A stretch of DNA of 64,000 bases from Spirochaetia bacterium (lineage in GTDB: Bacteria; Spirochaetota; Spirochaetia; UBA9216): contig OY776510.1 of NCBI GenBank assembly GCA_963675665.1, forward strand, positions 3,296,001 to 3,360,000, read 5' to 3'. The translations under genes and the position numbers were made by a program. Below, one piece after another: positions 1 to 64,000 of the stretch. The notes below the pieces were generated by a model. It was given only the letters and a program-made list of their open reading frames with translations, was not told where the DNA came from and did not search any database. The first letter of the stretch is position 1, and each line of letters opens with the position of its first letter.

Positions 1-795
1 GCCGCGGTCAAAGTCCTGAAGCATTGACGAGCGGTTAGGTCCCGTCTTTTCTGAAACTGAATAGACTGTTTCAAGCGGTTTGTCATATGTAAGTGTGATC
101 CCGGATTTATTACAAACCAAAACTGCTTCTTCAACAAGATCTTTCATTATTGCTTTTGTTTCATCAAAATCAAGAAGCTGGCCGTTTTTAAGTCCGGTAA
201 GAGCCGTAAGAGCATTTATTCCGACATTGATTACAAGTTTGCTCCATACAAGGCTTTCAATATTATTTTCAATATCTGCTTCAAAGCCGGACGATTTCAG
301 AACATCGATGAAAGGTAACAGTTTGTCGTTTTTTTTATCGGACATACATATATGGGTAGGGCCGTTACCTGCATGTTTGATGTGACCAGGGCCTGCAAAA
401 GTTGCTCCCTGAGAGGTAACGCCCGCGGCGGTATTTGACGGTCCGAAATGGTTTTTAAGAATCTCCTCGTTGCCATAGCCGTTTTGCAGAGTAACAACTA
501 CAGTTCCCGGTAATGCTGCAGATTTGAAATTGGAAGCAACAATTTCAGTAGCCGTAGATTTTACAAAAACAATAATAATATCCGAACCGTTTACAGCCGC
601 AGGGTCGGAACTGGCCTCAGGGTAAACCGTATCGGTTTTGCCGGTGGCAAGCGTTTCGATTATCAAACCGTTTGAATTTATTGCGTCTATATGCGCCTTG
701 TTGATGTCATACAGAACAACCTCGTTTCCCGAGGCCGAAAGCTTTCCGCCGAAAAGAGAACCCATTGCGCCCGCGCCGATAATGGATATTTTCAT
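1..795 (-). CDS. panE: 2-dehydropantoate 2-reductase (ketopantoate reductase), 3' end runs off window
   Basis: Translated by hand (absent from the ORF track because it has no stop in the window): MKISIIGAGAMGSLFGG (Rossmann), VFVKS, TLQNG, WSKLVINVGIN, NRSSMLQD. GGAGG RBS upstream of the ATG at 795. Confidence 0.92.
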   Translation of the reverse strand, partial: MKISIIGAGAMGSLFGGKLSASGNEVVLYDINKAHIDAINSNGLIIETLATGKTDTVYPEASSDPAAVNGSDIIIVFVKSTATEIVASNFKSAALPGTVVVTLQNGYGNEEILKNHFGPSNTAAGVTSQGATFAGPGHIKHAGNGPTHICMSDKKNDKLLPFIDVLKSSGFEADIENNIESLVWSKLVINVGINALTALTGLKNGQLLDFDETKAIMKDLVEEAVLVCNKSGITLTYDKPLETVYSVSEKTGPNRSSMLQDFDRG

Positions 796-810
796 TTATA
801 ACCTCCGATA

Positions 811-1776
811 TTATTTAATTCCATGTAATTCTGAATAGCTTTTTACGCCGAACATGGAGACGGCGCTTTTGACGGCATCAATAATTGCAAGAGAAGTTGC
901 GTCGGCAGCAAGCACGCAAACTGCGTCGAGCGCTGATTTAACCCCGCCGGTAGACATACAGAACATTGTATCTCCGTCGGTGGTCGTGTGTGAAGGGTTA
1001 ATGGCCCTGGCCATTCCGTCGTGGCTTACCATTGCTACCCGTTTCGCTTCAGCCTTAGTTAAATCGGCATTGGTTGCAACAACTCCTATAGTTGTATTTT
1101 TCATGAACTGTTCGGAATATTCATTCCAGCTTCCGCGCATAAGTTCGTTTACCGACCTGAAATTGCCGTCGGAATCAAGGGCGCCCGCAAGTATTTCACC
1201 TGTTTTAGGGTCGATAACGTCGCCGAGGCTGTTTACGGCAATTATTACGCCGACGACAAGGTCGCCGTTTCTGATGCTTGCAGTGCCGAGACCGCCTTTC
1301 ATAACATTGGACGGTCCCCCCGCAATTCCAATGGATGCTCCGGTTCCTGCGCCTACGCAACCCCTTTCGGCATTATCGCTGCTCATGTTACAGCAGGCCA
1401 GGTAGCCCATTTCCCGATCGGGTCTTACTTTCGGATTACCGATAAGCAGATCGTAAAGAATTGCCCCGGGAACTATCGGGACAGTAGCAAAACCCGTGTC
1501 AAAGCCTATACCTTTCTCTTCAAGGTACTGCATGACGCCGCAGGCGCCGTCCAGTCCGAATGCGCTGCCGCCCCCAAGATAAACAGCATGAGCGTGCTTA
1601 ACAAGGTTTTCCGGCGCGAGGCAGGACAGTTCCCTTGTGCCGGGGGCTCCTCCTGTACAGGAGTAACCCGTAACCGCACCGTTTGCTGCAGCAATTACAG
1701 TACATCCTGTACCGTTTTTCATATCCTGGGCATGACCGACTTTTATTCCCGGTACATCACAGATTGAATTAAGCAT
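811..1776 (-). CDS. Peptidase S58/P1 family (DmpA/ThnT/NylC-like Ntn hydrolase)
   Basis: Motifs DVPGIKVGHA, GGAPGTRE, GGSAFGL, PIVPGAILYDL, GAGTGA, the NTT autocleavage/nucleophile site, and HTTTDGD. Confidence 0.88.
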   Translation of the reverse strand: MLNSICDVPGIKVGHAQDMKNGTGCTVIAAANGAVTGYSCTGGAPGTRELSCLAPENLVKHAHAVYLGGGSAFGLDGACGVMQYLEEKGIGFDTGFATVPIVPGAILYDLLIGNPKVRPDREMGYLACCNMSSDNAERGCVGAGTGASIGIAGGPSNVMKGGLGTASIRNGDLVVGVIIAVNSLGDVIDPKTGEILAGALDSDGNFRSVNELMRGSWNEYSEQFMKNTTIGVVATNADLTKAEAKRVAMVSHDGMARAINPSHTTTDGDTMFCMSTGGVKSALDAVCVLAADATSLAIIDAVKSAVSMFGVKSYSELHGIK

Positions 1777-1788
1777 GTTAGACCTCGA

Positions 1789-2985
1789 TTATTTATTTAG
1801 TGTTTCTTCAGTTTCAACGGCTATCATCATCTCTTCATCAGTCGGGATGACGAGAATTTTCACTCTTGAATCTTCAGCGGATATCAGAGCTTCCTTCCGG
1901 CAACCCCTGTTACGTTTTTCATCAATTTTGATTCCCAGAAACTCAAGCCCGACGCATATTGAGGATCTTATTGTATCGGAATTCTCTCCGACGCCGGCAG
2001 TAAAAATAAGAGCATCCATTCTACCGTTAAGGCTGGGCATAAGCGCCCCTATATACCTGCGGATTGAACGCGTAAAGACATTAAGCGCCAGGACGGCCCG
2101 CTGATTCCCGTTATCAGCAGCTTCAAGAATATCACGAATGTCGCTTGATATTCCGCTGAGTCCGAGAAGCCCTGATTTTTTATAGATAAGTTCCTTAACA
2201 TAATCCACTGAATATCCCAAATTGCCGATAAGCTGAAGCACGACCTCAGGGTCTACGTCTCCTGATCTTGTTCCCATGGGAACCCCGCAGACAGTGCCGT
2301 AGCCGAGTGATGTATCAACTCCCGAACCGCCGATTGATGCTGCAAGGGTAACGCCGCCGCCGATATGGCAGCTTATTGTATGAAGATTTTTCAATGGTAT
2401 ACCCAGTATCTCCGCAGCCCTGATATTGATATATTTATGAGATGCGCCGTGATAACCGAATTTTCTGAAACCGTGTTCGGAATAGCAGGCGTAATCGAGT
2501 GCATATATATATGCTTCCTGTTCCATACCGCTGTAATACGCTGTGTCGAACGATGCAACATGAGGAATATCAGGAAGTTTTTGCTGGGCAGCCTGGACTC
2601 CCAACAGGCAGGCAGGATTATGAAGCGGGGCAAGAGGCGTATATTTTTTAATTTCAATTAAAAGTTCAGGCGTTATTAAAACCGGTCCGGACATTCCTGC
2701 ACCGCCCTGAACAATCCTGTGGCCGACTGCGTGTATTTCGGAAATATCTTTAATCAAGCCGGCGGAAGGGGCAATAATACTTTCAAGCGCATAGTCTATT
2801 GCCGTGTTGTGATCCGGAATATCAAGTTCTTTAACAATTTTATCCCGGCCGGAAGGCTGGAAATTGAGAATTCCGTCAATTCCGATACGTTCAATAAGCC
2901 CTTTGGCCAGGGTAATCTTTTTACCGGTTTCTATCAATTGAAATTTAAGCGATGAACTGCCGCTGTTGATTACAAGTATATTCAT
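1789..2985 (-). CDS. ackA: Acetate kinase family protein with atypical acyl pocket
   Basis: INSGSSSLK, GHR, APLHNP, FDTA, GTRSGD, FTAGVGEN, PTDEE. Start moved to the ATG at 2985 because a GGAGG RBS precedes it. Confidence 0.85.
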   Translation of the reverse strand: MNILVINSGSSSLKFQLIETGKKITLAKGLIERIGIDGILNFQPSGRDKIVKELDIPDHNTAIDYALESIIAPSAGLIKDISEIHAVGHRIVQGGAGMSGPVLITPELLIEIKKYTPLAPLHNPACLLGVQAAQQKLPDIPHVASFDTAYYSGMEQEAYIYALDYACYSEHGFRKFGYHGASHKYINIRAAEILGIPLKNLHTISCHIGGGVTLAASIGGSGVDTSLGYGTVCGVPMGTRSGDVDPEVVLQLIGNLGYSVDYVKELIYKKSGLLGLSGISSDIRDILEAADNGNQRAVLALNVFTRSIRRYIGALMPSLNGRMDALIFTAGVGENSDTIRSSICVGLEFLGIKIDEKRNRGCRKEALISAEDSRVKILVIPTDEEMMIAVETEETLNK

Positions 2986-3007
2986 ATAATAGCCTCCGAA
3001 GTACGGA

Positions 3008-3036
3008 TATCTTAGCATATTTGCGCAAACATTCAA
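3008..3036 (-). promoter_or_regulatory. sigma70-like promoter of the ack-S58-panE operon, with a palindromic operator (3017-3032) overlapping the spacer
   Basis: Minus strand reads TTGAAT-16nt-TAAGAT with a TG extension. ATATTTGCGCAAACAT at 3017-3032 is one mismatch from a perfect palindrome. Confidence 0.55.
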
Positions 3037-3128
3037 GTAAAAGATTCAAAAACAATGCTGTTAAGAAAAGTAATAATGGGTTATAGTAGAAGCACAAAAA
3101 GAAAATATGGAATTAAGAGGAGAATTAT

Positions 3129-3995
3129 ATGAGTTCGCATCCTGAAGAAACAAAAAAACTGCTCACAGCAGATTTGCAGAAGATGAAAGACAACGGAGAA
3201 AAGATTTCAATGATCACAGCTTATTCATATCCGCAGGGGATGATAGTCGATCAGGCCGGAATAGATATAATACTGGTAGGTGATTCTCTCGGAATGGTTG
3301 AGCTTGGTTATATTGATACTGTGCCTGTAACAATGGACGAAATGCTTATGCATACAAAAGCTGTAACAAGAGCCGTAAAACGCGCTCATATAGTAGGTGA
3401 TTTACCGTTTATGTCATACAACATTTCAACCGAACAGGCTGTTACAAATGCCGGTATTCTTTACAAGGACGGACGGGCCGATTCGGTTAAATTTGAAGGC
3501 GGTCAGGATTATGCAAATATAGCCTCTGCAGTTACCCGGGCGGGAATACCTTTTTTTGCTCATATTGGACTGACTCCGCAGACAGCAGCCATGCTGGGCG
3601 GTTTCAAGGTACAGGGAAAGTCAATTGACGCGGCAAAGGCAGTTCTTGACGATGCACTTGCAATGCAGGATGCCGGTGCATTCGCTATAATTCTCGAAGC
3701 TATTCCTCAGCAGCTTGCAGCGATTATTACTGAGAAACTTACAATACCCACAGTTGGAATAGGGGCCGGACCGGACTGTGCGGGCCAGGTACTTGTACTG
3801 CATGATATGGTTGGATTGTTTAAGAGGTTTACACCGAAATTTGTAAAGGTTTACGCTGACATGTATACTACACAGCTGGACGCAGTAAAGAATTATATAA
3901 GTGATGTGAAGGATGTAAAATTTCCTGCTGAAGAGCATAGTTTTAATATGAAGCAGGATATGGTTGAAGAACTTAAAAAAGCAATCGGGGTATAA
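3129..3995 (+). CDS. panB: 3-methyl-2-oxobutanoate hydroxymethyltransferase
   Basis: ILVGDSLGM, DLPFMSY, VKFEGG, HIGLTPQ, GIGAG, GQVLVLHD. GAGGAG RBS. Confidence 0.95.
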   Translation: MSSHPEETKKLLTADLQKMKDNGEKISMITAYSYPQGMIVDQAGIDIILVGDSLGMVELGYIDTVPVTMDEMLMHTKAVTRAVKRAHIVGDLPFMSYNISTEQAVTNAGILYKDGRADSVKFEGGQDYANIASAVTRAGIPFFAHIGLTPQTAAMLGGFKVQGKSIDAAKAVLDDALAMQDAGAFAIILEAIPQQLAAIITEKLTIPTVGIGAGPDCAGQVLVLHDMVGLFKRFTPKFVKVYADMYTTQLDAVKNYISDVKDVKFPAEEHSFNMKQDMVEELKKAIGV

Positions 3996-4907
3996 ATGTC
4001 GGCGGAATTAATAAAAGGCTCAGTAATCCGTGAGGAGATCCTCACGGAACTGAGGGCCGAGACTGAGGAGCTTAAAAAAAAATACGGGAAAGTTCCCGGA
4101 CTGGTAACAATTCTTGTCGGAGAAAGCCCGGCATCTGTTTCTTATGTTACCCTGAAGATCAAGACAGCCAAAAGTTTGGGGTATAATGAAATTCAGGACA
4201 GCAGGTCTGTTAATATTACGGAAGAAGAATTGCTTGAGCTGATCAAAAAGTATAATAAAGATGACAGTATAAACGGAATTCTTGTTCAGTTGCCGCTGCC
4301 GGACCATATTGATGAAAAGAAAGTCATTAATGCAATTGATCCTGACAAAGACGTCGACGGCTTTCATCCTGTAAATGTCGGACGTCTAATGATAGGCGGC
4401 GATGAGGTGCTGTTTCCGCCGTGTACACCGGCAGCAATACAGGAGATGATACTTCGGGCGGGCGTGGAAACCAGAGGCGCTGAAGTCGTAGTAGTAGGCA
4501 GATCCAATATTGTCGGAAAACCAATCGCAAATATGATGCTTCAAAAGGGGCCGGGAGCTAATTCCACGGTGACTGTTGTTCATACCGGAACAAAAGACCT
4601 CGCTGCTCACTGTCTGCGGGCAGATATACTTATAGTTGCTGCAGGAGTCCCGGGCTTGGTCAAACCAGAATGGATAAAGCGCGGAGCCTGTGTAATCGAT
4701 GTGGGTGTTAACAGGATCGGCGAAAAGGTAAGTGAAAAAACAGGCAAAACTATTGCAGTGTTGAAAGGCGATGTTGATTTTGAAGCGGCCCGTGAGCGGG
4801 CCGGCTGGATAACCCCGGTTCCGGGAGGTGTCGGACCGATGACTATTACAATGCTGATGAAGAATACTTTAAAATCGTTTAAAAACAGTCTCGGAATAAA
4901 AATATAA
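3996..4907 (+). CDS. folD: Methylenetetrahydrofolate dehydrogenase/cyclohydrolase
   Basis: GILVQLPLP, KDVDGFH, PCTP, GRSNIVGKP, TPVPGGVGPMT. Abuts the panB stop codon. Confidence 0.95.
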   Translation: MSAELIKGSVIREEILTELRAETEELKKKYGKVPGLVTILVGESPASVSYVTLKIKTAKSLGYNEIQDSRSVNITEEELLELIKKYNKDDSINGILVQLPLPDHIDEKKVINAIDPDKDVDGFHPVNVGRLMIGGDEVLFPPCTPAAIQEMILRAGVETRGAEVVVVGRSNIVGKPIANMMLQKGPGANSTVTVVHTGTKDLAAHCLRADILIVAAGVPGLVKPEWIKRGACVIDVGVNRIGEKVSEKTGKTIAVLKGDVDFEAARERAGWITPVPGGVGPMTITMLMKNTLKSFKNSLGIKI

Positions 4908-4962
4908 CAATTAATTGGCTGAAATATCCGGAGAGAAGATTTTATTTATGGATATCCAGGGT

Positions 4963-4994
4963 ACATCTCTATAAACTGCAGTTTTTAGAGATGT
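4963..4994. repeat. REP-like palindrome, copy 1
   Basis: ACATCTCTATAAACTGCAGTTTTTAGAGATGT, a 32-bp inverted repeat with one mismatch. Confidence 0.8.
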
Positions 4995-5049
4995 CCTTAT
5001 TTTAAAAGCTTAATAAATTATGTAAATTAAGACAGAAAGTTTAAAAAAA

Positions 5050-6144
5050 GTGAAAATGGAAATTGACAGGTACCAAAAAGAATATATACAACACATTACA
5101 ATAATTGCTTCAAAATGTATTTTCCTGATATCATTATCAGCCTTCCTGGTAAACGGAGCATGGTTCTTTTTTGATGATTTTAAAAAGACCCTGTTCCAGG
5201 AAAGTGTAATTCTAAGCGCAACAATGTTCAGCTTTATTAATATTCATTTATCTAAACGAGGTTATATTTTACAGGTATTCAGATGCTATCTTGTATACGG
5301 CCTTTTTTTCGGAGTAATGATAATGTGGAGCGCCGGTGATTTTTTTATTTTTACCGGAATATCAATAATTTCAATATGTTCCCTTATGGCAATTTTTGCA
5401 ATGCAGCGAAAAGAATCGGTTTTCTGGTGTATAATGTATTTTTCAGCCGGAATAGCAGGTTTGTTTTTAAGATATTTTATTAATATATGGGAATCAGGGT
5501 TTTCGTTAATACAAACCGTTCAGATTTCAATTTTTATGTTTATCGCAATTGGAGCATTTATTTTTTTGGGTGTAAATATTTCCTCAATGTTGAAAACTGC
5601 AATGAATAATATAAATGTTCAGAAACAGGAAATTGAGGAATATGCGTCTAAACTTTATAAGTTGTCTATTACGGACAAATTGACAGGATTGAATAACAGG
5701 CTCCATCTCGACGAAGTTTTAAATTCGGAGCTGGAAAGATCTAAAAGATATAATGCATTTTTCGCTGTTATTATGATGGATATTGATTATTTTAAAAAAG
5801 TGAACGACAGATACGGGCATCAGAAAGGCGATGAAGTTTTAAAAAAAATATCGGAATTAATTATTGAAAATATCAGATCTACAGATGTCGCCGGGCGCTG
5901 GGGTGGAGAGGAATTCCTGGTAATCTGTCCCGAATCCGATTCAGCTTCTGCGGAAAAACTTGCGGAAAAGATGAGAATTATAATTGAAAATTACGAGTTT
6001 ATGCTTACATACAATCTGACTGCAAGCTTCGGAATCAGCCAGTATGAAAGTACAGATGACATAGCAAATATCATCTGTAAAACCGACAGAGCCCTTTATC
6101 AGGCAAAACACGAAGGCAGAAACCGGGTAATTGTAAGTAAATGA
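5050..6144 (+). CDS. Membrane-bound diguanylate cyclase (GGDEF)
   Basis: Several hydrophobic helices, then TDKLTGLNNR, DIDYFKKVNDRYGH, an RSTD I-site and GGEEF. Start is GTG 5050 or ATG 5056. Confidence 0.9.
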   Translation: MKMEIDRYQKEYIQHITIIASKCIFLISLSAFLVNGAWFFFDDFKKTLFQESVILSATMFSFINIHLSKRGYILQVFRCYLVYGLFFGVMIMWSAGDFFIFTGISIISICSLMAIFAMQRKESVFWCIMYFSAGIAGLFLRYFINIWESGFSLIQTVQISIFMFIAIGAFIFLGVNISSMLKTAMNNINVQKQEIEEYASKLYKLSITDKLTGLNNRLHLDEVLNSELERSKRYNAFFAVIMMDIDYFKKVNDRYGHQKGDEVLKKISELIIENIRSTDVAGRWGGEEFLVICPESDSASAEKLAEKMRIIIENYEFMLTYNLTASFGISQYESTDDIANIICKTDRALYQAKHEGRNRVIVSK

Positions 6145-6170
6145 ATCCGTAATATTTTTTTCTGTCGCAG

Positions 6171-7934
6171 CTAAAACAAGCCTTTAACCTTGCCGGTATT
6201 TACGTCTACATCAATGCGTCTGAAAGCCGGATCTGAAGCCGTTCCGGGCATTAATTTTATATCACCGGCTACCGGGACTATAAAACCTGCACCCTGATAG
6301 ATTAGAATATCACGTATCGGAAGTGTCCAGCCTGTTGGGCGGCCCTTGATTGACGGGTCATGAGACAGGCTGAGATGAGTTTTTACCATACAGGTCCCAA
6401 GCGTCGCAAGGCTTTTGTCTGACTGAATATCTTCAAGCTTTTTAAGAGCTTCAGGAGTGTAACTTACGCCGTCGGCTCCGTAAACTTCTTTTGCTATAAG
6501 CTCAATTCTTTTTCCAAGAGGCGTATTATCCGAATAAAGAAATCTGAAATCAGGAGTAATTTCGCATGCTTTTACAACAGCCTCGGCCAGTTCGATTGCA
6601 CCTTCGCCGCCCTTTTCCCAGTGTCTGGAAACAGCAACGCCTGCTCCGGCAGCAATGCATGCGTCTTTTATAACCTGAAGCTCATTTTCAGTATCAGTAT
6701 AAAAATGGTTGATACAGACAACGGCGGGTACTCCGCTTTTTTTAACTGTTTCAATGTGTTTAAGAAGGTTTTCCAGGCCTTTCTTTACAAGCGAGGTGTT
6801 TTCTTCAGTATAAGCTTTATCCAGCGGTTTGCCCGGAGCTACACGTGGGCCGCCTCCGTGCATTTTTAACGCCCGTACGGTACAGACAATAACGGAGCAG
6901 TTGGGGGTAAGCCCTGAAAATCTGCATTTAAGGTTCCAGAATTTTTCAAAACCTATATCCGCTCCGAATCCGCTCTCGGTTACATGGTAATCTGCAAGTT
7001 TCAATCCAAGTCTGTCTGCAATTATCGATGACTGCCCGATCGCTATGTTTGCGAAAGGACCGGCATGAACCAGAACGGGCTGTCCTTCAATTGTCTGCAT
7101 AAGATTCGGGTTGATTGCTTTCGACATAATAGCCGTCATTGCTCCGTCAACTTCAAGATCCGCAGCGGTTACAGGCGCACCTTTTTTATCGTATCCTACA
7201 ATCATTCTTGAAATTCTTTCGCGCATATCTTTCAAATCTTTTGCTACGGCAAGTATGGCCATTATTTCGGAAGAAACGGTTATCTGGAAACCGCTTTTCA
7301 TCATGAATCCGTCCATCTTTCCGCCGAGACCGATAATGATTTCTCTCAGTGCCTGTGCCGAGAAATCAATGGCCCATCCGATTGCCGGATTGCTCGGGTC
7401 AATATCAAGACGTTTCACATTTTTCTTTTTCAGGGTTTCATCACTGTAATTGAACTCATGCTGAATACGGCTGGTTAGAGCAACCATTGCAAGATTATGG
7501 GCGTTTGTTATTGCATCGTTATCGCCAGTAAGTCCCAGACTGAAGTCAGAAAGGGGAATACACTGGGCCAGGCCGCCTCCTGCAGCGGAACCTTTTATAT
7601 TGAAGGTAGGACCGCCTGAAGGCTGACGAATTGCCCCGGCAACTGATTTCCCGATTTTTCCGAGACCCTGGACAAGTCCCATGGTCGTAGTTGTTTTTCC
7701 TTCGCCCAAAGGCGTGGGATTGATGGCGGTAACCTCAATATATTTTCCGTTTGGTTTATTTTCGAGGCGGTCGAGAATTGCCTTATAGTCAAGTTTGCCG
7801 ATATAGTGACCGTACGGAAGGACTTCTTCATCCTTGAGGCCGAGATCTTCGGCAATTTGACGAACTGTTTTCATGTTTTTTTCTGAAAGTTCAGCGATCT
7901 CCCAGTCTTTAAGTTTTGTAGGATCAAGTTTCAT
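6171..7934 (-). CDS. fhs: Formate--tetrahydrofolate ligase
   Basis: [46 protein letters not shown]. Start set at MKLDPTK (7934), which has a GGAG RBS. Confidence 0.95.
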
Positions 7935-7983
7935 TTTTGCTCCAGAAAAGAAGTTGTAAAAAGTTATTTTCAATAAAAAGAAG

Positions 7984-8011
7984 ATCTCCAAAAACTGCAG
8001 TTTTTGGAGAT
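7984..8011. repeat. REP-like palindrome, copy 2
   Basis: ATCTCCAAAAACTGCAGTTTTTGGAGAT, a perfect 28-bp palindrome. Confidence 0.8.
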
Positions 8012-8020
8012 TCCAATATT

Positions 8021-8923
8021 TTAATAAACAAGCAGCGTATCTTTCAGATACTGGTTATAGCTTGTTTCATACCAGAACGGGGCGAGAATACCTCCGGCAT
8101 ATGTGGCGGTATAAAGAAGACCGGTTCCGGCTATCAGGGGGATGCTGTCTGTTAAAGCGATGGACAATATAAATGCCGCAGTTGTGCCTATGCTCAGAAA
8201 ACCGAGTTCATTGAAGCCCTGCAAGAAATTACCACCGATGCCGAATGTTACAGCATTAACCAGCATGGCTACAATAGAATTGTCGAGAGCATTATCGTTG
8301 TATAATTCTCTTCTTAGAACCTGGTCGGTAATCTGCATTGCCGGAGTATCGATCTCTATTTCTTTGAAATCAAGCAAAGCAGCAAATCCGATTTCACTTA
8401 TAAGCTGTGTCAATGTCTCGGCATCATAGGCTCCTTCATCATCATTAGCCAAAATAATACTTCCGTCTCCGGAAAGCTCAGCAGCAGCTTCAGCCGAAAG
8501 ATTAAGAAAGGTATCTATATTAACACCTGTTTTTTTAACGGATTTTTCAATTTCACCGGTCTGCACATTGATTTTGTCTATAACAAGAATATATTTATTC
8601 CCGAATTTACTTAAATTCCCGAGAAAGAGGTAATTTACTGAAAGGAGTTCCCCTATTTCTGATGCTGAAGCTTCATTTGTAAGTCCCTTCATTGTAAGTT
8701 CATGTTCATTAAGAATGGACTGCATATTGCCCCTTTCAAGTACTATAAACTGACCGGCAGCAACAAGATCGGATCTGAAAAAATCAGCAATAGCCAAAGC
8801 GTCAGATTCCTGAACATCCTTTGCTTCGAAATCAAGGACCGCTACTCTCTCCCTGGAAAATGCAGGCAGTGAAACAACGAAAATAAGGACAATTAAAATA
8901 ATAATCATTTTTTTTATAGTCAT
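8021..8923 (-). CDS. Exported protein: CsgG/HfaB-like N-domain plus Borrelia P13-like C-terminal membrane domain
   Basis: Signal peptide. VAVLDF...[20 protein letters not shown] matches the CsgG/HfaB pattern. The C-terminus [16 protein letters not shown]...[17 protein letters not shown] resembles P13. Confidence 0.55.
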
Positions 8924-8958
8924 AAAATACCTCGTAATGTTTAAACCAATATTGCTAA

Positions 8959-8987
8959 ATTGTATTATTTATGCATATTGGTGTCAA
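8959..8987 (-). promoter_or_regulatory. sigma70 promoter for the 8923 gene
   Basis: Minus strand TTGACA-17nt-TACAAT. Confidence 0.7.
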
Positions 8988-8995
8988 TCATAAAG

Positions 8996-9036
8996 AAAAG
9001 CCGGCAGTCGGGAAGCATGAACCCGTACAGCCGGCA
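8996..9036 (-). terminator. Probable intrinsic terminator after the carbamoylase pair
   Basis: Imperfect GCCGGC..CGGG/CCCG..GCCGGC stem followed by TTTT on the minus strand. Confidence 0.5.
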
Positions 9037-9063
9037 GACTTATAATTTGTTTTAAAAGGTGGT

Positions 9064-10311
9064 TTAAATCTCGTTTGCAGTTTTAAGTATGCACTGGAGA
9101 AGTACATTCACACCGCGTTCACAGTCTTCGTACGGAGTGTCTTCTACCTCAACGTGGCTTCTTCCGTCGATGGACGGAACGAAGATCATTGCGCCGCGGG
9201 TGATCTGGTTTACTTCGCTCATGTCATGTCCGGCGCCGGAAACCATACGTTTGCAGCTGTACCCGAGTTCTTCGGAAGTCTCAACAACCCTGTCCCAGAG
9301 TATTTTGTCGAATGGTGCATGAGCAACCTTCCAGGTTTCTTCCGTTTTTATAGGACAACCGCGTCTTTCGGCGATTACTTCGAATTCTTTTTTCATCATT
9401 TCCCATGCTTTTATAGCATGATCATCATCCCAGGAACGGATATCAACTGTAAAGTGAACACCGTCCGGAATTATGTTTCTTGAATTCGGATAGTTCTGAA
9501 TTTCTCCTACAGTTCCAACCATATTACCCATCTGATGGGCAACCTTATTTACCACAATGTTCATTTCGGAAAAGGCAAGCAGAGCATCGTTTCTGCCAAT
9601 CATTGGAGTAGGGCCAACCTGGTTGGCTGTGCCTTCAAGCCAGATGTCGTACCAGTGCAGGCAGAGAATACCCTTGGGAGCCCCTATTTGGATTTTTTCA
9701 CGGTGAAGGACCGGGCCCTGTTCAATGTGCAGTTCATAGGCTGCGTAAATATCCCATTCCTTGTGTGATGCCGGGAATGTACCTTTATAACCGATTCTGT
9801 CGAGTTCTTCACCGAAAACGGTTTTACCGTCGCGGTCTTTTCTGGCATAAGCCCATTCTTTGGTATGATTGCCTACCCAAACGCCCGAACCCATACATGC
9901 AGGGGCAAACCAGCCGCCTTCTTCATTGGTCCAGTCAACAATAACAAGATCACGTTCAAGTTCGATTTTGTTCTCGTTGATAACCCGCATTACTTCGAGT
10001 GCGCCAAGGACCCCAAGGATTCCGTCAAACCTGCCTCCGGGACGCTGTGTGTCAAAGTGTGAGCCTGTCATAACTGCGCCTAGATTTGGGTTTTTACCCG
10101 AACGCCTGGCAAAAATGTTGCCCATTTCATCGATAATTACTTCACAACCACATTCCTTGTACCATTTAACCAGAAGGTCGCGGCCGATTTTGTCTTCATC
10201 GGTAGCTGCGCAACGGATAAGTCCGTTGTTCTCTGTTTTTCCGATTCTGGCAGACTCTTCTATAGTACTTTGCAGCCTGGCGCCGTCGACTCGTAATTCA
10301 TTTAACTCCAT
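9064..10311 (-). CDS. M20 Zn-dependent N-carbamoyl amidohydrolase (hydantoinase/carbamoylase family), paralog 2
   Basis: GSHFDT, GRFDG, WTNEEG, ELHIEQGP, SGAGHD. Confidence 0.88.
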   Translation of the reverse strand: MELNELRVDGARLQSTIEESARIGKTENNGLIRCAATDEDKIGRDLLVKWYKECGCEVIIDEMGNIFARRSGKNPNLGAVMTGSHFDTQRPGGRFDGILGVLGALEVMRVINENKIELERDLVIVDWTNEEGGWFAPACMGSGVWVGNHTKEWAYARKDRDGKTVFGEELDRIGYKGTFPASHKEWDIYAAYELHIEQGPVLHREKIQIGAPKGILCLHWYDIWLEGTANQVGPTPMIGRNDALLAFSEMNIVVNKVAHQMGNMVGTVGEIQNYPNSRNIIPDGVHFTVDIRSWDDDHAIKAWEMMKKEFEVIAERRGCPIKTEETWKVAHAPFDKILWDRVVETSEELGYSCKRMVSGAGHDMSEVNQITRGAMIFVPSIDGRSHVEVEDTPYEDCERGVNVLLQCILKTANEI

Positions 10312-10345
10312 ATTTAATCCCCTCTAATTATTATCTTTTATTGGT

Positions 10346-10375
10346 AATCTCTAAAAACTGCAGTTTTTAGAGATT
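10346..10375. repeat. REP-like palindrome, copy 3
   Basis: AATCTCTAAAAACTGCAGTTTTTAGAGATT, a perfect 30-bp palindrome lying between the two carbamoylase genes. Confidence 0.8.
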
Positions 10376-10387
10376 TACCTTAGCTTG

Positions 10388-11656
10388 TTATTCAGCATCA
10401 GCTTTGAGTACAGCATTCAACAGAACAGTAGCTCCTTCAGTACAGTGCTCAGGTGTGGAATATTCAGGTTCACAATGTGAAAGCCCATCTTTTGACTGAA
10501 CGAATATCATGGTTGTAGGCATCATATATGCGGCAAATTGAGCATCATGTCCGGCGCCTGAATGAAGAACCTGGTGAGAAATACCGGTTTCTTCAGCAGC
10601 CTCTTTAACAAATGAAAAAAGTTTTTTATCCCAGTAAACAGTGTCTCTGTTCCACATTTTTTCTACTTCACATTTGCATCCTGCCCATACTTTGTCTGCG
10701 CAGCTTTTAACAATCTCCAGAACCCTGTCTCTGAGTTCAGCGGATTCGTGGCGGCAGTCAATAGAAAAGTCGACGTAATCCGGAACACACGTATGAACAT
10801 TCGGATGACATACAATTTCGCCGGTTGTATAAACAAGTTCCGGATGTCCGAGTTTGTCAATTTCATTATGAAGGTAACAAATGACCTGTGAAGCGGCGAA
10901 AAGCGCATCCTGTCTTTTGTCCATGGGAAATGTACCTGCATGAACAGTTTGTCCGTAGAATCTCAACCTGTAGTTGAACATACCGAGAACACAGTCGACA
11001 ACACCTACATCTTTACCTGCATCTTCAAGAATCGGGCCCTGTTCAATATGTATTTCAAACATATTCATGTATTTGTCCTGGCTGAGCCTGTATTTCCTGT
11101 CGCCCTTGTAGTTGGAGTTGTCGAGAGCTTTACCGAAGGTCTCTGAAGGATCAAGAACGCTTTTGGATTTCATCATGTCTTCATATTTGAATTTTCCTTT
11201 TATATCTTCAGGAAGGTAATCGTAACAGACAATACCTGAAACCATCATTGCGGGAGGATACAGAGAACCTTCTTCATTTGTCCATATCATGGCCGTCAGC
11301 GGGTGTTTATGCGGTATGTTCTTTTCCGCTACAGTCTCAAGTACCTCCATTGCCGACATAACACCGAGAATCCCGTCATAGTTACCGCCGTTCTTGACGG
11401 AATCGGTATGAGAAGCCATTACTATTCTTTTTGCATCGGGATCGCTGCCCGGAAGTGTCGCGTACATATTTGCAACATCATCGATTTCGATTAAAGCACC
11501 TATTGCTTCCATTCTCTTCCTGAACTCTTCTCTTGCCAGAACATCCTCCGGTGATAAAGTATATCTTGTTATCCCGCCGTGTCCTGCATCACCGTATTTA
11601 CTCATGGTTGTGATTTTGTCAGTCATTCTTTCTATACTACATTCGTAAAGAGCCAT
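10388..11656 (-). CDS. M20 Zn-dependent hydrolase, probable beta-ureidopropionase, paralog 1
   Basis: ASHTDS, GNYDG, WTNEEG, HIEQGP, HAGT, SGAGHDAQ, GLSH. Confidence 0.88.
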   Translation of the reverse strand: MALYECSIERMTDKITTMSKYGDAGHGGITRYTLSPEDVLAREEFRKRMEAIGALIEIDDVANMYATLPGSDPDAKRIVMASHTDSVKNGGNYDGILGVMSAMEVLETVAEKNIPHKHPLTAMIWTNEEGSLYPPAMMVSGIVCYDYLPEDIKGKFKYEDMMKSKSVLDPSETFGKALDNSNYKGDRKYRLSQDKYMNMFEIHIEQGPILEDAGKDVGVVDCVLGMFNYRLRFYGQTVHAGTFPMDKRQDALFAASQVICYLHNEIDKLGHPELVYTTGEIVCHPNVHTCVPDYVDFSIDCRHESAELRDRVLEIVKSCADKVWAGCKCEVEKMWNRDTVYWDKKLFSFVKEAAEETGISHQVLHSGAGHDAQFAAYMMPTTMIFVQSKDGLSHCEPEYSTPEHCTEGATVLLNAVLKADAE

Positions 11657-11682
11657 ATATATTATCCTCCTGGAAAGTTAAA

Positions 11683-11740
11683 ATGTTTGCCTTAACATTT
11701 GATTAATAAACATCTTAACAGATAAATTTATATATTGCAA
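11683..11740 (-). promoter_or_regulatory. Promoter plus operator of the carbamoylase pair
   Basis: Minus strand TTGCAA-17nt-TAAGAT, followed by ATGTTAAGGCAAACAT (11683-11698). Confidence 0.55.
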
Positions 11741-11879
11741 ATAAAAATTTTATAATGGCTTTTCAATGAAGTAGAATACAGATAACGGCATTTTGCTGCC
11801 ATGAATAATATGCTAAAACAACTTGACTATTGACTGACCGGCAGATTAGTCTGAAAACATAACCAGTCAGGAGGATCGG

Positions 11880-14846
11880 ATGAAATTCAGGGAATTACGG
11901 TACTACTATGAGAAATTCAAGTACGGCGAAGACAATTTTCACAATTTAATGCAGTATCGGGTGAAAGAAATTCTTCTGATATCCACGTTTTACGATGCAT
12001 ATATTTTTGAACACGATTCATTATTGTCTGAACAGATAGTAGGCGAATATCATCAGCTGAACCTGACTACAGTTCCGCGAATAACATCGGTACCGACGGG
12101 CGAGGAAGCCTTAAAATTGCTGAAAGGCAAACATTTTGATCTGGTAATTACTACAATGAGAACCGGAGAAGCAAACACATTCGAGCTTTCAAGAAAAATA
12201 AAGGAGCTGCATAAAAACCTTCCGGTAATCCTGATGCTTACGGTAAAATCTGATATTGCAATTATAAAAAAGAACAGAAGCAGGCTTGACTGTATTGAGA
12301 ATGTATTTCTCTGGAACGGGGATTCAAGGCTGATACTTGCAATGATTAAATATATCGAAGACAAGAAAAATGCACCGTATGATACCGATAACGGGTTGGT
12401 GAAGGTCATTCTTCTGGTTGAAGATTCGATAAATTTTATTTCAATTTATCTGCCGCTTCTATATACAGAGATTATGGAACAGACACAGCGGCTGATTTCA
12501 GAAGAACTGAATGACAACCAGAAATACAACAGGATGCGAACAAGACCCAAAGTCCTTGTTACAGATAATTATGAAGAGGGAATGAGGCTTGCCAGGAAAT
12601 ACGGAGAACACCTTTTATGCGTAATGTCGGATATGGAGTTTTATCGCAAAGATGTACTTGATGATGAAGCCGGAGTCAAATTTATAAGCGAAATAAAAAA
12701 AGAAAATCCTGATATGCCTTGCATACTTCAGTCTTCGGTTCTGAACAACAGAAGACTGGCTGAAAGTCTGGGAGTAACCTTTTTTCATAAACAATCCCAG
12801 TTTCTGTTAAAGGATCTAAGAAACTTTATTGTTGAAAATCTCGGATTTGGAGATCTTGTCTTTAGGGATGAGCAGGGAGGAGAGATTGCAAGAGCAAAGA
12901 AGCTGGCGGATTTTGAAAGGATAATTCCCAATTTGCCTATGGAGGTGATACTTCATCACACAAGGCAGAAAGATTTTTCAACGTGGCTTATAGCTCACGG
13001 CGAGATGCAGCTTGCCAAAAAGATCAGACCGGTGGAAGCCGAGGATTTTGAGACTAATGAACAATACCAGGAATTCCTTGCCGTGCAGTTCAGAAACCTG
13101 AGAAAGATGCGAAACAGGGGGAAAATTGTATCACTCAATCGTGAAAGTATCAAACAGGACGGTGTTATAACCCGAATTGATTCCGGCTCTCTCGGCGGGA
13201 AAGGCCGTGGCCTGGCTTTTTTTAATTCCTTTCTTGTGACGACAGAATTCGAAACGGGTTTTAAAAGTGCGAAGGTAAAAATACCTCAGACTACAATTAT
13301 ATGTACGAACGGATTTAACGATTTTGTAAGAACGAATAATTTGTTTGAATTGCGAAATTGTGATGACGATGATGAAATAAAACGAAGGTTTATTAAAGGA
13401 CGTCTTTCTGAGTCGATTGTAGAAAAGCTTCGAATTTACCTTGAAGAGATTAATGTTCCGATTGCGGTCCGTTCTTCAGGTCTGCTTGAAGACTCACAGT
13501 CTCAGCCGTTTGCCGGGGTTTATCAGACATATATGCTTCCAAATAATAATGATGATATAGAAGATCGGCTGGTACAGTTGGTGAACGCGGTTAAACTGGT
13601 TTATTCATCAGTGTTTCTGAATGATACCAGAAAATATATAGATAATCTGAATTACATAATCGAAGAAGAAAGCATGGCTGTTGTGATACAGGAAATTGTA
13701 GGGCAGAGGTACGAAGACTACTATTATCCCCATTTGTCCGGGGTAGGTCAGTCATATAATTATTACCCGATTGGGAATATGGTTAATCAGGACGGCGTTG
13801 CGTCTATTGCCGTTGGACTTGGACAGTCTGTAGTTGAAGGTGAGAGGAATTTTCGTTTTTGTCCCGAATATCCGACCGTCAATTATCTGGCGGATGAAGA
13901 AATAATAAAATCGACCCAGACAGAATTTTATGCTGTTGATCTAAGCAGAAAGAATTTTAATATTCTCAAGGGAGAATTTGAAACTCTTGCAAAATTGAGA
14001 ATGTTTAAAGCTGAAAATCATAAAAACCTTTATCATATGGCTTCGGTTTGGGATCAGGACAATCATAGAATAGTCGACGGTATAGGAATGCCCGGACCGC
14101 GAATAGTTAATTTTGCAAATATTCTGAAATATAATGTTTTTCCGCTGTCGGAAATTGTAAAAAAAGTTTTGGAGATGGCCCAGGTCGCGCTCGGAATCCC
14201 TGTAGAAATTGAATTTGCCGTTGATTTAACAAAAAACGAAAACGAGGGAGTTTATCCTGTTTTTTATCTTCTTCAGGTAAGACCCATGACAGTTAATTTT
14301 GAAGACTCGCTGATTGATATGGAAAGCATAGATGAAGAAGATATGCTTCTGTACACTGAGGAAGGATTGGGAAACGGTACAGTTGATGATGTTTATGATA
14401 TTGTTTTTATTGATCCCGACAGATTTGATAAAACGAAAACACCTGAAATGTGCCTTGAGATAGATAAAATCAATACGATGCTGAAGCAGCAAAACAGGGA
14501 ATATATACTAATCGGGCCCGGAAGGTGGGGTACAAGAGACAGGTTCCTGGGAATTCCTGTAATGTGGTCGCAGATAAGCAAGGCCAAGATTATAGTGGAA
14601 GTTGGGCTAAAAGATTATGAGATCGAACCCTCTCAGGGCACGCATTTTTTTCACAATGTTATTGCCATGAATATAGGGTATTTTAATGTTCCTTACACGA
14701 AAAAAAAGAAATCATTTATTGACTGGAATCACATTAAAAGCGTTAAGGGCGCAACAAACTATGATTATTTTACACATATTGTGAGTGATAAGCCATATAA
14801 AGTTATTATGGATGGAAAGAACAGAAAGTCAATCATATGTAAGTGA
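11880..14846 (+). CDS. Receiver-like domains fused to a PEP synthase/PPDK N-terminal ATP-grasp domain (gdhA-associated, uncharacterised)
   Basis: Receiver-like strands FDLVIT and VILLVEDS. PPDK_N motifs GSLGGKGRGL, AVRSS, EDS, FAG, EIEFA, LLQVRP. C-terminal GPGRWG and SQGTHFF. No PEP/pyruvate TIM barrel. Confidence 0.8.
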   Translation: MKFRELRYYYEKFKYGEDNFHNLMQYRVKEILLISTFYDAYIFEHDSLLSEQIVGEYHQLNLTTVPRITSVPTGEEALKLLKGKHFDLVITTMRTGEANTFELSRKIKELHKNLPVILMLTVKSDIAIIKKNRSRLDCIENVFLWNGDSRLILAMIKYIEDKKNAPYDTDNGLVKVILLVEDSINFISIYLPLLYTEIMEQTQRLISEELNDNQKYNRMRTRPKVLVTDNYEEGMRLARKYGEHLLCVMSDMEFYRKDVLDDEAGVKFISEIKKENPDMPCILQSSVLNNRRLAESLGVTFFHKQSQFLLKDLRNFIVENLGFGDLVFRDEQGGEIARAKKLADFERIIPNLPMEVILHHTRQKDFSTWLIAHGEMQLAKKIRPVEAEDFETNEQYQEFLAVQFRNLRKMRNRGKIVSLNRESIKQDGVITRIDSGSLGGKGRGLAFFNSFLVTTEFETGFKSAKVKIPQTTIICTNGFNDFVRTNNLFELRNCDDDDEIKRRFIKGRLSESIVEKLRIYLEEINVPIAVRSSGLLEDSQSQPFAGVYQTYMLPNNNDDIEDRLVQLVNAVKLVYSSVFLNDTRKYIDNLNYIIEEESMAVVIQEIVGQRYEDYYYPHLSGVGQSYNYYPIGNMVNQDGVASIAVGLGQSVVEGERNFRFCPEYPTVNYLADEEIIKSTQTEFYAVDLSRKNFNILKGEFETLAKLRMFKAENHKNLYHMASVWDQDNHRIVDGIGMPGPRIVNFANILKYNVFPLSEIVKKVLEMAQVALGIPVEIEFAVDLTKNENEGVYPVFYLLQVRPMTVNFEDSLIDMESIDEEDMLLYTEEGLGNGTVDDVYDIVFIDPDRFDKTKTPEMCLEIDKINTMLKQQNREYILIGPGRWGTRDRFLGIPVMWSQISKAKIIVEVGLKDYEIEPSQGTHFFHNVIAMNIGYFNVPYTKKKKSFIDWNHIKSVKGATNYDYFTHIVSDKPYKVIMDGKNRKSIICK

Positions 14847-14886
14847 TATGTCAGATCAAGGTTATTGTGAAAACAGAAACTAATTA

Positions 14887-14915
14887 TTGACAACACCAAA
14901 CTAGTGCCATATAGT
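14887..14915 (+). promoter_or_regulatory. sigma70 promoter of gdhA
   Basis: TTGACA-17nt-TATAGT. Confidence 0.7.
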
Positions 14916-14961
14916 ATGACCTATAAAATTTTACGTTAATATACGTAATGGAGGTCAGTAA

Positions 14962-16308
<1,347 letters not shown>

Positions 16309-16340
16309 TAATGTATTAAAATACATTCTTCTTTCAATCC

Positions 16341-16369
16341 GGGCTGCTGTGAAAACAGCAGCCCTTTTT
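16341..16369 (+). terminator. Intrinsic terminator between converging gdhA and pduL
   Basis: GGGCTGCTGT-gaaa-ACAGCAGCCC-TTTTT. Confidence 0.85.
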
Positions 16370-16371
16370 GT

Positions 16372-16944
16372 TTAAAGAAGCAATTCAACTTTCTGGAAAT
16401 CTGCGATGCCGGCAGCATGGCCTTCATCAAAGTCGACATGCATTTCTAGAGCCTGATCATCACCGGCTTTTATCACAACCTCGTTAAAAACAAGGCTTCT
16501 GGGACCGGGTACCCTGACGCTTACAATATCACCCGTTGAAAGGCCCAGCCTTTCAGCATCGGAAGAATGCATATGAATGTGCCGCAATGCGGCAATCAGA
16601 CCTTCTTCAAGTTCCAGGGGCCCTGCCGGGCCGATTACTTCTATGCCTGAACTCCCGGCAATATTACCGGACAGCCGCAACGGGGCGGTAACGCCCAGCG
16701 TAAGAGTATTTGTAATAGACACTTCTGCCTGGGTATAAGGACGTTCGGGGCCTACAACTACCACATGGTCTATGCGGCCGTTGGGGCCGACAAGTGAAAC
16801 AGTTTCCCTGCAGGCAAACTGACCGGGTATGGTGAGATCTCTTGATTTTGTAAGTTGATATCCTTTTCCGAAGAGAATTTCAACATCTGATCTTTTAAGA
16901 TGGATATGTGCATCGGAACGGGCAATAGGAAGTTTGAATTCCAT
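16372..16944 (-). CDS. pduL: PduL-family phosphotransacylase, divergent, no encapsulation peptide
   Basis: Two HxH motifs (HIHL, RHIHM), PGQFA, GPxR, LEMHVD. Overlaps the ygeW stop (TAATG). Confidence 0.8.
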   Translation of the reverse strand: MEFKLPIARSDAHIHLKRSDVEILFGKGYQLTKSRDLTIPGQFACRETVSLVGPNGRIDHVVVVGPERPYTQAEVSITNTLTLGVTAPLRLSGNIAGSSGIEVIGPAGPLELEEGLIAALRHIHMHSSDAERLGLSTGDIVSVRVPGPRSLVFNEVVIKAGDDQALEMHVDFDEGHAAGIADFQKVELLL

Positions 16945-18140
16945 TATAAAAACCTCCTGCCTGCATTTTTTGAAAGCTGATGCAATTTTTCAGCCGGATT
17001 GGATATTTTACGCAGGAAAATCATTGCCGCTATGATGTAAGGTTTATAGGAAGCTTCTCTGTAAGTCAGGTTTCGGTATTTATCAAAAACATTTGCAGAA
17101 ACTTCTCCGTTTTTGCAGCTGATGCCGGAGATGTCTGCAGGAAGGCAGTGAAGATATAATGCATCTCCGTTTTTTGTCTTCTGCATGAGATTTTCATCAC
17201 ACTCCCAGTCGGTAAACTCCGCATTCTGGGCAAGGCACTGTTTTTCAAGTTGAACAAGTCCAGCAGTGTCGCCGGATTTTAAAAGTTCGGTGCGTTGCTG
17301 CATTACGCTGAAGGGAGCCCAGCTTTTTGGGTAGACAATATCGGCATCCTTAAAAGCATCCTGCATTGAATCTGTTTTTGTAAAAGCAGCTCCGGACTCC
17401 CTGCAGAACGCGGCTGCTATCTCTTCAGTTTCCGGAATCAGGCTGTAGCCGGGCGGGTGGGCAAGGGTAACATCCATACCGAAGCGGCTCATCAGGGCTA
17501 TGGCCCCCTGGGGAACGGAAAGAGGCTTTCCGTATGACGGGGAATATGCCCAGCTCATTACAAGTTTTTTCCCTTTAAGTTTTTCAACTCCGCCGAAATG
17601 ATTAATAAGATGAAGGGTGTCCGCCATGACCTGGGTGGGGTGATCAAGATCACACTGAAGGTTGACCATGGCCGGACGGGAAGGCAGAAGCCCTTCAGAA
17701 AAATCTTCGTCAAGAGAATCTGCAACCTCTTTCATGTAGGTATGGCCTTCACCGATATACATATCGTCGCGTATTCCGATTGCTTCGGTAAGAAAAGAAA
17801 TCATGCAGGCTGTTTCTCTTACAGTTTCGCCGTGAGCAATCTGGGACTTCTTTTCGTCAAGCTCCTGTACGGCAAGGCCAAGCAGGTTTGCAGCGCTTGC
17901 ATAAGAAAAACGGGTACGGGTTGAATTATCCCTGAAAATGGAAACGGCCAACCCGGAATCGAATATTCTAGGAGAAACATTGGACTCTCTGAGAAGCCTG
18001 AGAGCATCAGCTGTCTTCAAAACAGTCGATATTTCGTCATCGGTCTGTTCCCAGCTTAACAAAAAATCTTTCTGCGACATATCTATGGTATTCAGTGATG
18101 CTATATCATCTATCAGTTCATTCAATTTGTTATCAGACAT
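16944..18140 (-). CDS. ygeW: YgeW-type knotted carbamoyltransferase
   Basis: FRDNSTRT, SQIAHGETVRETA, IGIRDD, DHPTQ, WAYSPSYGKPLSVPQG, YPKSW, HCLPAD. Confidence 0.92.
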   Translation of the reverse strand: MSDNKLNELIDDIASLNTIDMSQKDFLLSWEQTDDEISTVLKTADALRLLRESNVSPRIFDSGLAVSIFRDNSTRTRFSYASAANLLGLAVQELDEKKSQIAHGETVRETACMISFLTEAIGIRDDMYIGEGHTYMKEVADSLDEDFSEGLLPSRPAMVNLQCDLDHPTQVMADTLHLINHFGGVEKLKGKKLVMSWAYSPSYGKPLSVPQGAIALMSRFGMDVTLAHPPGYSLIPETEEIAAAFCRESGAAFTKTDSMQDAFKDADIVYPKSWAPFSVMQQRTELLKSGDTAGLVQLEKQCLAQNAEFTDWECDENLMQKTKNGDALYLHCLPADISGISCKNGEVSANVFDKYRNLTYREASYKPYIIAAMIFLRKISNPAEKLHQLSKNAGRRFL

Positions 18141-18161
18141 TTAAATTACCTCCGTATATAA

Positions 18162-19535
18162 TCATAGTTTATCCGTCAGTTTTGATGCAATCCGGTTTAC
18201 TTCCACAGTCAGCTTTTCTTCATCGAAACAGGCCAGGGAGCCTTCTCTTACAGTAACATGACCGTTTACAATGGTGTATTCGGTCTGATGATTGTAACCG
18301 CAGAACAGCAGGGCCGCAAGCGGATCAGAAAGAGCACCGGCGTATCCGAGGCTGTCAAGGTTGAATACGGCAATATCGGCGGCATAGCCGGGTCTTATAA
18401 ATCCGCATTCAGGGAAGCCGAGTATATCCGCGCCCCCGGCCGATGCTATACTGAAAGCCTGTTCTACAGACATGGCTGATGCTCCGCCGGAAACCCTCTG
18501 CAAAAGCATTGCATTTCTTGCTTCGGCCAGCATGTCTGAGCTGTCGTTTGAAGCCGAGCCGTCAACAGCCAGGGAAACCCTGATGCCGAGTTCCAGCATC
18601 TCTCGAATACGGGCTATACCGGAACCCAGTCTCATGTTTGAGGACGGACAGTGACTGATTCCGCAACCTTCGTTTTTAAGAACCTGTAATTCTTCATCAT
18701 TAAAATGGATTCCGTGGGCGAAAAAAACGTCCGGTCCCGTAAATCCGCATTCCTGCATCAGTTCAAGAGGCCTGCATCCGTAGAGTTTGCTGCATGAGTC
18801 GTTTTCATCGCCGGTTTCGGCAAGGTGCGTATGAAGTATGGCTTTGTGCTTTCTGGCAAGATCAGCGCTGTCTTTCATGAGCTGCCTGGTTACGGAAAAC
18901 GGGCTGCATGGAGCAAGGACTACACGCCGCATTGAAAACCGGCCGGGATCATGAAACTCATTTAAAACGCGTTCACAGTCTTTTAAAATACTATCCTCAT
19001 CCTGTACTACGGAATCAGGCGGCAGTCCGCCGTCTTTTTTGCTGCGCGACATTGACCCGCGGGTGGGTGAAAATCGTATTCCGAGTTTTTCGGCGGCTTC
19101 AAACTGAATAGCCATTATGTCACCGTCAAAGCCGGAAGGATAAAGATAATGATGATCAGAACTGCAGGTACAGCCTGTCTTCATTAATTCTCCGATGGCG
19201 GCAAGGCTGGAATAGTAAACGGCCTCGGCATCGATGTTTTTCCATATTTCATAAAGATAAACAAGCCAGTTGAACAATTCCGCATTCTGAACAGCAGGAA
19301 GATTGCGGGTAAGAATCTGGTAAAAATGATGATGTGTATTTATCATTCCGGGAATAACAATATGAGAAGAGCAGTCGATAATTTCACAGATTCCGCCCGC
19401 CCGGCAGTTGTCTTTATGGGATTTATCTGATGCATCGGTAATTTTCTCTATGATATTGTCCCTGATAATAATATTTTTATTATAAAGACGTTCAGTTCCG
19501 TCATAAACGCAGAAACAGTTTTCCAGTACTATCAT
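18162..19535 (-). CDS. 8-oxoguanine deaminase-like amidohydrolase
   Basis: NTHHHFYQ, SDHHY, PCSPFS, HTHLAET, VDGSASND, the signature set of 8-oxoguanine/isoxanthopterin deaminases. Confidence 0.8.
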   Translation of the reverse strand: MIVLENCFCVYDGTERLYNKNIIIRDNIIEKITDASDKSHKDNCRAGGICEIIDCSSHIVIPGMINTHHHFYQILTRNLPAVQNAELFNWLVYLYEIWKNIDAEAVYYSSLAAIGELMKTGCTCSSDHHYLYPSGFDGDIMAIQFEAAEKLGIRFSPTRGSMSRSKKDGGLPPDSVVQDEDSILKDCERVLNEFHDPGRFSMRRVVLAPCSPFSVTRQLMKDSADLARKHKAILHTHLAETGDENDSCSKLYGCRPLELMQECGFTGPDVFFAHGIHFNDEELQVLKNEGCGISHCPSSNMRLGSGIARIREMLELGIRVSLAVDGSASNDSSDMLAEARNAMLLQRVSGGASAMSVEQAFSIASAGGADILGFPECGFIRPGYAADIAVFNLDSLGYAGALSDPLAALLFCGYNHQTEYTIVNGHVTVREGSLACFDEEKLTVEVNRIASKLTDKL

Positions 19536-19537
19536 GG

Positions 19538-20407
19538 CTACTCTCCTGTTTTATCAACGGCATCAATGATGACTTTTTCAACAAGCCTTAGAGCTGTATT
19601 TTTCCGGTATTCGGCAGTACTCCGCTGATCATCAATTGGGTTTACAAGATCATCATACATATTGATAAGTTTATCCGTTAAAAGTGCGGTGTCTTCAATG
19701 CGACTGCCGGTAAAAAACTTTTCAGCATCCCGGCTTCGTATAACAACAGGCGCACATGCGCCGATTGCTAGTCTGAAGTCGGAAAAAATGTTATTTTCGG
19801 TTTTTATTAATGCGGCAATACTGAGTTTTGAGAGGGCATTCGCCGCTCTTGTACCGACCTTTCTGAAAGTAACAAATGTTCTGCCCTCAGAACAATCCGG
19901 GATATCGCAGAAGATCCCGGTAACAATTTCGGCTGCAGAGAGCTCTGTTTTTCCAGGCCCGGTTATAAAGTCCTGAATCGGAATATTCCTGATTCCGTTT
20001 TCGCCGTTAACAGTGACGGAAGCGTTAAGAATATACAACGCCGGCAGCGAATCGGCAGCAGGGCTGGCATTGCAGATGTTTCCGGCAAGAGTAGCTGCAT
20101 TCCTGATTCCCGGAGCTGCAATTGACTTGAGCGATTCGCGGAGCGGTTCGGGACAGCCGGGATGACTGATGATTTCGGAAAGCGTTACACTGCTGCCGAT
20201 CAGGAATTTCCGGTTTTCAGCAGTCAATCTTCCTGTGCCGGCAATTTTTTTGCAGCTGAATATGCTGCCGCTTCCGGAATTGGCCGGATCAGATTTAAGC
20301 AGGGCGTGCCGGCGAACTATAAAATCGGTCCCTCCGCCAACGGGGCGATATCCCGCTTTAAGCAGCTCAACGGCCTGTTCTATTGATTCGGGTACAAGTT
20401 TGTTCAC
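19538..20407 (-). CDS. Xanthine dehydrogenase family FAD-binding subunit (set 2)
   Basis: GGGTD, IRNAATLAGNICNASPAAD, PIDDQRSTAEYR. GTG start overlaps the upstream stop. Confidence 0.88.
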   Translation of the reverse strand: MNKLVPESIEQAVELLKAGYRPVGGGTDFIVRRHALLKSDPANSGSGSIFSCKKIAGTGRLTAENRKFLIGSSVTLSEIISHPGCPEPLRESLKSIAAPGIRNAATLAGNICNASPAADSLPALYILNASVTVNGENGIRNIPIQDFITGPGKTELSAAEIVTGIFCDIPDCSEGRTFVTFRKVGTRAANALSKLSIAALIKTENNIFSDFRLAIGACAPVVIRSRDAEKFFTGSRIEDTALLTDKLINMYDDLVNPIDDQRSTAEYRKNTALRLVEKVIIDAVDKTGE

Positions 20408-20916
20408 AGGTTATCATCTCCATCGGGTGCGGAAAAATCAGTAGGCTTAAGTTTTCCGGCGGCAAGTCTGACCGCATCAATAATCATGGTATAACCCGTA
20501 CAACGGCAGAGGTTGCCTGAAAGCCCTGTGCGTATTTCGTCATCCGTTGGTTCCGGGTTTTGCTGAAGAAGGGCAGCGGAAGCCATTATAAAACCCGGCG
20601 TGCAGAACCCGCACTGGACTGCGCCGGCTTCTGAATATGATTCAGAAATGATTTTAAACGCTGCCGTACGGGAAAAGCCTTCAATTGTGGTAACGTTACA
20701 GCCTGCCACATTTACTGCGGGAACACAGCAGGAATTAACAAGCATGCCGTCAAGAAATACGCTGCATGCGCCGCATTCTCCTTCGCCGCAGCCTTCGCGC
20801 ACAGCTGTAATCCCGGCATCTTCCCGAAGAAGATCAAGAAGGCGCTTGTCGGGAGAAGAATTAAATGAAACAGGTCTGCCGTCAAGAGTGAAGGACAAAG
20901 TAAAATTATTGTTCAT
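20404..20916 (-). CDS. Xanthine dehydrogenase family 2x[2Fe-2S] subunit (set 2)
   Basis: GCGEGECGAC, NSC, QCGFCTPG, NLCRCTGY. Confidence 0.92.
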   Translation of the reverse strand: MNNNFTLSFTLDGRPVSFNSSPDKRLLDLLREDAGITAVREGCGEGECGACSVFLDGMLVNSCCVPAVNVAGCNVTTIEGFSRTAAFKIISESYSEAGAVQCGFCTPGFIMASAALLQQNPEPTDDEIRTGLSGNLCRCTGYTMIIDAVRLAAGKLKPTDFSAPDGDDNL

Positions 20917-23054
20917 CCAAGTTCAACCTCCAGTTTTTCAGGAGTAACGGGAATTTCGGTTATTATCTTCCCGACGGCCTGCGAGACAGCTGCTGCGAAT
21001 GCACCTGCGGGTCCTTCATTGGGAAGTTCTCCGGCAGCTTTTGCTCCAAAGGGTCCGTATCGGTAAGGATTGTCGATAAACTGGCAAAAAGTATCAGGGA
21101 AATCAAGTGTTGTGGGAATGGTATAATCAGTAAACGAAGCCTGTCCCGGTTTTCCGTTGAGAATCTGCATTTTTTCGATTGAAGCATAACCGAGACTCTG
21201 AGCAGTGCCTCCCTGCATCTGGCCGCAAAGAACCTTCATATCTATGGCAGTTCCGACATCATAAACAGCCCAGGAGCCTGTAACATGTGTTTCATAGGTT
21301 ACAGGATCAATTTCCACTTCAACAACATTGACCGACCATGAGTAACCGGGATAAGCATCACCGGTGAAGGTTGATTCATCCCATTTGAATTCTTCAGGAT
21401 GGACGTACCGTTTTTCTACTGTAACCGGTTTCCCTGAAAGGGGTGCAGCAGCAGTTTGCAGTTTTATTGACAAATCTGCAGCTGCATCCTGCAACAATTT
21501 ACCAACTATCATTATTGTACGGGAAGCAACAGTCGGGCCAGAATCGGGAACTTCCAGGGTGTCGGGCCTGTTGAATATAATTCGTTCAAGCGGCAGTTTC
21601 ATTGTTTCAGCGACAATCTTTCTTAGGGTTAATGATGCTCCCTGGCCCATTTCAACGTTTGATACAAGTATTCGTACATTGTAAGGGGCAGTCGAAGAAG
21701 GCTCTGCAGAAAGTTTTACAAGGCTTTTTATTAGTTCCTGTTCTCCGTTGCCTGTAAATGCTCCTCCGTGAGCTGCAAAGGATATACCTATTCCTTTCAT
21801 GAGATTGTTTTTGCTCTTTTTTGAGGCAGTATTATATTTTTCCCATTTATTACTGTAGTCAGAACTGTCCTCTATCATTCGGATCATTTCATCAAATTTA
21901 ATATCATCGCGAAATATTCCGCTTGTAACTGAGTGATCATTTTTTTTAAACAGATAACGTTTTTTTAAATCAAGAGGAGATAATTCCAGTTGTTCCGCAA
22001 GAAAATACATATTCATTTCAGCGGCAAAAAGCGATTGCGGACCGCCGAAACCCCTGAATGCTCCTGAAGGAACATGATTAGTTTTCATCGTGCGTCCGCG
22101 GACACTGATATTTTCTATATTATACGCTCCGGTACAAACAAATACTGCACGCTCAAGAACAACCCCCGAAAGGCTTTGATATGCTCCTGCATCAATTTTG
22201 CAGTCGATGTCCATAGCGGTTATTTTGCCGGAGTTGTCGACTGCCGTGCGAATATCGATAAGGGACGGGTGGCGTTTTGGCGTATGCATCATATCAAATC
22301 GTCTGTCAAGAATAACCTTTACAGTTTTTCCGCTTTTAATTGCGGCAGCCGCAGCCTGTCCGGCAAGAACCGAGGGGAAGTCCTCTTTTCCGCCGAAAGC
22401 GCCGCCTGTTTCGGTTTGTATTACTCTTACGTGTTCTGCGTCCAGTGCAAAGGCGTTCATCAGTGAATTACGGATATAAAACGGGCATTGCATGGATCCC
22501 CTTACAGTAAGAACTCCGTTTTTGTATTCGGCTATCATTCCCTGAGGTTCCATGTAAGCCTGTTCCTGAATTCCTGTGCGGTATGAGTTTTCAAAAATCA
22601 TGGCAGCTGAATCAAAAGCTTTTTGTGGTTCTCCTTTAACTATGCTGTAATCATTAAAAAAATCCACGGCATCTTCTATGACGGAAACAGCCGGGAGCTC
22701 TTCATATTCAGCGGTAATTGAGGAACATAACAGCCCGCATTCCGCAGGATCCGGGCCGGCTACAGCAAGCAGCGGCTGTCCGTAGTAAAGAACCTCATCT
22801 TCAGCAAAAAAAGGCCAGTCCTGTGCAACTATTGTCGCCCTGTTCCGGCCCGGAAAATCTTTGCCGTCGATAATATAAAAACCGTCGGGTATTTCCGGAA
22901 TGTTTATCTTGAGGATCTTTCCATGCTGTATCGATGCAGTTGCAAACGACATATACAACATATCCGGATACTGAATGTCGGAAACATATTCAGCTTTTCC
23001 GGAGATTTTGTCATAAGCGTCGCTGCGATTAACGGAAGCACTGATTTTATGCAA
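20913..23054 (-). CDS. Xanthine dehydrogenase family molybdopterin subunit (set 2)
   Basis: GGAFGGKE, AFRGFGGPQ, EMGQG, TVASR, GAKAAGE. TTG start with an AAGGAG RBS. Confidence 0.9.
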   Translation of the reverse strand: MHKISASVNRSDAYDKISGKAEYVSDIQYPDMLYMSFATASIQHGKILKINIPEIPDGFYIIDGKDFPGRNRATIVAQDWPFFAEDEVLYYGQPLLAVAGPDPAECGLLCSSITAEYEELPAVSVIEDAVDFFNDYSIVKGEPQKAFDSAAMIFENSYRTGIQEQAYMEPQGMIAEYKNGVLTVRGSMQCPFYIRNSLMNAFALDAEHVRVIQTETGGAFGGKEDFPSVLAGQAAAAAIKSGKTVKVILDRRFDMMHTPKRHPSLIDIRTAVDNSGKITAMDIDCKIDAGAYQSLSGVVLERAVFVCTGAYNIENISVRGRTMKTNHVPSGAFRGFGGPQSLFAAEMNMYFLAEQLELSPLDLKKRYLFKKNDHSVTSGIFRDDIKFDEMIRMIEDSSDYSNKWEKYNTASKKSKNNLMKGIGISFAAHGGAFTGNGEQELIKSLVKLSAEPSSTAPYNVRILVSNVEMGQGASLTLRKIVAETMKLPLERIIFNRPDTLEVPDSGPTVASRTIMIVGKLLQDAAADLSIKLQTAAAPLSGKPVTVEKRYVHPEEFKWDESTFTGDAYPGYSWSVNVVEVEIDPVTYETHVTGSWAVYDVGTAIDMKVLCGQMQGGTAQSLGYASIEKMQILNGKPGQASFTDYTIPTTLDFPDTFCQFIDNPYRYGPFGAKAAGELPNEGPAGAFAAAVSQAVGKIITEIPVTPEKLEVELG

Positions 23055-23064
23055 AACTATCTCC

Positions 23065-24225
23065 TTAAAGATTAAGCGCCTTCATTGCGCCGTCGATATC
23101 CTTTAAACCGTTTCCGGTAACAAGCAGTACTGAACAGTCCCTGTCTTTCAGTTTGTTTCGCACCTGTAAAAAACCGGCAAGAACCGATGCTGATGACGGT
23201 TCGGCAAACAGACCTGTAGAGGCTGAAAGTTTTACCTGTGCCTTCAGAATGGCTTCGTCCGATACCGTGATTGTATTGCCGCCGTATTTCCTGAGCATAT
23301 TCAGCGCAAAATAACCATTACGGGGGACATCCACAGAAATGGAATCCGCAATGGTGTTTGAAGGCAAAGGCGTTGAAAAATCACCGTCTTTAAATGCCCT
23401 GTTTATAGCAGATGAGCCTTCGGCCTGAACAGAGTGAATTACAGGAATTTTGTCGGTATATCCTTTTTCATAAAGATCGATAAAACCCCGGTAGAGGCCA
23501 CCGAGAATTACTCCGTCTCCGACAGGTACAAAAACATGATCCGGGGCAATACCGGTTTGAATGAAAATTTCAAGAGCGGCCGTCTTCTTCCCTTCGATGG
23601 TAAGCGGATTATAAGCAGTATTGCGGTTAAGTCCGCCGAATTTGTCAGTGTATGCAATCGATTGATCAAAGGCAAGATCATAGGTGCCGTCAACGAGGTT
23701 AACATCAGCGCCGTATTGCATTGCCTGCACCATCTTTGCTTTGGGCGCTGAAGACGGAATAAATATTTTGACTTTCAACCCGGCTGCCGCTCCGATACCT
23801 GCCATTGAAGAAGCGGCATTTCCCGTGGACGCGACGACAATATCACTGATTTTATATTTAAGGGCAAATGCGGCGACAAGGAATGAAGCCCTGTCTTTCA
23901 GAGAGCCGGTAGGATTGCGGGTATCATCCTTGATGAACATATTCGGCATGCCGAATTCGGCCCTTAGGTTGGAGGGTGTCCAGAGCGGGGTCATGCCTGC
24001 CGGCGTCGAAGGGAAATATCTGTGTTCTACAGGCAGCAGGCAATGAATGAACTTTACAGGATCTTCCTCCGGAGTAATTTCGGGTTTACCTTCGCAAACT
24101 GTCGCAAGTACGCCGCGAAGTGGACGGTCCTGCTTTTGTTTTGATTTGCAGGCGGGACAGATGTTGACATTAGGTCTTATATCAAAGGTCAAACCGCAAT
24201 CTGTACATTTATAATAAAATTTCAT
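23065..24225 (-). CDS. Threonine-synthase-like PLP enzyme (fold type II) in the purine operon
   Basis: N-terminal CxxC..CxxC, NPTGSLKDR (PLP lysine), ASTGN, EGKKT, PVGDG, TGNGLKD. Confidence 0.8.
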   Translation of the reverse strand: MKFYYKCTDCGLTFDIRPNVNICPACKSKQKQDRPLRGVLATVCEGKPEITPEEDPVKFIHCLLPVEHRYFPSTPAGMTPLWTPSNLRAEFGMPNMFIKDDTRNPTGSLKDRASFLVAAFALKYKISDIVVASTGNAASSMAGIGAAAGLKVKIFIPSSAPKAKMVQAMQYGADVNLVDGTYDLAFDQSIAYTDKFGGLNRNTAYNPLTIEGKKTAALEIFIQTGIAPDHVFVPVGDGVILGGLYRGFIDLYEKGYTDKIPVIHSVQAEGSSAINRAFKDGDFSTPLPSNTIADSISVDVPRNGYFALNMLRKYGGNTITVSDEAILKAQVKLSASTGLFAEPSSASVLAGFLQVRNKLKDRDCSVLLVTGNGLKDIDGAMKALNL

Positions 24226-25424
24226 TTGTTTTCTTCCAGGCTGTAGACCAGAGCAGCGTAAAAAGCGCTGCAGATTACAAGATCATCTATGCGGTTTACT
24301 TCATTTGGAGCATGGGCCTGGTTTTCATCACCGGGACCGAATCCTATTGTGGGAATCTGGTATCGACCGCATACGGAAACGGCATTTGTTGAAAAAGTCC
24401 ATTTATCTACTTTAACCTTTTTATTGTAGAGAGTTTCATAGGCTTTTTCTCCTGAAACAACCAGAGGATGCATGCGATCTATTTTCCAGGTCGGAAAATA
24501 AAGCTCCTGCCCGTATTTTGTTCCTTTCCAGCTGGTTTTATCATAATAAGGGATTTTTACATCTTCACATTCAGGAATTGCTTTACTGACCTGGTTTAAC
24601 GCTATTTCCTTTGTTTCTCCCCAGGTGAGACGGCGGTCAAGGTATAAGCGTGCGGTATCGGGAACGGCGCACTGGGAGGGGCCGGAAGCGGACATCTGTG
24701 AAACGACTACGGTTCCCTTTCCAAGAAAGTTTTCTTCATCAGGCTGCAGCTCTTCATTGAGTTTTTCAATTGCAAGTGCGCCGCGCGAAGCCTTGTATGC
24801 GGAATTTATTCCCCGTTCAGGCGCCGAGCCGTGACATGAAATACCTTTGAACAGGACCTCCATTTCCATGCGCCCGCGATGTCCCCTGTACAGGTTGCAT
24901 GAAGAAGGCTCTGTGCTTATGAAGAAGTCAGGTATGAGTTTTTCAACTTCAATTATGTATTTCCAGCACATTCCGTCGCAATCTTCTTCCATAACTGTAA
25001 ATGTAAAGAATACTGAAAAATCCCCGTCGTATTCAAGCTCTTTAAGTATACGGCCTGCGGCTATCATTGATGCAGCGCCGCCTTTCTGATCGGTTGAGCC
25101 GCGTCCTTTTACAAGGCTTTCGGTTATTTCTCCGGAGAAGGGATCAGTAGTCCACTGATCAGGATCTCCTACCGTTACCGTATCAATGTGTGCGTCAAAA
25201 ATGATCTTTTGCGGACCGGAACCGACTCTGCCTATCAGATTGCCCAGACCGTCCACATAAACCTCATCAAAACCTGCAGCAATGCACAGCTCACTGATTT
25301 TTTTAATAACATTTCCTTCTTCACCGCTGAAACTGGGAATTTTAACAATTTCCGAAAGAACCTCTGCAGTGTATTTGCGGTATTTTTCAGACATTTCTTT
25401 TATAATACTGATTTTTTCTTTCAT
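24222..25424 (-). CDS. ygeY: YgeY family M20 hydrolase
   Basis: DAHIDTV, GRGSTDQKGG, EEDCDG, YRGHRGRME, CHGSAPERG, KWTFSTN, AHAPNE. Start reset to MKEKI (25424). Confidence 0.9.
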   Translation of the reverse strand: MKEKISIIKEMSEKYRKYTAEVLSEIVKIPSFSGEEGNVIKKISELCIAAGFDEVYVDGLGNLIGRVGSGPQKIIFDAHIDTVTVGDPDQWTTDPFSGEITESLVKGRGSTDQKGGAASMIAAGRILKELEYDGDFSVFFTFTVMEEDCDGMCWKYIIEVEKLIPDFFISTEPSSCNLYRGHRGRMEMEVLFKGISCHGSAPERGINSAYKASRGALAIEKLNEELQPDEENFLGKGTVVVSQMSASGPSQCAVPDTARLYLDRRLTWGETKEIALNQVSKAIPECEDVKIPYYDKTSWKGTKYGQELYFPTWKIDRMHPLVVSGEKAYETLYNKKVKVDKWTFSTNAVSVCGRYQIPTIGFGPGDENQAHAPNEVNRIDDLVICSAFYAALVYSLEENK

Positions 25425-25428
25425 TCTA

Positions 25429-26349
25429 TCATCCTGTAATATCCGGATATTTGCCCTTGATTTCCAAAAGGCTGTTGTAACCATTGCTTTCAAGCCATTG
25501 CAAAATCTCAAGTGAGATTCTGCCGTAGACCGACGGACCTTCCCGGATGGCTGCCGTGCAGACCTGAACCAATGAAGCTCCCGCCATTATGAATTTGACA
25601 GCGTCAATTCCACTGGATATTCCACCGACGCCTATTACAGGCTTGCTGACTATTTTTGATATTCTGTAAACAATTCCGAGAGCTATAGGTAACAAGGGCG
25701 GTCCCGACATCCACCCCTGTCCCCATTCGGAACCAAGAGATTTTCGGCAAAGCGACGGATTGAAATCCAGGGCCGGGCCGTAGGAATTAACTGCCACAAA
25801 AGCGTCTACAAAGGGTTCGGCCGCCTGAACAAGAGCTTCCAGATCGGGGAACCCCGGCGATACTTTCATCCATACAGGAATATCGGAAGCTTTTTTAAGA
25901 GATTCGGCAACTCCGATAAGCGGTTTTATATCATGGCCTGTATAATGCGTGGAAAATTCAATTGCATCGGGACGAATCTCTTTTTCGATCAGCTTTCCGA
26001 GGAATTCCACATCCTGTGCGCTGTATCCGATAGAAATAATAAGAGGCACCCGGTTCCCGTCATCTTCAGCGCAGACGGCTGATTTTACTTTCTTCAGTTC
26101 GGGTATGAAGTTTTGATAAGTGTCTTCAAGCCATGTTTCACAGTTAAGAAGGCCTCCGCAGACTGTTTTTTTCATTGTAGGTCTGGGATCCGACGCAGGA
26201 ACTACTGAAAAAGTTTTTGAAACAACCGCGCCCGCGCCAAGTTCGGCCGCCTTAATCATCAGTTCTGCAGTTTTAACATTTGGTCCGGCAGCAGGCATCA
26301 CCGGGTTCGGAAATTTAATTCCGCATACTGTGGATGCAAGATCAGCCAT
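25429..26349 (-). CDS. Dihydroorotate/dihydropyrimidine dehydrogenase-like FMN protein, stand-alone, no Fe-S tail
   Basis: NPVMPAAGP, VVSKT, PVWMKVSP, MSGP, IGVGGISSG, MAGASLVQVCTA. The active-site loop reads EFSTHY rather than NxSCP. Confidence 0.75.
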   Translation of the reverse strand: MADLASTVCGIKFPNPVMPAAGPNVKTAELMIKAAELGAGAVVSKTFSVVPASDPRPTMKKTVCGGLLNCETWLEDTYQNFIPELKKVKSAVCAEDDGNRVPLIISIGYSAQDVEFLGKLIEKEIRPDAIEFSTHYTGHDIKPLIGVAESLKKASDIPVWMKVSPGFPDLEALVQAAEPFVDAFVAVNSYGPALDFNPSLCRKSLGSEWGQGWMSGPPLLPIALGIVYRISKIVSKPVIGVGGISSGIDAVKFIMAGASLVQVCTAAIREGPSVYGRISLEILQWLESNGYNSLLEIKGKYPDITG

Positions 26350-27649
26350 AGTATCTCCTGTGCAGCTTTTCAGCTGCTGTTTTTATCTGATTTCTTAATG
26401 ATTTTTCAAAGGTAAATGTAATTTTACCGTCCTGATATAGAATATTACCGTCGGCGATAGTCATGAACACCCGCCCCCCGCGCGCGCCGAAAATAAGATG
26501 ACCGATTATATTCCCGGCGTTGCAGGGCGTTTCGGGTATATAGTCAAGAACTGCGATATCGGCCGGGAATCCTTTCTCAATTTTCCCGGTTCCCGGGAAA
26601 AAGTCTTCAAGCAGAAGATGCGGAAGATCCATAAATGTGCGCCGGAGTGTTTCAAAATTTTCGGAAAGACCGTTGCCCAGCAAATACTGGGCGCGCAGAG
26701 AATTTATCATATCGAAACTCATTCCGTCTGTCCCGATTAAATAATCTCCGAGCCTGTTGCGATCAGGTTTTCCGACCCTGTTGTTTGCATTGGATTCCGG
26801 ATTGCTAATTACCCAGGGTTTTATCTCGTTAAGGATTTCATAATCCCTGTCGGACAGGTGTATACAGTGAGCTAATATTGATTTCGCGCTTAAAAGATTG
26901 AAAGAATCAAGCCTGTCCACAGGGCCCTTAAAGCCGTCCTGAATACAGAATTCAAGATCATGCAAGCCCTCGCCGCAGTGGATGTGAACAGGATATTTAT
27001 CCCGGGATGAGCTGAGAATACCGGATAACTGCTGAAGGGTTTTTCTGCCTAACGTAAAGTTTGCGTGAAGACCTATCATCCCGTGAATTCTGCTGTCGTC
27101 AAGATGGGCCTCAATGAAGTTAATGCTCTCATTAAGATGAGCAGATGAGTTTTTCGAACTGTCGCGGTCCGAGGTCTCGAAACAGAGGACTCCCCTGATA
27201 CCGGTAAGATCGAAAGCTTTTTTAACCGCTGTAAGGCTGCCTTCCACGTAATACATTGAAGCATGATGATCAAAAATACAGGTAACTCCATGTTTTACCG
27301 CATCGAGAATTCCCGATACGGCGCTGTAATAAACTGTTTCTTCGTCAAGAGCGGCATCAAGCGGCCACCAGAAATTGGACAACACTTCTGTAAAAGTGTT
27401 ATTGGGTCCCTTGGGCGACAGCCCCGTCGACAGTGATGAATATAAATGTGCATGCGGATTTACAAAACCCGGAACGGTGATTCTTCCGTCAAGATCTATT
27501 TTTTTTATTCCTTCAGTCAGCGTCGAATCGGTTTCGCCGCATCGGCAGACGGAAGTTATAATACCGTTTTCTACAAGGATTTCTCCGCAGCCGAAAAAAC
27601 TGCCGGGTGAAAAGATGATGCAGTTCTGCAAAAGGAACCGGTTATTCAT
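26342..27649 (-). CDS. ssnA: SsnA-like amidohydrolase
   Basis: HAHLYS, DHHAS, LCFETSDR, GLHANFT, HIHCGEG, NPESNANN, GTDG. Context of yge genes. Confidence 0.8.
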   Translation of the reverse strand: MNNRFLLQNCIIFSPGSFFGCGEILVENGIITSVCRCGETDSTLTEGIKKIDLDGRITVPGFVNPHAHLYSSLSTGLSPKGPNNTFTEVLSNFWWPLDAALDEETVYYSAVSGILDAVKHGVTCIFDHHASMYYVEGSLTAVKKAFDLTGIRGVLCFETSDRDSSKNSSAHLNESINFIEAHLDDSRIHGMIGLHANFTLGRKTLQQLSGILSSSRDKYPVHIHCGEGLHDLEFCIQDGFKGPVDRLDSFNLLSAKSILAHCIHLSDRDYEILNEIKPWVISNPESNANNRVGKPDRNRLGDYLIGTDGMSFDMINSLRAQYLLGNGLSENFETLRRTFMDLPHLLLEDFFPGTGKIEKGFPADIAVLDYIPETPCNAGNIIGHLIFGARGGRVFMTIADGNILYQDGKITFTFEKSLRNQIKTAAEKLHRRYYG

Positions 27650-29954
27650 TAATAAGCGACCAGACCTTTTCAGGGGTAAACGGGGTATGCCTGAGTCTTA
27701 TTCCGACGGCATCGTAAACTGCATTGGCAATGGCCGGTGCCGGACCGTTTAGAGCAATCTCCCCGACGCTTTTTGCCCCGTATGGTCCGCTCTCCTCAAA
27801 GGTGTCTGCAAGAATTGTGATAATCTCGGGAGTATCCATAATTGAGTATATTTTATATCTTCCGAAATCCGGATTTGTCATCTTTCCCCTGTCGTTAAAA
27901 AGGTATTCTTCAGTCAGCGCATAGGAAATTCCGTTAAGAACGGCGCCTTCAACCTGCCCCTCGGCAAGCAGGGGGTTAAGGGGCATTCCGCAGTCAACCG
28001 CCGCTGCGTATTTGAGAATAAATATTTCACCGGTTTCGATATCAACTTCAACGTCGGCAAACTGTGCTGAAAACGGCGGAGGTGATTCGTGTGCAACGAA
28101 GGAGGCTGTTGCCTGTATCTGCAGCTGTCCACTGGTGTACATTCGGTATGCGCAAATATCGCCGTAGCTGATGATTTTCCCGCCGGCAGATACAACATTC
28201 CCGTCTGATGCAGAAAGCGATTCAGCATCAGTCAACAGCATTTCCGCCGCTGCGTCAAGAATTATCCGAAAAACATCTTCGGCGCATTTTCTGACGGCGT
28301 TTCCGGTGATATATGTGGTTGATGAAGCATAAGCGCCGGTATCAAAAGGAGTTGTATCGGTGTCCGAAGACAGCACTATCATGTTTTCGTAATCGGTATG
28401 CAGTGCTTCAGCCGCTATCTGGGCAAGTATTGTATCGCTGCCGGTACCTATGTCGGTTGCACCGGTGGTGAGATTAAATGAACCGTCTTCATTCATCTTG
28501 ATATGGCAGCTTGCCATATCAATTTCAGGAATTCCCGAGCCCTGCATGCAGACCGCTGCGCCTACACCGCGGACACGGTTTCCGTTTCGGGATCGTTTGC
28601 CCCTGTGATCTTTCCATCCTATTGCCCCGGCGCCCCGATCAATACATTCGGACAGGCCGCATGATTTAATATACTGGCTTACACCTTCTTTTCCTTCGCC
28701 GAGGGCTTCAAATACCCGGGAGGTTTCACCGCTTTTGATATGCCATTTTTTGACGTACTCACAGAAATCAATACCGCAGAAACGGGCGGCTTCATCAATG
28801 TGCTGATTGAGGGCAAAATAACCCTGAGTAGCGCCGTATCCCCTGTAGGCTCCTCCCACCGGAAGGTTCGTATAAACACTTCTGCCGGTAAAGCTCATAT
28901 TTTCTATCTTGTTGAAAAGCGGAAGAACCTTGGCCCCGGCATTTGACAGAACGGTAAGTGCATGAGGCCCGTAGGCGCCGGCATTCATCAGATCGTCGAC
29001 TTCAAGGGCCGTAATTGTTCCGTCTTTTTTTACGCCCATTTTAATGCGGCTTCGCATGGCGTGACGGGTGCGTGCATTGATAAATACTTCTTTTCTGCTG
29101 AAGACAATTTTGGCGGGGCGTTTAAGCTTCCATGCTGTAAAGGCCGCAACCTGTTCAAGGAAAACTTCCTGTTTCCCGCCGAACCCTCCGCCGACGCGGG
29201 GTTTGATAACACGTATATTCCTGATCTCGATTCCACAGACACGGCTTACTATTCGGCGGACATGAAAAGGAACCTGTGTTGCAGTAATAATAACCATGCG
29301 GCCCCTTTCGTCAAAATATACCTGTACAGCATGCGGTTCAGTAGCGCAATGAGATGCATATTGCATGCTGTAGGTTTCGTCGAGAATTGTGTCGGCTTCA
29401 GAGAAGCCTTTTTCCATGTCTCCGAAACCGGTAACAATTTCGGCGGCTACATTCTGTTCGGGCCTGTAAGTGACGGGTATTGCCGGATATTCATCATCTG
29501 TATGAAGCAGAGGGGCATTTTTGTCCATTGCCTTCTCAATGTCAAACAGGGCTAGGGTTTCATCAATCTCTACCTTGATTAGTTTCAGTGCGGCTTCAGC
29601 CATTTCTTTTGATTCGGCAGCAACGGCGGCTATACGGTCGCCGATAAAGCGAAGCTTGCTGTCAAACATACGGCAGTCGTAAGGCGACGGTTCAGGGAAG
29701 CCCTGGCCCGCTGTAGTATGAAGTACATCCGGTGTATTGCCGAAATAGAGCACCGCCTTTACGCCTTCAGCCGTTTCAGCTTCGGATATGTCGATACTGC
29801 GTATTATTCCGCTCGGGACGTCTGAATACCTGAAGGCGATATGAACGGGCGATTCAATTTTGAAATCATCGGTAAATTTTTCATTTCCGCATGCAAGCGC
29901 CAGAGAATCCATTTTGGAATGAGACTTGCCGGCTGATTTAAAATTATTATTCAT
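27642..29954 (-). CDS. Xanthine dehydrogenase family molybdopterin subunit (set 1, XdhD-like)
   Basis: TTAGQGFPEPSPYD, GGGFGGKQE, AYRGYGATQG, DIGTG, YASS, GAKSVGE. Confidence 0.9.
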   Translation of the reverse strand: MNNNFKSAGKSHSKMDSLALACGNEKFTDDFKIESPVHIAFRYSDVPSGIIRSIDISEAETAEGVKAVLYFGNTPDVLHTTAGQGFPEPSPYDCRMFDSKLRFIGDRIAAVAAESKEMAEAALKLIKVEIDETLALFDIEKAMDKNAPLLHTDDEYPAIPVTYRPEQNVAAEIVTGFGDMEKGFSEADTILDETYSMQYASHCATEPHAVQVYFDERGRMVIITATQVPFHVRRIVSRVCGIEIRNIRVIKPRVGGGFGGKQEVFLEQVAAFTAWKLKRPAKIVFSRKEVFINARTRHAMRSRIKMGVKKDGTITALEVDDLMNAGAYGPHALTVLSNAGAKVLPLFNKIENMSFTGRSVYTNLPVGGAYRGYGATQGYFALNQHIDEAARFCGIDFCEYVKKWHIKSGETSRVFEALGEGKEGVSQYIKSCGLSECIDRGAGAIGWKDHRGKRSRNGNRVRGVGAAVCMQGSGIPEIDMASCHIKMNEDGSFNLTTGATDIGTGSDTILAQIAAEALHTDYENMIVLSSDTDTTPFDTGAYASSTTYITGNAVRKCAEDVFRIILDAAAEMLLTDAESLSASDGNVVSAGGKIISYGDICAYRMYTSGQLQIQATASFVAHESPPPFSAQFADVEVDIETGEIFILKYAAAVDCGMPLNPLLAEGQVEGAVLNGISYALTEEYLFNDRGKMTNPDFGRYKIYSIMDTPEIITILADTFEESGPYGAKSVGEIALNGPAPAIANAVYDAVGIRLRHTPFTPEKVWSLINE

Positions 29955-30432
29955 GAGCTGACTCCCTCATTAATTCGCCGGCTCTTTTTACTGCTTCAAT
30001 AATTTTTTTATAGCCGGTGCATCTGCAGATGTTGCCGTCGAGAGCTTTTTTTATCTCATCGTCGGAAGGATCCGGTTTTTCAAGCAAAAGAGCATAAGTC
30101 GAAAGGACCTGGCCGGGAGTGCAGAAGCCGCATTGTACAGCACCGCTTTCGGCAAAGGCCCGCTGTATCGGATGGGGGTTGTGAACATCCCCCAGGGCTT
30201 TTACAGTCAGAATGCTGCTGTCTTTCGCGCTGGCTGCCAGGACCATGCAGGAGTTGACGGTTTTTCCGTTAAGAATGACTACACAGGCCCCGCAGTCGCC
30301 GGTTTCGCAGCCGTTGTGGACTTCCGTGTATCCGTTATCTCTGAGCAGAGAGAGCAGGGTAGCCGCCGGGGCAAAGCTGAAAGTTTTCAACTCGTTATTT
30401 ACGGTAAAGGTCATTGTAAGCTGATTATTCAT
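29947..30432 (-). CDS. Xanthine dehydrogenase family 2x[2Fe-2S] subunit (set 1)
   Basis: GCETGDCGAC, QCGFCTPG, NICRCTGY. Start reset to MNNQL (30432), which has a GGAGG RBS. Confidence 0.92.
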   Translation of the reverse strand: MNNQLTMTFTVNNELKTFSFAPAATLLSLLRDNGYTEVHNGCETGDCGACVVILNGKTVNSCMVLAASAKDSSILTVKALGDVHNPHPIQRAFAESGAVQCGFCTPGQVLSTYALLLEKPDPSDDEIKKALDGNICRCTGYKKIIEAVKRAGELMRESAHE

Positions 30433-31180
30433 TTGTTGATTCCTCCAGCATTCTGGAAAGTTCAATTAAGGCTCTTTTCTTTAGATATTTTCCTGATAAA
30501 CCCCGTTCATCATTAAATAAAATGTCTTTATCGAAGATTTTTAAAATTTCAGAAGCTGTTCCGTCAAAAAAATGGGTTCCGGCTTTGCATCCGGTAACTG
30601 CGCATACAATAGTTGTTTTACGCAGAGACAGCGTTAAAGTGAAAAAAGGATAATCAAAACCTGTCAGCGTGAATCTGTAATAAGAACCGGTCATGTTTTC
30701 CGGCGGGAGGATAATTGATTTTATAAGTGATGACGAACGAAGTTCCCTGTTGTTTTTAAAATCAGGAAATCCGATGGTTTTACCGGAACCGGCAATATCT
30801 ATAGCGGCACCGGCAGCTGTTAGCGGACCTGACAAATCGGACCATTTTGGGGATGAGAAAGCGCTGCCTCCCAATGTTATCCTGTTGCGAAGCGGTGTTG
30901 ATGCTGCGGAAAACAGTGCGTTTGAGAAAAAGTTGCCAGGAAGTTTGTTTTCCATGAATTGAGCAGCATCCTTATAGGTAACTGCGCTTCCGATGATTGC
31001 TGAGTTATCATTAAAACTGCATCCGTTAAAAATGCCGTCATCGGGAAGATTAAAAAGTCCTTTAATATCAAGTGCAGTTTTTACAAGAAAAGTACCGCCT
31101 CCGTGAGGCTTGTATCCGTCAACAAGGAGCTTAAGACACTCGGCTTCAGAGCCGGGAAAAAACCATTTTATATTACTCAT
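30425..31180 (-). CDS. Molybdopterin dehydrogenase FAD-binding subunit (set 1, YgfM-like)
   Basis: HGGGT and LRNRITLGG. First gene of the operon, directly upstream of the FeS and Mo subunits. Confidence 0.75.
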   Translation of the reverse strand: MSNIKWFFPGSEAECLKLLVDGYKPHGGGTFLVKTALDIKGLFNLPDDGIFNGCSFNDNSAIIGSAVTYKDAAQFMENKLPGNFFSNALFSAASTPLRNRITLGGSAFSSPKWSDLSGPLTAAGAAIDIAGSGKTIGFPDFKNNRELRSSSLIKSIILPPENMTGSYYRFTLTGFDYPFFTLTLSLRKTTIVCAVTGCKAGTHFFDGTASEILKIFDKDILFNDERGLSGKYLKKRALIELSRMLEESTNE

Positions 31181-31187
31181 ATCTTTT

Positions 31188-31260
31188 ATTGTAAATGCAA
31201 AAAATATATAATTGCAAGTAAAATAACTGCGTTGACAAAGAACAACAGCGCTATTAGGAT
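31188..31260. promoter_or_regulatory. Back-to-back sigma70 promoters, both apparently leaderless
   Basis: Minus strand: TTGCAA-18-TACAAT-7nt-ATG (31180). Plus strand: TTGACA-17-TAGGAT-7nt-ATG (31268). Neither gene has a Shine-Dalgarno. Confidence 0.6.
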
Positions 31261-31267
31261 TAACATA

Positions 31268-33229
31268 ATGGAAAGTTCCAATTTGTTACAACGTATAATA
31301 ACCGGTTACTCCAGGAAAAAGAACGATTGGGAAATCAGTTATAATGCTCTTTTATCTTTTGTCAATAATCTGGTTATTAACGACGAATCCGGCAGATACG
31401 GAATTTTCAGCACAAATACATCGGATATTCTTACAGCCATGCTGCTGGACCTTGAAAAAACAGATTCCGTTGAATTGCAGTACAGCGGAACAGCAATAGA
31501 TAAAATAAGAAATTATAAATTTCTGAATCAGGCTGTCCAGGCAGCTTTTCAGGATATGGAATCAAATTCGGAATATCCTTTTCCGACAGTAAGCTCTTTG
31601 GGTATATCAATTCCTGACGACAGGATAGTAACACTGCATCTGCCGGAAAACCTGTCTCCGGCATTAAAAAGCAGCGGTGAAAATGACGGGACGCTTTATA
31701 AGCTGATTATCTCGGGTGAGCTTAGTCCGATAATTGCCGAAGGCGGAATTTTACGGAATCGTGTAATAGTTCTTGCAGTAAATAAAATCAGAAACCATCT
31801 TGCCCATAAAAATAATGCGAATTATATGTATCAGAAGATGCTTCCGATGTGTAAAAAGAACACCCGGGCGTTGGTCGATACTATTAAGATGGTTCAGTCA
31901 AATCCTGGTCGTGCGGCAATGGCATTAAAAAATCCGGATGAATTTATTTTCTCTTTCTGGACTCAGCTGAGTTCTTTTGTAAGAAAAGATCTTGCCGGAA
32001 AAGAAAACAAGACAGCGCATGACGAAGGAATGCTGCAATCAGCATATCTTATAAACGCATATATTATTCATTATAAAAATATTATTATCAGTAACAAACA
32101 AAAAGCGGAAGCTTTGAAATTTGTCGGAGAAAAATTAAAAAAAGAACCTTTTCATTTTACCATAAGTGATATTTACAGTTTTACCAATAAAAGCGGAATT
32201 ATGCTCGGTAAAGTCTATAAAAAAGAAGATCTGCATGATTTTATGAATAAAAAACTGCAGGTGCGGAATAACGAAGTTCTTCCTGAACTGATTAAGGTTA
32301 AAACCATAAATAAACTGTATTATATTCATAAATCTGTTTTTTTAAATCTCGTACACAATAAGATCAACAGTGCGCATGATTATTACCGGAAAAATTATAT
32401 AGATACCTGGTCGGAAGAACTGAAGACCTACAAAGCGCCGGCGAGTATGAATAATGATGAAGTATTTCATGCTGATCTTGAGAAAAGGATAAAAAAAGAG
32501 GACCCACTGCTTTATGCTGTTCTCGGATATGAACTTCTCTTCCTGTCAATAAATGATACAAAGAATATCAAGCTTAAAGCAGTTGCGCAGGGATGGATTG
32601 AACCAAAAATGCAGGAAACAAGACCGTTACCTGTGATATTAGGTCTAAATCGGCGGGAATTAGCTTCTGAAGTCCGGTCAATTGTTCCGTTCTGGCTGAC
32701 AATAAGTTTTTTCAGAAAACTTGCCGCGATTTTCGGAGGGAACAAACGTAAAAAAGAAAAAAAGAAAACAGGACTGTCTCAAGTTTCAGGAGAAGTAAGA
32801 CGTTCGAATGCTCCGAAATCCACGACGTCTGCAAGACCTGCAACCGTTTCTGGTTCGGATGGTTCGGACGGAAAAATCAGGAGTAAAAATATCGAATATA
32901 AAAAGGCCCTTGATGTTCTAAAAAAACAGTTTGATTACAGCAGCACTTCCGTATATGACAGGCTCGACGAGCTTGTACATGAGTGGAACCCGCTGCTTGA
33001 TCACACTGCAAGAAGTAACCTTGTAAAAGATGTTAACAATATGGTGCGGGATTATATGCGGAAAATTCTGAGGGAAACGGCTTTTGCTGTGCCTGATCGG
33101 GAACGGGTCGATAATATTGCTGAATTACTGGCGGGAAATAAGGCGTTTAATGTCATAAAAAAGCGTCAAAGTTTCAGACAGTATATTACTTTGTATATTA
33201 TAAAAACACTCTCCGAGACAAAACCATAG
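31268..33229 (+). CDS. Hypothetical protein (653 aa, spirochaete-type)
   Basis: Long open frame with no recognised motif. Start set at ATG 31268 because the longer ORF-track start overlaps the divergent gene. Confidence 0.75.
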   Translation: MESSNLLQRIITGYSRKKNDWEISYNALLSFVNNLVINDESGRYGIFSTNTSDILTAMLLDLEKTDSVELQYSGTAIDKIRNYKFLNQAVQAAFQDMESNSEYPFPTVSSLGISIPDDRIVTLHLPENLSPALKSSGENDGTLYKLIISGELSPIIAEGGILRNRVIVLAVNKIRNHLAHKNNANYMYQKMLPMCKKNTRALVDTIKMVQSNPGRAAMALKNPDEFIFSFWTQLSSFVRKDLAGKENKTAHDEGMLQSAYLINAYIIHYKNIIISNKQKAEALKFVGEKLKKEPFHFTISDIYSFTNKSGIMLGKVYKKEDLHDFMNKKLQVRNNEVLPELIKVKTINKLYYIHKSVFLNLVHNKINSAHDYYRKNYIDTWSEELKTYKAPASMNNDEVFHADLEKRIKKEDPLLYAVLGYELLFLSINDTKNIKLKAVAQGWIEPKMQETRPLPVILGLNRRELASEVRSIVPFWLTISFFRKLAAIFGGNKRKKEKKKTGLSQVSGEVRRSNAPKSTTSARPATVSGSDGSDGKIRSKNIEYKKALDVLKKQFDYSSTSVYDRLDELVHEWNPLLDHTARSNLVKDVNNMVRDYMRKILRETAFAVPDRERVDNIAELLAGNKAFNVIKKRQSFRQYITLYIIKTLSETKP

Positions 33230-33247
33230 AATTAACGGGATTTTCTG

Positions 33248-33301
33248 TTGCCTGATTTAGAATTAGGGATTAAAATAGAAAATAATTGTTAACGCGAACA
33301 T
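33248..33301 (+). promoter_or_regulatory. Promoter plus operator of the dihydropyrimidinase gene
   Basis: TTGCCT-17-TAAAAT, followed by TTGTTAACGCGAACAT (33286-33301). Confidence 0.55.
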
Positions 33302-33324
33302 ATATAATAATTTTGGAGGTTATA

Positions 33325-34728
33325 ATGAAAACCCTTATTAAAAACGGGACAGTAGTCACTGCCAGTGATACTTACAAGGCCGATGTACTTATCGAAGACG
33401 AAAAAGTAGTAATGATAGGTTTTGAGCTGCCTTCCGAAGGTGCGGACGTCATTGATGCAGCAGGCATGCTGGTCATGCCCGGCGGAATCGATGCTCATAC
33501 ACATCTTGATATGCCTTTTGGAGGAACAGTAACCGCAGATGATTTTTATACCGGACAGAGAGCAGCAGCTTTCGGAGGCACCACATGCCATGTTGATTTT
33601 GCGCTTCAGCAGAAAGGTGAAACCTTGAGGCAGGGTGTTGAACTATGGCAGAAAAAGGCTGAAGGAAAGACCGTAATTGATTACGGTTTTCATATTGCCA
33701 TTACCGATCCCACTGAAGCTTCACTGAATGAAATTCCGTCTCTTGTTGATATTGGTGTTTCATCCTTAAAAGTTTTCCAGGCTTATAAAGGCGCGTTCAT
33801 GGTTGATGATACTGCGCTTTTCAAGGCAATGGAGAAGACCAGAGATGCGGATATAATGCTGATGACTCATTCCGAGAACGGAGATGCTATAGCGCTTCTT
33901 ACTGAACAGCTGGTTGCAGCCGGCAAACTGGATCCGGGTTATCATCTGGACGCGCATCCAAGAGAGATTGAGGGCGAAGCAACTGCAAGGGCAATTGCCC
34001 TGTCGGCAGTTACCGGAGCCAAGTTATATGTAGTTCATATGTCGTGCAAAGATTCTATTGAGCAAATGGCTTTGGGACGATCAAAAGGATATAACGTAAT
34101 GGGAGAAACATGTACGCAGTATATGTTTAAATTTGAAGAGGATATGAGGGTACCGGGATTTGAAGGAGCCAAATGGGCTTGCGGCCCTCCTGTCAGAACT
34201 CCTGCAGATGCTGAATATATCTGGGAATCGTTAAAAAATACAACGCTTCAGACTGTTGCCACGGATCACTGTTCTTTTAATTACGAAGGCGGTGTTGACG
34301 GCAAACTGCCCGGAAAAGAGCTCGGTAAAGACGGATGGCACAAGATTCCTAACGGTATTCCGGGTATAGAAGACCGAATGATGGTTATATATCATAATGG
34401 TGTCAACGGCGGAAGATTCAGTCTTAACCGTTTTGTCGAAGTAACTTCAACAAATGTTGCAAAAGCTATGGGAATGTACCCGAAAAAAGGGACAATAGCA
34501 GTAGGTTCGGATGCTGATATTGTGCTTTGGAATCCCGCAAAGGAACATACTATATCGGCAAAAACACACCATATGAATGTTGATTATAATGCGTACGAAG
34601 GTATGAAAGTAAAAGGAATGCCGGTAAAAACAATTATCCGCGGAACAACCGTAGTAGACGGTGATGAATTCTGCGTAGAAAAGGGTTTCGGTCGGTTTGT
34701 TAAAAGAAAGGGCCCGCAGCTTGTTTAA
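33325..34728 (+). CDS. hydA: Dihydropyrimidinase / D-hydantoinase
   Basis: GGIDAHTH, AAFGGTT, carboxylated Lys in SLKVF, HSENG, YVVH, ATDHC, IPNG. GGAGG RBS before ATG 33325. Confidence 0.93.
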   Translation: MKTLIKNGTVVTASDTYKADVLIEDEKVVMIGFELPSEGADVIDAAGMLVMPGGIDAHTHLDMPFGGTVTADDFYTGQRAAAFGGTTCHVDFALQQKGETLRQGVELWQKKAEGKTVIDYGFHIAITDPTEASLNEIPSLVDIGVSSLKVFQAYKGAFMVDDTALFKAMEKTRDADIMLMTHSENGDAIALLTEQLVAAGKLDPGYHLDAHPREIEGEATARAIALSAVTGAKLYVVHMSCKDSIEQMALGRSKGYNVMGETCTQYMFKFEEDMRVPGFEGAKWACGPPVRTPADAEYIWESLKNTTLQTVATDHCSFNYEGGVDGKLPGKELGKDGWHKIPNGIPGIEDRMMVIYHNGVNGGRFSLNRFVEVTSTNVAKAMGMYPKKGTIAVGSDADIVLWNPAKEHTISAKTHHMNVDYNAYEGMKVKGMPVKTIIRGTTVVDGDEFCVEKGFGRFVKRKGPQLV

Positions 34729-34740
34729 ATTAGCAAAATA

Positions 34741-34775
34741 AAAAAAGCAGCCGGAATGCACGGCTGCTTTTTTTT
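34741..34775. terminator. Bidirectional intrinsic terminator
   Basis: AAAAAA-GCAGCCG-gaatgca-CGGCTGC-T10. Confidence 0.85.
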
Positions 34776-34972
34776 GCCTGAATCCCGCAGACAGGATTAA
34801 AGCATAATTATTAATTGATTTTTTAATGAAACAATTTAATTAAAACTTTGTTTATAAAATATGGTGAATTCTGCTTTATAATGTTTGAATTGTAAATCAA
34901 CCAAAAGGTTGAATTTATTATGAAGCTGAAAAATATACTATAACTTTGGTATTAATATTATAAAATTAAATT

Positions 34973-35494
34973 TTATTCGGTGAAAACTTTATCTGAAAGA
35001 CCGGAAACCTCAAGATATCTTGCAAGTAATTCTGAAGATATTATTATCAATGGCAGGGAGACCGAAAAACGCAATAACGTAAATTTTAATCCCAGAAAAG
35101 TTGATTCGAATATTGCCATGGGAATCCTGAAAACTGCTGATGCGGCAAGATATGAAAGTACTATAGAAAGTTTGGCTCCCTTTTTATAAAGTGAAGCGGA
35201 AACAGGAAAAGCTACATACATTCCGCCGACAGTTGTTCCTGCCAGAAGAAGTACCCAAAGATATGAGAGCAGGCAGGAATTATTGCCGAGGTGTTTTTCA
35301 ACTGTTTCTTTTTTAACCCAGACTTCGAATAATCCTATTATGATAAATGCCGGTGGAAGTACTTTCAGCATGGAAAAAGAGAAGGTTAAAAAGTTAATTC
35401 CAATGTTTTTACCGGGTTCGAAACCGGTAAAAACAGATAGGATTATAAACAGTGCATATATGGAAAAAATTAAATAATTAGAGATTCTCTTCAT
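34973..35494 (-). CDS. Predicted permease half (DUF318/ArsP-like), second half
   Basis: Multiple transmembrane helices. VEKHLG, GGMYVAFP, LYKKGA, FESTFLG. Confidence 0.7.
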   Translation of the reverse strand: MKRISNYLIFSIYALFIILSVFTGFEPGKNIGINFLTFSFSMLKVLPPAFIIIGLFEVWVKKETVEKHLGNNSCLLSYLWVLLLAGTTVGGMYVAFPVSASLYKKGAKLSIVLSYLAASAVFRIPMAIFESTFLGLKFTLLRFSVSLPLIIISSELLARYLEVSGLSDKVFTE

Positions 35495-35976
35495 TAAATG
35501 AAATCTCCATAAAAAACGCCGATGACGAATGCAATAACCAGAGACATTAAAAATGCTCCGGCATTTCTTATTACGGCTGTCTTAGTTCCCAGATACTGCT
35601 TTTCGATTGGAAAAGAAACAACTCCTACGAGCATAAGGCTGGAGGAAAAAGCAGCTATTACAGACCACGTAACACCGGAATCTTTTAAAATCCCGCATAA
35701 AGGAAAAGCAATAAAGCCTGGTATCATGGCTATAGATCCAATCAAAGCTGAAATTAATATGTTTAAGGAGGAGTTGCTTTTTCCGAGGTATTTAATTAAA
35801 ACTTCTTCGGGAAAAAAATAAAGTACGATTGACACCAGAACAAGCATTATCCCGAAAGCAGGGAGTATTTTTAAAAGCTTTAAGAGAGCAATTTTAAGTC
35901 CTTTAAGAGTTTTGCTTCTGTCTGCAAAAAACGAAGCTGCAAGAAGGACTGCACAAAGGATGTAAAGAACAGTCAC
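35494..35976 (-). CDS. Predicted permease half (DUF318/ArsP-like), first half
   Basis: Transmembrane helices. [26 protein letters not shown] start overlaps the lipA stop. Confidence 0.7.
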
Positions 35977-36833
35977 CTGATGGATTCCAGGGCTTCATCG
36001 GCAAGATAGGAACTTCGGACCAGCGGAGCGCAGGATGCATGAAGAAAACCCAGTTCAACAGCTGTATCATGAATTTTACTGAAAATGTCGGGATGAATCC
36101 ATTCTACTACGGGATGGTGCTGAGCTGACGGAGACAAATACTGACCTACAGTAAGAAAATCACAGCCGACTTTTCGCAGATCTTTTAACACCTCAATTAT
36201 CTGGTTTTCGGTTTCACCAAGACCGAGCATCATACCTGATTTGGTGTATATGGAACTGTTTATACGTTTAACACGTGCCAGCAGTTCAAGAGACTGTCTG
36301 TAATCTGCCTGGGGCCGAACTTCAGGGTATAAAGAGGGAATAGTTTCAACGTTATGATTAATTATATTGGGACCGGCCTGAATAACTGTCATGAGAGCTT
36401 CTTCATCGCCCTGAAAATCTGGAATAAGAACCTCAATTACAGTATCTGAATATTCGGATTTAATGGTTCTTATTACCTCGGCAAAATGTCCGGCGCCTCC
36501 ATCAGGTAGATCATCTCTGGTCACCGATGTTATAACAACATGTTTCAGTTTCAGTTCCCTGACGGCTTCGGCAATGTGCGCAGGTTCAAGAGGATCAATT
36601 TTTTCGGGAATTCCGCCGGCGACATTGCAGAATGTACATGCCCTGGAGCATATTCTGCCTAAAATCATGAATGTGGCCGTTTTTCTGTTAAAGCATTCAC
36701 CTTTGTTGGGACAGGCGGCTTCTTCGCAGACAGTATGCAGATTAAGTCTTTCCAAAAGGTTTTCTACATTAGTAAAATCATATCCTGCTTTATATCTTAC
36801 TTTAAGCCACTCAGGTCTTTTACTCATGTTCAT
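35973..36833 (-). CDS. lipA: Lipoyl synthase
   Basis: [12 protein letters not shown] (CX4CX5C), CSRACTFC (radical SAM), VRSSY. Start reset to ATG 36833 after GAGG. Confidence 0.95.
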
Positions 36834-37503
36834 TATATACCTCTTCAAGTTTACGTTGTACAAGATCCGCTGCAAAGATTTTTGAAAAATATTCGGCGGT
36901 CTGAAGTTTGACTTTTCCAAAGTCAATTGACGAACCTGTCTCTTTTTCAAGCGAGGTCACGCTGCGATCGGCCAGTCCGCATGGAATTATCCAGTCGAAA
37001 TGTTTCAGGTCCGTTTTAACATTAAAGGCAAAACCGTGAAAACTAATCCATTTACGTACTGCAATACCGATAGCGGTGATTTTTCTGCTTCCGATATATA
37101 CGCCCGTATATTTGCCTTTATCTTTTGTAGTTTCAATACCGTATTCATTTTTAAGCAGCTGTACGAAAATTTCTTCGATATCTGCTACGTATTTATGAAG
37201 GTCTTTACCGAAGTCTTCAAGTTTTAATACAGGGTATCCAACTATCTGTCCGGGACCATGGTAAGTAACATCTCCACCGCGCTCAACATTAAAAAGTTCA
37301 ACACCTTCTTTTTCAAGGATTTCATCGCTTGCAAGTATATTTTTTCTTTCAGCTCTTCTGCCGAGAGTAAGTACGGGAGGATGTTCAACAAGATAAAATG
37401 TATTTTCCAGTTCGCCTTTCCCAATTTTTTCAACTGTTTTTTTCTGTATCAGAAGGGCGTCTGAATAAGACATAACGCCAAGATCAACAAAATTAATTTC
37501 CAT
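36820..37503 (-). CDS. lipB: Octanoyltransferase
   Basis: [40 protein letters not shown]. Confidence 0.95.
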
Positions 37504-37596
37504 GAAGTAAATATAACATTATTTATAAAAAGAATTCAAATTGTGATTTGCAAAATGACAATATATCCCTTTATAATAAATATAAGGAGAAAAGTT

Positions 37597-38880
37597 ATGG
37601 ATAAGGTATTGAGCATAATTCTTGGAGGGGGGAAAGGTTCAAGACTTTATCCTCTCACAGCAAAAAGAGCCAAACCGGCAGTTCCTTTCGGCGGAAAATC
37701 AAGATTGATTGACATTGCTATCTCAAATTGTATTAATTCTGAATTCAGAAAAATTTATATTTTGACGCAATTTGAATCAACATCCTTGAATTTTCATATT
37801 AACAGAACTTATCAGTTCGATAAATTTTCGAAGGGTTTTGTTGAAATCCTGGCGGCGAGCCAGCAGAACGAAAACAGCGGATGGTATGAAGGCACTGCCG
37901 ATGCCGTAAGAAAAAACCTGAGGCATTACCAGACGCATAAGCCCGAATATTACATGATTTTATCCGGAGATCAGCTTTATCATATGAATCTTCAGGAATT
38001 TCTTAAAGAGCACAAAGAGAGCGGTGCAGATATAACGGTAGCGGCTACACCGGTAAGCCGTGATGATGCAAACCAGCTTGGTATACTTAAAATAGACAGT
38101 GCAAAAAGAATCGAGGCGTTCATGGAAAAGCCCGGACCGGACAAGGATATTTCCGAATTGAAAATACCGGAAGATGACTCAACGTATAACAGAAGGAGTG
38201 AAGACGGCAGAAAGGAATACCTTGCTTCAATGGGAATATATATTTTCAGCGCCAAAGCAATGGAGGTTTGTCTTGATTCTGAAAACACTGATTTCGGAAA
38301 AGAAATTATTCCCGAATCCATTAAGACCATGAATGTAAATGCTTATATTTACAACGGCTACTGGGAAGATATAGGGACTATCAAGAATTTTTATGAGGCG
38401 AATCTTAATCTGGCGTCAGTAAGGCCGAATTTTAATCTTTATGATGAAGAGAACCCTGTTTTCACGCACCGGAGAAACTTGCCGCCTTCAAAGATCAATT
38501 CGTGTGTTTTTAAACAGGCTCTTGCTGCAGAAGGTTCAATTATTACTGATGCATATATCAACTATTCCATAGTCGGGCTGAGAACAATAATCAGGGAAGG
38601 CGCCTCTCTTGACGGAGTCTACTGCATGGGTTCCGATTTTTATGAATCAGAAGAGGAGCAGGCTGAGAATCATGAAAAGGGAATACCGAATATCGGTATC
38701 GGACGGGCTACTGTCATTCGCCGGGCAATAATCGATAAAAATGCAAGAATCGGATCAAACTGCAGAATCGGAATTGATGATAATAAAATGCAGGACGGCG
38801 ATTATGGGAATTACCATATTGTAGACGGTATAATAATCATTCATAAGGATGCTGTCATCAAAGACGGTACGGTTATATAG
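37597..38880 (+). CDS. glgC: Glucose-1-phosphate adenylyltransferase
   Basis: LGGGKGSRLYPLT, RAKPAVP, GTADAV, LSGDQ, EKP, DFGKE, YWEDIGT. AAGGAG RBS before ATG 37597. Confidence 0.95.
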   Translation: MDKVLSIILGGGKGSRLYPLTAKRAKPAVPFGGKSRLIDIAISNCINSEFRKIYILTQFESTSLNFHINRTYQFDKFSKGFVEILAASQQNENSGWYEGTADAVRKNLRHYQTHKPEYYMILSGDQLYHMNLQEFLKEHKESGADITVAATPVSRDDANQLGILKIDSAKRIEAFMEKPGPDKDISELKIPEDDSTYNRRSEDGRKEYLASMGIYIFSAKAMEVCLDSENTDFGKEIIPESIKTMNVNAYIYNGYWEDIGTIKNFYEANLNLASVRPNFNLYDEENPVFTHRRNLPPSKINSCVFKQALAAEGSIITDAYINYSIVGLRTIIREGASLDGVYCMGSDFYESEEEQAENHEKGIPNIGIGRATVIRRAIIDKNARIGSNCRIGIDDNKMQDGDYGNYHIVDGIIIIHKDAVIKDGTVI

Positions 38881-38888
38881 ACCGTATT

Positions 38889-40880
38889 ATGAATGTCTCA
38901 AAACTTGTAAAAGACGACCCGTGGCTTGAACCTTATTCGCAGGTTATTAATACGCGAATTAATTATTACCTGAGTCAAAAAAAAAGGATTGAAAAGACTG
39001 AAGGTTCAACACGGGCTCATAAATATTATGGTGAACATTTAATCGAAGGCAATACGGTAATAAGAGAATGGGCGCCGAATGCAGCCCGGATTTTTCTGCT
39101 ATGTGATGCCGGGGGCTGGAATCCTGTTCCGGATTTAGAATTCAAACGGTTAAATGATTACGGCGACTGGCAGATAACGGTAAATGAAAATATATTCGGT
39201 CATGGAAGTCATTACAGAATTCTTGTGCGCTGGAACGGCGGGGAAGGCCAAAGAATCCCGGCATATGCACGAAGAGTAGTTCAGGACCCTGTAACTCATA
39301 TTTTTACTGCTCAGATATGGTTTCCAGAGAAAGAATACATATGGAAAAACAGTGCGTTAAAAAATCTTCGGGCGTATGATAAACCTCCGGTAATTTATGA
39401 AGCGCATATAGGAATGGCGAAAGAAGCGGGCGGCATAGGATCTTATGATGAGTTCAGATGTAATATCCTGCCGAGAATAATGGATGCCGGCTTTAATACG
39501 GTTCAGTTTATGGCTCTGATGGAGCACCCTTATTATGCCTCATTCGGATATCAGGTATCAAGTTTTTTTGCGGTATCATCACGCTACGGAACTCCGGAAG
39601 AGTTCAAAGCGCTTGTTGATGAATGTCATGGGGCCGGCATAAGGGTTATAATGGATCTTGTCCATAGTCACGCTGTTAAAAACGAGGTTGAGGGTATCAG
39701 CGTACAGGACGGAAGCGAATATCTTTATTTTCACAGCGGCCCGAAAGGTATGCATCCGGCGTGGGATTCAAGATGTTTTAATTACGGAAAACATGAAACG
39801 ATAAATTTTCTGTTGTCGAACTGCAGGTTCTGGATGGAGGAATACCGGCTGGACGGATTCAGATTCGACGGCGTTACGAGTATGCTGTATTTTGATCATG
39901 GCCTGGGAGCTTCCTTTGATCATTATGATAAATATTTCGGCCCCAATGTAGATAAAGATGCGCTGCTGTACCTGAGCCTGGCAAACGATTTAATACATGA
40001 AATAAATCCCGAAGCTTTAACGATAGCGGAAGATATGAGCGGAATGCCCGGAATGGGCGCCGCACAGAAAGACGGCGGTCTCGGATTTGATTACCGTCTT
40101 ACAATGGGATTACCGGATTACTGGATAAAAACCATTAAAGAAACTTCCGATGAAAACTGGAAAGCTTCAGGAATCTGGAATGTAATGAATAACAGACGAT
40201 TCAGCGAGAAACACATATCATACAGTGAAAGTCATGACCAGGCTCTTGTAGGAGACAAGACGATAATATTCAGGCTCATGGATGCTGCGATGTACAGCGA
40301 TATGACTGTTGATTCCAATTCTCTTGCTGCCGACAGGGGGACCGCATACTACAGGCTGATAAACCTGATTACATTTTCTATTGGTGGCGACGGCTTTATG
40401 TGTTTTATGGGAAATGAATTCGGTCACCCCGAATGGATAGATTTCCCACGTGAAGGAAACGGCTGGAGCTATCACTATGCCAGAAGACAATGGTCGCTGG
40501 CGGATAATGAAAAACTGCGTTATTCAAGGCTTCTTTCTTTTACGACCGACATGATAAAGAAATGTTCGGTTTCGCTTACGGGCGGTCCTGCTCAGCTTGT
40601 TCACTGCCACGATTCGGACATGGTTTTTGCATATGAAAGAGGAGGGCTGCTTTTTATTTTAAATATAAATCCGGAAAAATCTTTTACTGATTACGGCATA
40701 TGCGCAGCAGGGGGTAACTGGAAAATGGTTTTTAACACTGATGCAAAGCAATACGATGGACATCAGAGGCTGCCTCACGAGCTTCAGCTGAAATCAGTTA
40801 AACATCAGGATGGAATATGCAGGTTGAGTTTATATCTTCCCTCCAAAACAGGGATAGTATTAAAAAGGATTGAAAAATGA
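38889..40880 (+). CDS. glgB: 1,4-alpha-glucan branching enzyme (GH13_8, eukaryote/Bacteroidetes-like)
   Basis: EWAPNA, IYEAHIGM, EHPYYASFGYQV, GFRFDGVTSMLY, AEDMSGMP, ESHDQALVGDKT, EFGHPEWIDFPR. Confidence 0.92.
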   Translation: MNVSKLVKDDPWLEPYSQVINTRINYYLSQKKRIEKTEGSTRAHKYYGEHLIEGNTVIREWAPNAARIFLLCDAGGWNPVPDLEFKRLNDYGDWQITVNENIFGHGSHYRILVRWNGGEGQRIPAYARRVVQDPVTHIFTAQIWFPEKEYIWKNSALKNLRAYDKPPVIYEAHIGMAKEAGGIGSYDEFRCNILPRIMDAGFNTVQFMALMEHPYYASFGYQVSSFFAVSSRYGTPEEFKALVDECHGAGIRVIMDLVHSHAVKNEVEGISVQDGSEYLYFHSGPKGMHPAWDSRCFNYGKHETINFLLSNCRFWMEEYRLDGFRFDGVTSMLYFDHGLGASFDHYDKYFGPNVDKDALLYLSLANDLIHEINPEALTIAEDMSGMPGMGAAQKDGGLGFDYRLTMGLPDYWIKTIKETSDENWKASGIWNVMNNRRFSEKHISYSESHDQALVGDKTIIFRLMDAAMYSDMTVDSNSLAADRGTAYYRLINLITFSIGGDGFMCFMGNEFGHPEWIDFPREGNGWSYHYARRQWSLADNEKLRYSRLLSFTTDMIKKCSVSLTGGPAQLVHCHDSDMVFAYERGGLLFILNINPEKSFTDYGICAAGGNWKMVFNTDAKQYDGHQRLPHELQLKSVKHQDGICRLSLYLPSKTGIVLKRIEK

Positions 40881-42826
40881 ATGAATGGCTTGAGACGAAT
40901 AAAGCCGGCGGGTTCAGCTCTTCGACAACGATAGAGAGGAACGACCGAAAATATCACGGTTTGCTTTTGTGCCCTGTAAAAGGGCATGAGGGCAGATATC
41001 ATTTTCTTTCAGCTGTCGACGCTGCAATGCTTGACGGAAGCGGATTGACGCTCGGGACAAACAGTTATCCGGATGCTGTGTATCCGGAAAGTTATCACTT
41101 AATAGAGAAAAATGAACTGCTGCCGTGGCCGCTATGGATATACAGCCTGAACGGAACGAAAGTTCAAAAAGAAATTTTCATGCGGGAAGGTGAATCGGCA
41201 GTCTGGATTGTATTTACCATGCAGGAAGGCCCTGAAACAGCGGACATGGATTTGAAATTCCTGTTTACTTTTAGAAACAGTAATGAATTAACAAAGGCTA
41301 ATGAAGCCATTGATAAAAATATTAGACTTAAAAAAAATGGTTTTGTTATACAGCCATATGCGGGACTTCCTGAAGCTGAGGTGACATTTTCAGGAAACTG
41401 GAAAGCTGAAGTCGGACTGTACTGGGATTATAACGTCTGTTATGAGATGGAAAAGGAACGTGGACACGAATGGATTGAAGACAGGTTTGTCCCGGGGAAA
41501 GTTACGGTTGAATTAAATAAAAACAATCCTTTTGTGATAAGAGTAGGAATCAATGAAGACGGAGTCGGAAAGAATAATGACGCTGAAAAAACTTCACTGA
41601 CTGAATTATACAGAAAAGAAAAAAAAGCAAGAGCGGAACAGGCAAAGAATATAGATAGTCCGTTTGAAGTACTGAAATTTCAATCAAGACATTTTTTGCT
41701 GAAGAATCCTTCCGGGAAAAAATCGATAAACGCCGGATATCCCTGGTTCGGAGAATGGGGCAGAGATACAATGATTGCTTTGCCGGGGCTTACTTTTTAT
41801 AACGGAGATACAGCCGGCGGGATAAAGATATTAAGCGATTACATTTCGATGATTAAAGACGGCCTTCTGCCTAATACACTTGGAGAGACTCAGGGTTTTA
41901 CCTCGTACAATTCAATAGATGCAGGCCTCCTTTTCTGCTGGGCAATAGGAAAGCTGCTTAACACGGGTTACGGCAGCTTAAAGCCTGAAAAGAAGGTTCT
42001 GACTGATATTTTTCTGCCTGCTGTTAGCGCAATTGTAACGGCTTTTCTGGAAAATCGTGTTCCTGACGCCAGGCTTGATAAAACAGGTCTTATTGATACC
42101 GGCAGTATAAACACACAGCTGACGTGGATGGATGCGACAGCCTGGGGGAAACCTGTAACTCCCCGATACGGCTTTGCTGTCGACCTGAATGCCCTCTGGT
42201 ATGATGCCCTGTCACTTCTGGTTAAACTCAGTTCCGGGGCGGGTGTAGAACCCGGCGATGAAGTCAAAAGACTTATTGAAATAATACCTGGAATTTTTAA
42301 AAAAGTTTTCTGGCTTGAAGACGAACAATATCTGAGCGATACGGTTAACGAGCATGGTCCTGATAAAAAAATAAGGCCGAACATGCTGTTTGCTTCATCG
42401 GCATCGCCGGGACTTTTAAGTATGGAAATGCGGCGGGCGGTTGTGAAATGTGCGGAAGCATATCTGCTTACACCGCTGGGACTAAGAACGCTTGCTCCGG
42501 ACGATCCGGATTTCAGCGGTATGTATGAAGGCGGACCCGATCAGCGGGACAGTGTATACCATCAGGGTACTGTATGGGCCTGGCTAATCGGGATTATGGT
42601 TGAATCTTCATTAATTACGGCTGAAGATATTGAACAAAAGGCAAAGTTCTGGTCTGATTATATTTCTCACTTGCTTGACAAACACCTTTACAGAGAGGGG
42701 TGGGGATTTATTTCTGAAGTTTTTGACGGACTGAACCCGGGCAAAGGCAAAGGTTCTTTTGCGCAGGCATGGAGCTGCAGCGAGATTATAAGAGCGGCAG
42801 AATTGGTAAGAAGGATTGAGAAGTAA
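40877..42826 (+). CDS. Amylo-alpha-1,6-glucosidase (GH133, glycogen debranching)
   Basis: EWLETN..GGF, YHGLL, AGYPWFGEWGRDTMI, TWMDA, VTPR, RPN, GLRTL, YHQGTVW, SEVFDG, QAWS. Confidence 0.9.
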   Translation: MNEWLETNKAGGFSSSTTIERNDRKYHGLLLCPVKGHEGRYHFLSAVDAAMLDGSGLTLGTNSYPDAVYPESYHLIEKNELLPWPLWIYSLNGTKVQKEIFMREGESAVWIVFTMQEGPETADMDLKFLFTFRNSNELTKANEAIDKNIRLKKNGFVIQPYAGLPEAEVTFSGNWKAEVGLYWDYNVCYEMEKERGHEWIEDRFVPGKVTVELNKNNPFVIRVGINEDGVGKNNDAEKTSLTELYRKEKKARAEQAKNIDSPFEVLKFQSRHFLLKNPSGKKSINAGYPWFGEWGRDTMIALPGLTFYNGDTAGGIKILSDYISMIKDGLLPNTLGETQGFTSYNSIDAGLLFCWAIGKLLNTGYGSLKPEKKVLTDIFLPAVSAIVTAFLENRVPDARLDKTGLIDTGSINTQLTWMDATAWGKPVTPRYGFAVDLNALWYDALSLLVKLSSGAGVEPGDEVKRLIEIIPGIFKKVFWLEDEQYLSDTVNEHGPDKKIRPNMLFASSASPGLLSMEMRRAVVKCAEAYLLTPLGLRTLAPDDPDFSGMYEGGPDQRDSVYHQGTVWAWLIGIMVESSLITAEDIEQKAKFWSDYISHLLDKHLYREGWGFISEVFDGLNPGKGKGSFAQAWSCSEIIRAAELVRRIEK

Positions 42827-45258
42827 TGGAAGAATTAATTTTGAAAGGGAACTCCAAAGAAGAACTGAAAAGAAGTTTTTACGAACATTTAAAATATTCG
42901 CTTGCTGTTACGCTTGAAAACAGCCACTCGACGGATAAATACCTTGCCCTTGCGCAGACCGTCAGAGACAGAATAATTGAAAGATTGTTTATAACAAAGA
43001 AAACTCATGAAAAGCAGAAGGCAAAATGCGTAAACTATTTTTCATTTGAGTTTCTGATGGGAAGGGCTCTGTCAAATAACATGATAAACCTGGGCATACA
43101 GGATAAAATCATCCAGATGCTTGAAGAAGAGGGTATTAACTGGGAAGAAATACAATCCGCCATGGTAGATTCGGGGCTCGGTAACGGCGGTCTTGGAAGG
43201 CTTGCCGCGTGTTTTCTCGATTCTCTTGCAACATTGGAAATACCGGCTTACGGTTACGGGCTCAGGTATAAATACGGTTTTTTCAAGCAGTCTATTGTTA
43301 ACGGGTACCAGGTTGAGGATGCGGACGACTGGCTGAAATTCAAGAACCCGTGGGAAATAAGGCGGAACGATATTCCCGTAACCGTTCAGTTCGGCGGCAG
43401 GGTTGCAAGAAACAAAAGGGGTAGGTGTTTCTGGGTTGATACTAACGACATCATAGGAATTCCGTACGATACTCCGATTGTGGGCTACGGGGGAAACACT
43501 GTAAACACATTGAGGCTTTGGGATTCCAAAAGCTCGGAGCAGTTCGACTACCAGGCTTTCAACCAGGGTGATTATTATAACTCGGTTGATGAAGCTGTTC
43601 TTGCTGAAACACTTACACAGGTTTTATATCCAAACGATGCAATATATTCGGGAAAGGAACTAAGGTTCAGACAGCAGTTCTTTTTTGTAAGCGCTTCGCT
43701 TCAGGATATATTCAGAAGATTCAGGAAGCTTGGAGTCAATATATCTGAATTCCCGGAGAAGATGACGGTTCAGCTTAATGATACCCATCCCGCAATTGCT
43801 GTAGCGGAACTTATGAGGCTGCTTGTTGATATTGAACAGATCGATTGGGACACGGCATGGGACATTACGATTAAAACGCTTGGATATACAAATCATACGC
43901 TGATGCCTGAAGCTCTTGAAACCTGGCCGGTAAGAATGTTTGAAAAGTTTCTGCCGAGACATCTTGAGATTATCTATCAGATCAACCATTTTTTTCTGCA
44001 AACTGTAACCGGATTATATCCCGGCAACATGGACAAGCTTTCAAAATTGTCTCTTATTGGGGAAGAAGGCGGAAAACGGGTAAGAATGGCGCCGCTTGCT
44101 ATACTGGGTTCGCATTCGGTCAACGGAGTCGCCGAACTGCATTCAAAACTTGTAAGGGAAAAACTTGTTCCGGATTTTTATGAAATGTTTCCTGAAAGGT
44201 TTAACAACAAGACAAACGGAATCACCCAGCGGAGATGGCTGCTTAAGTCAAATCCGGCTCTTTCAAAACTCATCAGCAGTAATATAGGCGACGGCTGGAT
44301 TACGGAGCTGACCCAGCTTAAAAAGCTTGAAAAATTCACTGCGGATGAAGGATTTCTTCAGAAACTGTATGAAGTGAAAAGAAATAATAAAATTGAATTT
44401 TCAAACTATTGCAACAAAACCTGGGGATTCAAGCTCGATCCGGATACAATATTTGATGTTCAGGTCAAACGAATTCATGAATATAAAAGGCAACTGCTGA
44501 ATGTGCTGCATATTATATCAATTTATAACCGGGTCAGGGCCGGCGAAAAAATACAGCCCAGGACTTTTATCTTCAGCGGGAAGGCTGCGCCGGGATATGA
44601 GGCGGCAAAACTGATAATAAAACTAATAAATAATATAAGTTGTGTTATAAACGGAGACAAGTCCATAAACGGGCTTATTAATGTATTTTTTCTGCCGAAT
44701 TACAGTGTTTCACTTGCGGAAAGAATTTTCCCGGCAGCAGAACTTTCGGAACAAATCTCGACGGCAGGAACAGAGGCTTCGGGAACCGGCAATATGAAAT
44801 TCATGCTTAACGGCGCGTTAACAATCGGCACGCTGGACGGCGCCAATATTGAAATCCTTGAGGAAGCCGGAGATGAAAACATGTTTATATTCGGGCTTAA
44901 AACTGATGAAGTTGAGGAGTTAAGGCACTATTATAATCCGCGTGATTACCTGAACGACGGACCTGTTGCCGATGTAATAAAACTGTTGAAAAGCGGTTAT
45001 TTTAATATAAGCGAACCGGATATTTTTGATGCACTTTTAAATAATATTACGGAACATGATTATTATATGCACCTTGCGGATCTTGAATCGTATATTAATA
45101 TACAGAAAGAAGTAGGGGAAAAATATTCTGATCGTAACTCCTGGATGAAATCGTCACTGATGAACATTGCCAATGCAGGAAAATTTTCATCAGACAGAAC
45201 AATTTATGAATATGCAAAAGATATCTGGAATATAAAGGCATGCCATGTCGAAAAATAA
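42826..45258 (+). CDS. glgP: Glycogen phosphorylase
   Basis: EFLMGR, GLGNGGLGRLAACF, NDTHP, KRIHEYKRQ, EASGTGNMK (PLP lysine). Confidence 0.95.
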   Translation: MEELILKGNSKEELKRSFYEHLKYSLAVTLENSHSTDKYLALAQTVRDRIIERLFITKKTHEKQKAKCVNYFSFEFLMGRALSNNMINLGIQDKIIQMLEEEGINWEEIQSAMVDSGLGNGGLGRLAACFLDSLATLEIPAYGYGLRYKYGFFKQSIVNGYQVEDADDWLKFKNPWEIRRNDIPVTVQFGGRVARNKRGRCFWVDTNDIIGIPYDTPIVGYGGNTVNTLRLWDSKSSEQFDYQAFNQGDYYNSVDEAVLAETLTQVLYPNDAIYSGKELRFRQQFFFVSASLQDIFRRFRKLGVNISEFPEKMTVQLNDTHPAIAVAELMRLLVDIEQIDWDTAWDITIKTLGYTNHTLMPEALETWPVRMFEKFLPRHLEIIYQINHFFLQTVTGLYPGNMDKLSKLSLIGEEGGKRVRMAPLAILGSHSVNGVAELHSKLVREKLVPDFYEMFPERFNNKTNGITQRRWLLKSNPALSKLISSNIGDGWITELTQLKKLEKFTADEGFLQKLYEVKRNNKIEFSNYCNKTWGFKLDPDTIFDVQVKRIHEYKRQLLNVLHIISIYNRVRAGEKIQPRTFIFSGKAAPGYEAAKLIIKLINNISCVINGDKSINGLINVFFLPNYSVSLAERIFPAAELSEQISTAGTEASGTGNMKFMLNGALTIGTLDGANIEILEEAGDENMFIFGLKTDEVEELRHYYNPRDYLNDGPVADVIKLLKSGYFNISEPDIFDALLNNITEHDYYMHLADLESYINIQKEVGEKYSDRNSWMKSSLMNIANAGKFSSDRTIYEYAKDIWNIKACHVEK

Positions 45259-46873
45259 CAGGATATTATCTTCCGGTTACAGTTTTTCCGTAAATGTAGC
45301 GGGAAGGAATATTTTAAAAAGTCCGGAATTTATCAGGATGACCGAGACCGACATGCTTAAAATGTTCTTCAAAAACTTGGGGGAAATACCTGAAAGTAAT
45401 GGAATAAAGGACGTATTGCTGCACAGTAATATAAACGGCAACTGGACTTTTACCCGCTTTAAAAAAACGAAAGACAGTGAATATGAACTTGAAATAAAAA
45501 ACCCTCCCTGCGGTAAAGCTTCTTTCCGTTTTGCTGTGGAATGCAGGGATGGACTTTACTGGGAACCGGAAAAATACCATGAGTTACTGATAGATCCGGA
45601 ATCCATTAATTCGATTCGTCTGTATACAATTATACCCAATATAAACGGCAGGATAGACTCATGGAAAAGGATGCTGCCCGAAATTGCGGAAATGGGGTTC
45701 AACGCGGTTCATATTCTGCCTGTTACCGCAATGGGATCTTCGGAGAGTCCTTATTCAGCTTCGGAACTGTTCAGTCTTGATTATGTTTACGGAAATAATA
45801 TTCATTGTTTCAGGGAATTTGCTGAATACGCGGCCGAACTGGGTATAAAGATTTGCCTTGATATAGTACTTAACCATATCAGCAATGAAAACAGCATCTG
45901 CCTCGAACATGCGGAATGGATTATTCCGGACAGAACGCGTGAAGACGGAATGAAACGCGCCGGATGTTATCATCATGATAAATGGATCAGTTGGGAAGAC
46001 CTGGTGCTGCTTAATTACGATCATCCCAATCCTGAAATACGCGAAGAATTATATTCCTACATGCTGAAATACGTAATGTTCTGGATTGAGGCGGCGGGCG
46101 GAAGAAATGTAATGATGCGTCTTGATAACCTCCATTCGTCAAACCGGGAATTTATCAAATGGCTTCTGCCGGAAATTCGAAGGAAATATCCCGGCCTGCT
46201 GATTCTTTCAGAGTTCTTCGGAGCCGAAAACCATCTTGATGAAGCAGTTGTTGAATACGGCCTTAACCTGCTTACCGCCAACAGCTGGGAGTATCCTTTT
46301 GCGCCCATTCTGGAACGGTATATTGCGGGAATTCACAGCAGCGCCAAGCTAAGATACCTTGTCACACCTACATCGCACGACACGGAAGCCGCGGCAAAAC
46401 TGTTTGCAACTGCGGAATCCTCGATTCCAAGGTACGCAGTATGTGCCCTTATGGGAACGGGGATTACAGGGATAGTTCAGGGTTATGAATACGGGGTGCC
46501 TGAGAAAATAAACTTTATTGGCAGAAAGCCGGGGAAAGTCCCGGTAACGGAATATGATTTTAAGTCGTTTATAAAAAAGGTAAACAGCCTTTTAAAAAAC
46601 GAGCCGTGTCTTGGAAAAAAGGGAAATGCAGAGTTTTTTGATACGGGAAACGACAGTCTTATTTTATGCAGGAGAAGGGACAGTAACGGTCAGTGTCTTC
46701 TGATAGTTGTCAATCTTGATATATATAATGAACACCAGACACATTACAATATCATAGGTAAAGCTGAAACGATAATAGCTGAAAATGCCGAAACTGAATT
46801 TAACGAAATAGAAGACAAAATATTAATAAAACTGGGTGCATGCGGAGTTTGTGTAATAAGGACAAAAAGATGA
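45245..46873 (+). CDS. GH13 protein resembling the 4-alpha-glucanotransferase half of the eukaryotic debranching enzyme
   Basis: HILP..MGSSESPYS, DIVLNH, W.DLVLLNY, RLDNLHSS, SEFF, TSHD. Confidence 0.7.
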   Translation: MSKNNRILSSGYSFSVNVAGRNILKSPEFIRMTETDMLKMFFKNLGEIPESNGIKDVLLHSNINGNWTFTRFKKTKDSEYELEIKNPPCGKASFRFAVECRDGLYWEPEKYHELLIDPESINSIRLYTIIPNINGRIDSWKRMLPEIAEMGFNAVHILPVTAMGSSESPYSASELFSLDYVYGNNIHCFREFAEYAAELGIKICLDIVLNHISNENSICLEHAEWIIPDRTREDGMKRAGCYHHDKWISWEDLVLLNYDHPNPEIREELYSYMLKYVMFWIEAAGGRNVMMRLDNLHSSNREFIKWLLPEIRRKYPGLLILSEFFGAENHLDEAVVEYGLNLLTANSWEYPFAPILERYIAGIHSSAKLRYLVTPTSHDTEAAAKLFATAESSIPRYAVCALMGTGITGIVQGYEYGVPEKINFIGRKPGKVPVTEYDFKSFIKKVNSLLKNEPCLGKKGNAEFFDTGNDSLILCRRRDSNGQCLLIVVNLDIYNEHQTHYNIIGKAETIIAENAETEFNEIEDKILIKLGACGVCVIRTKR

Positions 46874-48324
46874 AAAAGATACTGATGGTGACAAGCGAAA
46901 CCGTACCTTTCGCCAAAACCGGCGGCCTGGCGGATGTAGTAGGAGCATTATCAATTCATCTGAAAAAACTGGGACATGATGTGCGTATCATCATGCCGAG
47001 ATATTATCATATTGATAGAACCGGGTTGAAAAAGCACGACGACGCGCTTGGCATATGGCTTGGCAAGGGTGAAGAGTGGACTGCAGTATATGAAGGAACG
47101 CTTCCGAATTCCAGCGTGCCGGTATATTTTATTGATCATGAAAGATTTTACGGGCGCGACGGAATATACGGGCACAGGGCTGATGAGGGTTTTAAGGATA
47201 ACGCCGCCAGGTTTTCGCTGCTGTCGCGCGGTGCGTTCCAGTTGTGCCGGATGCTGCACTGGACTCCGGACGTTCTTCACTGCCATGACTGGCCGTCGGC
47301 ACCGGCATGCTATTTACTGAAAAAAGAGGAGCAGTCCCGGGGTTTTAAAAAGACAAAAAGCATCCTGACAATCCACAATATAGGTTATCAGGGAGTTTTT
47401 GCCCTTGATGATGCAATATTTCTTCAACCCGAAACGGATATGCTTAATTTATCAACCCTTGAGTTTTCGGGTGCTCTGAACTTTCTGAAATCAGGGATAA
47501 TAACTGCGGACAGAATAACAACAGTTTCACCTACCTATGCCGAAGAAATAAAATGGCCGGAATTCGGGTTCGGGATGGACGGATTATTAAATTTCCGCAG
47601 CAATGTTCTGTCCGGAATCCTTAACGGGATCGATTATGATGAATGGAACCCCGAAACAGATAAATATATTGCTCCCGACAACTATAACGTAACCAGGATA
47701 AAACCGAAGTCCAATGTAAAAAAAAGATTACAGCAGAGAATGGGACTGGAAGCAAAACAGCGGATACCGCTAGTCGGAATAGTCACAAGACTGGTGGATC
47801 AGAAAGGAATCAGGGAATTGTTTGAACCGGGCAGCGGTGCAGTCTTCTCAATATGCCGTGACATGAATATCCAGTTTGCCATTCTCGGTTCCGGAGATGC
47901 ATGGTGCGAGGAAGAATTGAGGGTACTGAACTCGAAACTGCCAAATTTATCAGTACAGATTGGTTATAATAATGAACTTGCTCATCTGATTGAAGCAGGC
48001 AGCGATTTTTTCCTGATGCCCAGCCGATATGAACCATGCGGGCTTAACCAGATTTATTCGCTGGCGTACGGCACGCTTCCCGTTGTCAGACGAACTGGCG
48101 GCCTGGCCGATACTGTAGAGAACTACGATATGGAAAAAAATCTTGGTACCGGTTTTGTTTTTGATGATCTGAGAGCCGACGTCATATACAGCGTAATGAA
48201 ATGGGTTGTTGAAACATGGGAAGAACGAAGGGAAGATATAACAAAAATGAGGAAACGGGCAATGAAAAAGCATTTTTCCTGGGAAGATTCTGCAAAAGAA
48301 TATCTTAAGCTTTACGACAGCTGA
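46870..48324 (+). CDS. glgA: Glycogen synthase (ADP-glucose)
   Basis: KTGGLADV, HCHDW, TIHN, TVSPTYA, RLVDQKG, PSRYEPCGL, TGGLADTV. Start ATG 46870. Confidence 0.95.
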   Translation: MKKILMVTSETVPFAKTGGLADVVGALSIHLKKLGHDVRIIMPRYYHIDRTGLKKHDDALGIWLGKGEEWTAVYEGTLPNSSVPVYFIDHERFYGRDGIYGHRADEGFKDNAARFSLLSRGAFQLCRMLHWTPDVLHCHDWPSAPACYLLKKEEQSRGFKKTKSILTIHNIGYQGVFALDDAIFLQPETDMLNLSTLEFSGALNFLKSGIITADRITTVSPTYAEEIKWPEFGFGMDGLLNFRSNVLSGILNGIDYDEWNPETDKYIAPDNYNVTRIKPKSNVKKRLQQRMGLEAKQRIPLVGIVTRLVDQKGIRELFEPGSGAVFSICRDMNIQFAILGSGDAWCEEELRVLNSKLPNLSVQIGYNNELAHLIEAGSDFFLMPSRYEPCGLNQIYSLAYGTLPVVRRTGGLADTVENYDMEKNLGTGFVFDDLRADVIYSVMKWVVETWEERREDITKMRKRAMKKHFSWEDSAKEYLKLYDS

Positions 48325-48327
48325 TTT

Positions 48328-49284
48328 TTAATGCTCAATAGTCATCATATCTTCTTCATCAAGATAGAGCTGCGGTTGCGGCAGAACTTCGCCGCTGGAA
48401 AGTTTCTGCGCAATAGTTTTAAGCTCGCTGGAAAAAACAGTTTCCGGATTTGTCAGTATAACCGGGCTGCGGCGGAAGATGGACATCTGAACCTCGCGGT
48501 CTTCTGAAAGTGCGCCAAGAAAATCAATGTCGATTCCGATATTCTTTCTGGTTATTTCCTTAAGCTTGAGTCCCAAATCAATACTTTCCTGATTTTCTGC
48601 GCGGTTAATGATGACCCAGGGGTGAAAATCATTAAGCTTTTCCAGAGCGATCTGCCCTGAATTATATGAATGTGCCGTGAGTTCATTAATAAGGTCGTTT
48701 GCAAACGATCTGCCTGAGCCTTCAAGCTTGCGGTTTACAAAATTATATATAATTTCACGTTCAATACTTTTTGGCTTGAAGCTGCGGAAAAGCATTCTGA
48801 AAACTGATGTTTTGATAAAAGAATAGGCATTTAAAACGGAAGTTGTTTCAGGTGTTGTAAAAATAATACCGTATGACGACACTAGAAAGAAATCAACCGT
48901 GTTAAAGGTTGATCCGGCGCCAAGATCAAGAAGAATAAAATCTGCATCAAGCTGGTTTATCTGTTTGATAATCTTTTGTTTTGTAAAAAACGGCAGGTTA
49001 CCTGTTCCCGGACTAAGTGTGTCTCCGGGTATAAAGAACAGGTTCTCGACTTCAGTATCAAATAAAATATCATTGATAGAGCTTTCCTGCTTGTTGATTA
49101 AAGCGCTTATACCGGTGTTCCTGTTACGAATACCCAGGCATGTATGCAGGTTGCTGCCCCCGAGGTCGAGATCGATTAAAACTGTTTTTTTGCCCGATTG
49201 TGCCAAAAGAATTCCCAAATTGGCAGTAAAAATGGTTTTCCCTACGCCGCCTTTTCCGCTTCCGATTGGTATTATAAATCCCAT
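48328..49284 (-). CDS. MinD/FlhG(FleN)-family P-loop ATPase
   Basis: Deviant Walker A GSGKGGVGKT, DLDLGGSNL, DLGAG, TTPETTS. Confidence 0.85.
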   Translation of the reverse strand: MGFIIPIGSGKGGVGKTIFTANLGILLAQSGKKTVLIDLDLGGSNLHTCLGIRNRNTGISALINKQESSINDILFDTEVENLFFIPGDTLSPGTGNLPFFTKQKIIKQINQLDADFILLDLGAGSTFNTVDFFLVSSYGIIFTTPETTSVLNAYSFIKTSVFRMLFRSFKPKSIEREIIYNFVNRKLEGSGRSFANDLINELTAHSYNSGQIALEKLNDFHPWVIINRAENQESIDLGLKLKEITRKNIGIDIDFLGALSEDREVQMSIFRRSPVILTNPETVFSSELKTIAQKLSSGEVLPQPQLYLDEEDMMTIEH

Positions 49285-49290
49285 ATAACT

Positions 49291-49356
49291 ATCATATTAT
49301 TTATAATGATCTTTTTCAAACAAAAAATTGAATATTTGGCAATAACTAATTAGAAT
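49291..49356. promoter_or_regulatory. Back-to-back sigma70 promoters, both apparently leaderless
   Basis: Minus strand: TTGAAA-17-TATGAT-6nt-ATG (49284). Plus strand: TTGAAT-17-TAGAAT-6nt-ATG (49363). Confidence 0.6.
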
Positions 49357-49362
49357 GCTTAA

Positions 49363-50016
49363 ATGATTATTACAGCTTTTGACGGAAGTCCAAGAACAAA
49401 CGGAAACAGTACGATTTTACTAAAAAGATTTATTGAAAATGCGGAAAGAAAAGGTGCAACAGTTAATCTTTTTAAAACCGACAAGATAAACCTTAAGCCC
49501 TGCAGAGGGTGCCTGATGTGTAATGTTATAAAACGCTGCGCTATTAAAAACGATGACTGGGAAAGTCTGTCAAAACTGATTATGGAATCTGATGTGCTGG
49601 CATTTTCAACTCCTGTTTATTTTCATCATGCAACGTCATCAATGAAAAAGCTCCTGGACAGATTCAGGTCGTTCATTCATGTAAAAATAACCGAGGAAGG
49701 GCTTATTCATACTCCACATTCAGAGTGGCAAAAAAAGATATTTCTTTTTACGGCTTTAGGATCATCATCAAAAAAAGATGCTGAACCCTTAATAGATCTT
49801 TTCAGCTTTATGATTGAAGTCCTTGGGAATAAAAACAGGTTTGAATACCTGACAGCAGAAAGACTGGCTGTGTCGGGTCAGATCCTTTTCGGTAAAAGCC
49901 AACTAAAAGATCTGTATGGAAAACTTGATCTTTCTGAAAGTCTGGTTGAGGAAGATTATAAAAGGAACAGAAAATACATAGAAGCTGCCGGTCTGATGGC
50001 GGACAGATTATTCTGA
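49363..50016 (+). CDS. Flavodoxin-fold iron-sulfur flavoprotein / NADPH-dependent FMN reductase family
   Basis: GSPRTNGNS, CxxCxxC(x5)C, STPVYF, LLDR. Confidence 0.85.
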   Translation: MIITAFDGSPRTNGNSTILLKRFIENAERKGATVNLFKTDKINLKPCRGCLMCNVIKRCAIKNDDWESLSKLIMESDVLAFSTPVYFHHATSSMKKLLDRFRSFIHVKITEEGLIHTPHSEWQKKIFLFTALGSSSKKDAEPLIDLFSFMIEVLGNKNRFEYLTAERLAVSGQILFGKSQLKDLYGKLDLSESLVEEDYKRNRKYIEAAGLMADRLF

Positions 50017-50082
50017 ATATAAATTTAAAGGTGTTTGCATTCGACTGAAAAAATGACTAGAATGTAATGGGAATGTAACAGG

Positions 50083-51795
50083 ATGTTGATGAAGGATAAA
50101 AAAATAACAAGTATAGTCATCCCTCTTCTTTTCATCATTTTTCTTTTCTTCATTACAATATTTATAATTATCATACCGTATCTGAAAAGTTCTTTTATTG
50201 AAAACGAGACAAAGCAGATTAAAATGCTGGTTGAATCACAAATACAGATAATGGAATCATTGAATACTGCGGTCGAAAAAAACAAAATTTCACTGACTGA
50301 AGCAAAGGAAAGAGCCATAGAAATAATTTCAGAGCAGCGATACGGTAAAAACCTCGAATTTTACTTCTGGATAATTGACCTGGATCCTGTTCTGATCATG
50401 CATCCCTTTACAAAAAATCTTGTAGGCAAGTATGTAGGCGATTATTATGATGAGAACGGCAATAACCTGTTCCAGGAAATGGTAGATATTGTTAAGACTT
50501 CAGGTGAAGGTTACCTGGAATATTTATGGCAGTTACCGTACGATGAAAATAAGGTAATTGAAAAAAAATCTTTCGTAAAATTATATGAACCATGGGGATG
50601 GATTATAGGGACAGGTTTTTATATTAATAACCTGTCTGCAGAGATAAACAGCCTGTTTACAGTAATTACAATATTGTCTGTTGTTGTACTTGTCATGATA
50701 ATAGTGCTTTCCTGGGCTATATTCCTGCAGCGATTGGTATTAAACCGGCAGAATTTATATTATGCAAAAAACTTCGTTGAAAGCGAAAAACGCTATAAAA
50801 AACTGATTACAAGTATGAACGAGGGTTTTGTTCTGTCGGATACGGATTTCAGAATACAGGTTGTAAATAAAAAACTTCTTGAAATGATCGGCAAACCTGA
50901 AAATGAAGTGATTGGCGAGTATTTCAGAAAATTTGTGCACAAAGAATGGCTGCAGGAATATGATGAAAACATAGAAAACCGAAAACAGGGCGGAAACGAG
51001 AAATATGAGATTGCATTAAAAGGCTCGGAAGGAAAGGCTATTCTTGCAATAGTCAGTCCGCGGGGGATGTTTGATGAAAATAATAATTTTATGGGCAGTT
51101 ATGCTGTTATAACCGACGTAAGCAGATTGAAAAAAGTTCAGCTTGAGCTTGAAACTACGTTAGAGGAAAGGGAAGCGTTAATTAAGGAAATACATCATCG
51201 TGTAAAAAATAACCTTCAGATAATCATAAGTATTTTCAATCTGCAGAAGATTAAGCATGTAAATAAAGAGTTTAATGATTTCCTGATTGAATCGGAAACC
51301 AGGATTTTCTCAATGGCGCTGGTTCATGAAATATTATACGAATCACCCAAGCTCGATTCCATAAGTTTTGACCGGTATCTGGAGAAACTGATAGATAACA
51401 TAAGGATGGAATTCCTGGCTGAGAAAATTGATCTTGTTTATGAATGTGACGGTTATGAAACTGTAATGTCCCTGGAGAAAGCAACCGCCGCAGGAATAAT
51501 AATTACCGAGCTGTTAATGAAATATTATCATTTTTTTAAAAACGGGAATTTTGAGATTTTGGAATCACTTAAAGTTAAAATGGCGGTAATTGAAGAAACA
51601 TACAGAATAAGTTTCAACGGAGAATACAGGTGCGGATTAAAGAAAAAAGAAACCCTTGACTGTTATTTTGAAATGAACCTGATTGTAATTCTGTTGGAGC
51701 AGTTGCAGGGAAGAATAGATATTATGGATGATGAGGAAGACTCTTCTTCCGGTCTCGGATTTATTATTGAGATTCCTGTAGACAGAACTTTTTAA
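50083..51795 (+). CDS. sCache-PAS sensor histidine kinase (HisKA_2) with degenerate ATPase domain
   Basis: TM-sCache_2 (YFWIID..MHP..WGWIIGTG)-TM, then PAS, then the H-box EIHHRVKNNLQ. N and G1 boxes not recognisable. Confidence 0.8.
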   Translation: MLMKDKKITSIVIPLLFIIFLFFITIFIIIIPYLKSSFIENETKQIKMLVESQIQIMESLNTAVEKNKISLTEAKERAIEIISEQRYGKNLEFYFWIIDLDPVLIMHPFTKNLVGKYVGDYYDENGNNLFQEMVDIVKTSGEGYLEYLWQLPYDENKVIEKKSFVKLYEPWGWIIGTGFYINNLSAEINSLFTVITILSVVVLVMIIVLSWAIFLQRLVLNRQNLYYAKNFVESEKRYKKLITSMNEGFVLSDTDFRIQVVNKKLLEMIGKPENEVIGEYFRKFVHKEWLQEYDENIENRKQGGNEKYEIALKGSEGKAILAIVSPRGMFDENNNFMGSYAVITDVSRLKKVQLELETTLEEREALIKEIHHRVKNNLQIIISIFNLQKIKHVNKEFNDFLIESETRIFSMALVHEILYESPKLDSISFDRYLEKLIDNIRMEFLAEKIDLVYECDGYETVMSLEKATAAGIIITELLMKYYHFFKNGNFEILESLKVKMAVIEETYRISFNGEYRCGLKKKETLDCYFEMNLIVILLEQLQGRIDIMDDEEDSSSGLGFIIEIPVDRTF

Positions 51796-51860
51796 ACGAA
51801 ACGGAAAAAAACTTCTCCTTTTAGATAAATACAGGTTAAAATACTCGCTGGAGGGTATTT

Positions 51861-54068
51861 ATGTATAATATTGAAGAATCGCTTGATCAGCAGATTCATG
51901 AATTGAACAGCTTGCGTCCGACTGTTGTTTTTACCGAAGCATCAGATCCGCGTCAGCTTGAGGCTCTTTGTTTTCTTACCAGATTCATTAAGCCGGTTCT
52001 TTTAGTTTCAGAAATTGAGGTAAGAAAAGTATTTAATGAAAAACTGGGGCATATTGCAGAAAGCCGAATAAATTATTCATTATCACAGACTGCATTTATT
52101 GAAATTGATAAAAGAAAAGATCTCCTGAATGAATTTATTCGGGAATATGTTCTTTTTAACAATCAATCAGGAAAAAAGGTATCGGAAGATGAAGCAGCTG
52201 CGATTGTCAGCGACCCGTGTATTTTCGGCATATTTGCTGTAAAACTGGGACATGCCGATATAGTAGTCGGCGGCAGTACACATGAACCGGTAACATATTT
52301 CAGGCCGATGCTCAGATATCTGAAAAAGAAAAATGTACAGAGCGAAACCGGGGTTTTTGTGTTGCCTGATGATCATACAGAGAATATTCATTCAAAAAAT
52401 ATCATAGTTTTTGGCGATGTAGGGGTAAACGGGACAATTACGCCTGAAATGCTTGCACATATTGCGGTAGATACCTGCACAATTGCAAGGAATATTATTC
52501 CGGAAAATGTTCTTCCGAAAATCAGAGGGGCAATAGTTTCATATTCAAACCACGGTTCGGATGAAGGTCCGTCACCGGAACTTGTAAAAAAAGCCTCGGA
52601 ACTTGTTCCGGCTCTGCTGGAAGAATATTGTGAGCTTGATAAACGGTATGAAACGATTTATATAGAAGGCGAAGTCAAGGCAAATGTAGCTCTGTCGCAC
52701 CGTTCAGCATTATATTACAGCCGAAGCAATTCTGACGACTGGACAGGGCCGACAAATGTAATTATCTGTCCAAATCTTGAGGTCGGGAATTTACTCTATC
52801 ATTTATATGCAACAAGATTCCCGGAGGCAAAGAAATTCAGCATTATTTCAGGCATAGGTTTTTCTGCTGTAGATCTAGCAAAAGACTGTTCATCAGAAGA
52901 TATAAGACTTTGTCTGAAAGCCACGATACTTAACCTGCTTCAGAAAGAAAACTGGAACCATACCCAAAAAGATACATTTTTTCGCCGGTACAGAGTGCTG
53001 GCAATAAATCCGGGTTCAACATCTACCAAGGTATGTGTTTTTGAGGGGGGTAGTAAAACTCACTGTAACGAGCTGCAGCATTCAGTTGAAGATCTTGCTC
53101 CTTTTGAGAATCGTCCTGTAACAGATCAGTATGAATACAGGAAAAAGATGATATTGAATTTTCTGGAAGATAATAATCTTACAATCAATGATCTTGATGC
53201 AGTATCCGCAAGGGGCGGGCTGATTTATCCGATAAAGCACGGCACTTACAATGTAAATGAAAGGATGCTCTCGGATCTTGAAAATGCCGTCGGAGGTGAA
53301 CATGCATCAAACCTGGGCGGGATTATTGCTTCGGAACTTGTGAAGGGGACTGAAAAAAAGGCTTTTATTGTCGATCCGGTAGTTGTTGATGAAGTAGAAG
53401 AAAAAGTAAAAATTACCGGGGTTAAGGAAATAAAAAGACAGGTAATAAGCCATGCGCTGAACCAGATTGCTTCAGCAAGACGTTATGCCGATGAAAATGA
53501 AACATTTTATGAAAATATAAATGTGATTGTAGCGCATATGGGCGGCGGAATATCCGTTGGAGCACATCATAAAGGCAGATATGCAGATGTAAATAACGCA
53601 TTAAACGGTGAAGGTCCATTTTCGCCGCAACGTTCAGGCTCATTGCCGGTCGGACAACTGATAGAGCTTTGTTTTTCAGGAAAGTATAAAAAGGATGAAT
53701 TAAAACAGTTAAATAAAGGAAAGGGCGGCCTTATAGATCTTTTGGGCACCAATGATCTGCGGGATGTGGAAAGAAGAATTCAGGAAGGTGATCAGGAAGC
53801 GTTATTGGTTTTTGAAGCTCTTGTTTATCAGATATCAAAAGAGATAACGTCGCTTATTCCCGCCTTTAAAGGAGAAAAGGTAGACCGGGTTATTCTTACC
53901 GGAGGAATGGCGCGTTCCGAAAGGCTTGTAACCGGTATTTCCGCTTCAGTTAAGCTGCTGGAATGCGGAGTTACCGTGTATAAGGGTGAGAACGAAATGG
54001 AGGCTCTCGCAGAGGGTGTAATAAGAGTTCTTCAGGGAAGGGAAAAGGCTCTTGTGTATAATCCATGA
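51861..54068 (+). CDS. buk: Fusion of a Pta/Ptb-like domain and butyrate kinase
   Basis: N-terminal PTA_PTB-like motifs (VVFTE..DPR, FGDVGVN, PNLEVGN). C-terminal INPGSTSTK, RGG, HASNLG, DPVVVDE, HALNQ, HMGGGIS, LTGG, ENEM. Confidence 0.88.
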   Translation: MYNIEESLDQQIHELNSLRPTVVFTEASDPRQLEALCFLTRFIKPVLLVSEIEVRKVFNEKLGHIAESRINYSLSQTAFIEIDKRKDLLNEFIREYVLFNNQSGKKVSEDEAAAIVSDPCIFGIFAVKLGHADIVVGGSTHEPVTYFRPMLRYLKKKNVQSETGVFVLPDDHTENIHSKNIIVFGDVGVNGTITPEMLAHIAVDTCTIARNIIPENVLPKIRGAIVSYSNHGSDEGPSPELVKKASELVPALLEEYCELDKRYETIYIEGEVKANVALSHRSALYYSRSNSDDWTGPTNVIICPNLEVGNLLYHLYATRFPEAKKFSIISGIGFSAVDLAKDCSSEDIRLCLKATILNLLQKENWNHTQKDTFFRRYRVLAINPGSTSTKVCVFEGGSKTHCNELQHSVEDLAPFENRPVTDQYEYRKKMILNFLEDNNLTINDLDAVSARGGLIYPIKHGTYNVNERMLSDLENAVGGEHASNLGGIIASELVKGTEKKAFIVDPVVVDEVEEKVKITGVKEIKRQVISHALNQIASARRYADENETFYENINVIVAHMGGGISVGAHHKGRYADVNNALNGEGPFSPQRSGSLPVGQLIELCFSGKYKKDELKQLNKGKGGLIDLLGTNDLRDVERRIQEGDQEALLVFEALVYQISKEITSLIPAFKGEKVDRVILTGGMARSERLVTGISASVKLLECGVTVYKGENEMEALAEGVIRVLQGREKALVYNP

Positions 54069-54070
54069 GA

Positions 54071-54925
54071 TCAGCTTTTTTTATTAAGAAGGTTGTCCAG
54101 AGCCGTATGAGTTTTATTCAGAGAGGTAGAAATTGAATTGGTATCCTTAAGGAGTGTGAAAACTTCTTCAAGAGAACGCAGCCCCTCCGTGATGGCTTCA
54201 GTCTGCTCGCTTATACCCATTTTGATTTCAGCAAGCAAATATCCGGACGACTCAAGGCTTCCGTTGTTTTCATTAAATGTCCGGCTTGTCTCAACAAGGT
54301 CTTTCTGGAAATTGTTCAGCAACAGCATAAGGTTGTTGAAACTTGACTGTACCTGATCAAGACCTGAACTGAAGTTATTAATAGTCCCGTCGATAGTTGT
54401 TGCAAATTCCTGGGTCTGCTGAGACAGATTTCTGATTTCTTTTGCAATTATATGAAAACCCTTGCCCGCGTTGCCTGCCCTGGCTGCTTCAATAGAAGCA
54501 TTGATTGCCAGAATATTCGTCTGCTGTGCCACGTCATCGATTTCACGGGTCATTTCCTTAACCCGGTTTGATTGTTCGTCAAGAGAAGAAAAAAGCTTGT
54601 GAATCTTTTTTGATTCTTCTGCAGCTGTGGATATTTCATTAACATTTACCTGCATGGCGTTGTTGATTTTTGATGTTGAATCGATAATGTTATTCATGCT
54701 TGAATATATACTTTCGGCATTTTGCGATGTGCTTTCTGAAGTTGCTCTTATTTCTTCAAAGCTTGTTACGATCATCTCAAGTGAATTATGGATGTTCATT
54801 ATTTTGCGCCCGATGATACTCATTGCGCTGTTTGTAATTCTGGAGAGAACTACGCTTTTATTGTAGCCGATAGTAAGAGTCGAAATTGTTTTTCGGAAAA
54901 AATCAAAGATTATATTATTATTCAT
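54071..54925 (-). CDS. Soluble methyl-accepting chemotaxis protein
   Basis: Signalling hairpin [23 protein letters not shown]. Start reset to ATG 54925 (8-bp overlap with the ODP gene), which leaves no transmembrane segment. Confidence 0.85.
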
Positions 54926-55691
54926 AGATCTGATCCAGAATATCGATGCCGCACTTAAGAGAAGAAAACCAGTCAAGAAACCTGCCGGTATTTTTATCCC
55001 TGAAAAGTGCTCCATGCTGTGGTGCAATCAGCTTTATTTCAAGATCATTAATTTTTGATATCCATTTTTTTATGGCCGTATTGGAGGTCATGTAACGTTT
55101 ATGAAAATCCTCCATAAGTTTTATATGTTCATCAAAATTCTCAACAAAAAGATACTGGCCCCTGGCCGGAAATACGGCGGCGCCGATATCGGCAGTAAAA
55201 AGAACACAGGAAACCGGATCATAAAAAGTAAAAGATCCGCAGGAATGAAGAAAATGTGCAGGTATAATTTTCAGAACGGAATCAGCGGATAGTTGAAGCT
55301 TGCCGTTGAGGCTTTCTATCGGAACAATACGGCTGTTGTCTACTATGCCGAAATGCGGGATAAAACGTATCCAGAGTTCAGAAATATAGACTTTTGCGTT
55401 CGTAACTCCCAGCCATAAGGCTATACCGCTTGAAACATCGGGATCCTGATGTGAAAAAAAGATATTATCTATTCTGTCAAGTTCAATAAAACGGCTTACA
55501 AGGGCAACGACCCTGGAAAAAAGGTGAATGCCGCCCGGGTCAACAAGTGTTCCGCGTCCGTTGCTAATAATAAGGTATTGATTGGTCTGCACAACTCCCT
55601 GTTCTTCAAGTTCATCTGCCCCAAGCCATATAAACTGATGTTTATCCGATTGAAAAAGTACTTTGCCATTAATATCACTGCTATCTATCAT
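54918..55691 (-). CDS. Oxygen-binding di-iron protein (ODP), MBL fold
   Basis: NQYLI, DPGG, SHQDPD, PAHFLHS, ADIG, PQHG. Coupled to a soluble MCP. Confidence 0.85.
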
Positions 55692-55730
55692 TATTAATTT
55701 ATAACCGATTTTATAAAGATAATCAAATTT

Positions 55731-55760
55731 AAAAATAACCGTCCGGGTTGCGGACGGTTA
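55731..55760 (-). terminator. Intrinsic terminator of the hydrogenase operon
   Basis: TAACCGTCCG-5nt-CGGACGGTTA followed by TTTTT on the minus strand. Confidence 0.8.
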
Positions 55761-55772
55761 ATAATTTAAATA

Positions 55773-57581
55773 TCAGATAACATTTTCGGCTGTTATTTCT
55801 TCCCATATTTCCTTGATGGAATGTTTTACTTTACGTTTTTTATCTGAATAGCTCGTATGAAGAAGCCTGTGCGATTTATGCGACAGCGGGGACCCGAAAT
55901 ATTCTTCATAAATCTTTTTAATCATCGGGTTGTTGTGCGACTGGCGAACCGGCAGGCTTTTATCAATGGTGTAAAGACCTTCCTGTCTGACTTTTTTATT
56001 AAACTGATATTCGCCCTTGATTCTTGGTTGTCCGCCGCCTGAAATGCATCCACCGGGACACGCCATAACTTCAATAAAGAGATATTCATCGGCTTTGCCC
56101 GCTTTGATTTTTTCAACAATTTCACGTGCAGCCTTCAGTCCTGTTGCAATACCAACTTTGACCTTGCCGTAGTCGCCGCCGAGATCAATTTCTGCTTCAC
56201 GGAAATTTTCGAGCCCGCGAACGGCTTTAATATCAACTTTATCAAGCTCTTTACCGTTTACTATTGCGTAGACGGTTCGAAGGGCAGCTTCCATAACGCC
56301 GCCGGACGCTCCGAAGATAACGGCAGCACCGGTATAATCTCCCATCCAGGGATTGTCGTATTCCGAGTCCGGCAGGTTAGCCAGCCAAACGCCTTCACGT
56401 TTGAGGAGCCTGGAGAACTCACGTGTTGTAAGCACAACATCTACATCCGGTTTGCCGTTCTGAGTCATTTCAGGGCGCTTGGCTTCTTCCTTTTTTGCAG
56501 TGCAGGGCATTACGGAAATAACTCGCATTTTCTTTGGATTTATTCCCATCTTTTCTGCAAGAAATGTTTTTGCTACTGCACCGAACATCTGCTGTGGAGA
56601 TTTTGCGGTTGAAATATGAGGAAGAATTTCGGGATAATTTTTTTCAACAAAATTTATCCAGCCTGGAGAGCATGAAGTCATAAGCGGCAGAGTTCCTCCG
56701 TTTTTGATACGATCAAGCAATTCGCTTCCTTCTTCCATAATAGTCAAATCCGCTGTGAAGTTGGTATCAAGCACAATGTCGCCGCCGATTTGTTTGATGG
56801 CTGAGATGATTTTCCCTTCAACAGTTTTGCCGGTAGGCATATGAAATTCTTCGCCGAGGGCTATACGAACGGCAGGCGCAACCTGGAAAACAGTCGTTAT
56901 TTCAGGATCATACAGATAATCGACAACTTCTTCCGTATCGTCGCGAGCAGCGAGCGCGCCTACAGGGCAGACAAGGGTACACTGCCCGCAACTTACGCAG
57001 TTGGAACTTCCCAGGGCAAGACTGTCCTTGATACCGATTTCAGTTGTCAGGCCTTTTTCGGTAAAAACAAGAACGTCTGTTTTCTGAACTTCACGGCATA
57101 CTTCAACACACCTCAGGCACCTGATGCATTTACTCATATCACGCGTAATTGCCGGGGAAGATATTTCCTTTGTCCGGTGACGGTAAAAATGGGGATAATG
57201 GTAATGAGTCTGCTCAAGACCAACAAACTGGGCAACATCCTGAAGTTCACAATCACCGTGTCTGATACAGGACGCACAGTCTTGTTCGTGATCGGCCAGG
57301 AGTAATTCTACCTGCAGTCTCTGACGTTCCCTGACCCGTTTGGTCCTGGTAAGCACTTCCATGCCTTCTTCCATTGGAGTATCACAGCTGGTTACTATCT
57401 GGTGGTCGGTAATGCCTTTTCGTTTAATATCGACAAGACACACCCTGCAGGTTCCCGGAGTATGATTCAGGCATGTCAGTGCGCAGAGCGTCGGAATAAA
57501 ATGTCCGTATTTTTTTGCTGTTTCAAGAATTGTATCGTTATCCCTGAACTCAACTTCTTTTCCGTTTATATATCCTTTCAT
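55773..57581 (-). CDS. [FeFe]-hydrogenase catalytic subunit, group A (M3 architecture)
   Basis: N-terminal 2Fe-2S, His-ligated 4Fe-4S (HEQDCASC) and two further 4Fe-4S. H-cluster motifs TSCSPGW, MPCTAKKEE, EVMACPGGCISGGGQP. Confidence 0.95.
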   Translation of the reverse strand: MKGYINGKEVEFRDNDTILETAKKYGHFIPTLCALTCLNHTPGTCRVCLVDIKRKGITDHQIVTSCDTPMEEGMEVLTRTKRVRERQRLQVELLLADHEQDCASCIRHGDCELQDVAQFVGLEQTHYHYPHFYRHRTKEISSPAITRDMSKCIRCLRCVEVCREVQKTDVLVFTEKGLTTEIGIKDSLALGSSNCVSCGQCTLVCPVGALAARDDTEEVVDYLYDPEITTVFQVAPAVRIALGEEFHMPTGKTVEGKIISAIKQIGGDIVLDTNFTADLTIMEEGSELLDRIKNGGTLPLMTSCSPGWINFVEKNYPEILPHISTAKSPQQMFGAVAKTFLAEKMGINPKKMRVISVMPCTAKKEEAKRPEMTQNGKPDVDVVLTTREFSRLLKREGVWLANLPDSEYDNPWMGDYTGAAVIFGASGGVMEAALRTVYAIVNGKELDKVDIKAVRGLENFREAEIDLGGDYGKVKVGIATGLKAAREIVEKIKAGKADEYLFIEVMACPGGCISGGGQPRIKGEYQFNKKVRQEGLYTIDKSLPVRQSHNNPMIKKIYEEYFGSPLSHKSHRLLHTSYSDKKRKVKHSIKEIWEEITAENVI

Positions 57582-57604
57582 CGTTATTTCCTTTTAAACT
57601 CCTG

Positions 57605-59587
57605 TTATTTCTCGGTAATTGCAAGTGAAACCCTGTAGCACCTGAGACAGCGGTTTGCTTCTTCGTAGGCCTGTTCAACCGTGATGTTCTTTTCAACCTC
57701 TTCAAAAAGTTTTTTTCTCACTTCAGGATCAATTTCATCGGCGATAATTCTTTTTGTGGCGCGAACGGGAACAGCGAGATAATCGGTATCGTTCTTCTGA
57801 ATATCCTTGATCAACTCGCTCATCCTGTCTGACGGATCAAACAGAACACGACCGTAGGAAAGATAATCATCAATCGATTTTGCCGCCTTCATTCCAAGCG
57901 TCATTGCTTCGATAAGTGTTTTTGGCCCTGTAGTACAATCTCCACCGGCAAATACGCCTTTGGAGGAAGTCTCGAGAGTCTTGGGGTTAGTATCAATAAG
58001 TCCCCATTTATCAATCTCTATATCATCATTTTTGGAAAGGAACGACAGATCAACCTTCTGACCGATTGCGGGAACAATAAAATCGCATTCCATTTCAAAT
58101 TCGGAGTTGTCTACAGGGGTGACACCGCGGCGTCCGCTAGCATCAGGAGAGCCGAGTTTCATTTTGATAAGTTTGATTCCGGTAACCTGGTTGTTTTCAG
58201 ATAAAATCTGTACAGGATGAGTAAGAAAGTGAAAGATAACTCCTTCCTTTTCGGCTGCTTCAATTTCTTCATGATCAGCAGGCATTTCTTCTCTGGTTCT
58301 TCTGTAGATTAGATGAACTTCTTCCGCACCCATTCGCAGGGATGATCTGGCGCAATCCATTGCAACGTTTCCGCCGCCGACAACAACCATTTTTCTGCGA
58401 AGATCAACATCCAGTCCTATGTTCAGGTAATAATGATTTATATACAGCAGGAAATTGATTCCCGATTTATAACCCTTCATAGATCGTTGTTCTCCGGGGA
58501 TTCCAATCATCTTTCCGGCGCCGGCGCCTATTCCCAGGAAGAAAGCCTTGTATCCACGTTTTTTAAGTTCGTTAAGGGTGAAATCTGTTCCCATTCGCTG
58601 GTTATAATAAATTTTCGCTCCCAGGGTCTCGATTATTCCTATTTCCTTTTGAAGTACGTCAGAAGGAAGACGATAATTGGGAATTCCAACAGCAGCCATT
58701 CCTCCGGGGCCGGAATGTGCTTCAAAAACATCAACCGTGTATCCTTTTAGAAGCAGGTGGTATGCCGCGTTTATACCTGCGGGGCCTGTTCCGATAATTG
58801 CTACCTTAAGATCTTCTGGTTTTTTATCTGCAATAAGATCCTGATCAAACCATTTATCGGCAATATACTTTTCCCTTTCTGCAACAAACCGTTTAAGAAG
58901 CTTGATGCCGACCGGTTCATCAACCATATTTCTCCGACAGGCGAATTCACAGAAACGGACGCAAACACGACCGCAGGTTTCAGCCATAGGATATTTTTGA
59001 AGAATTACACTTACTGAGTGGGTCAGCTTTCCGTCTTTTATATAATCAATGTAACGGGGGACTTCAACTTTGGCAGGACATGCCTCAATACAGGGCGCAG
59101 TTACATAGGAAAAACCAGGCTGGTTTTTATAATTATCAAGATCCCTGATTTCAGCTTCAAGTTCATGTCTGAAAAAAGTTATCATTTTCTGAAGCGCCAC
59201 CGTTGCAGTCTGCCCCAAACCGCATAGTGAAGTTGTCTGGATATGCTCAGCAAGAAGTTCAAGTTCATCAAGAGCTTCAACACCTGCATCTCCGTTGATG
59301 ATATCGTCAATTTTCTGTTTTATGATATTTGTGCCGACCCTGCAGGGTGTACATGCTCCGCATGATTCTCGTGCAGCCCTGTCAATATACTGCCTTGCTG
59401 CATCCAGAAGGCTTACTCCCTCATTAAAGATAAAAAAACCTTTCCATCCAAAAAATGCTTTTACCGGGTTGCCGGGATTAAATTCATCGAAGTTTTCAAA
59501 CCTTGGACTGTCTTCTATCTCAAATAAACGTTTTCCCCTGTTGTCTATTACTTCGTCGTCCCAAACACCGAATACTACCTTACTCAT
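57605..59587 (-). CDS. NuoF-type 4Fe-4S domain fused to GltD/NfnB-like FAD-NAD(P)H oxidoreductase (hydrogenase partner)
   Basis: ESCGACTPCRVG...SLCGLG, APCIEACP, CGRVC...CRR, GTGPAG, GGGNVAMD, YRR, RCLRC. Confidence 0.88.
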   Translation of the reverse strand: MSKVVFGVWDDEVIDNRGKRLFEIEDSPRFENFDEFNPGNPVKAFFGWKGFFIFNEGVSLLDAARQYIDRAARESCGACTPCRVGTNIIKQKIDDIINGDAGVEALDELELLAEHIQTTSLCGLGQTATVALQKMITFFRHELEAEIRDLDNYKNQPGFSYVTAPCIEACPAKVEVPRYIDYIKDGKLTHSVSVILQKYPMAETCGRVCVRFCEFACRRNMVDEPVGIKLLKRFVAEREKYIADKWFDQDLIADKKPEDLKVAIIGTGPAGINAAYHLLLKGYTVDVFEAHSGPGGMAAVGIPNYRLPSDVLQKEIGIIETLGAKIYYNQRMGTDFTLNELKKRGYKAFFLGIGAGAGKMIGIPGEQRSMKGYKSGINFLLYINHYYLNIGLDVDLRRKMVVVGGGNVAMDCARSSLRMGAEEVHLIYRRTREEMPADHEEIEAAEKEGVIFHFLTHPVQILSENNQVTGIKLIKMKLGSPDASGRRGVTPVDNSEFEMECDFIVPAIGQKVDLSFLSKNDDIEIDKWGLIDTNPKTLETSSKGVFAGGDCTTGPKTLIEAMTLGMKAAKSIDDYLSYGRVLFDPSDRMSELIKDIQKNDTDYLAVPVRATKRIIADEIDPEVRKKLFEEVEKNITVEQAYEEANRCLRCYRVSLAITEK

Positions 59588-59595
59588 GCTATCTC

Positions 59596-60042
59596 CTAAT
59601 ATTCGACTATTTCCGGAATTACCCCGGAGTCTTTAATATTCATGATTAAATTTTCCACTATACTTTTTTTATCTGTTCCGTTTACCGGATTAACTGATCG
59701 ACCAATATACAACCTGATGCGATCCGCACTATTAATCTGTCTTTTCAGATAACCGACAGCATTTTTGCTGCTATATATACCGTTAAAACAAGCGTTCAGC
59801 TTTTTCAGGGTAATAGCGCCTTCAGTAGCTGTCATGCTGCCCAATTTCCCGAAAGGCGGTATGTTGTCGCAGGCTGTAGAAAGATTAACCTCAGGCTTAA
59901 AACCGGTATATTTTGTAAAGATTGAAGTTGTTGTTCCGCCGCATATGATTTTTTTGCCTTTTTCGGAAATGAATTTCATTACTGCTTCTTTATCCCGGGA
60001 AGCGTCTGCCGGAGGGCCGATAAAAAAGACAAGATTTGACAT
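59596..60042 (-). CDS. Isolated C-terminal domain of hydrogenase-associated SpoIIE/PP2C phosphatase (HfsC-like), possibly a gene remnant
   Basis: GPP...D..V..F...GKKIICGGTT, TEGAITL and GRSVNP match my recollection of the HfsC C-domain. No PP2C domain. Confidence 0.6.
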   Translation of the reverse strand: MSNLVFFIGPPADASRDKEAVMKFISEKGKKIICGGTTTSIFTKYTGFKPEVNLSTACDNIPPFGKLGSMTATEGAITLKKLNACFNGIYSSKNAVGYLKRQINSADRIRLYIGRSVNPVNGTDKKSIVENLIMNIKDSGVIPEIVEY

Positions 60043-60291
60043 CTATTTAACTGCACTTACGACTTTTTCAATAAAAAACGATTCCGCATTCTCCGGATTC
60101 GTTTCATAAACATCAGAATTTACACTAACAACAACATTTTTTTCCGAACATTTCCCCATACAGAATGTTCCCTTCAGCGAAACCTTCTTTTCAAGCCTGT
60201 TTGTACTGATTAATCTCTGAAATACTTTGATAACGCATTCAGAGCCTCTTAAATGACAAGAAGTACCTATACATACCGTCAGTTCAACCAT
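60043..60291 (-). CDS. Thioredoxin-like [2Fe-2S] ferredoxin (HfsA/NuoE-like)
   Basis: VCIGTSCHLRGS...GTFCMGKC. AGGAGG RBS before ATG 60291. Confidence 0.85.
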   Translation of the reverse strand: MVELTVCIGTSCHLRGSECVIKVFQRLISTNRLEKKVSLKGTFCMGKCSEKNVVVSVNSDVYETNPENAESFFIEKVVSAVK

Positions 60292-60346
60292 TAACGTCCT
60301 CCTGAACTCATAAAACACAATAAATTAGTGCTTAAAAGATGCTAGC

Positions 60347-60374
60347 ATTATACATGTTGTATAAACAGGCGCAA
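60347..60374 (-). promoter_or_regulatory. Promoter of the hydrogenase operon with an overlapping inverted repeat
   Basis: Minus strand TTGCGC-16-TATAAT. TTATACA-tgt-TGTATAA at 60348-60364. Confidence 0.45.
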
Positions 60375-60508
60375 TAAAAATATGTCTGATTAAATAGTGA
60401 TAGAACTCTGACAGGGAAGTAATAAAAAGAATATGTGGAATTAAAAAGACTGGAAAAATATATGTAAAGGTTTTATGCTATAACCAAGCTTATAATTAAG
60501 GAGAGATT

Positions 60509-61039
60509 ATGAAAAAGCTGATTATTTTTCTTTCAGTATTGATCTTTATTTCCGGAGGTCTTTATGCTCAAACTTCCGGCTATGTAACAATCATAAATGA
60601 AACAGGGTATAACATTAATTTTTTATATTTTTCACCGTCTGATTTTGACGACTGGGGTGATGATTTCTTAAACGGAGATTCTTTAATGGACGGAGACGAG
60701 TTTCAGATTCATCTGAACAGGGAAATTGATGCCAATCAGTTTATTTATGATCTGCAGGCGATAGACGAAGACAATGATTACTATACTATTTATGAGACGG
60801 ATATATCCGAGAATAATATTGTTTCCTTGACAATGGATGCCTATGACGGCGGCGAATATGACGATTATTCAGATTATGATTATTCCGGTTATGAGGAAGG
60901 TTATAATGAAGGATATTCGGAAGGCTATAAACAGGGCTATATCGAGGCGTTCAGAGATGCATATCTGGAAGGATTCAGATCAGCCCAGGATATGGACTTC
61001 CCCGGAAACGGTGATTCTTCCGGTAATGCATGGAGATAA
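60509..61039 (+). CDS. Secreted acidic hypothetical protein with GYxE repeats
   Basis: Signal peptide. Domain IINETGY..LYFSP..WGDDFL. Tail GYEEGYNEGYSEGYKQGY. AAGGAG RBS. Confidence 0.75.
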   Translation: MKKLIIFLSVLIFISGGLYAQTSGYVTIINETGYNINFLYFSPSDFDDWGDDFLNGDSLMDGDEFQIHLNREIDANQFIYDLQAIDEDNDYYTIYETDISENNIVSLTMDAYDGGEYDDYSDYDYSGYEEGYNEGYSEGYKQGYIEAFRDAYLEGFRSAQDMDFPGNGDSSGNAWR

Positions 61040-61071
61040 TGAAATATTAACTGATAAATGAACAAATGTTT

Positions 61072-61101
61072 AAAAAGCCGCCCGGGAAGGCGGCTTTTTT
61101 T
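61072..61101. terminator. Bidirectional intrinsic terminator
   Basis: AAAAAGCCGCC-cgggaa-GGCGGCTTTTTT between convergent genes. Confidence 0.85.
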
Positions 61102-61870
61102 AATACAGCATTGCAGAACGGCCCCAGTCGTAAAAGTCTTTTTTAATAGTATCAATTTCAGGCATCTTGTATTCAAGAAGCTCTTTTCCGTCGCCTACAT
61201 ATATTCCATTGCCGATAATCTGGAACGAAAATGATTCTACATGTGATCTGTCTATTGTTTTATTTGATTTTGCCTTGTCGCCTGTAACAGATGAAATACA
61301 GTTAAGCACATGTGGAATTTTATTATCATACATATTACCGAGGTTTCCGGAATCCTGAGGATTGTCGAAATCCGGAATTTTCATATCTGAGAAAACAATC
61401 TTTGGGACAAAAACTTTCTTGCCAGGATTTGTAAGATTTTTGGAAAAATCCTCCGGATCAAGAACGCTTGCTATAACGGGGCTGACAGGACATAACTCCT
61501 GATATATATAGTAATTACGACCGTTTATTGATTCTCTGTAGACATCTTTTTCCAAAGGAAGTACACGCCCGTCTTTTGTAGTAAGAAACATTTTACCAAG
61601 CATTTCAAGTGGGATGTTTTCAAGTGTTCTGTAAACAGAAAGGTAAACAGAATGTTTCGGGTTCCCGTTGGGATGTGAAATACACTTGGCTTTGGCGTAA
61701 TCCCAGTCGAATGAACTGTCGAAGTCGCCTTCAACGTCAAAGAAAATAATCTGTTCGGCAGAACCTTTTTTGGAACCGGTGGCCATATAGGCACCGAATT
61801 GTTCAGCGCCTAATTCCGAAGCGATTAAGGCTTCAGTTGGAAAAATTGAAAGATAATAATGCAAACTCAT
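61100..61870 (-). CDS. Conserved hypothetical protein
   Basis: Open frame of about 256 aa with a GAGGAG RBS before ATG 61870. No recognisable catalytic motif. Confidence 0.7.
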   Translation of the reverse strand: MSLHYYLSIFPTEALIASELGAEQFGAYMATGSKKGSAEQIIFFDVEGDFDSSFDWDYAKAKCISHPNGNPKHSVYLSVYRTLENIPLEMLGKMFLTTKDGRVLPLEKDVYRESINGRNYYIYQELCPVSPVIASVLDPEDFSKNLTNPGKKVFVPKIVFSDMKIPDFDNPQDSGNLGNMYDNKIPHVLNCISSVTGDKAKSNKTIDRSHVESFSFQIIGNGIYVGDGKELLEYKMPEIDTIKKDFYDWGRSAMLY

Positions 61871-62039
61871 ACTCACTCCTCACCTATTAATACAATAAGT
61901 TAAGTATTCTAGTAAAGTCAATAGTAAAAAAAGTCAATATATTTTTAAAAAAAATAGACAATTGTGCAAAATCTATTGATTATTTTCAAACAAGTTAATA
62001 AAGTCAATTACGGGTTAAGTTTTTATGAAGGAGAAATAG

Positions 62040-64000
62040 ATGGTAAATATCTTATATCTGCCATTAGCTGCCGGCGTATTATCAATGCTGTTTGCTTTCT
62101 ACAAATTTAAATGGGTAAGCAAACAACCGGCAGGTAATGAGAAAATGGTTGAAATAAGCACAGCTATCAGGCAGGGGGCAATGGCATTCCTGAAGAGGGA
62201 ATATAAAATACTGTTGCTGATTGCAATTGCTGTGGCCGTTTTGCTCACGCTCCCCGAGAAGGGATTTTTAAAGCTTGTTGCACTATCGTACGCAGTAGGA
62301 GCTGTCTTTTCCGGTCTGGCCGGATTTATCGGAATGAATGCCGCAACAAAAGCAAATTCAAGAACAACGGAAGCTGCAAGACATGGCATTGTTCCCGCCT
62401 TGAGAGTTGCTTTTAACGGCGGAAGCGTAATGGGACTGAGTGTTGTCGGTTTAAGTATCATCGGATTATCAGGACTGACAATAATATACATGAAACTTTT
62501 CGGAACAGATGCATCCGCATTGAACAACACAATTATTCCCATCCTTTCGGGTTATTCTCTCGGCGCAAGTTCGGTTGCTCTCTTTGCCCGTGTAGGCGGA
62601 GGAATATTTACAAAAGCGGCCGATGTCGGTGCGGATCTCGTTGGAAAGGTCGAAACAGGTATTCCGGAAGATGATCCGAGAAACCCTGCAACTATTGCGG
62701 ATAATGTAGGTGATAATGTAGGAGATGTAGCAGGCCTTGGATCGGACCTTTGCGAATCTTATATTGGTTCCATTATAGGCGCAGTAACGCTGGGCGGAAC
62801 TATCGGGAAACCGGAACTCGTAATATTACCGCTTATAATAGCAGGTCTGGGGGTCCTTGTTTCAATGATTGCCACGGCTTTTGTAAGAACAAAAGAGGGC
62901 GGAAACCCTCAGGCTGCCCTGAATTTCGGAACGATAGGTGCGGCAGTTATCATGGTAATTGTATCGGCCCCGATAATAATGTTCTTTGCTCCCGAATCAT
63001 ACACTTCGGGCGGCAAGGTTTACGGCAGCATGGGTATTTTCTATTCAATCATAGTCGGCCTGCTTTCCGGAGTTCTAATAGGAATTATAACTGAATATTA
63101 TACTGCCGACGGCAAAAAACCTGTGCTTGATATTGCAAGACAGTCGCAGACAGGTGCAGCTACAAATATTATTTCAGGTATAGAGAAAGGAATGCTTGCA
63201 ACCGGATTACCGGTAATTATGCTTTCGATCGGGATCTATATTTCATATCTTGCAGCGGGTCTTTACGGAATTGCTTTTGCTGCCCTTGGTATGCTTGCAA
63301 CAACCGGTATACAGCTTGCTGTCGATGCTTACGGACCTATTGCCGACAATGCCGGCGGACTGGCAGAAATGGCGCAGCTTCCGGGAGAAGTCAGGGAAAG
63401 AACCGACAAACTGGATTCGGTTGGAAATACAACCGCTGCAATCGGAAAAGGATTTGCAATAGGATCAGCAGCTTTTACAGCGCTTTCTCTTTTTGTAGCA
63501 TTTAAGGAAAAAGCCGGAATTGAAGTTATTGATATAACCAAACCGATTGTTGTTGTGGGTCTGCTTATAGGCGGAATGCTTCCTTATGTATTTTCTTCCT
63601 TCGTTATAGGAGCTGTCGGACGCGCCGCTTTTAAAATGATCGAAGAAGTTCGCAGACAATTCAGGGAAATTCCCGGCATACTTGAAGGAAACGACAAACC
63701 GGATTACGTAAGTTGCGTTGATATTGCTACAAGCGCAGCTATAAAGGAAATGGTTGTTCCCGGAGTTGCGGCGGTTATTATACCGGTTTTAATCGGATAC
63801 ACAGGCGGTGCTGAAATGCTCGGCGGTGTGCTTGTCGGGGTCACCGTTTCAGGCATAATGCTTGCGCTTTTTATGGCCAATTCGGGCGGCGCTTGGGACA
63901 ATGCGAAGAAATACATTGAATCAGGACAGTACGGCGGAAAGGGTTCTGAAGCACATAAGGCAGCTGTTATCGGAGATACTGTAGGCGATCCTTTCAAGGA
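62040..64000 (+). CDS. hppA: Membrane-bound ion-translocating pyrophosphatase, K+-dependent and probably Na+-pumping; runs off window
   Basis: Translated by hand: [52 protein letters not shown] (Ala at the K+-dependence position), [12 protein letters not shown]. Confidence 0.93.

What the first reader, a model, noticed from the sequence alone, without database searches (positions are those of the whole stretch)
1..7934. Candidate undescribed pantoate/pantothenate module: atypical AckA + S58 Ntn hydrolase + PanE, divergent from PanB-FolD, with Fhs
Seen: ack-like, S58 and panE form one tight operon (gaps of 12-15 bp). It is divergent from panB abutting folD, with fhs two genes on. No panC or panD lies in the window. 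Established: PanB interconverts ketoisovalerate + methylene-THF and ketopantoate. FolD and Fhs link methylene-THF to formate and ATP. The DmpA/OAT family includes the pantetheine hydrolase ThnT, beta-aminopeptidases and Thr-ester acyltransferases. Inference, two testable readings. (a) Anaerobic pantothenate catabolism: S58 cleaves off beta-alanine, PanE and PanB run in reverse, the C1 unit yields ATP via FolD/Fhs and the kinase harvests an acyl-phosphate. (b) PanC-independent synthesis: the kinase makes pantoyl-phosphate and S58 transfers it to beta-alanine derived from uracil.
Basis: partly seen in the sequence, partly recalled or inferred. Interest (0 to 1): 0.8.

Follow-up and report, generated by a model that had tools for sequence, protein, structure and literature searches.

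The report
Pantothenate-linked amidase, kinase and PanE/PanB cluster
A conserved spirochaete-type gene cluster joins a ThnT-like amidase and an unusual acetate-kinase relative to the pantoate enzymes PanE and PanB in bacteria that lack the normal vitamin B5 and coenzyme A ligases, and it most likely breaks down pantetheine or pantothenate for energy rather than making them.

Summary
The genes ack-like, S58 and panE form one operon with gaps of 12 and 15 bp. It is divergent from panB, which abuts folD, with fhs two genes on. There is no PanC or PanD in the window or in the whole 5.15-Mb genome.

New facts:
- All 11 genomes of the order lack both PanC and CoaB.
- The cluster is conserved in 8 of 8 loci fetched from the order, with the kinase present in 7 of 8.
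- A phosphate butyryltransferase and a Liv-type ABC transporter lie just outside the window.
- Across phyla, this S58 subfamily sits beside CoA and pantothenate genes: ecf-coaX-coaBC-S58, panB-panC-S58 and panE-S58. Among solved structures, its closest relative with a known natural substrate is ThnT, the pantetheine hydrolase.
- The kinase keeps its catalytic residues but has a rebuilt acid pocket.
- It is absent from four other PanC-less genomes that carry S58-panE.
- One metagenome contig shows ack-S58-panE-M20-coaX divergent from panB-VOR.
- CoaX is broken or not found in two near-complete genomes of the order that keep the cluster.

Best reading (about 0.45): a utilisation and catabolic route. 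Pantetheine or pantothenate is cut to pantoate, then converted to ketopantoate, then to ketoisovalerate plus methylene-THF. ATP is gained through Fhs and through the PTB/kinase pair.

No enzyme activity was tested.

The parts
1..795 (-). panE/apbA-family 2-dehydropantoate reductase gene. The 3' part runs off the window; the full gene is 305 aa at G000:C1:3295878-3296795. Proposed to oxidise pantoate to ketopantoate.
   Evidence: PF02558 and PF08546. TIGR00745 at 267 bits against a cut-off of 141 for the full protein. 59-85% identical across the order. Direction of use is inferred.
811..1776 (-). S58/P1 (DmpA/OAT-fold) self-processing amidase with predicted cleavage at N227|T228. Proposed amidase on pantetheine or pantothenate.
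   Evidence: PF03576 E 3.7e-44. T228 aligns with the nucleophile position of ThnT, the position that reads C in 3s3u, which I take from memory to be the T282C variant. ThnT E 1e-47. N227, T228 and T229 are invariant or nearly so in 15 homologues. Neighbours are CoA and pantothenate genes in many phyla. Substrate not tested.
1789..2985 (-). Variant acetate/propionate-family kinase. The longest ORF reaches 3036, but Met18 is the likely start. Proposed short branched-chain acyl-phosphate/ADP kinase (isobutyrate).
   Evidence: PF00871 and TIGR00016. Catalytic N7, S10, S12, K14, R91, D148, H180 and R241 are kept. The pocket motif 'TPLE' is replaced by 'GT[VAMN][CA]' in 8 of 8 cluster kinases, and N211G occurs in 7 of 8. 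Two other paralogues in the genome (P1, P2) are canonical at the pocket positions examined.
2986..3128 (.). Divergent intergenic region between the ack-S58-panE operon and panB-folD.
   Evidence: Coordinates. No Rfam match. No promoter-like hit lies within it.
3129..3995 (+). panB, ketopantoate hydroxymethyltransferase. Proposed to run towards ketoisovalerate plus methylene-THF.
   Evidence: TIGR00222 equivalog above cut-off. Single copy. 76-90% identical in the order. Next to VOR in L126 and L171. Direction is inferred.
3996..4907 (+). folD, abutting panB. Converts methylene-THF to formyl-THF.
   Evidence: NF010765 at 551 bits against a cut-off of 501. Follows panB in 7 of 8 order loci. Only copy in the genome.
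6171..7991 (-). fhs, formate-tetrahydrofolate ligase. Can yield ATP from formyl-THF.
   Evidence: NF010032 at 1088 bits. Within the fetched region in 6 of 8 order loci. Only copy in the genome.
9064..11656 (-). Two M20 amidases of the hydantoinase/carbamoylase family (9064-10311 and 10388-11656). Possible N-acyl-beta-alanine hydrolases; whether they belong to the module is uncertain.
   Evidence: TIGR01879 and NF006769/NF006771. The M20a orthologue lies near fhs in L113, L117, L119 and L158. Role is inferred only.
51861..54068 (+). Pta-like plus butyrate-kinase fusion (735 aa). A second candidate for the branched-chain acyl kinase; it bears on the role of the variant Ack.
   Evidence: TIGR02707 at 449 bits against a cut-off of 289, plus PF01515.

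Best explanation
The locus is a utilisation and catabolic module for the pantoyl amides pantetheine and/or pantothenate, feeding a ketoisovalerate (KIV) hub. An ABC transporter imports the compound. The S58 amidase (ThnT-like, Thr228 nucleophile) and a second amidase cut the amide bonds; the second is an M20 deacylase in the L011 and L171 relatives and is unassigned here. Pantoate is released. PanE oxidises pantoate to ketopantoate. PanB cleaves ketopantoate with THF into KIV and methylene-THF. FolD and Fhs turn the C1 unit into formate plus ATP. A VOR-type oxidoreductase encoded elsewhere makes isobutyryl-CoA from KIV. The phosphate butyryltransferase upstream and the variant Ack kinase convert that to isobutyrate plus ATP. 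The same PTB, kinase and Liv transporter can serve valine fermentation. Because the lineage has no PanC and no CoaBC, pantothenate cannot be a CoA precursor for it. CoA probably comes from salvaged (phospho)pantetheine. Shown: gene identities, conservation, phyletic gaps, contexts, residue patterns. Inferred: every substrate, every direction, and which amide bond S58 cuts.
For: Phyletic gaps. PanC 0 of 11 and CoaB 0 of 11 in the order (controls 9 of 14 and 14 of 14 respectively). CoaC, PanD and archaeal PPS are absent in the own genome. PanB is present in 9 of 11 and S58 in 10 of 11.

Cluster conservation. The cluster is conserved in 8 of 8 order loci. PTB and LivGFHMK lie upstream.

S58 family. 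ThnT E 1e-47 with the nucleophile aligned. Neighbours in 80 loci: CoaX 4, CoaBC operons 2, PanB 5, PanC 4, PanE 3, ECF-S 13, SSF 6, BirA 3.

Catabolic-looking PanB/PanE contexts where PanC is absent. panB-VOR in L126. FTCD_C-IclR-panB-panE-TRAP in L130. BCCT-M24-IclR-panB in L128.

L171. ack-S58-panE-M20-coaX divergent from panB-VOR(alpha, beta, gamma), with gaps of 3, 12, -8 and 4 bp.

Kinase. The variant kinase was not found in G005, G011, G012 or G024.

CoaX. It is broken in G006 (100% complete) and not found in G004 (97% complete), although both keep the cluster. The CoaX copies that remain lack the Arg of the GADR substrate motif, in 7 of 7 sequences from the order and L171.

Other. Two VOR-like gene sets exist in the own genome. 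Branched-chain amino-acid fermentation with a branched-chain acyl kinase is documented in a spirochaete (passage in PMC8085960).
Against: No enzyme was assayed and no direction is shown. Ack, PTB, VOR, PanB, PanE, FolD and Fhs are all reversible on paper.

Pantothenate and pantetheine are scarce nutrients, yet the cluster is kept in nearly every genome of the order. That pattern looks more like a housekeeping role.

In the own order no enzyme is assigned to the second amide bond. The ArgE/DapE-type M20 of L011 and L171 has no close homologue here (27% identity at best).

coaX inside the L171 operon could equally be read as biosynthetic.

FolD and Fhs are the only copies in the genome and are housekeeping.

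S58 also sits in panB-panC operons of prototrophs (L065, L087, L042, L066), where a degradative role is less obvious.

Most variant kinases found in metagenomes (33 of 36) have unrelated neighbours.
Confidence: 0.45

Rival explanations
1. PanC- and/or CoaB-independent synthesis. The variant kinase makes an acyl phosphate of pantoate or of (phospho)pantothenate. The S58 enzyme, acting like the related acyltransferase ArgJ, passes the acyl group through its Thr ester to beta-alanine or cysteamine. This would replace the missing ligases.
For: The whole order lacks PanC and CoaB but keeps PanB and PanE. The cluster is conserved almost universally in the order. ack-S58-panE is one tight operon. The kinase pocket is rebuilt with smaller and more polar residues. 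coaX lies in the same operon in L171. panE-S58 adjacency was seen only in PanC-less genomes: G011, G012, G024 and the order. Geosporobacter G024 has PanB, PanE, S58 and CoaB but no PanC.
Against: The variant kinase was not found in G005, G011, G012 or G024. 29 of 50 S58 genomes have PanC, in some cases in the same operon. Two amide bonds and a cysteamine source would be needed, with only one kinase/S58 pair. CoaX is broken or not found in G006 and G004, which keep the cluster. The extra enzymes in relatives are hydrolases. An ATP-free ligation is thermodynamically poor (my estimate, not computed).
Confidence: 0.12
2. Composite locus with no single pathway. PTB, the Liv transporter and the variant kinase serve valine/isobutyrate-to-ketoisovalerate metabolism, in either direction. 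FolD and Fhs are housekeeping C1 genes. S58 is a general pantetheine-recycling amidase for CoA salvage. PanB and PanE sit there only because they share ketoisovalerate and methylene-THF.
For: FolD, Fhs and PTB are single copy. Branched-chain amino-acid fermentation is known in a spirochaete (PMC8085960 passage). S58 occurs in salvage operons without PanB or PanE (L019, L037, L069). Most variant kinases elsewhere have no pantothenate neighbours. A Glu/Leu/Val-type dehydrogenase lies at 14962-16308.
Against: This does not explain why PanB and PanE are kept at all without PanC. It does not explain the tight or overlapping S58-panE coupling in the spirochaete lineages (the order, G011, G012, L171) and in Geosporobacter. 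It does not explain the panB-VOR and ack-S58-panE-M20-coaX arrangement in L171.
Confidence: 0.25
3. S58 and the PanE-family dehydrogenase act on a different amide of a 2-hydroxy acid, for example an N-(2-hydroxyacyl) amino acid or a peptide-like compound. PanE-family enzymes can be general D-2-hydroxyacid dehydrogenases.
For: PanE reaches only the subfamily model TIGR00745 and none of the 2-dehydropantoate reductase equivalog cut-offs. Dpp/Opp- and Liv-type transporters and M20 peptidases flank S58. The closest solved relatives of S58 hydrolyse nylon oligomers, so the fold is promiscuous.
Against: True panB (equivalog level) is divergent from the operon in 8 of 8 order loci and in L171. S58 is linked to CoaX, CoaBC, PanB and PanC in several phyla.
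Confidence: 0.1

Closest known systems
ThnT, pantetheine hydrolase of thienamycin biosynthesis (PDB 3s3u, 3tm1, 4ihe)
   Same: Same S58/P1 self-processing fold. E 1e-47. The N|T site and the nucleophile Thr align. The substrate belongs to the CoA/pantetheine scaffold, which matches the CoA-gene neighbourhoods of this subfamily.
   Different: ThnT is about 100 residues longer and belongs to an antibiotic gene cluster. Here the enzyme lies in primary-metabolism contexts. Identity is moderate and the substrate is untested. Nylon-oligomer hydrolases (9cxr, E 2e-62) are closer in sequence.
Aerobic pantothenate degradation of Pseudomonas (pantothenase, EC 3.5.1.22, then oxidation of pantoate)
   Same: It starts by hydrolysing pantothenate to pantoate (or its lactone) and beta-alanine.
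   Different: As I recall it, that route oxidises pantoate at C4 to dimethylmalate and does not use PanE or PanB. The pantothenase protein was still unidentified in 2023 (passage in PMC10393543). The route proposed here is anaerobic, goes through ketopantoate and ketoisovalerate, and gains ATP by substrate-level phosphorylation.
Canonical pantothenate biosynthesis (PanB, PanE, PanC, PanD) and the archaeal PoK/PPS variant
   Same: PanB and PanE are ordinary members of their families. The archaeal case shows that PanC can be replaced by a kinase plus another ligase.
   Different: PanC, PanD and PPS (PF02006) are absent. CoaBC is absent too, so the products have no known route onward.
Acetate kinase / phosphotransacetylase and Ptb/Buk pairs; branched-chain fatty acid kinase of spirochaete MA-2
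   Same: ASKHA acetokinase fold with all catalytic residues. A PTB partner lies nearby. The physiological precedent is ATP gain from isobutyryl phosphate in spirochaetes (PMC8085960 passage).
   Different: The acid pocket differs from AckA: P232T, T231G, E234C, N211G. The gene for the MA-2 enzyme is not known to me. A Pta-Buk fusion in the same window is an alternative candidate.

Membership tests
Peptidase S58 / MEROPS P1 (DmpA/OAT-fold Ntn hydrolases) | Sequence match to the family model over its full length | tested here: met
   PF03576 E 3.7e-44, residues 3-312 matching model positions 1-303 of 307.
Peptidase S58 / MEROPS P1 (DmpA/OAT-fold Ntn hydrolases) | Self-cleavage site with a Ser/Thr nucleophile that becomes the new N-terminus | tested here: met
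   N227-T228-T229 are invariant or nearly so in 15 homologues. T228 aligns with the position that reads C in ThnT entry 3s3u, which I take from memory to be the T282C variant. Cleavage itself is not testable here.
ThnT-type pantetheine hydrolase | Hydrolysis of pantetheine to pantothenate and cysteamine | not testable with these tools
   Only similarity (E 1e-47) and CoA-salvage gene contexts are available.
Acetate kinase (AckA proper) | Acetokinase fold with catalytic Asn7, Arg91, Asp148, His180 and Arg241 (M. thermophila numbering, recalled) | tested here: met
   All are conserved in the alignment to 1g99 and in the 12-sequence alignment.
Acetate kinase (AckA proper) | Acetate pocket Val93, Leu122, Phe179, Pro232 (residue roles recalled from the literature) | tested here: not met
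   V93 and L122 are kept. F179Y (own) and P232T (8 of 8 cluster kinases) are changed, along with T231G, E234C/A and N211G. Paralogues P1 and P2 keep the canonical set.
PanB (ketopantoate hydroxymethyltransferase) | Equivalog-level model score | tested here: met
   TIGR00222 at 312 bits against a cut-off of 207.55.
PanE (2-dehydropantoate 2-reductase) | Family model score; equivalog-level assignment | tested here: inconclusive
   TIGR00745 (subfamily) at 267 bits against 141, but none of the 2-dehydropantoate reductase equivalog cut-offs is reached.
PanC-independent (archaeal-type) phosphopantothenate synthesis | Presence of phosphopantothenate synthetase (PF02006) | tested here: not met
   0 matches in the own genome; the control rings in 4 archaea.
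Phosphate butyryltransferase (partner of the kinase) | Equivalog score | tested here: inconclusive
   TIGR02706 at 355 bits against a cut-off of 410.5; NF004472 at 367 against 399.

The most novel reading that the evidence does not exclude
In an order that lacks both amide-forming ligases of CoA synthesis (PanC and CoaB), the variant carboxylate kinase and the S58 Thr-acyl enzyme together form a new two-enzyme amide ligase. An acyl phosphate is formed, passed to an acyl-enzyme, and then attacked by an amine. This would build pantothenate and/or pantetheine from PanB/PanE-made pantoate.
Probability: 0.1. Interest if true: 0.9.

Novelty: new variant of a known kind. Interest (0 to 1): 0.66.

Why it matters
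If the main reading holds, it would have four consequences:
- It gives genes to an undescribed anaerobic route that ferments vitamin B5 or pantetheine by running PanE and PanB backwards, with two substrate-level ATP.
- It assigns a physiological role in CoA and pantetheine metabolism to a very widespread S58 subfamily that carries only generic names. One search found 7981 proteins among the 8000 candidates scored. The pantothenase protein was still unidentified in 2023 (PMC10393543), and a bacterial salvage pantetheinase is not known to me.
- It shows that finding PanB and PanE in a genome does not imply pantothenate prototrophy, which matters for vitamin-auxotrophy predictions in microbiomes.
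- It exposes a whole order, and many other spirochaetes, that live without PanC and CoaBC.

If the rival reading holds instead, it would be a new ligase chemistry for an essential cofactor.

Tried and rejected
S58 as a PanD substitute (beta-alanine source). Rejected as a general role: PanD is present in 15 of 50 S58 genomes, including 3 of the 5 with S58 near panB/panC. S58 also sits in ecf-coaX-coaBC operons of PanB-/PanC- genomes, where beta-alanine is not needed.

S58 as a general PanC substitute. Rejected: PanC is present in 29 of 50 genomes.

Using the kinase signature to find its substrate. A metagenome scan for GTxCGxPMGTR gave 41 loci, 36 of them with an Ack. Their neighbours were uninformative: DUF4301 in 7 loci, methylmalonyl-CoA-mutase family in 2, 2-hydroxyacid dehydrogenase in 2.

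Naming the ECF-S and SSF transporters next to S58. NCBIfam gave no assignment for the ECF-S proteins. The SSF proteins gave only sub-threshold PanF scores, 46-116 bits against a cut-off of 328.

Regulatory elements. Rfam (E up to 0.1) found nothing in 1-12000. The promoter and terminator scans were near the shuffled background.

Neighbours of coaX and coaE in the own genome gave no hint.

Earlier notes of this scan gave nothing relevant.

Literature searches found no paper linking S58/DmpA-family enzymes to pantothenate, and none describing an anaerobic pantoate or pantothenate catabolism. The primary CoaX structure paper could not be read.

The careful maximum-likelihood tree did not finish, so the quick tree was used.

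Full report
**1. The observation**

The first 8 kb of the window hold, on the minus strand:
- a PanE/ApbA-family reductase gene (1-795, running off the window)
- an S58 peptidase-family gene (811-1776)
- an acetokinase-family gene (1789-3036)

On the plus strand are panB (3129-3995), folD (3996-4907) and a GGDEF gene. fhs (6171-7991) follows on the minus strand. PDB alignments begin at residue 18 of the kinase ORF, a Met, so the gene probably starts at 2985. That leaves a 143-bp divergent region. No Rfam family matches 1-12000.

**2. Beyond the window edge**

The window is G000:C1:3296001-3360000 of a single-contig 5.15-Mb genome that is 96.4% complete. Upstream lie the rest of panE and then a convergent Liv-type ABC transporter, with two ATPases, two permeases and a Peripla_BP_6 binding protein. 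Beyond it are a divergent phosphate butyryltransferase-like gene, then an IS66 element and a group II intron reverse transcriptase. There is no panC there.

**3. What the genome lacks**

Whole-genome six-frame family searches gave these results.

| Family | Own genome |
|---|---|
| PanC | no match |
| PanD | no match |
| archaeal phosphopantothenate synthetase | no match |
| CoaB | no match |
| CoaC | no match |
| CoaX | present |
| CoaE | present |

CoaD was not searched. Across the order, which has 11 genomes in 5 genera:
- PanC 0 of 11
- CoaB 0 of 11, with the control ringing in 14 of 14 reference genomes
- PanB 9 of 11
- S58 10 of 11
- CoaX 6 of 11

In a sample of 301 genomes of the phylum, CoaB was found in 243. 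The gaps lie mostly in families of the same class as the own genome.

**4. Conservation of the cluster**

I fetched the S58 regions of 8 other genomes of the order and mapped the own proteins onto them with tblastn.

| Feature | Count |
|---|---|
| panB next to S58 | 8 of 8 |
| kinase between S58 and panB | 7 of 8 (G005 has panE-S58 divergent from panB, with no kinase) |
| panE seen | 7 of 8 (the eighth contig ends first) |
| folD after panB | 7 of 8 |
| fhs in the fetched stretch | 6 of 8 |
| Liv transporter | 5 of 8 |
| PTB | 3 of 8 |

These genomes are kin, so this shows stable inheritance, not independent recurrence. The own S58 is only 51-55% identical to the others. By contrast PanE is 59-85%, PanB 76-90% and the kinase 49-74% identical. 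In a quick tree the own S58 pairs with a Spirochaetales MAG rather than with its congeners (SH-aLRT 86). This suggests in-place replacement by a homologue.

**5. The S58 subfamily elsewhere**

The subfamily is very large. Of the 8000 candidates scored, 7981 had E <= 0.001, and the source names are only generic. A genome-contig scan with a 15-sequence alignment kept 80 loci from many phyla. I clustered the neighbours within 5 kb and annotated representatives.

| Neighbour of S58 | Loci (of 80) | Notes |
|---|---|---|
| ECF S-component | 13 | in 11, within 250 bp on the same strand |
| CoaX | 4 | |
| BirA | 3 | |
| sodium:solute symporter | 6 | |
| PanB | 5 | |
| PanC | 4 | |
| PanE | 3 | |
| ArgE/DapE-type M20 | 3 | |

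Whole operons include:
- ecfA-ecfA'-ecfT-S-coaX-coaBC-S58 (L019, L037)
- birA-S58-ecfS-coaX (L069)
- panB-panC-S58 (L065)
- S58-DUF2520-panB-x-panC (L087)
- panE-S58 with overlapping genes (L030, Geosporobacter)
- S58-panE-M20-HAD-MBL-Dpp permease (L011)

Twelve of the 80 loci carry a bona fide pantothenate or CoA enzyme gene within 5 kb. My rough expectation by chance is one or two. The contexts are scattered over the S58 tree, which otherwise follows taxonomy (88 rows, with one of the 80 loci dropped for being under 270 aa). So one shared activity on the pantothenate/pantetheine scaffold is the economical reading.

By sequence, the closest solved structures are nylon-oligomer hydrolases (9cxr, 2e-62), then an unnamed aminopeptidase/esterase, then ThnT, the pantetheine hydrolase (1e-47). 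DmpA and BapA do not reach E 0.001. T228 aligns with the ThnT nucleophile position.

**6. Phyletic tests of 'replacement' ideas**

I searched 50 of the 80 genomes. I chose them mainly for long contigs and kept 11 of the 12 loci with a pantothenate or CoA enzyme neighbour (L009, L011, L012, L019, L030, L037, L042, L063, L065, L066, L087, but not L069). This choice could bias the counts.

| Family | Genomes with a match (of 50) |
|---|---|
| PanC | 29 |
| CoaB | 47 |
| PanB (above cut-off) | 32 |
| PanD | 15, all of them PanC+ |

The three genomes missing CoaB are the two spirochaete MAGs with S58-panE (G011, G012) and G036. So S58 is neither a general PanC substitute nor a general PanD substitute.

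The PanB+/PanC- genomes are G011, G012, G024, G037 and G044. Their panB contexts are:
- G011: panB-VOR(alpha, beta, gamma), with SHMT nearby
- G044 (a Synergistaceae MAG): FTCD_C-IclR-panB-panE-TRAP(DctPQM)
- G024: BCCT-M24-IclR-panB
- G037: DUF2520-panB

Regulators of the IclR type, uptake systems and VOR next to panB/panE look catabolic. They show that PanB and PanE without PanC recur outside the order.

**7. The kinase**

Five full Ack paralogues exist in the genome. Against M. thermophila AckA, the cluster kinase keeps N7, S10, S12, K14, R91, D148, H180 and R241. It changes pocket and near-pocket positions (residue roles are recalled from the literature):
- 'TPLE' becomes 'GT[VAMN][CA]' in 8 of 8 cluster kinases.
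- N211G occurs in 7 of 8.
- FHQT becomes YY[ST][GD] in 6 of 8.
- F179Y occurs in 2 of 8.

Paralogues P1 and P2 are canonical at the pocket positions examined.

G005, G011, G012 and G024 each have a single Ack, and it is canonical at these positions. So the variant kinase is not required for whatever S58, PanE and PanB do.

A metagenome scan for the signature gave 41 loci, 36 with an Ack. Only three carry S58-panE: L158 and L166, which resemble the order, and L171. The rest have uninformative neighbours. A Pta-like/butyrate-kinase fusion at 51861-54068 is a second candidate for a branched-chain acyl kinase.

**8. L171**

This contig reads, on one strand, ack(variant)-S58-panE-M20(ArgE/DapE)-coaX, with gaps of 3, 12, -8 and 4 bp. 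Divergently it reads panB-VOR alpha-beta-gamma. It ties ketoisovalerate/isobutyryl-CoA interconversion directly to PanB. It also places two hydrolase-type enzymes, matching the two amide bonds of pantetheine, beside PanE.

**9. CoaX**

In the order, the CoaX copies read GADL or GSDM where CoaX from four CoaBC+ genomes reads GADR. A paper passage names Gly-Ala-Asp-Arg as substrate-binding (PMC11315101). That the Arg holds the pantothenate carboxylate is my recollection.

I then examined 28 same-class genomes, picked as 14 CoaB- and 14 CoaB+. Nineteen of them have CoaX.
- All 12 CoaX sequences from CoaB- genomes lack the Arg.
- GADR copies occur in 4 CoaB+ genomes.
- 4 other CoaB+ genomes have only the Arg-less type.

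Overall, GADR was seen in 8 of 8 cases in CoaB+ genomes and in none of 19 sequences from CoaB- genomes or L171.

B. subtilis CoaX has no pantetheine kinase activity, while CoaA does (PMC11487621, section 8). The Arg-less type may therefore be a pantetheine kinase; this is inference.

CoaX is split by stop codons in G006 (100% complete) and was not found in G004 (97% complete). Both keep the full cluster.

**10. Weighing the readings**

For a biosynthetic role:
- universal conservation of the cluster in the order
- the missing ligases
- the tight operon
- coaX in the L171 operon

Against a biosynthetic role:
- The kinase is dispensable in four comparable genomes.
- S58 coexists with PanC in many genomes.
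- CoaBC is absent, so pantothenate has no onward route.
- CoaX decays in genomes that keep the cluster.
- The accessory enzymes are hydrolases.
- Two activations and a cysteamine source would be needed.

For a catabolic or utilisation role:
- Every gene finds a place: transporter, amidase(s), PanE, PanB, FolD and Fhs, VOR (two gene sets elsewhere in the genome), PTB and the kinase.
- There are parallels in other PanC-less anaerobes.
- There is a precedent for isobutyryl-phosphate-linked ATP gain in a spirochaete (PMC8085960 passage).

Weak points of the catabolic reading:
- The substrates are scarce in nature.
- There is no assigned second amidase in the own order.
- FolD and Fhs are housekeeping genes.
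- No direction can be read from sequence.

I put the utilisation/catabolic reading at 0.45, the composite-locus reading at 0.25, synthesis at 0.12 and another substrate at 0.10.

**11. Novelty**

My searches found no paper that links this enzyme family to pantothenate, and none that describes anaerobic pantoate degradation via PanE and PanB (listings and abstracts only, apart from the passages cited). A 2023 paper states that the pantothenase protein is unknown (PMC10393543). The enzyme families here are all known. What would be new is the pathway, the role of the S58 subfamily, and the PanC/CoaBC-less lifestyle with retained PanB and PanE.

Noticed in passing
G000:C1:3204297-3205067 (outside the window); L178-L206: Two CoaX types occur in this class. 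The canonical type has the GADR motif and was seen only in CoaB+ genomes. The other is Arg-less (GxD[LIVM]) and is the only type in CoaB-less genomes: 19 of 19 sequences, including the order and L171. It is possibly a pantetheine kinase.
   Followed up: partly
whole genome and order (G000-G010): All 11 genomes of the order lack PanC and CoaB. The own genome also lacks CoaC and PanD. In a sample of 301 genomes of the phylum, CoaB was missing in 58, mostly in families of the same class.
   Followed up: partly
L130 (G044:C45:1-11000); L128 (G024:C1:640000-658000): FTCD_C-IclR-panB-panE-TRAP(DctPQM) lies in a PanC-less Synergistaceae MAG, and BCCT-M24-IclR-panB lies in Geosporobacter. These look like catabolic operons built around PanB. 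G041 (Syntrophobacter) and G044 each show 6 PanB matches.
   Followed up: partly
window 16372-34728: A large anaerobic purine/pyrimidine-degradation-type cluster. It holds two xanthine-dehydrogenase-like sets, YgeW-like carbamoyltransferase, a PALP enzyme, YgeY-like M20, several amidohydrolases, a DHO_dh-like gene and PTAC. It may be the main client of FolD and Fhs.
   Followed up: no
window 811-1776: The own S58 is only 51-55% identical to the S58 of congeners, although its flanking genes are 64-90% identical to theirs. Metagenome proteins reach 83%. This looks like in-place replacement by a homologue.
   Followed up: partly
window 51861-54068: A 735-aa fusion of a Pta/Ptb-like domain with a full butyrate kinase.
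   Followed up: partly
L008 1374-5307 (G000:C1:3285374-3289307): A group II intron reverse transcriptase/maturase and an IS66 element (TnpB plus transposase) lie just upstream of the PTB gene.
   Followed up: no
window 11880-14846: A 988-aa protein that joins a response-regulator receiver to a PEP-synthase/PPDK-type ATP-binding domain. A Glu/Leu/Val-type dehydrogenase follows at 14962-16308.
   Followed up: no
PDB 9cxr, 9yys, 9z0a versus window 811-1776: Enzymes solved as nylon hydrolases are the closest solved relatives of this S58 subfamily. Their natural substrate may belong to pantetheine/pantothenate metabolism.
   Followed up: no
window 55773-59587: An [FeFe]-hydrogenase large subunit lies next to a NuoF/GltD-like flavoprotein. 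This is a possible outlet for the reducing equivalents of the proposed fermentation.
   Followed up: no
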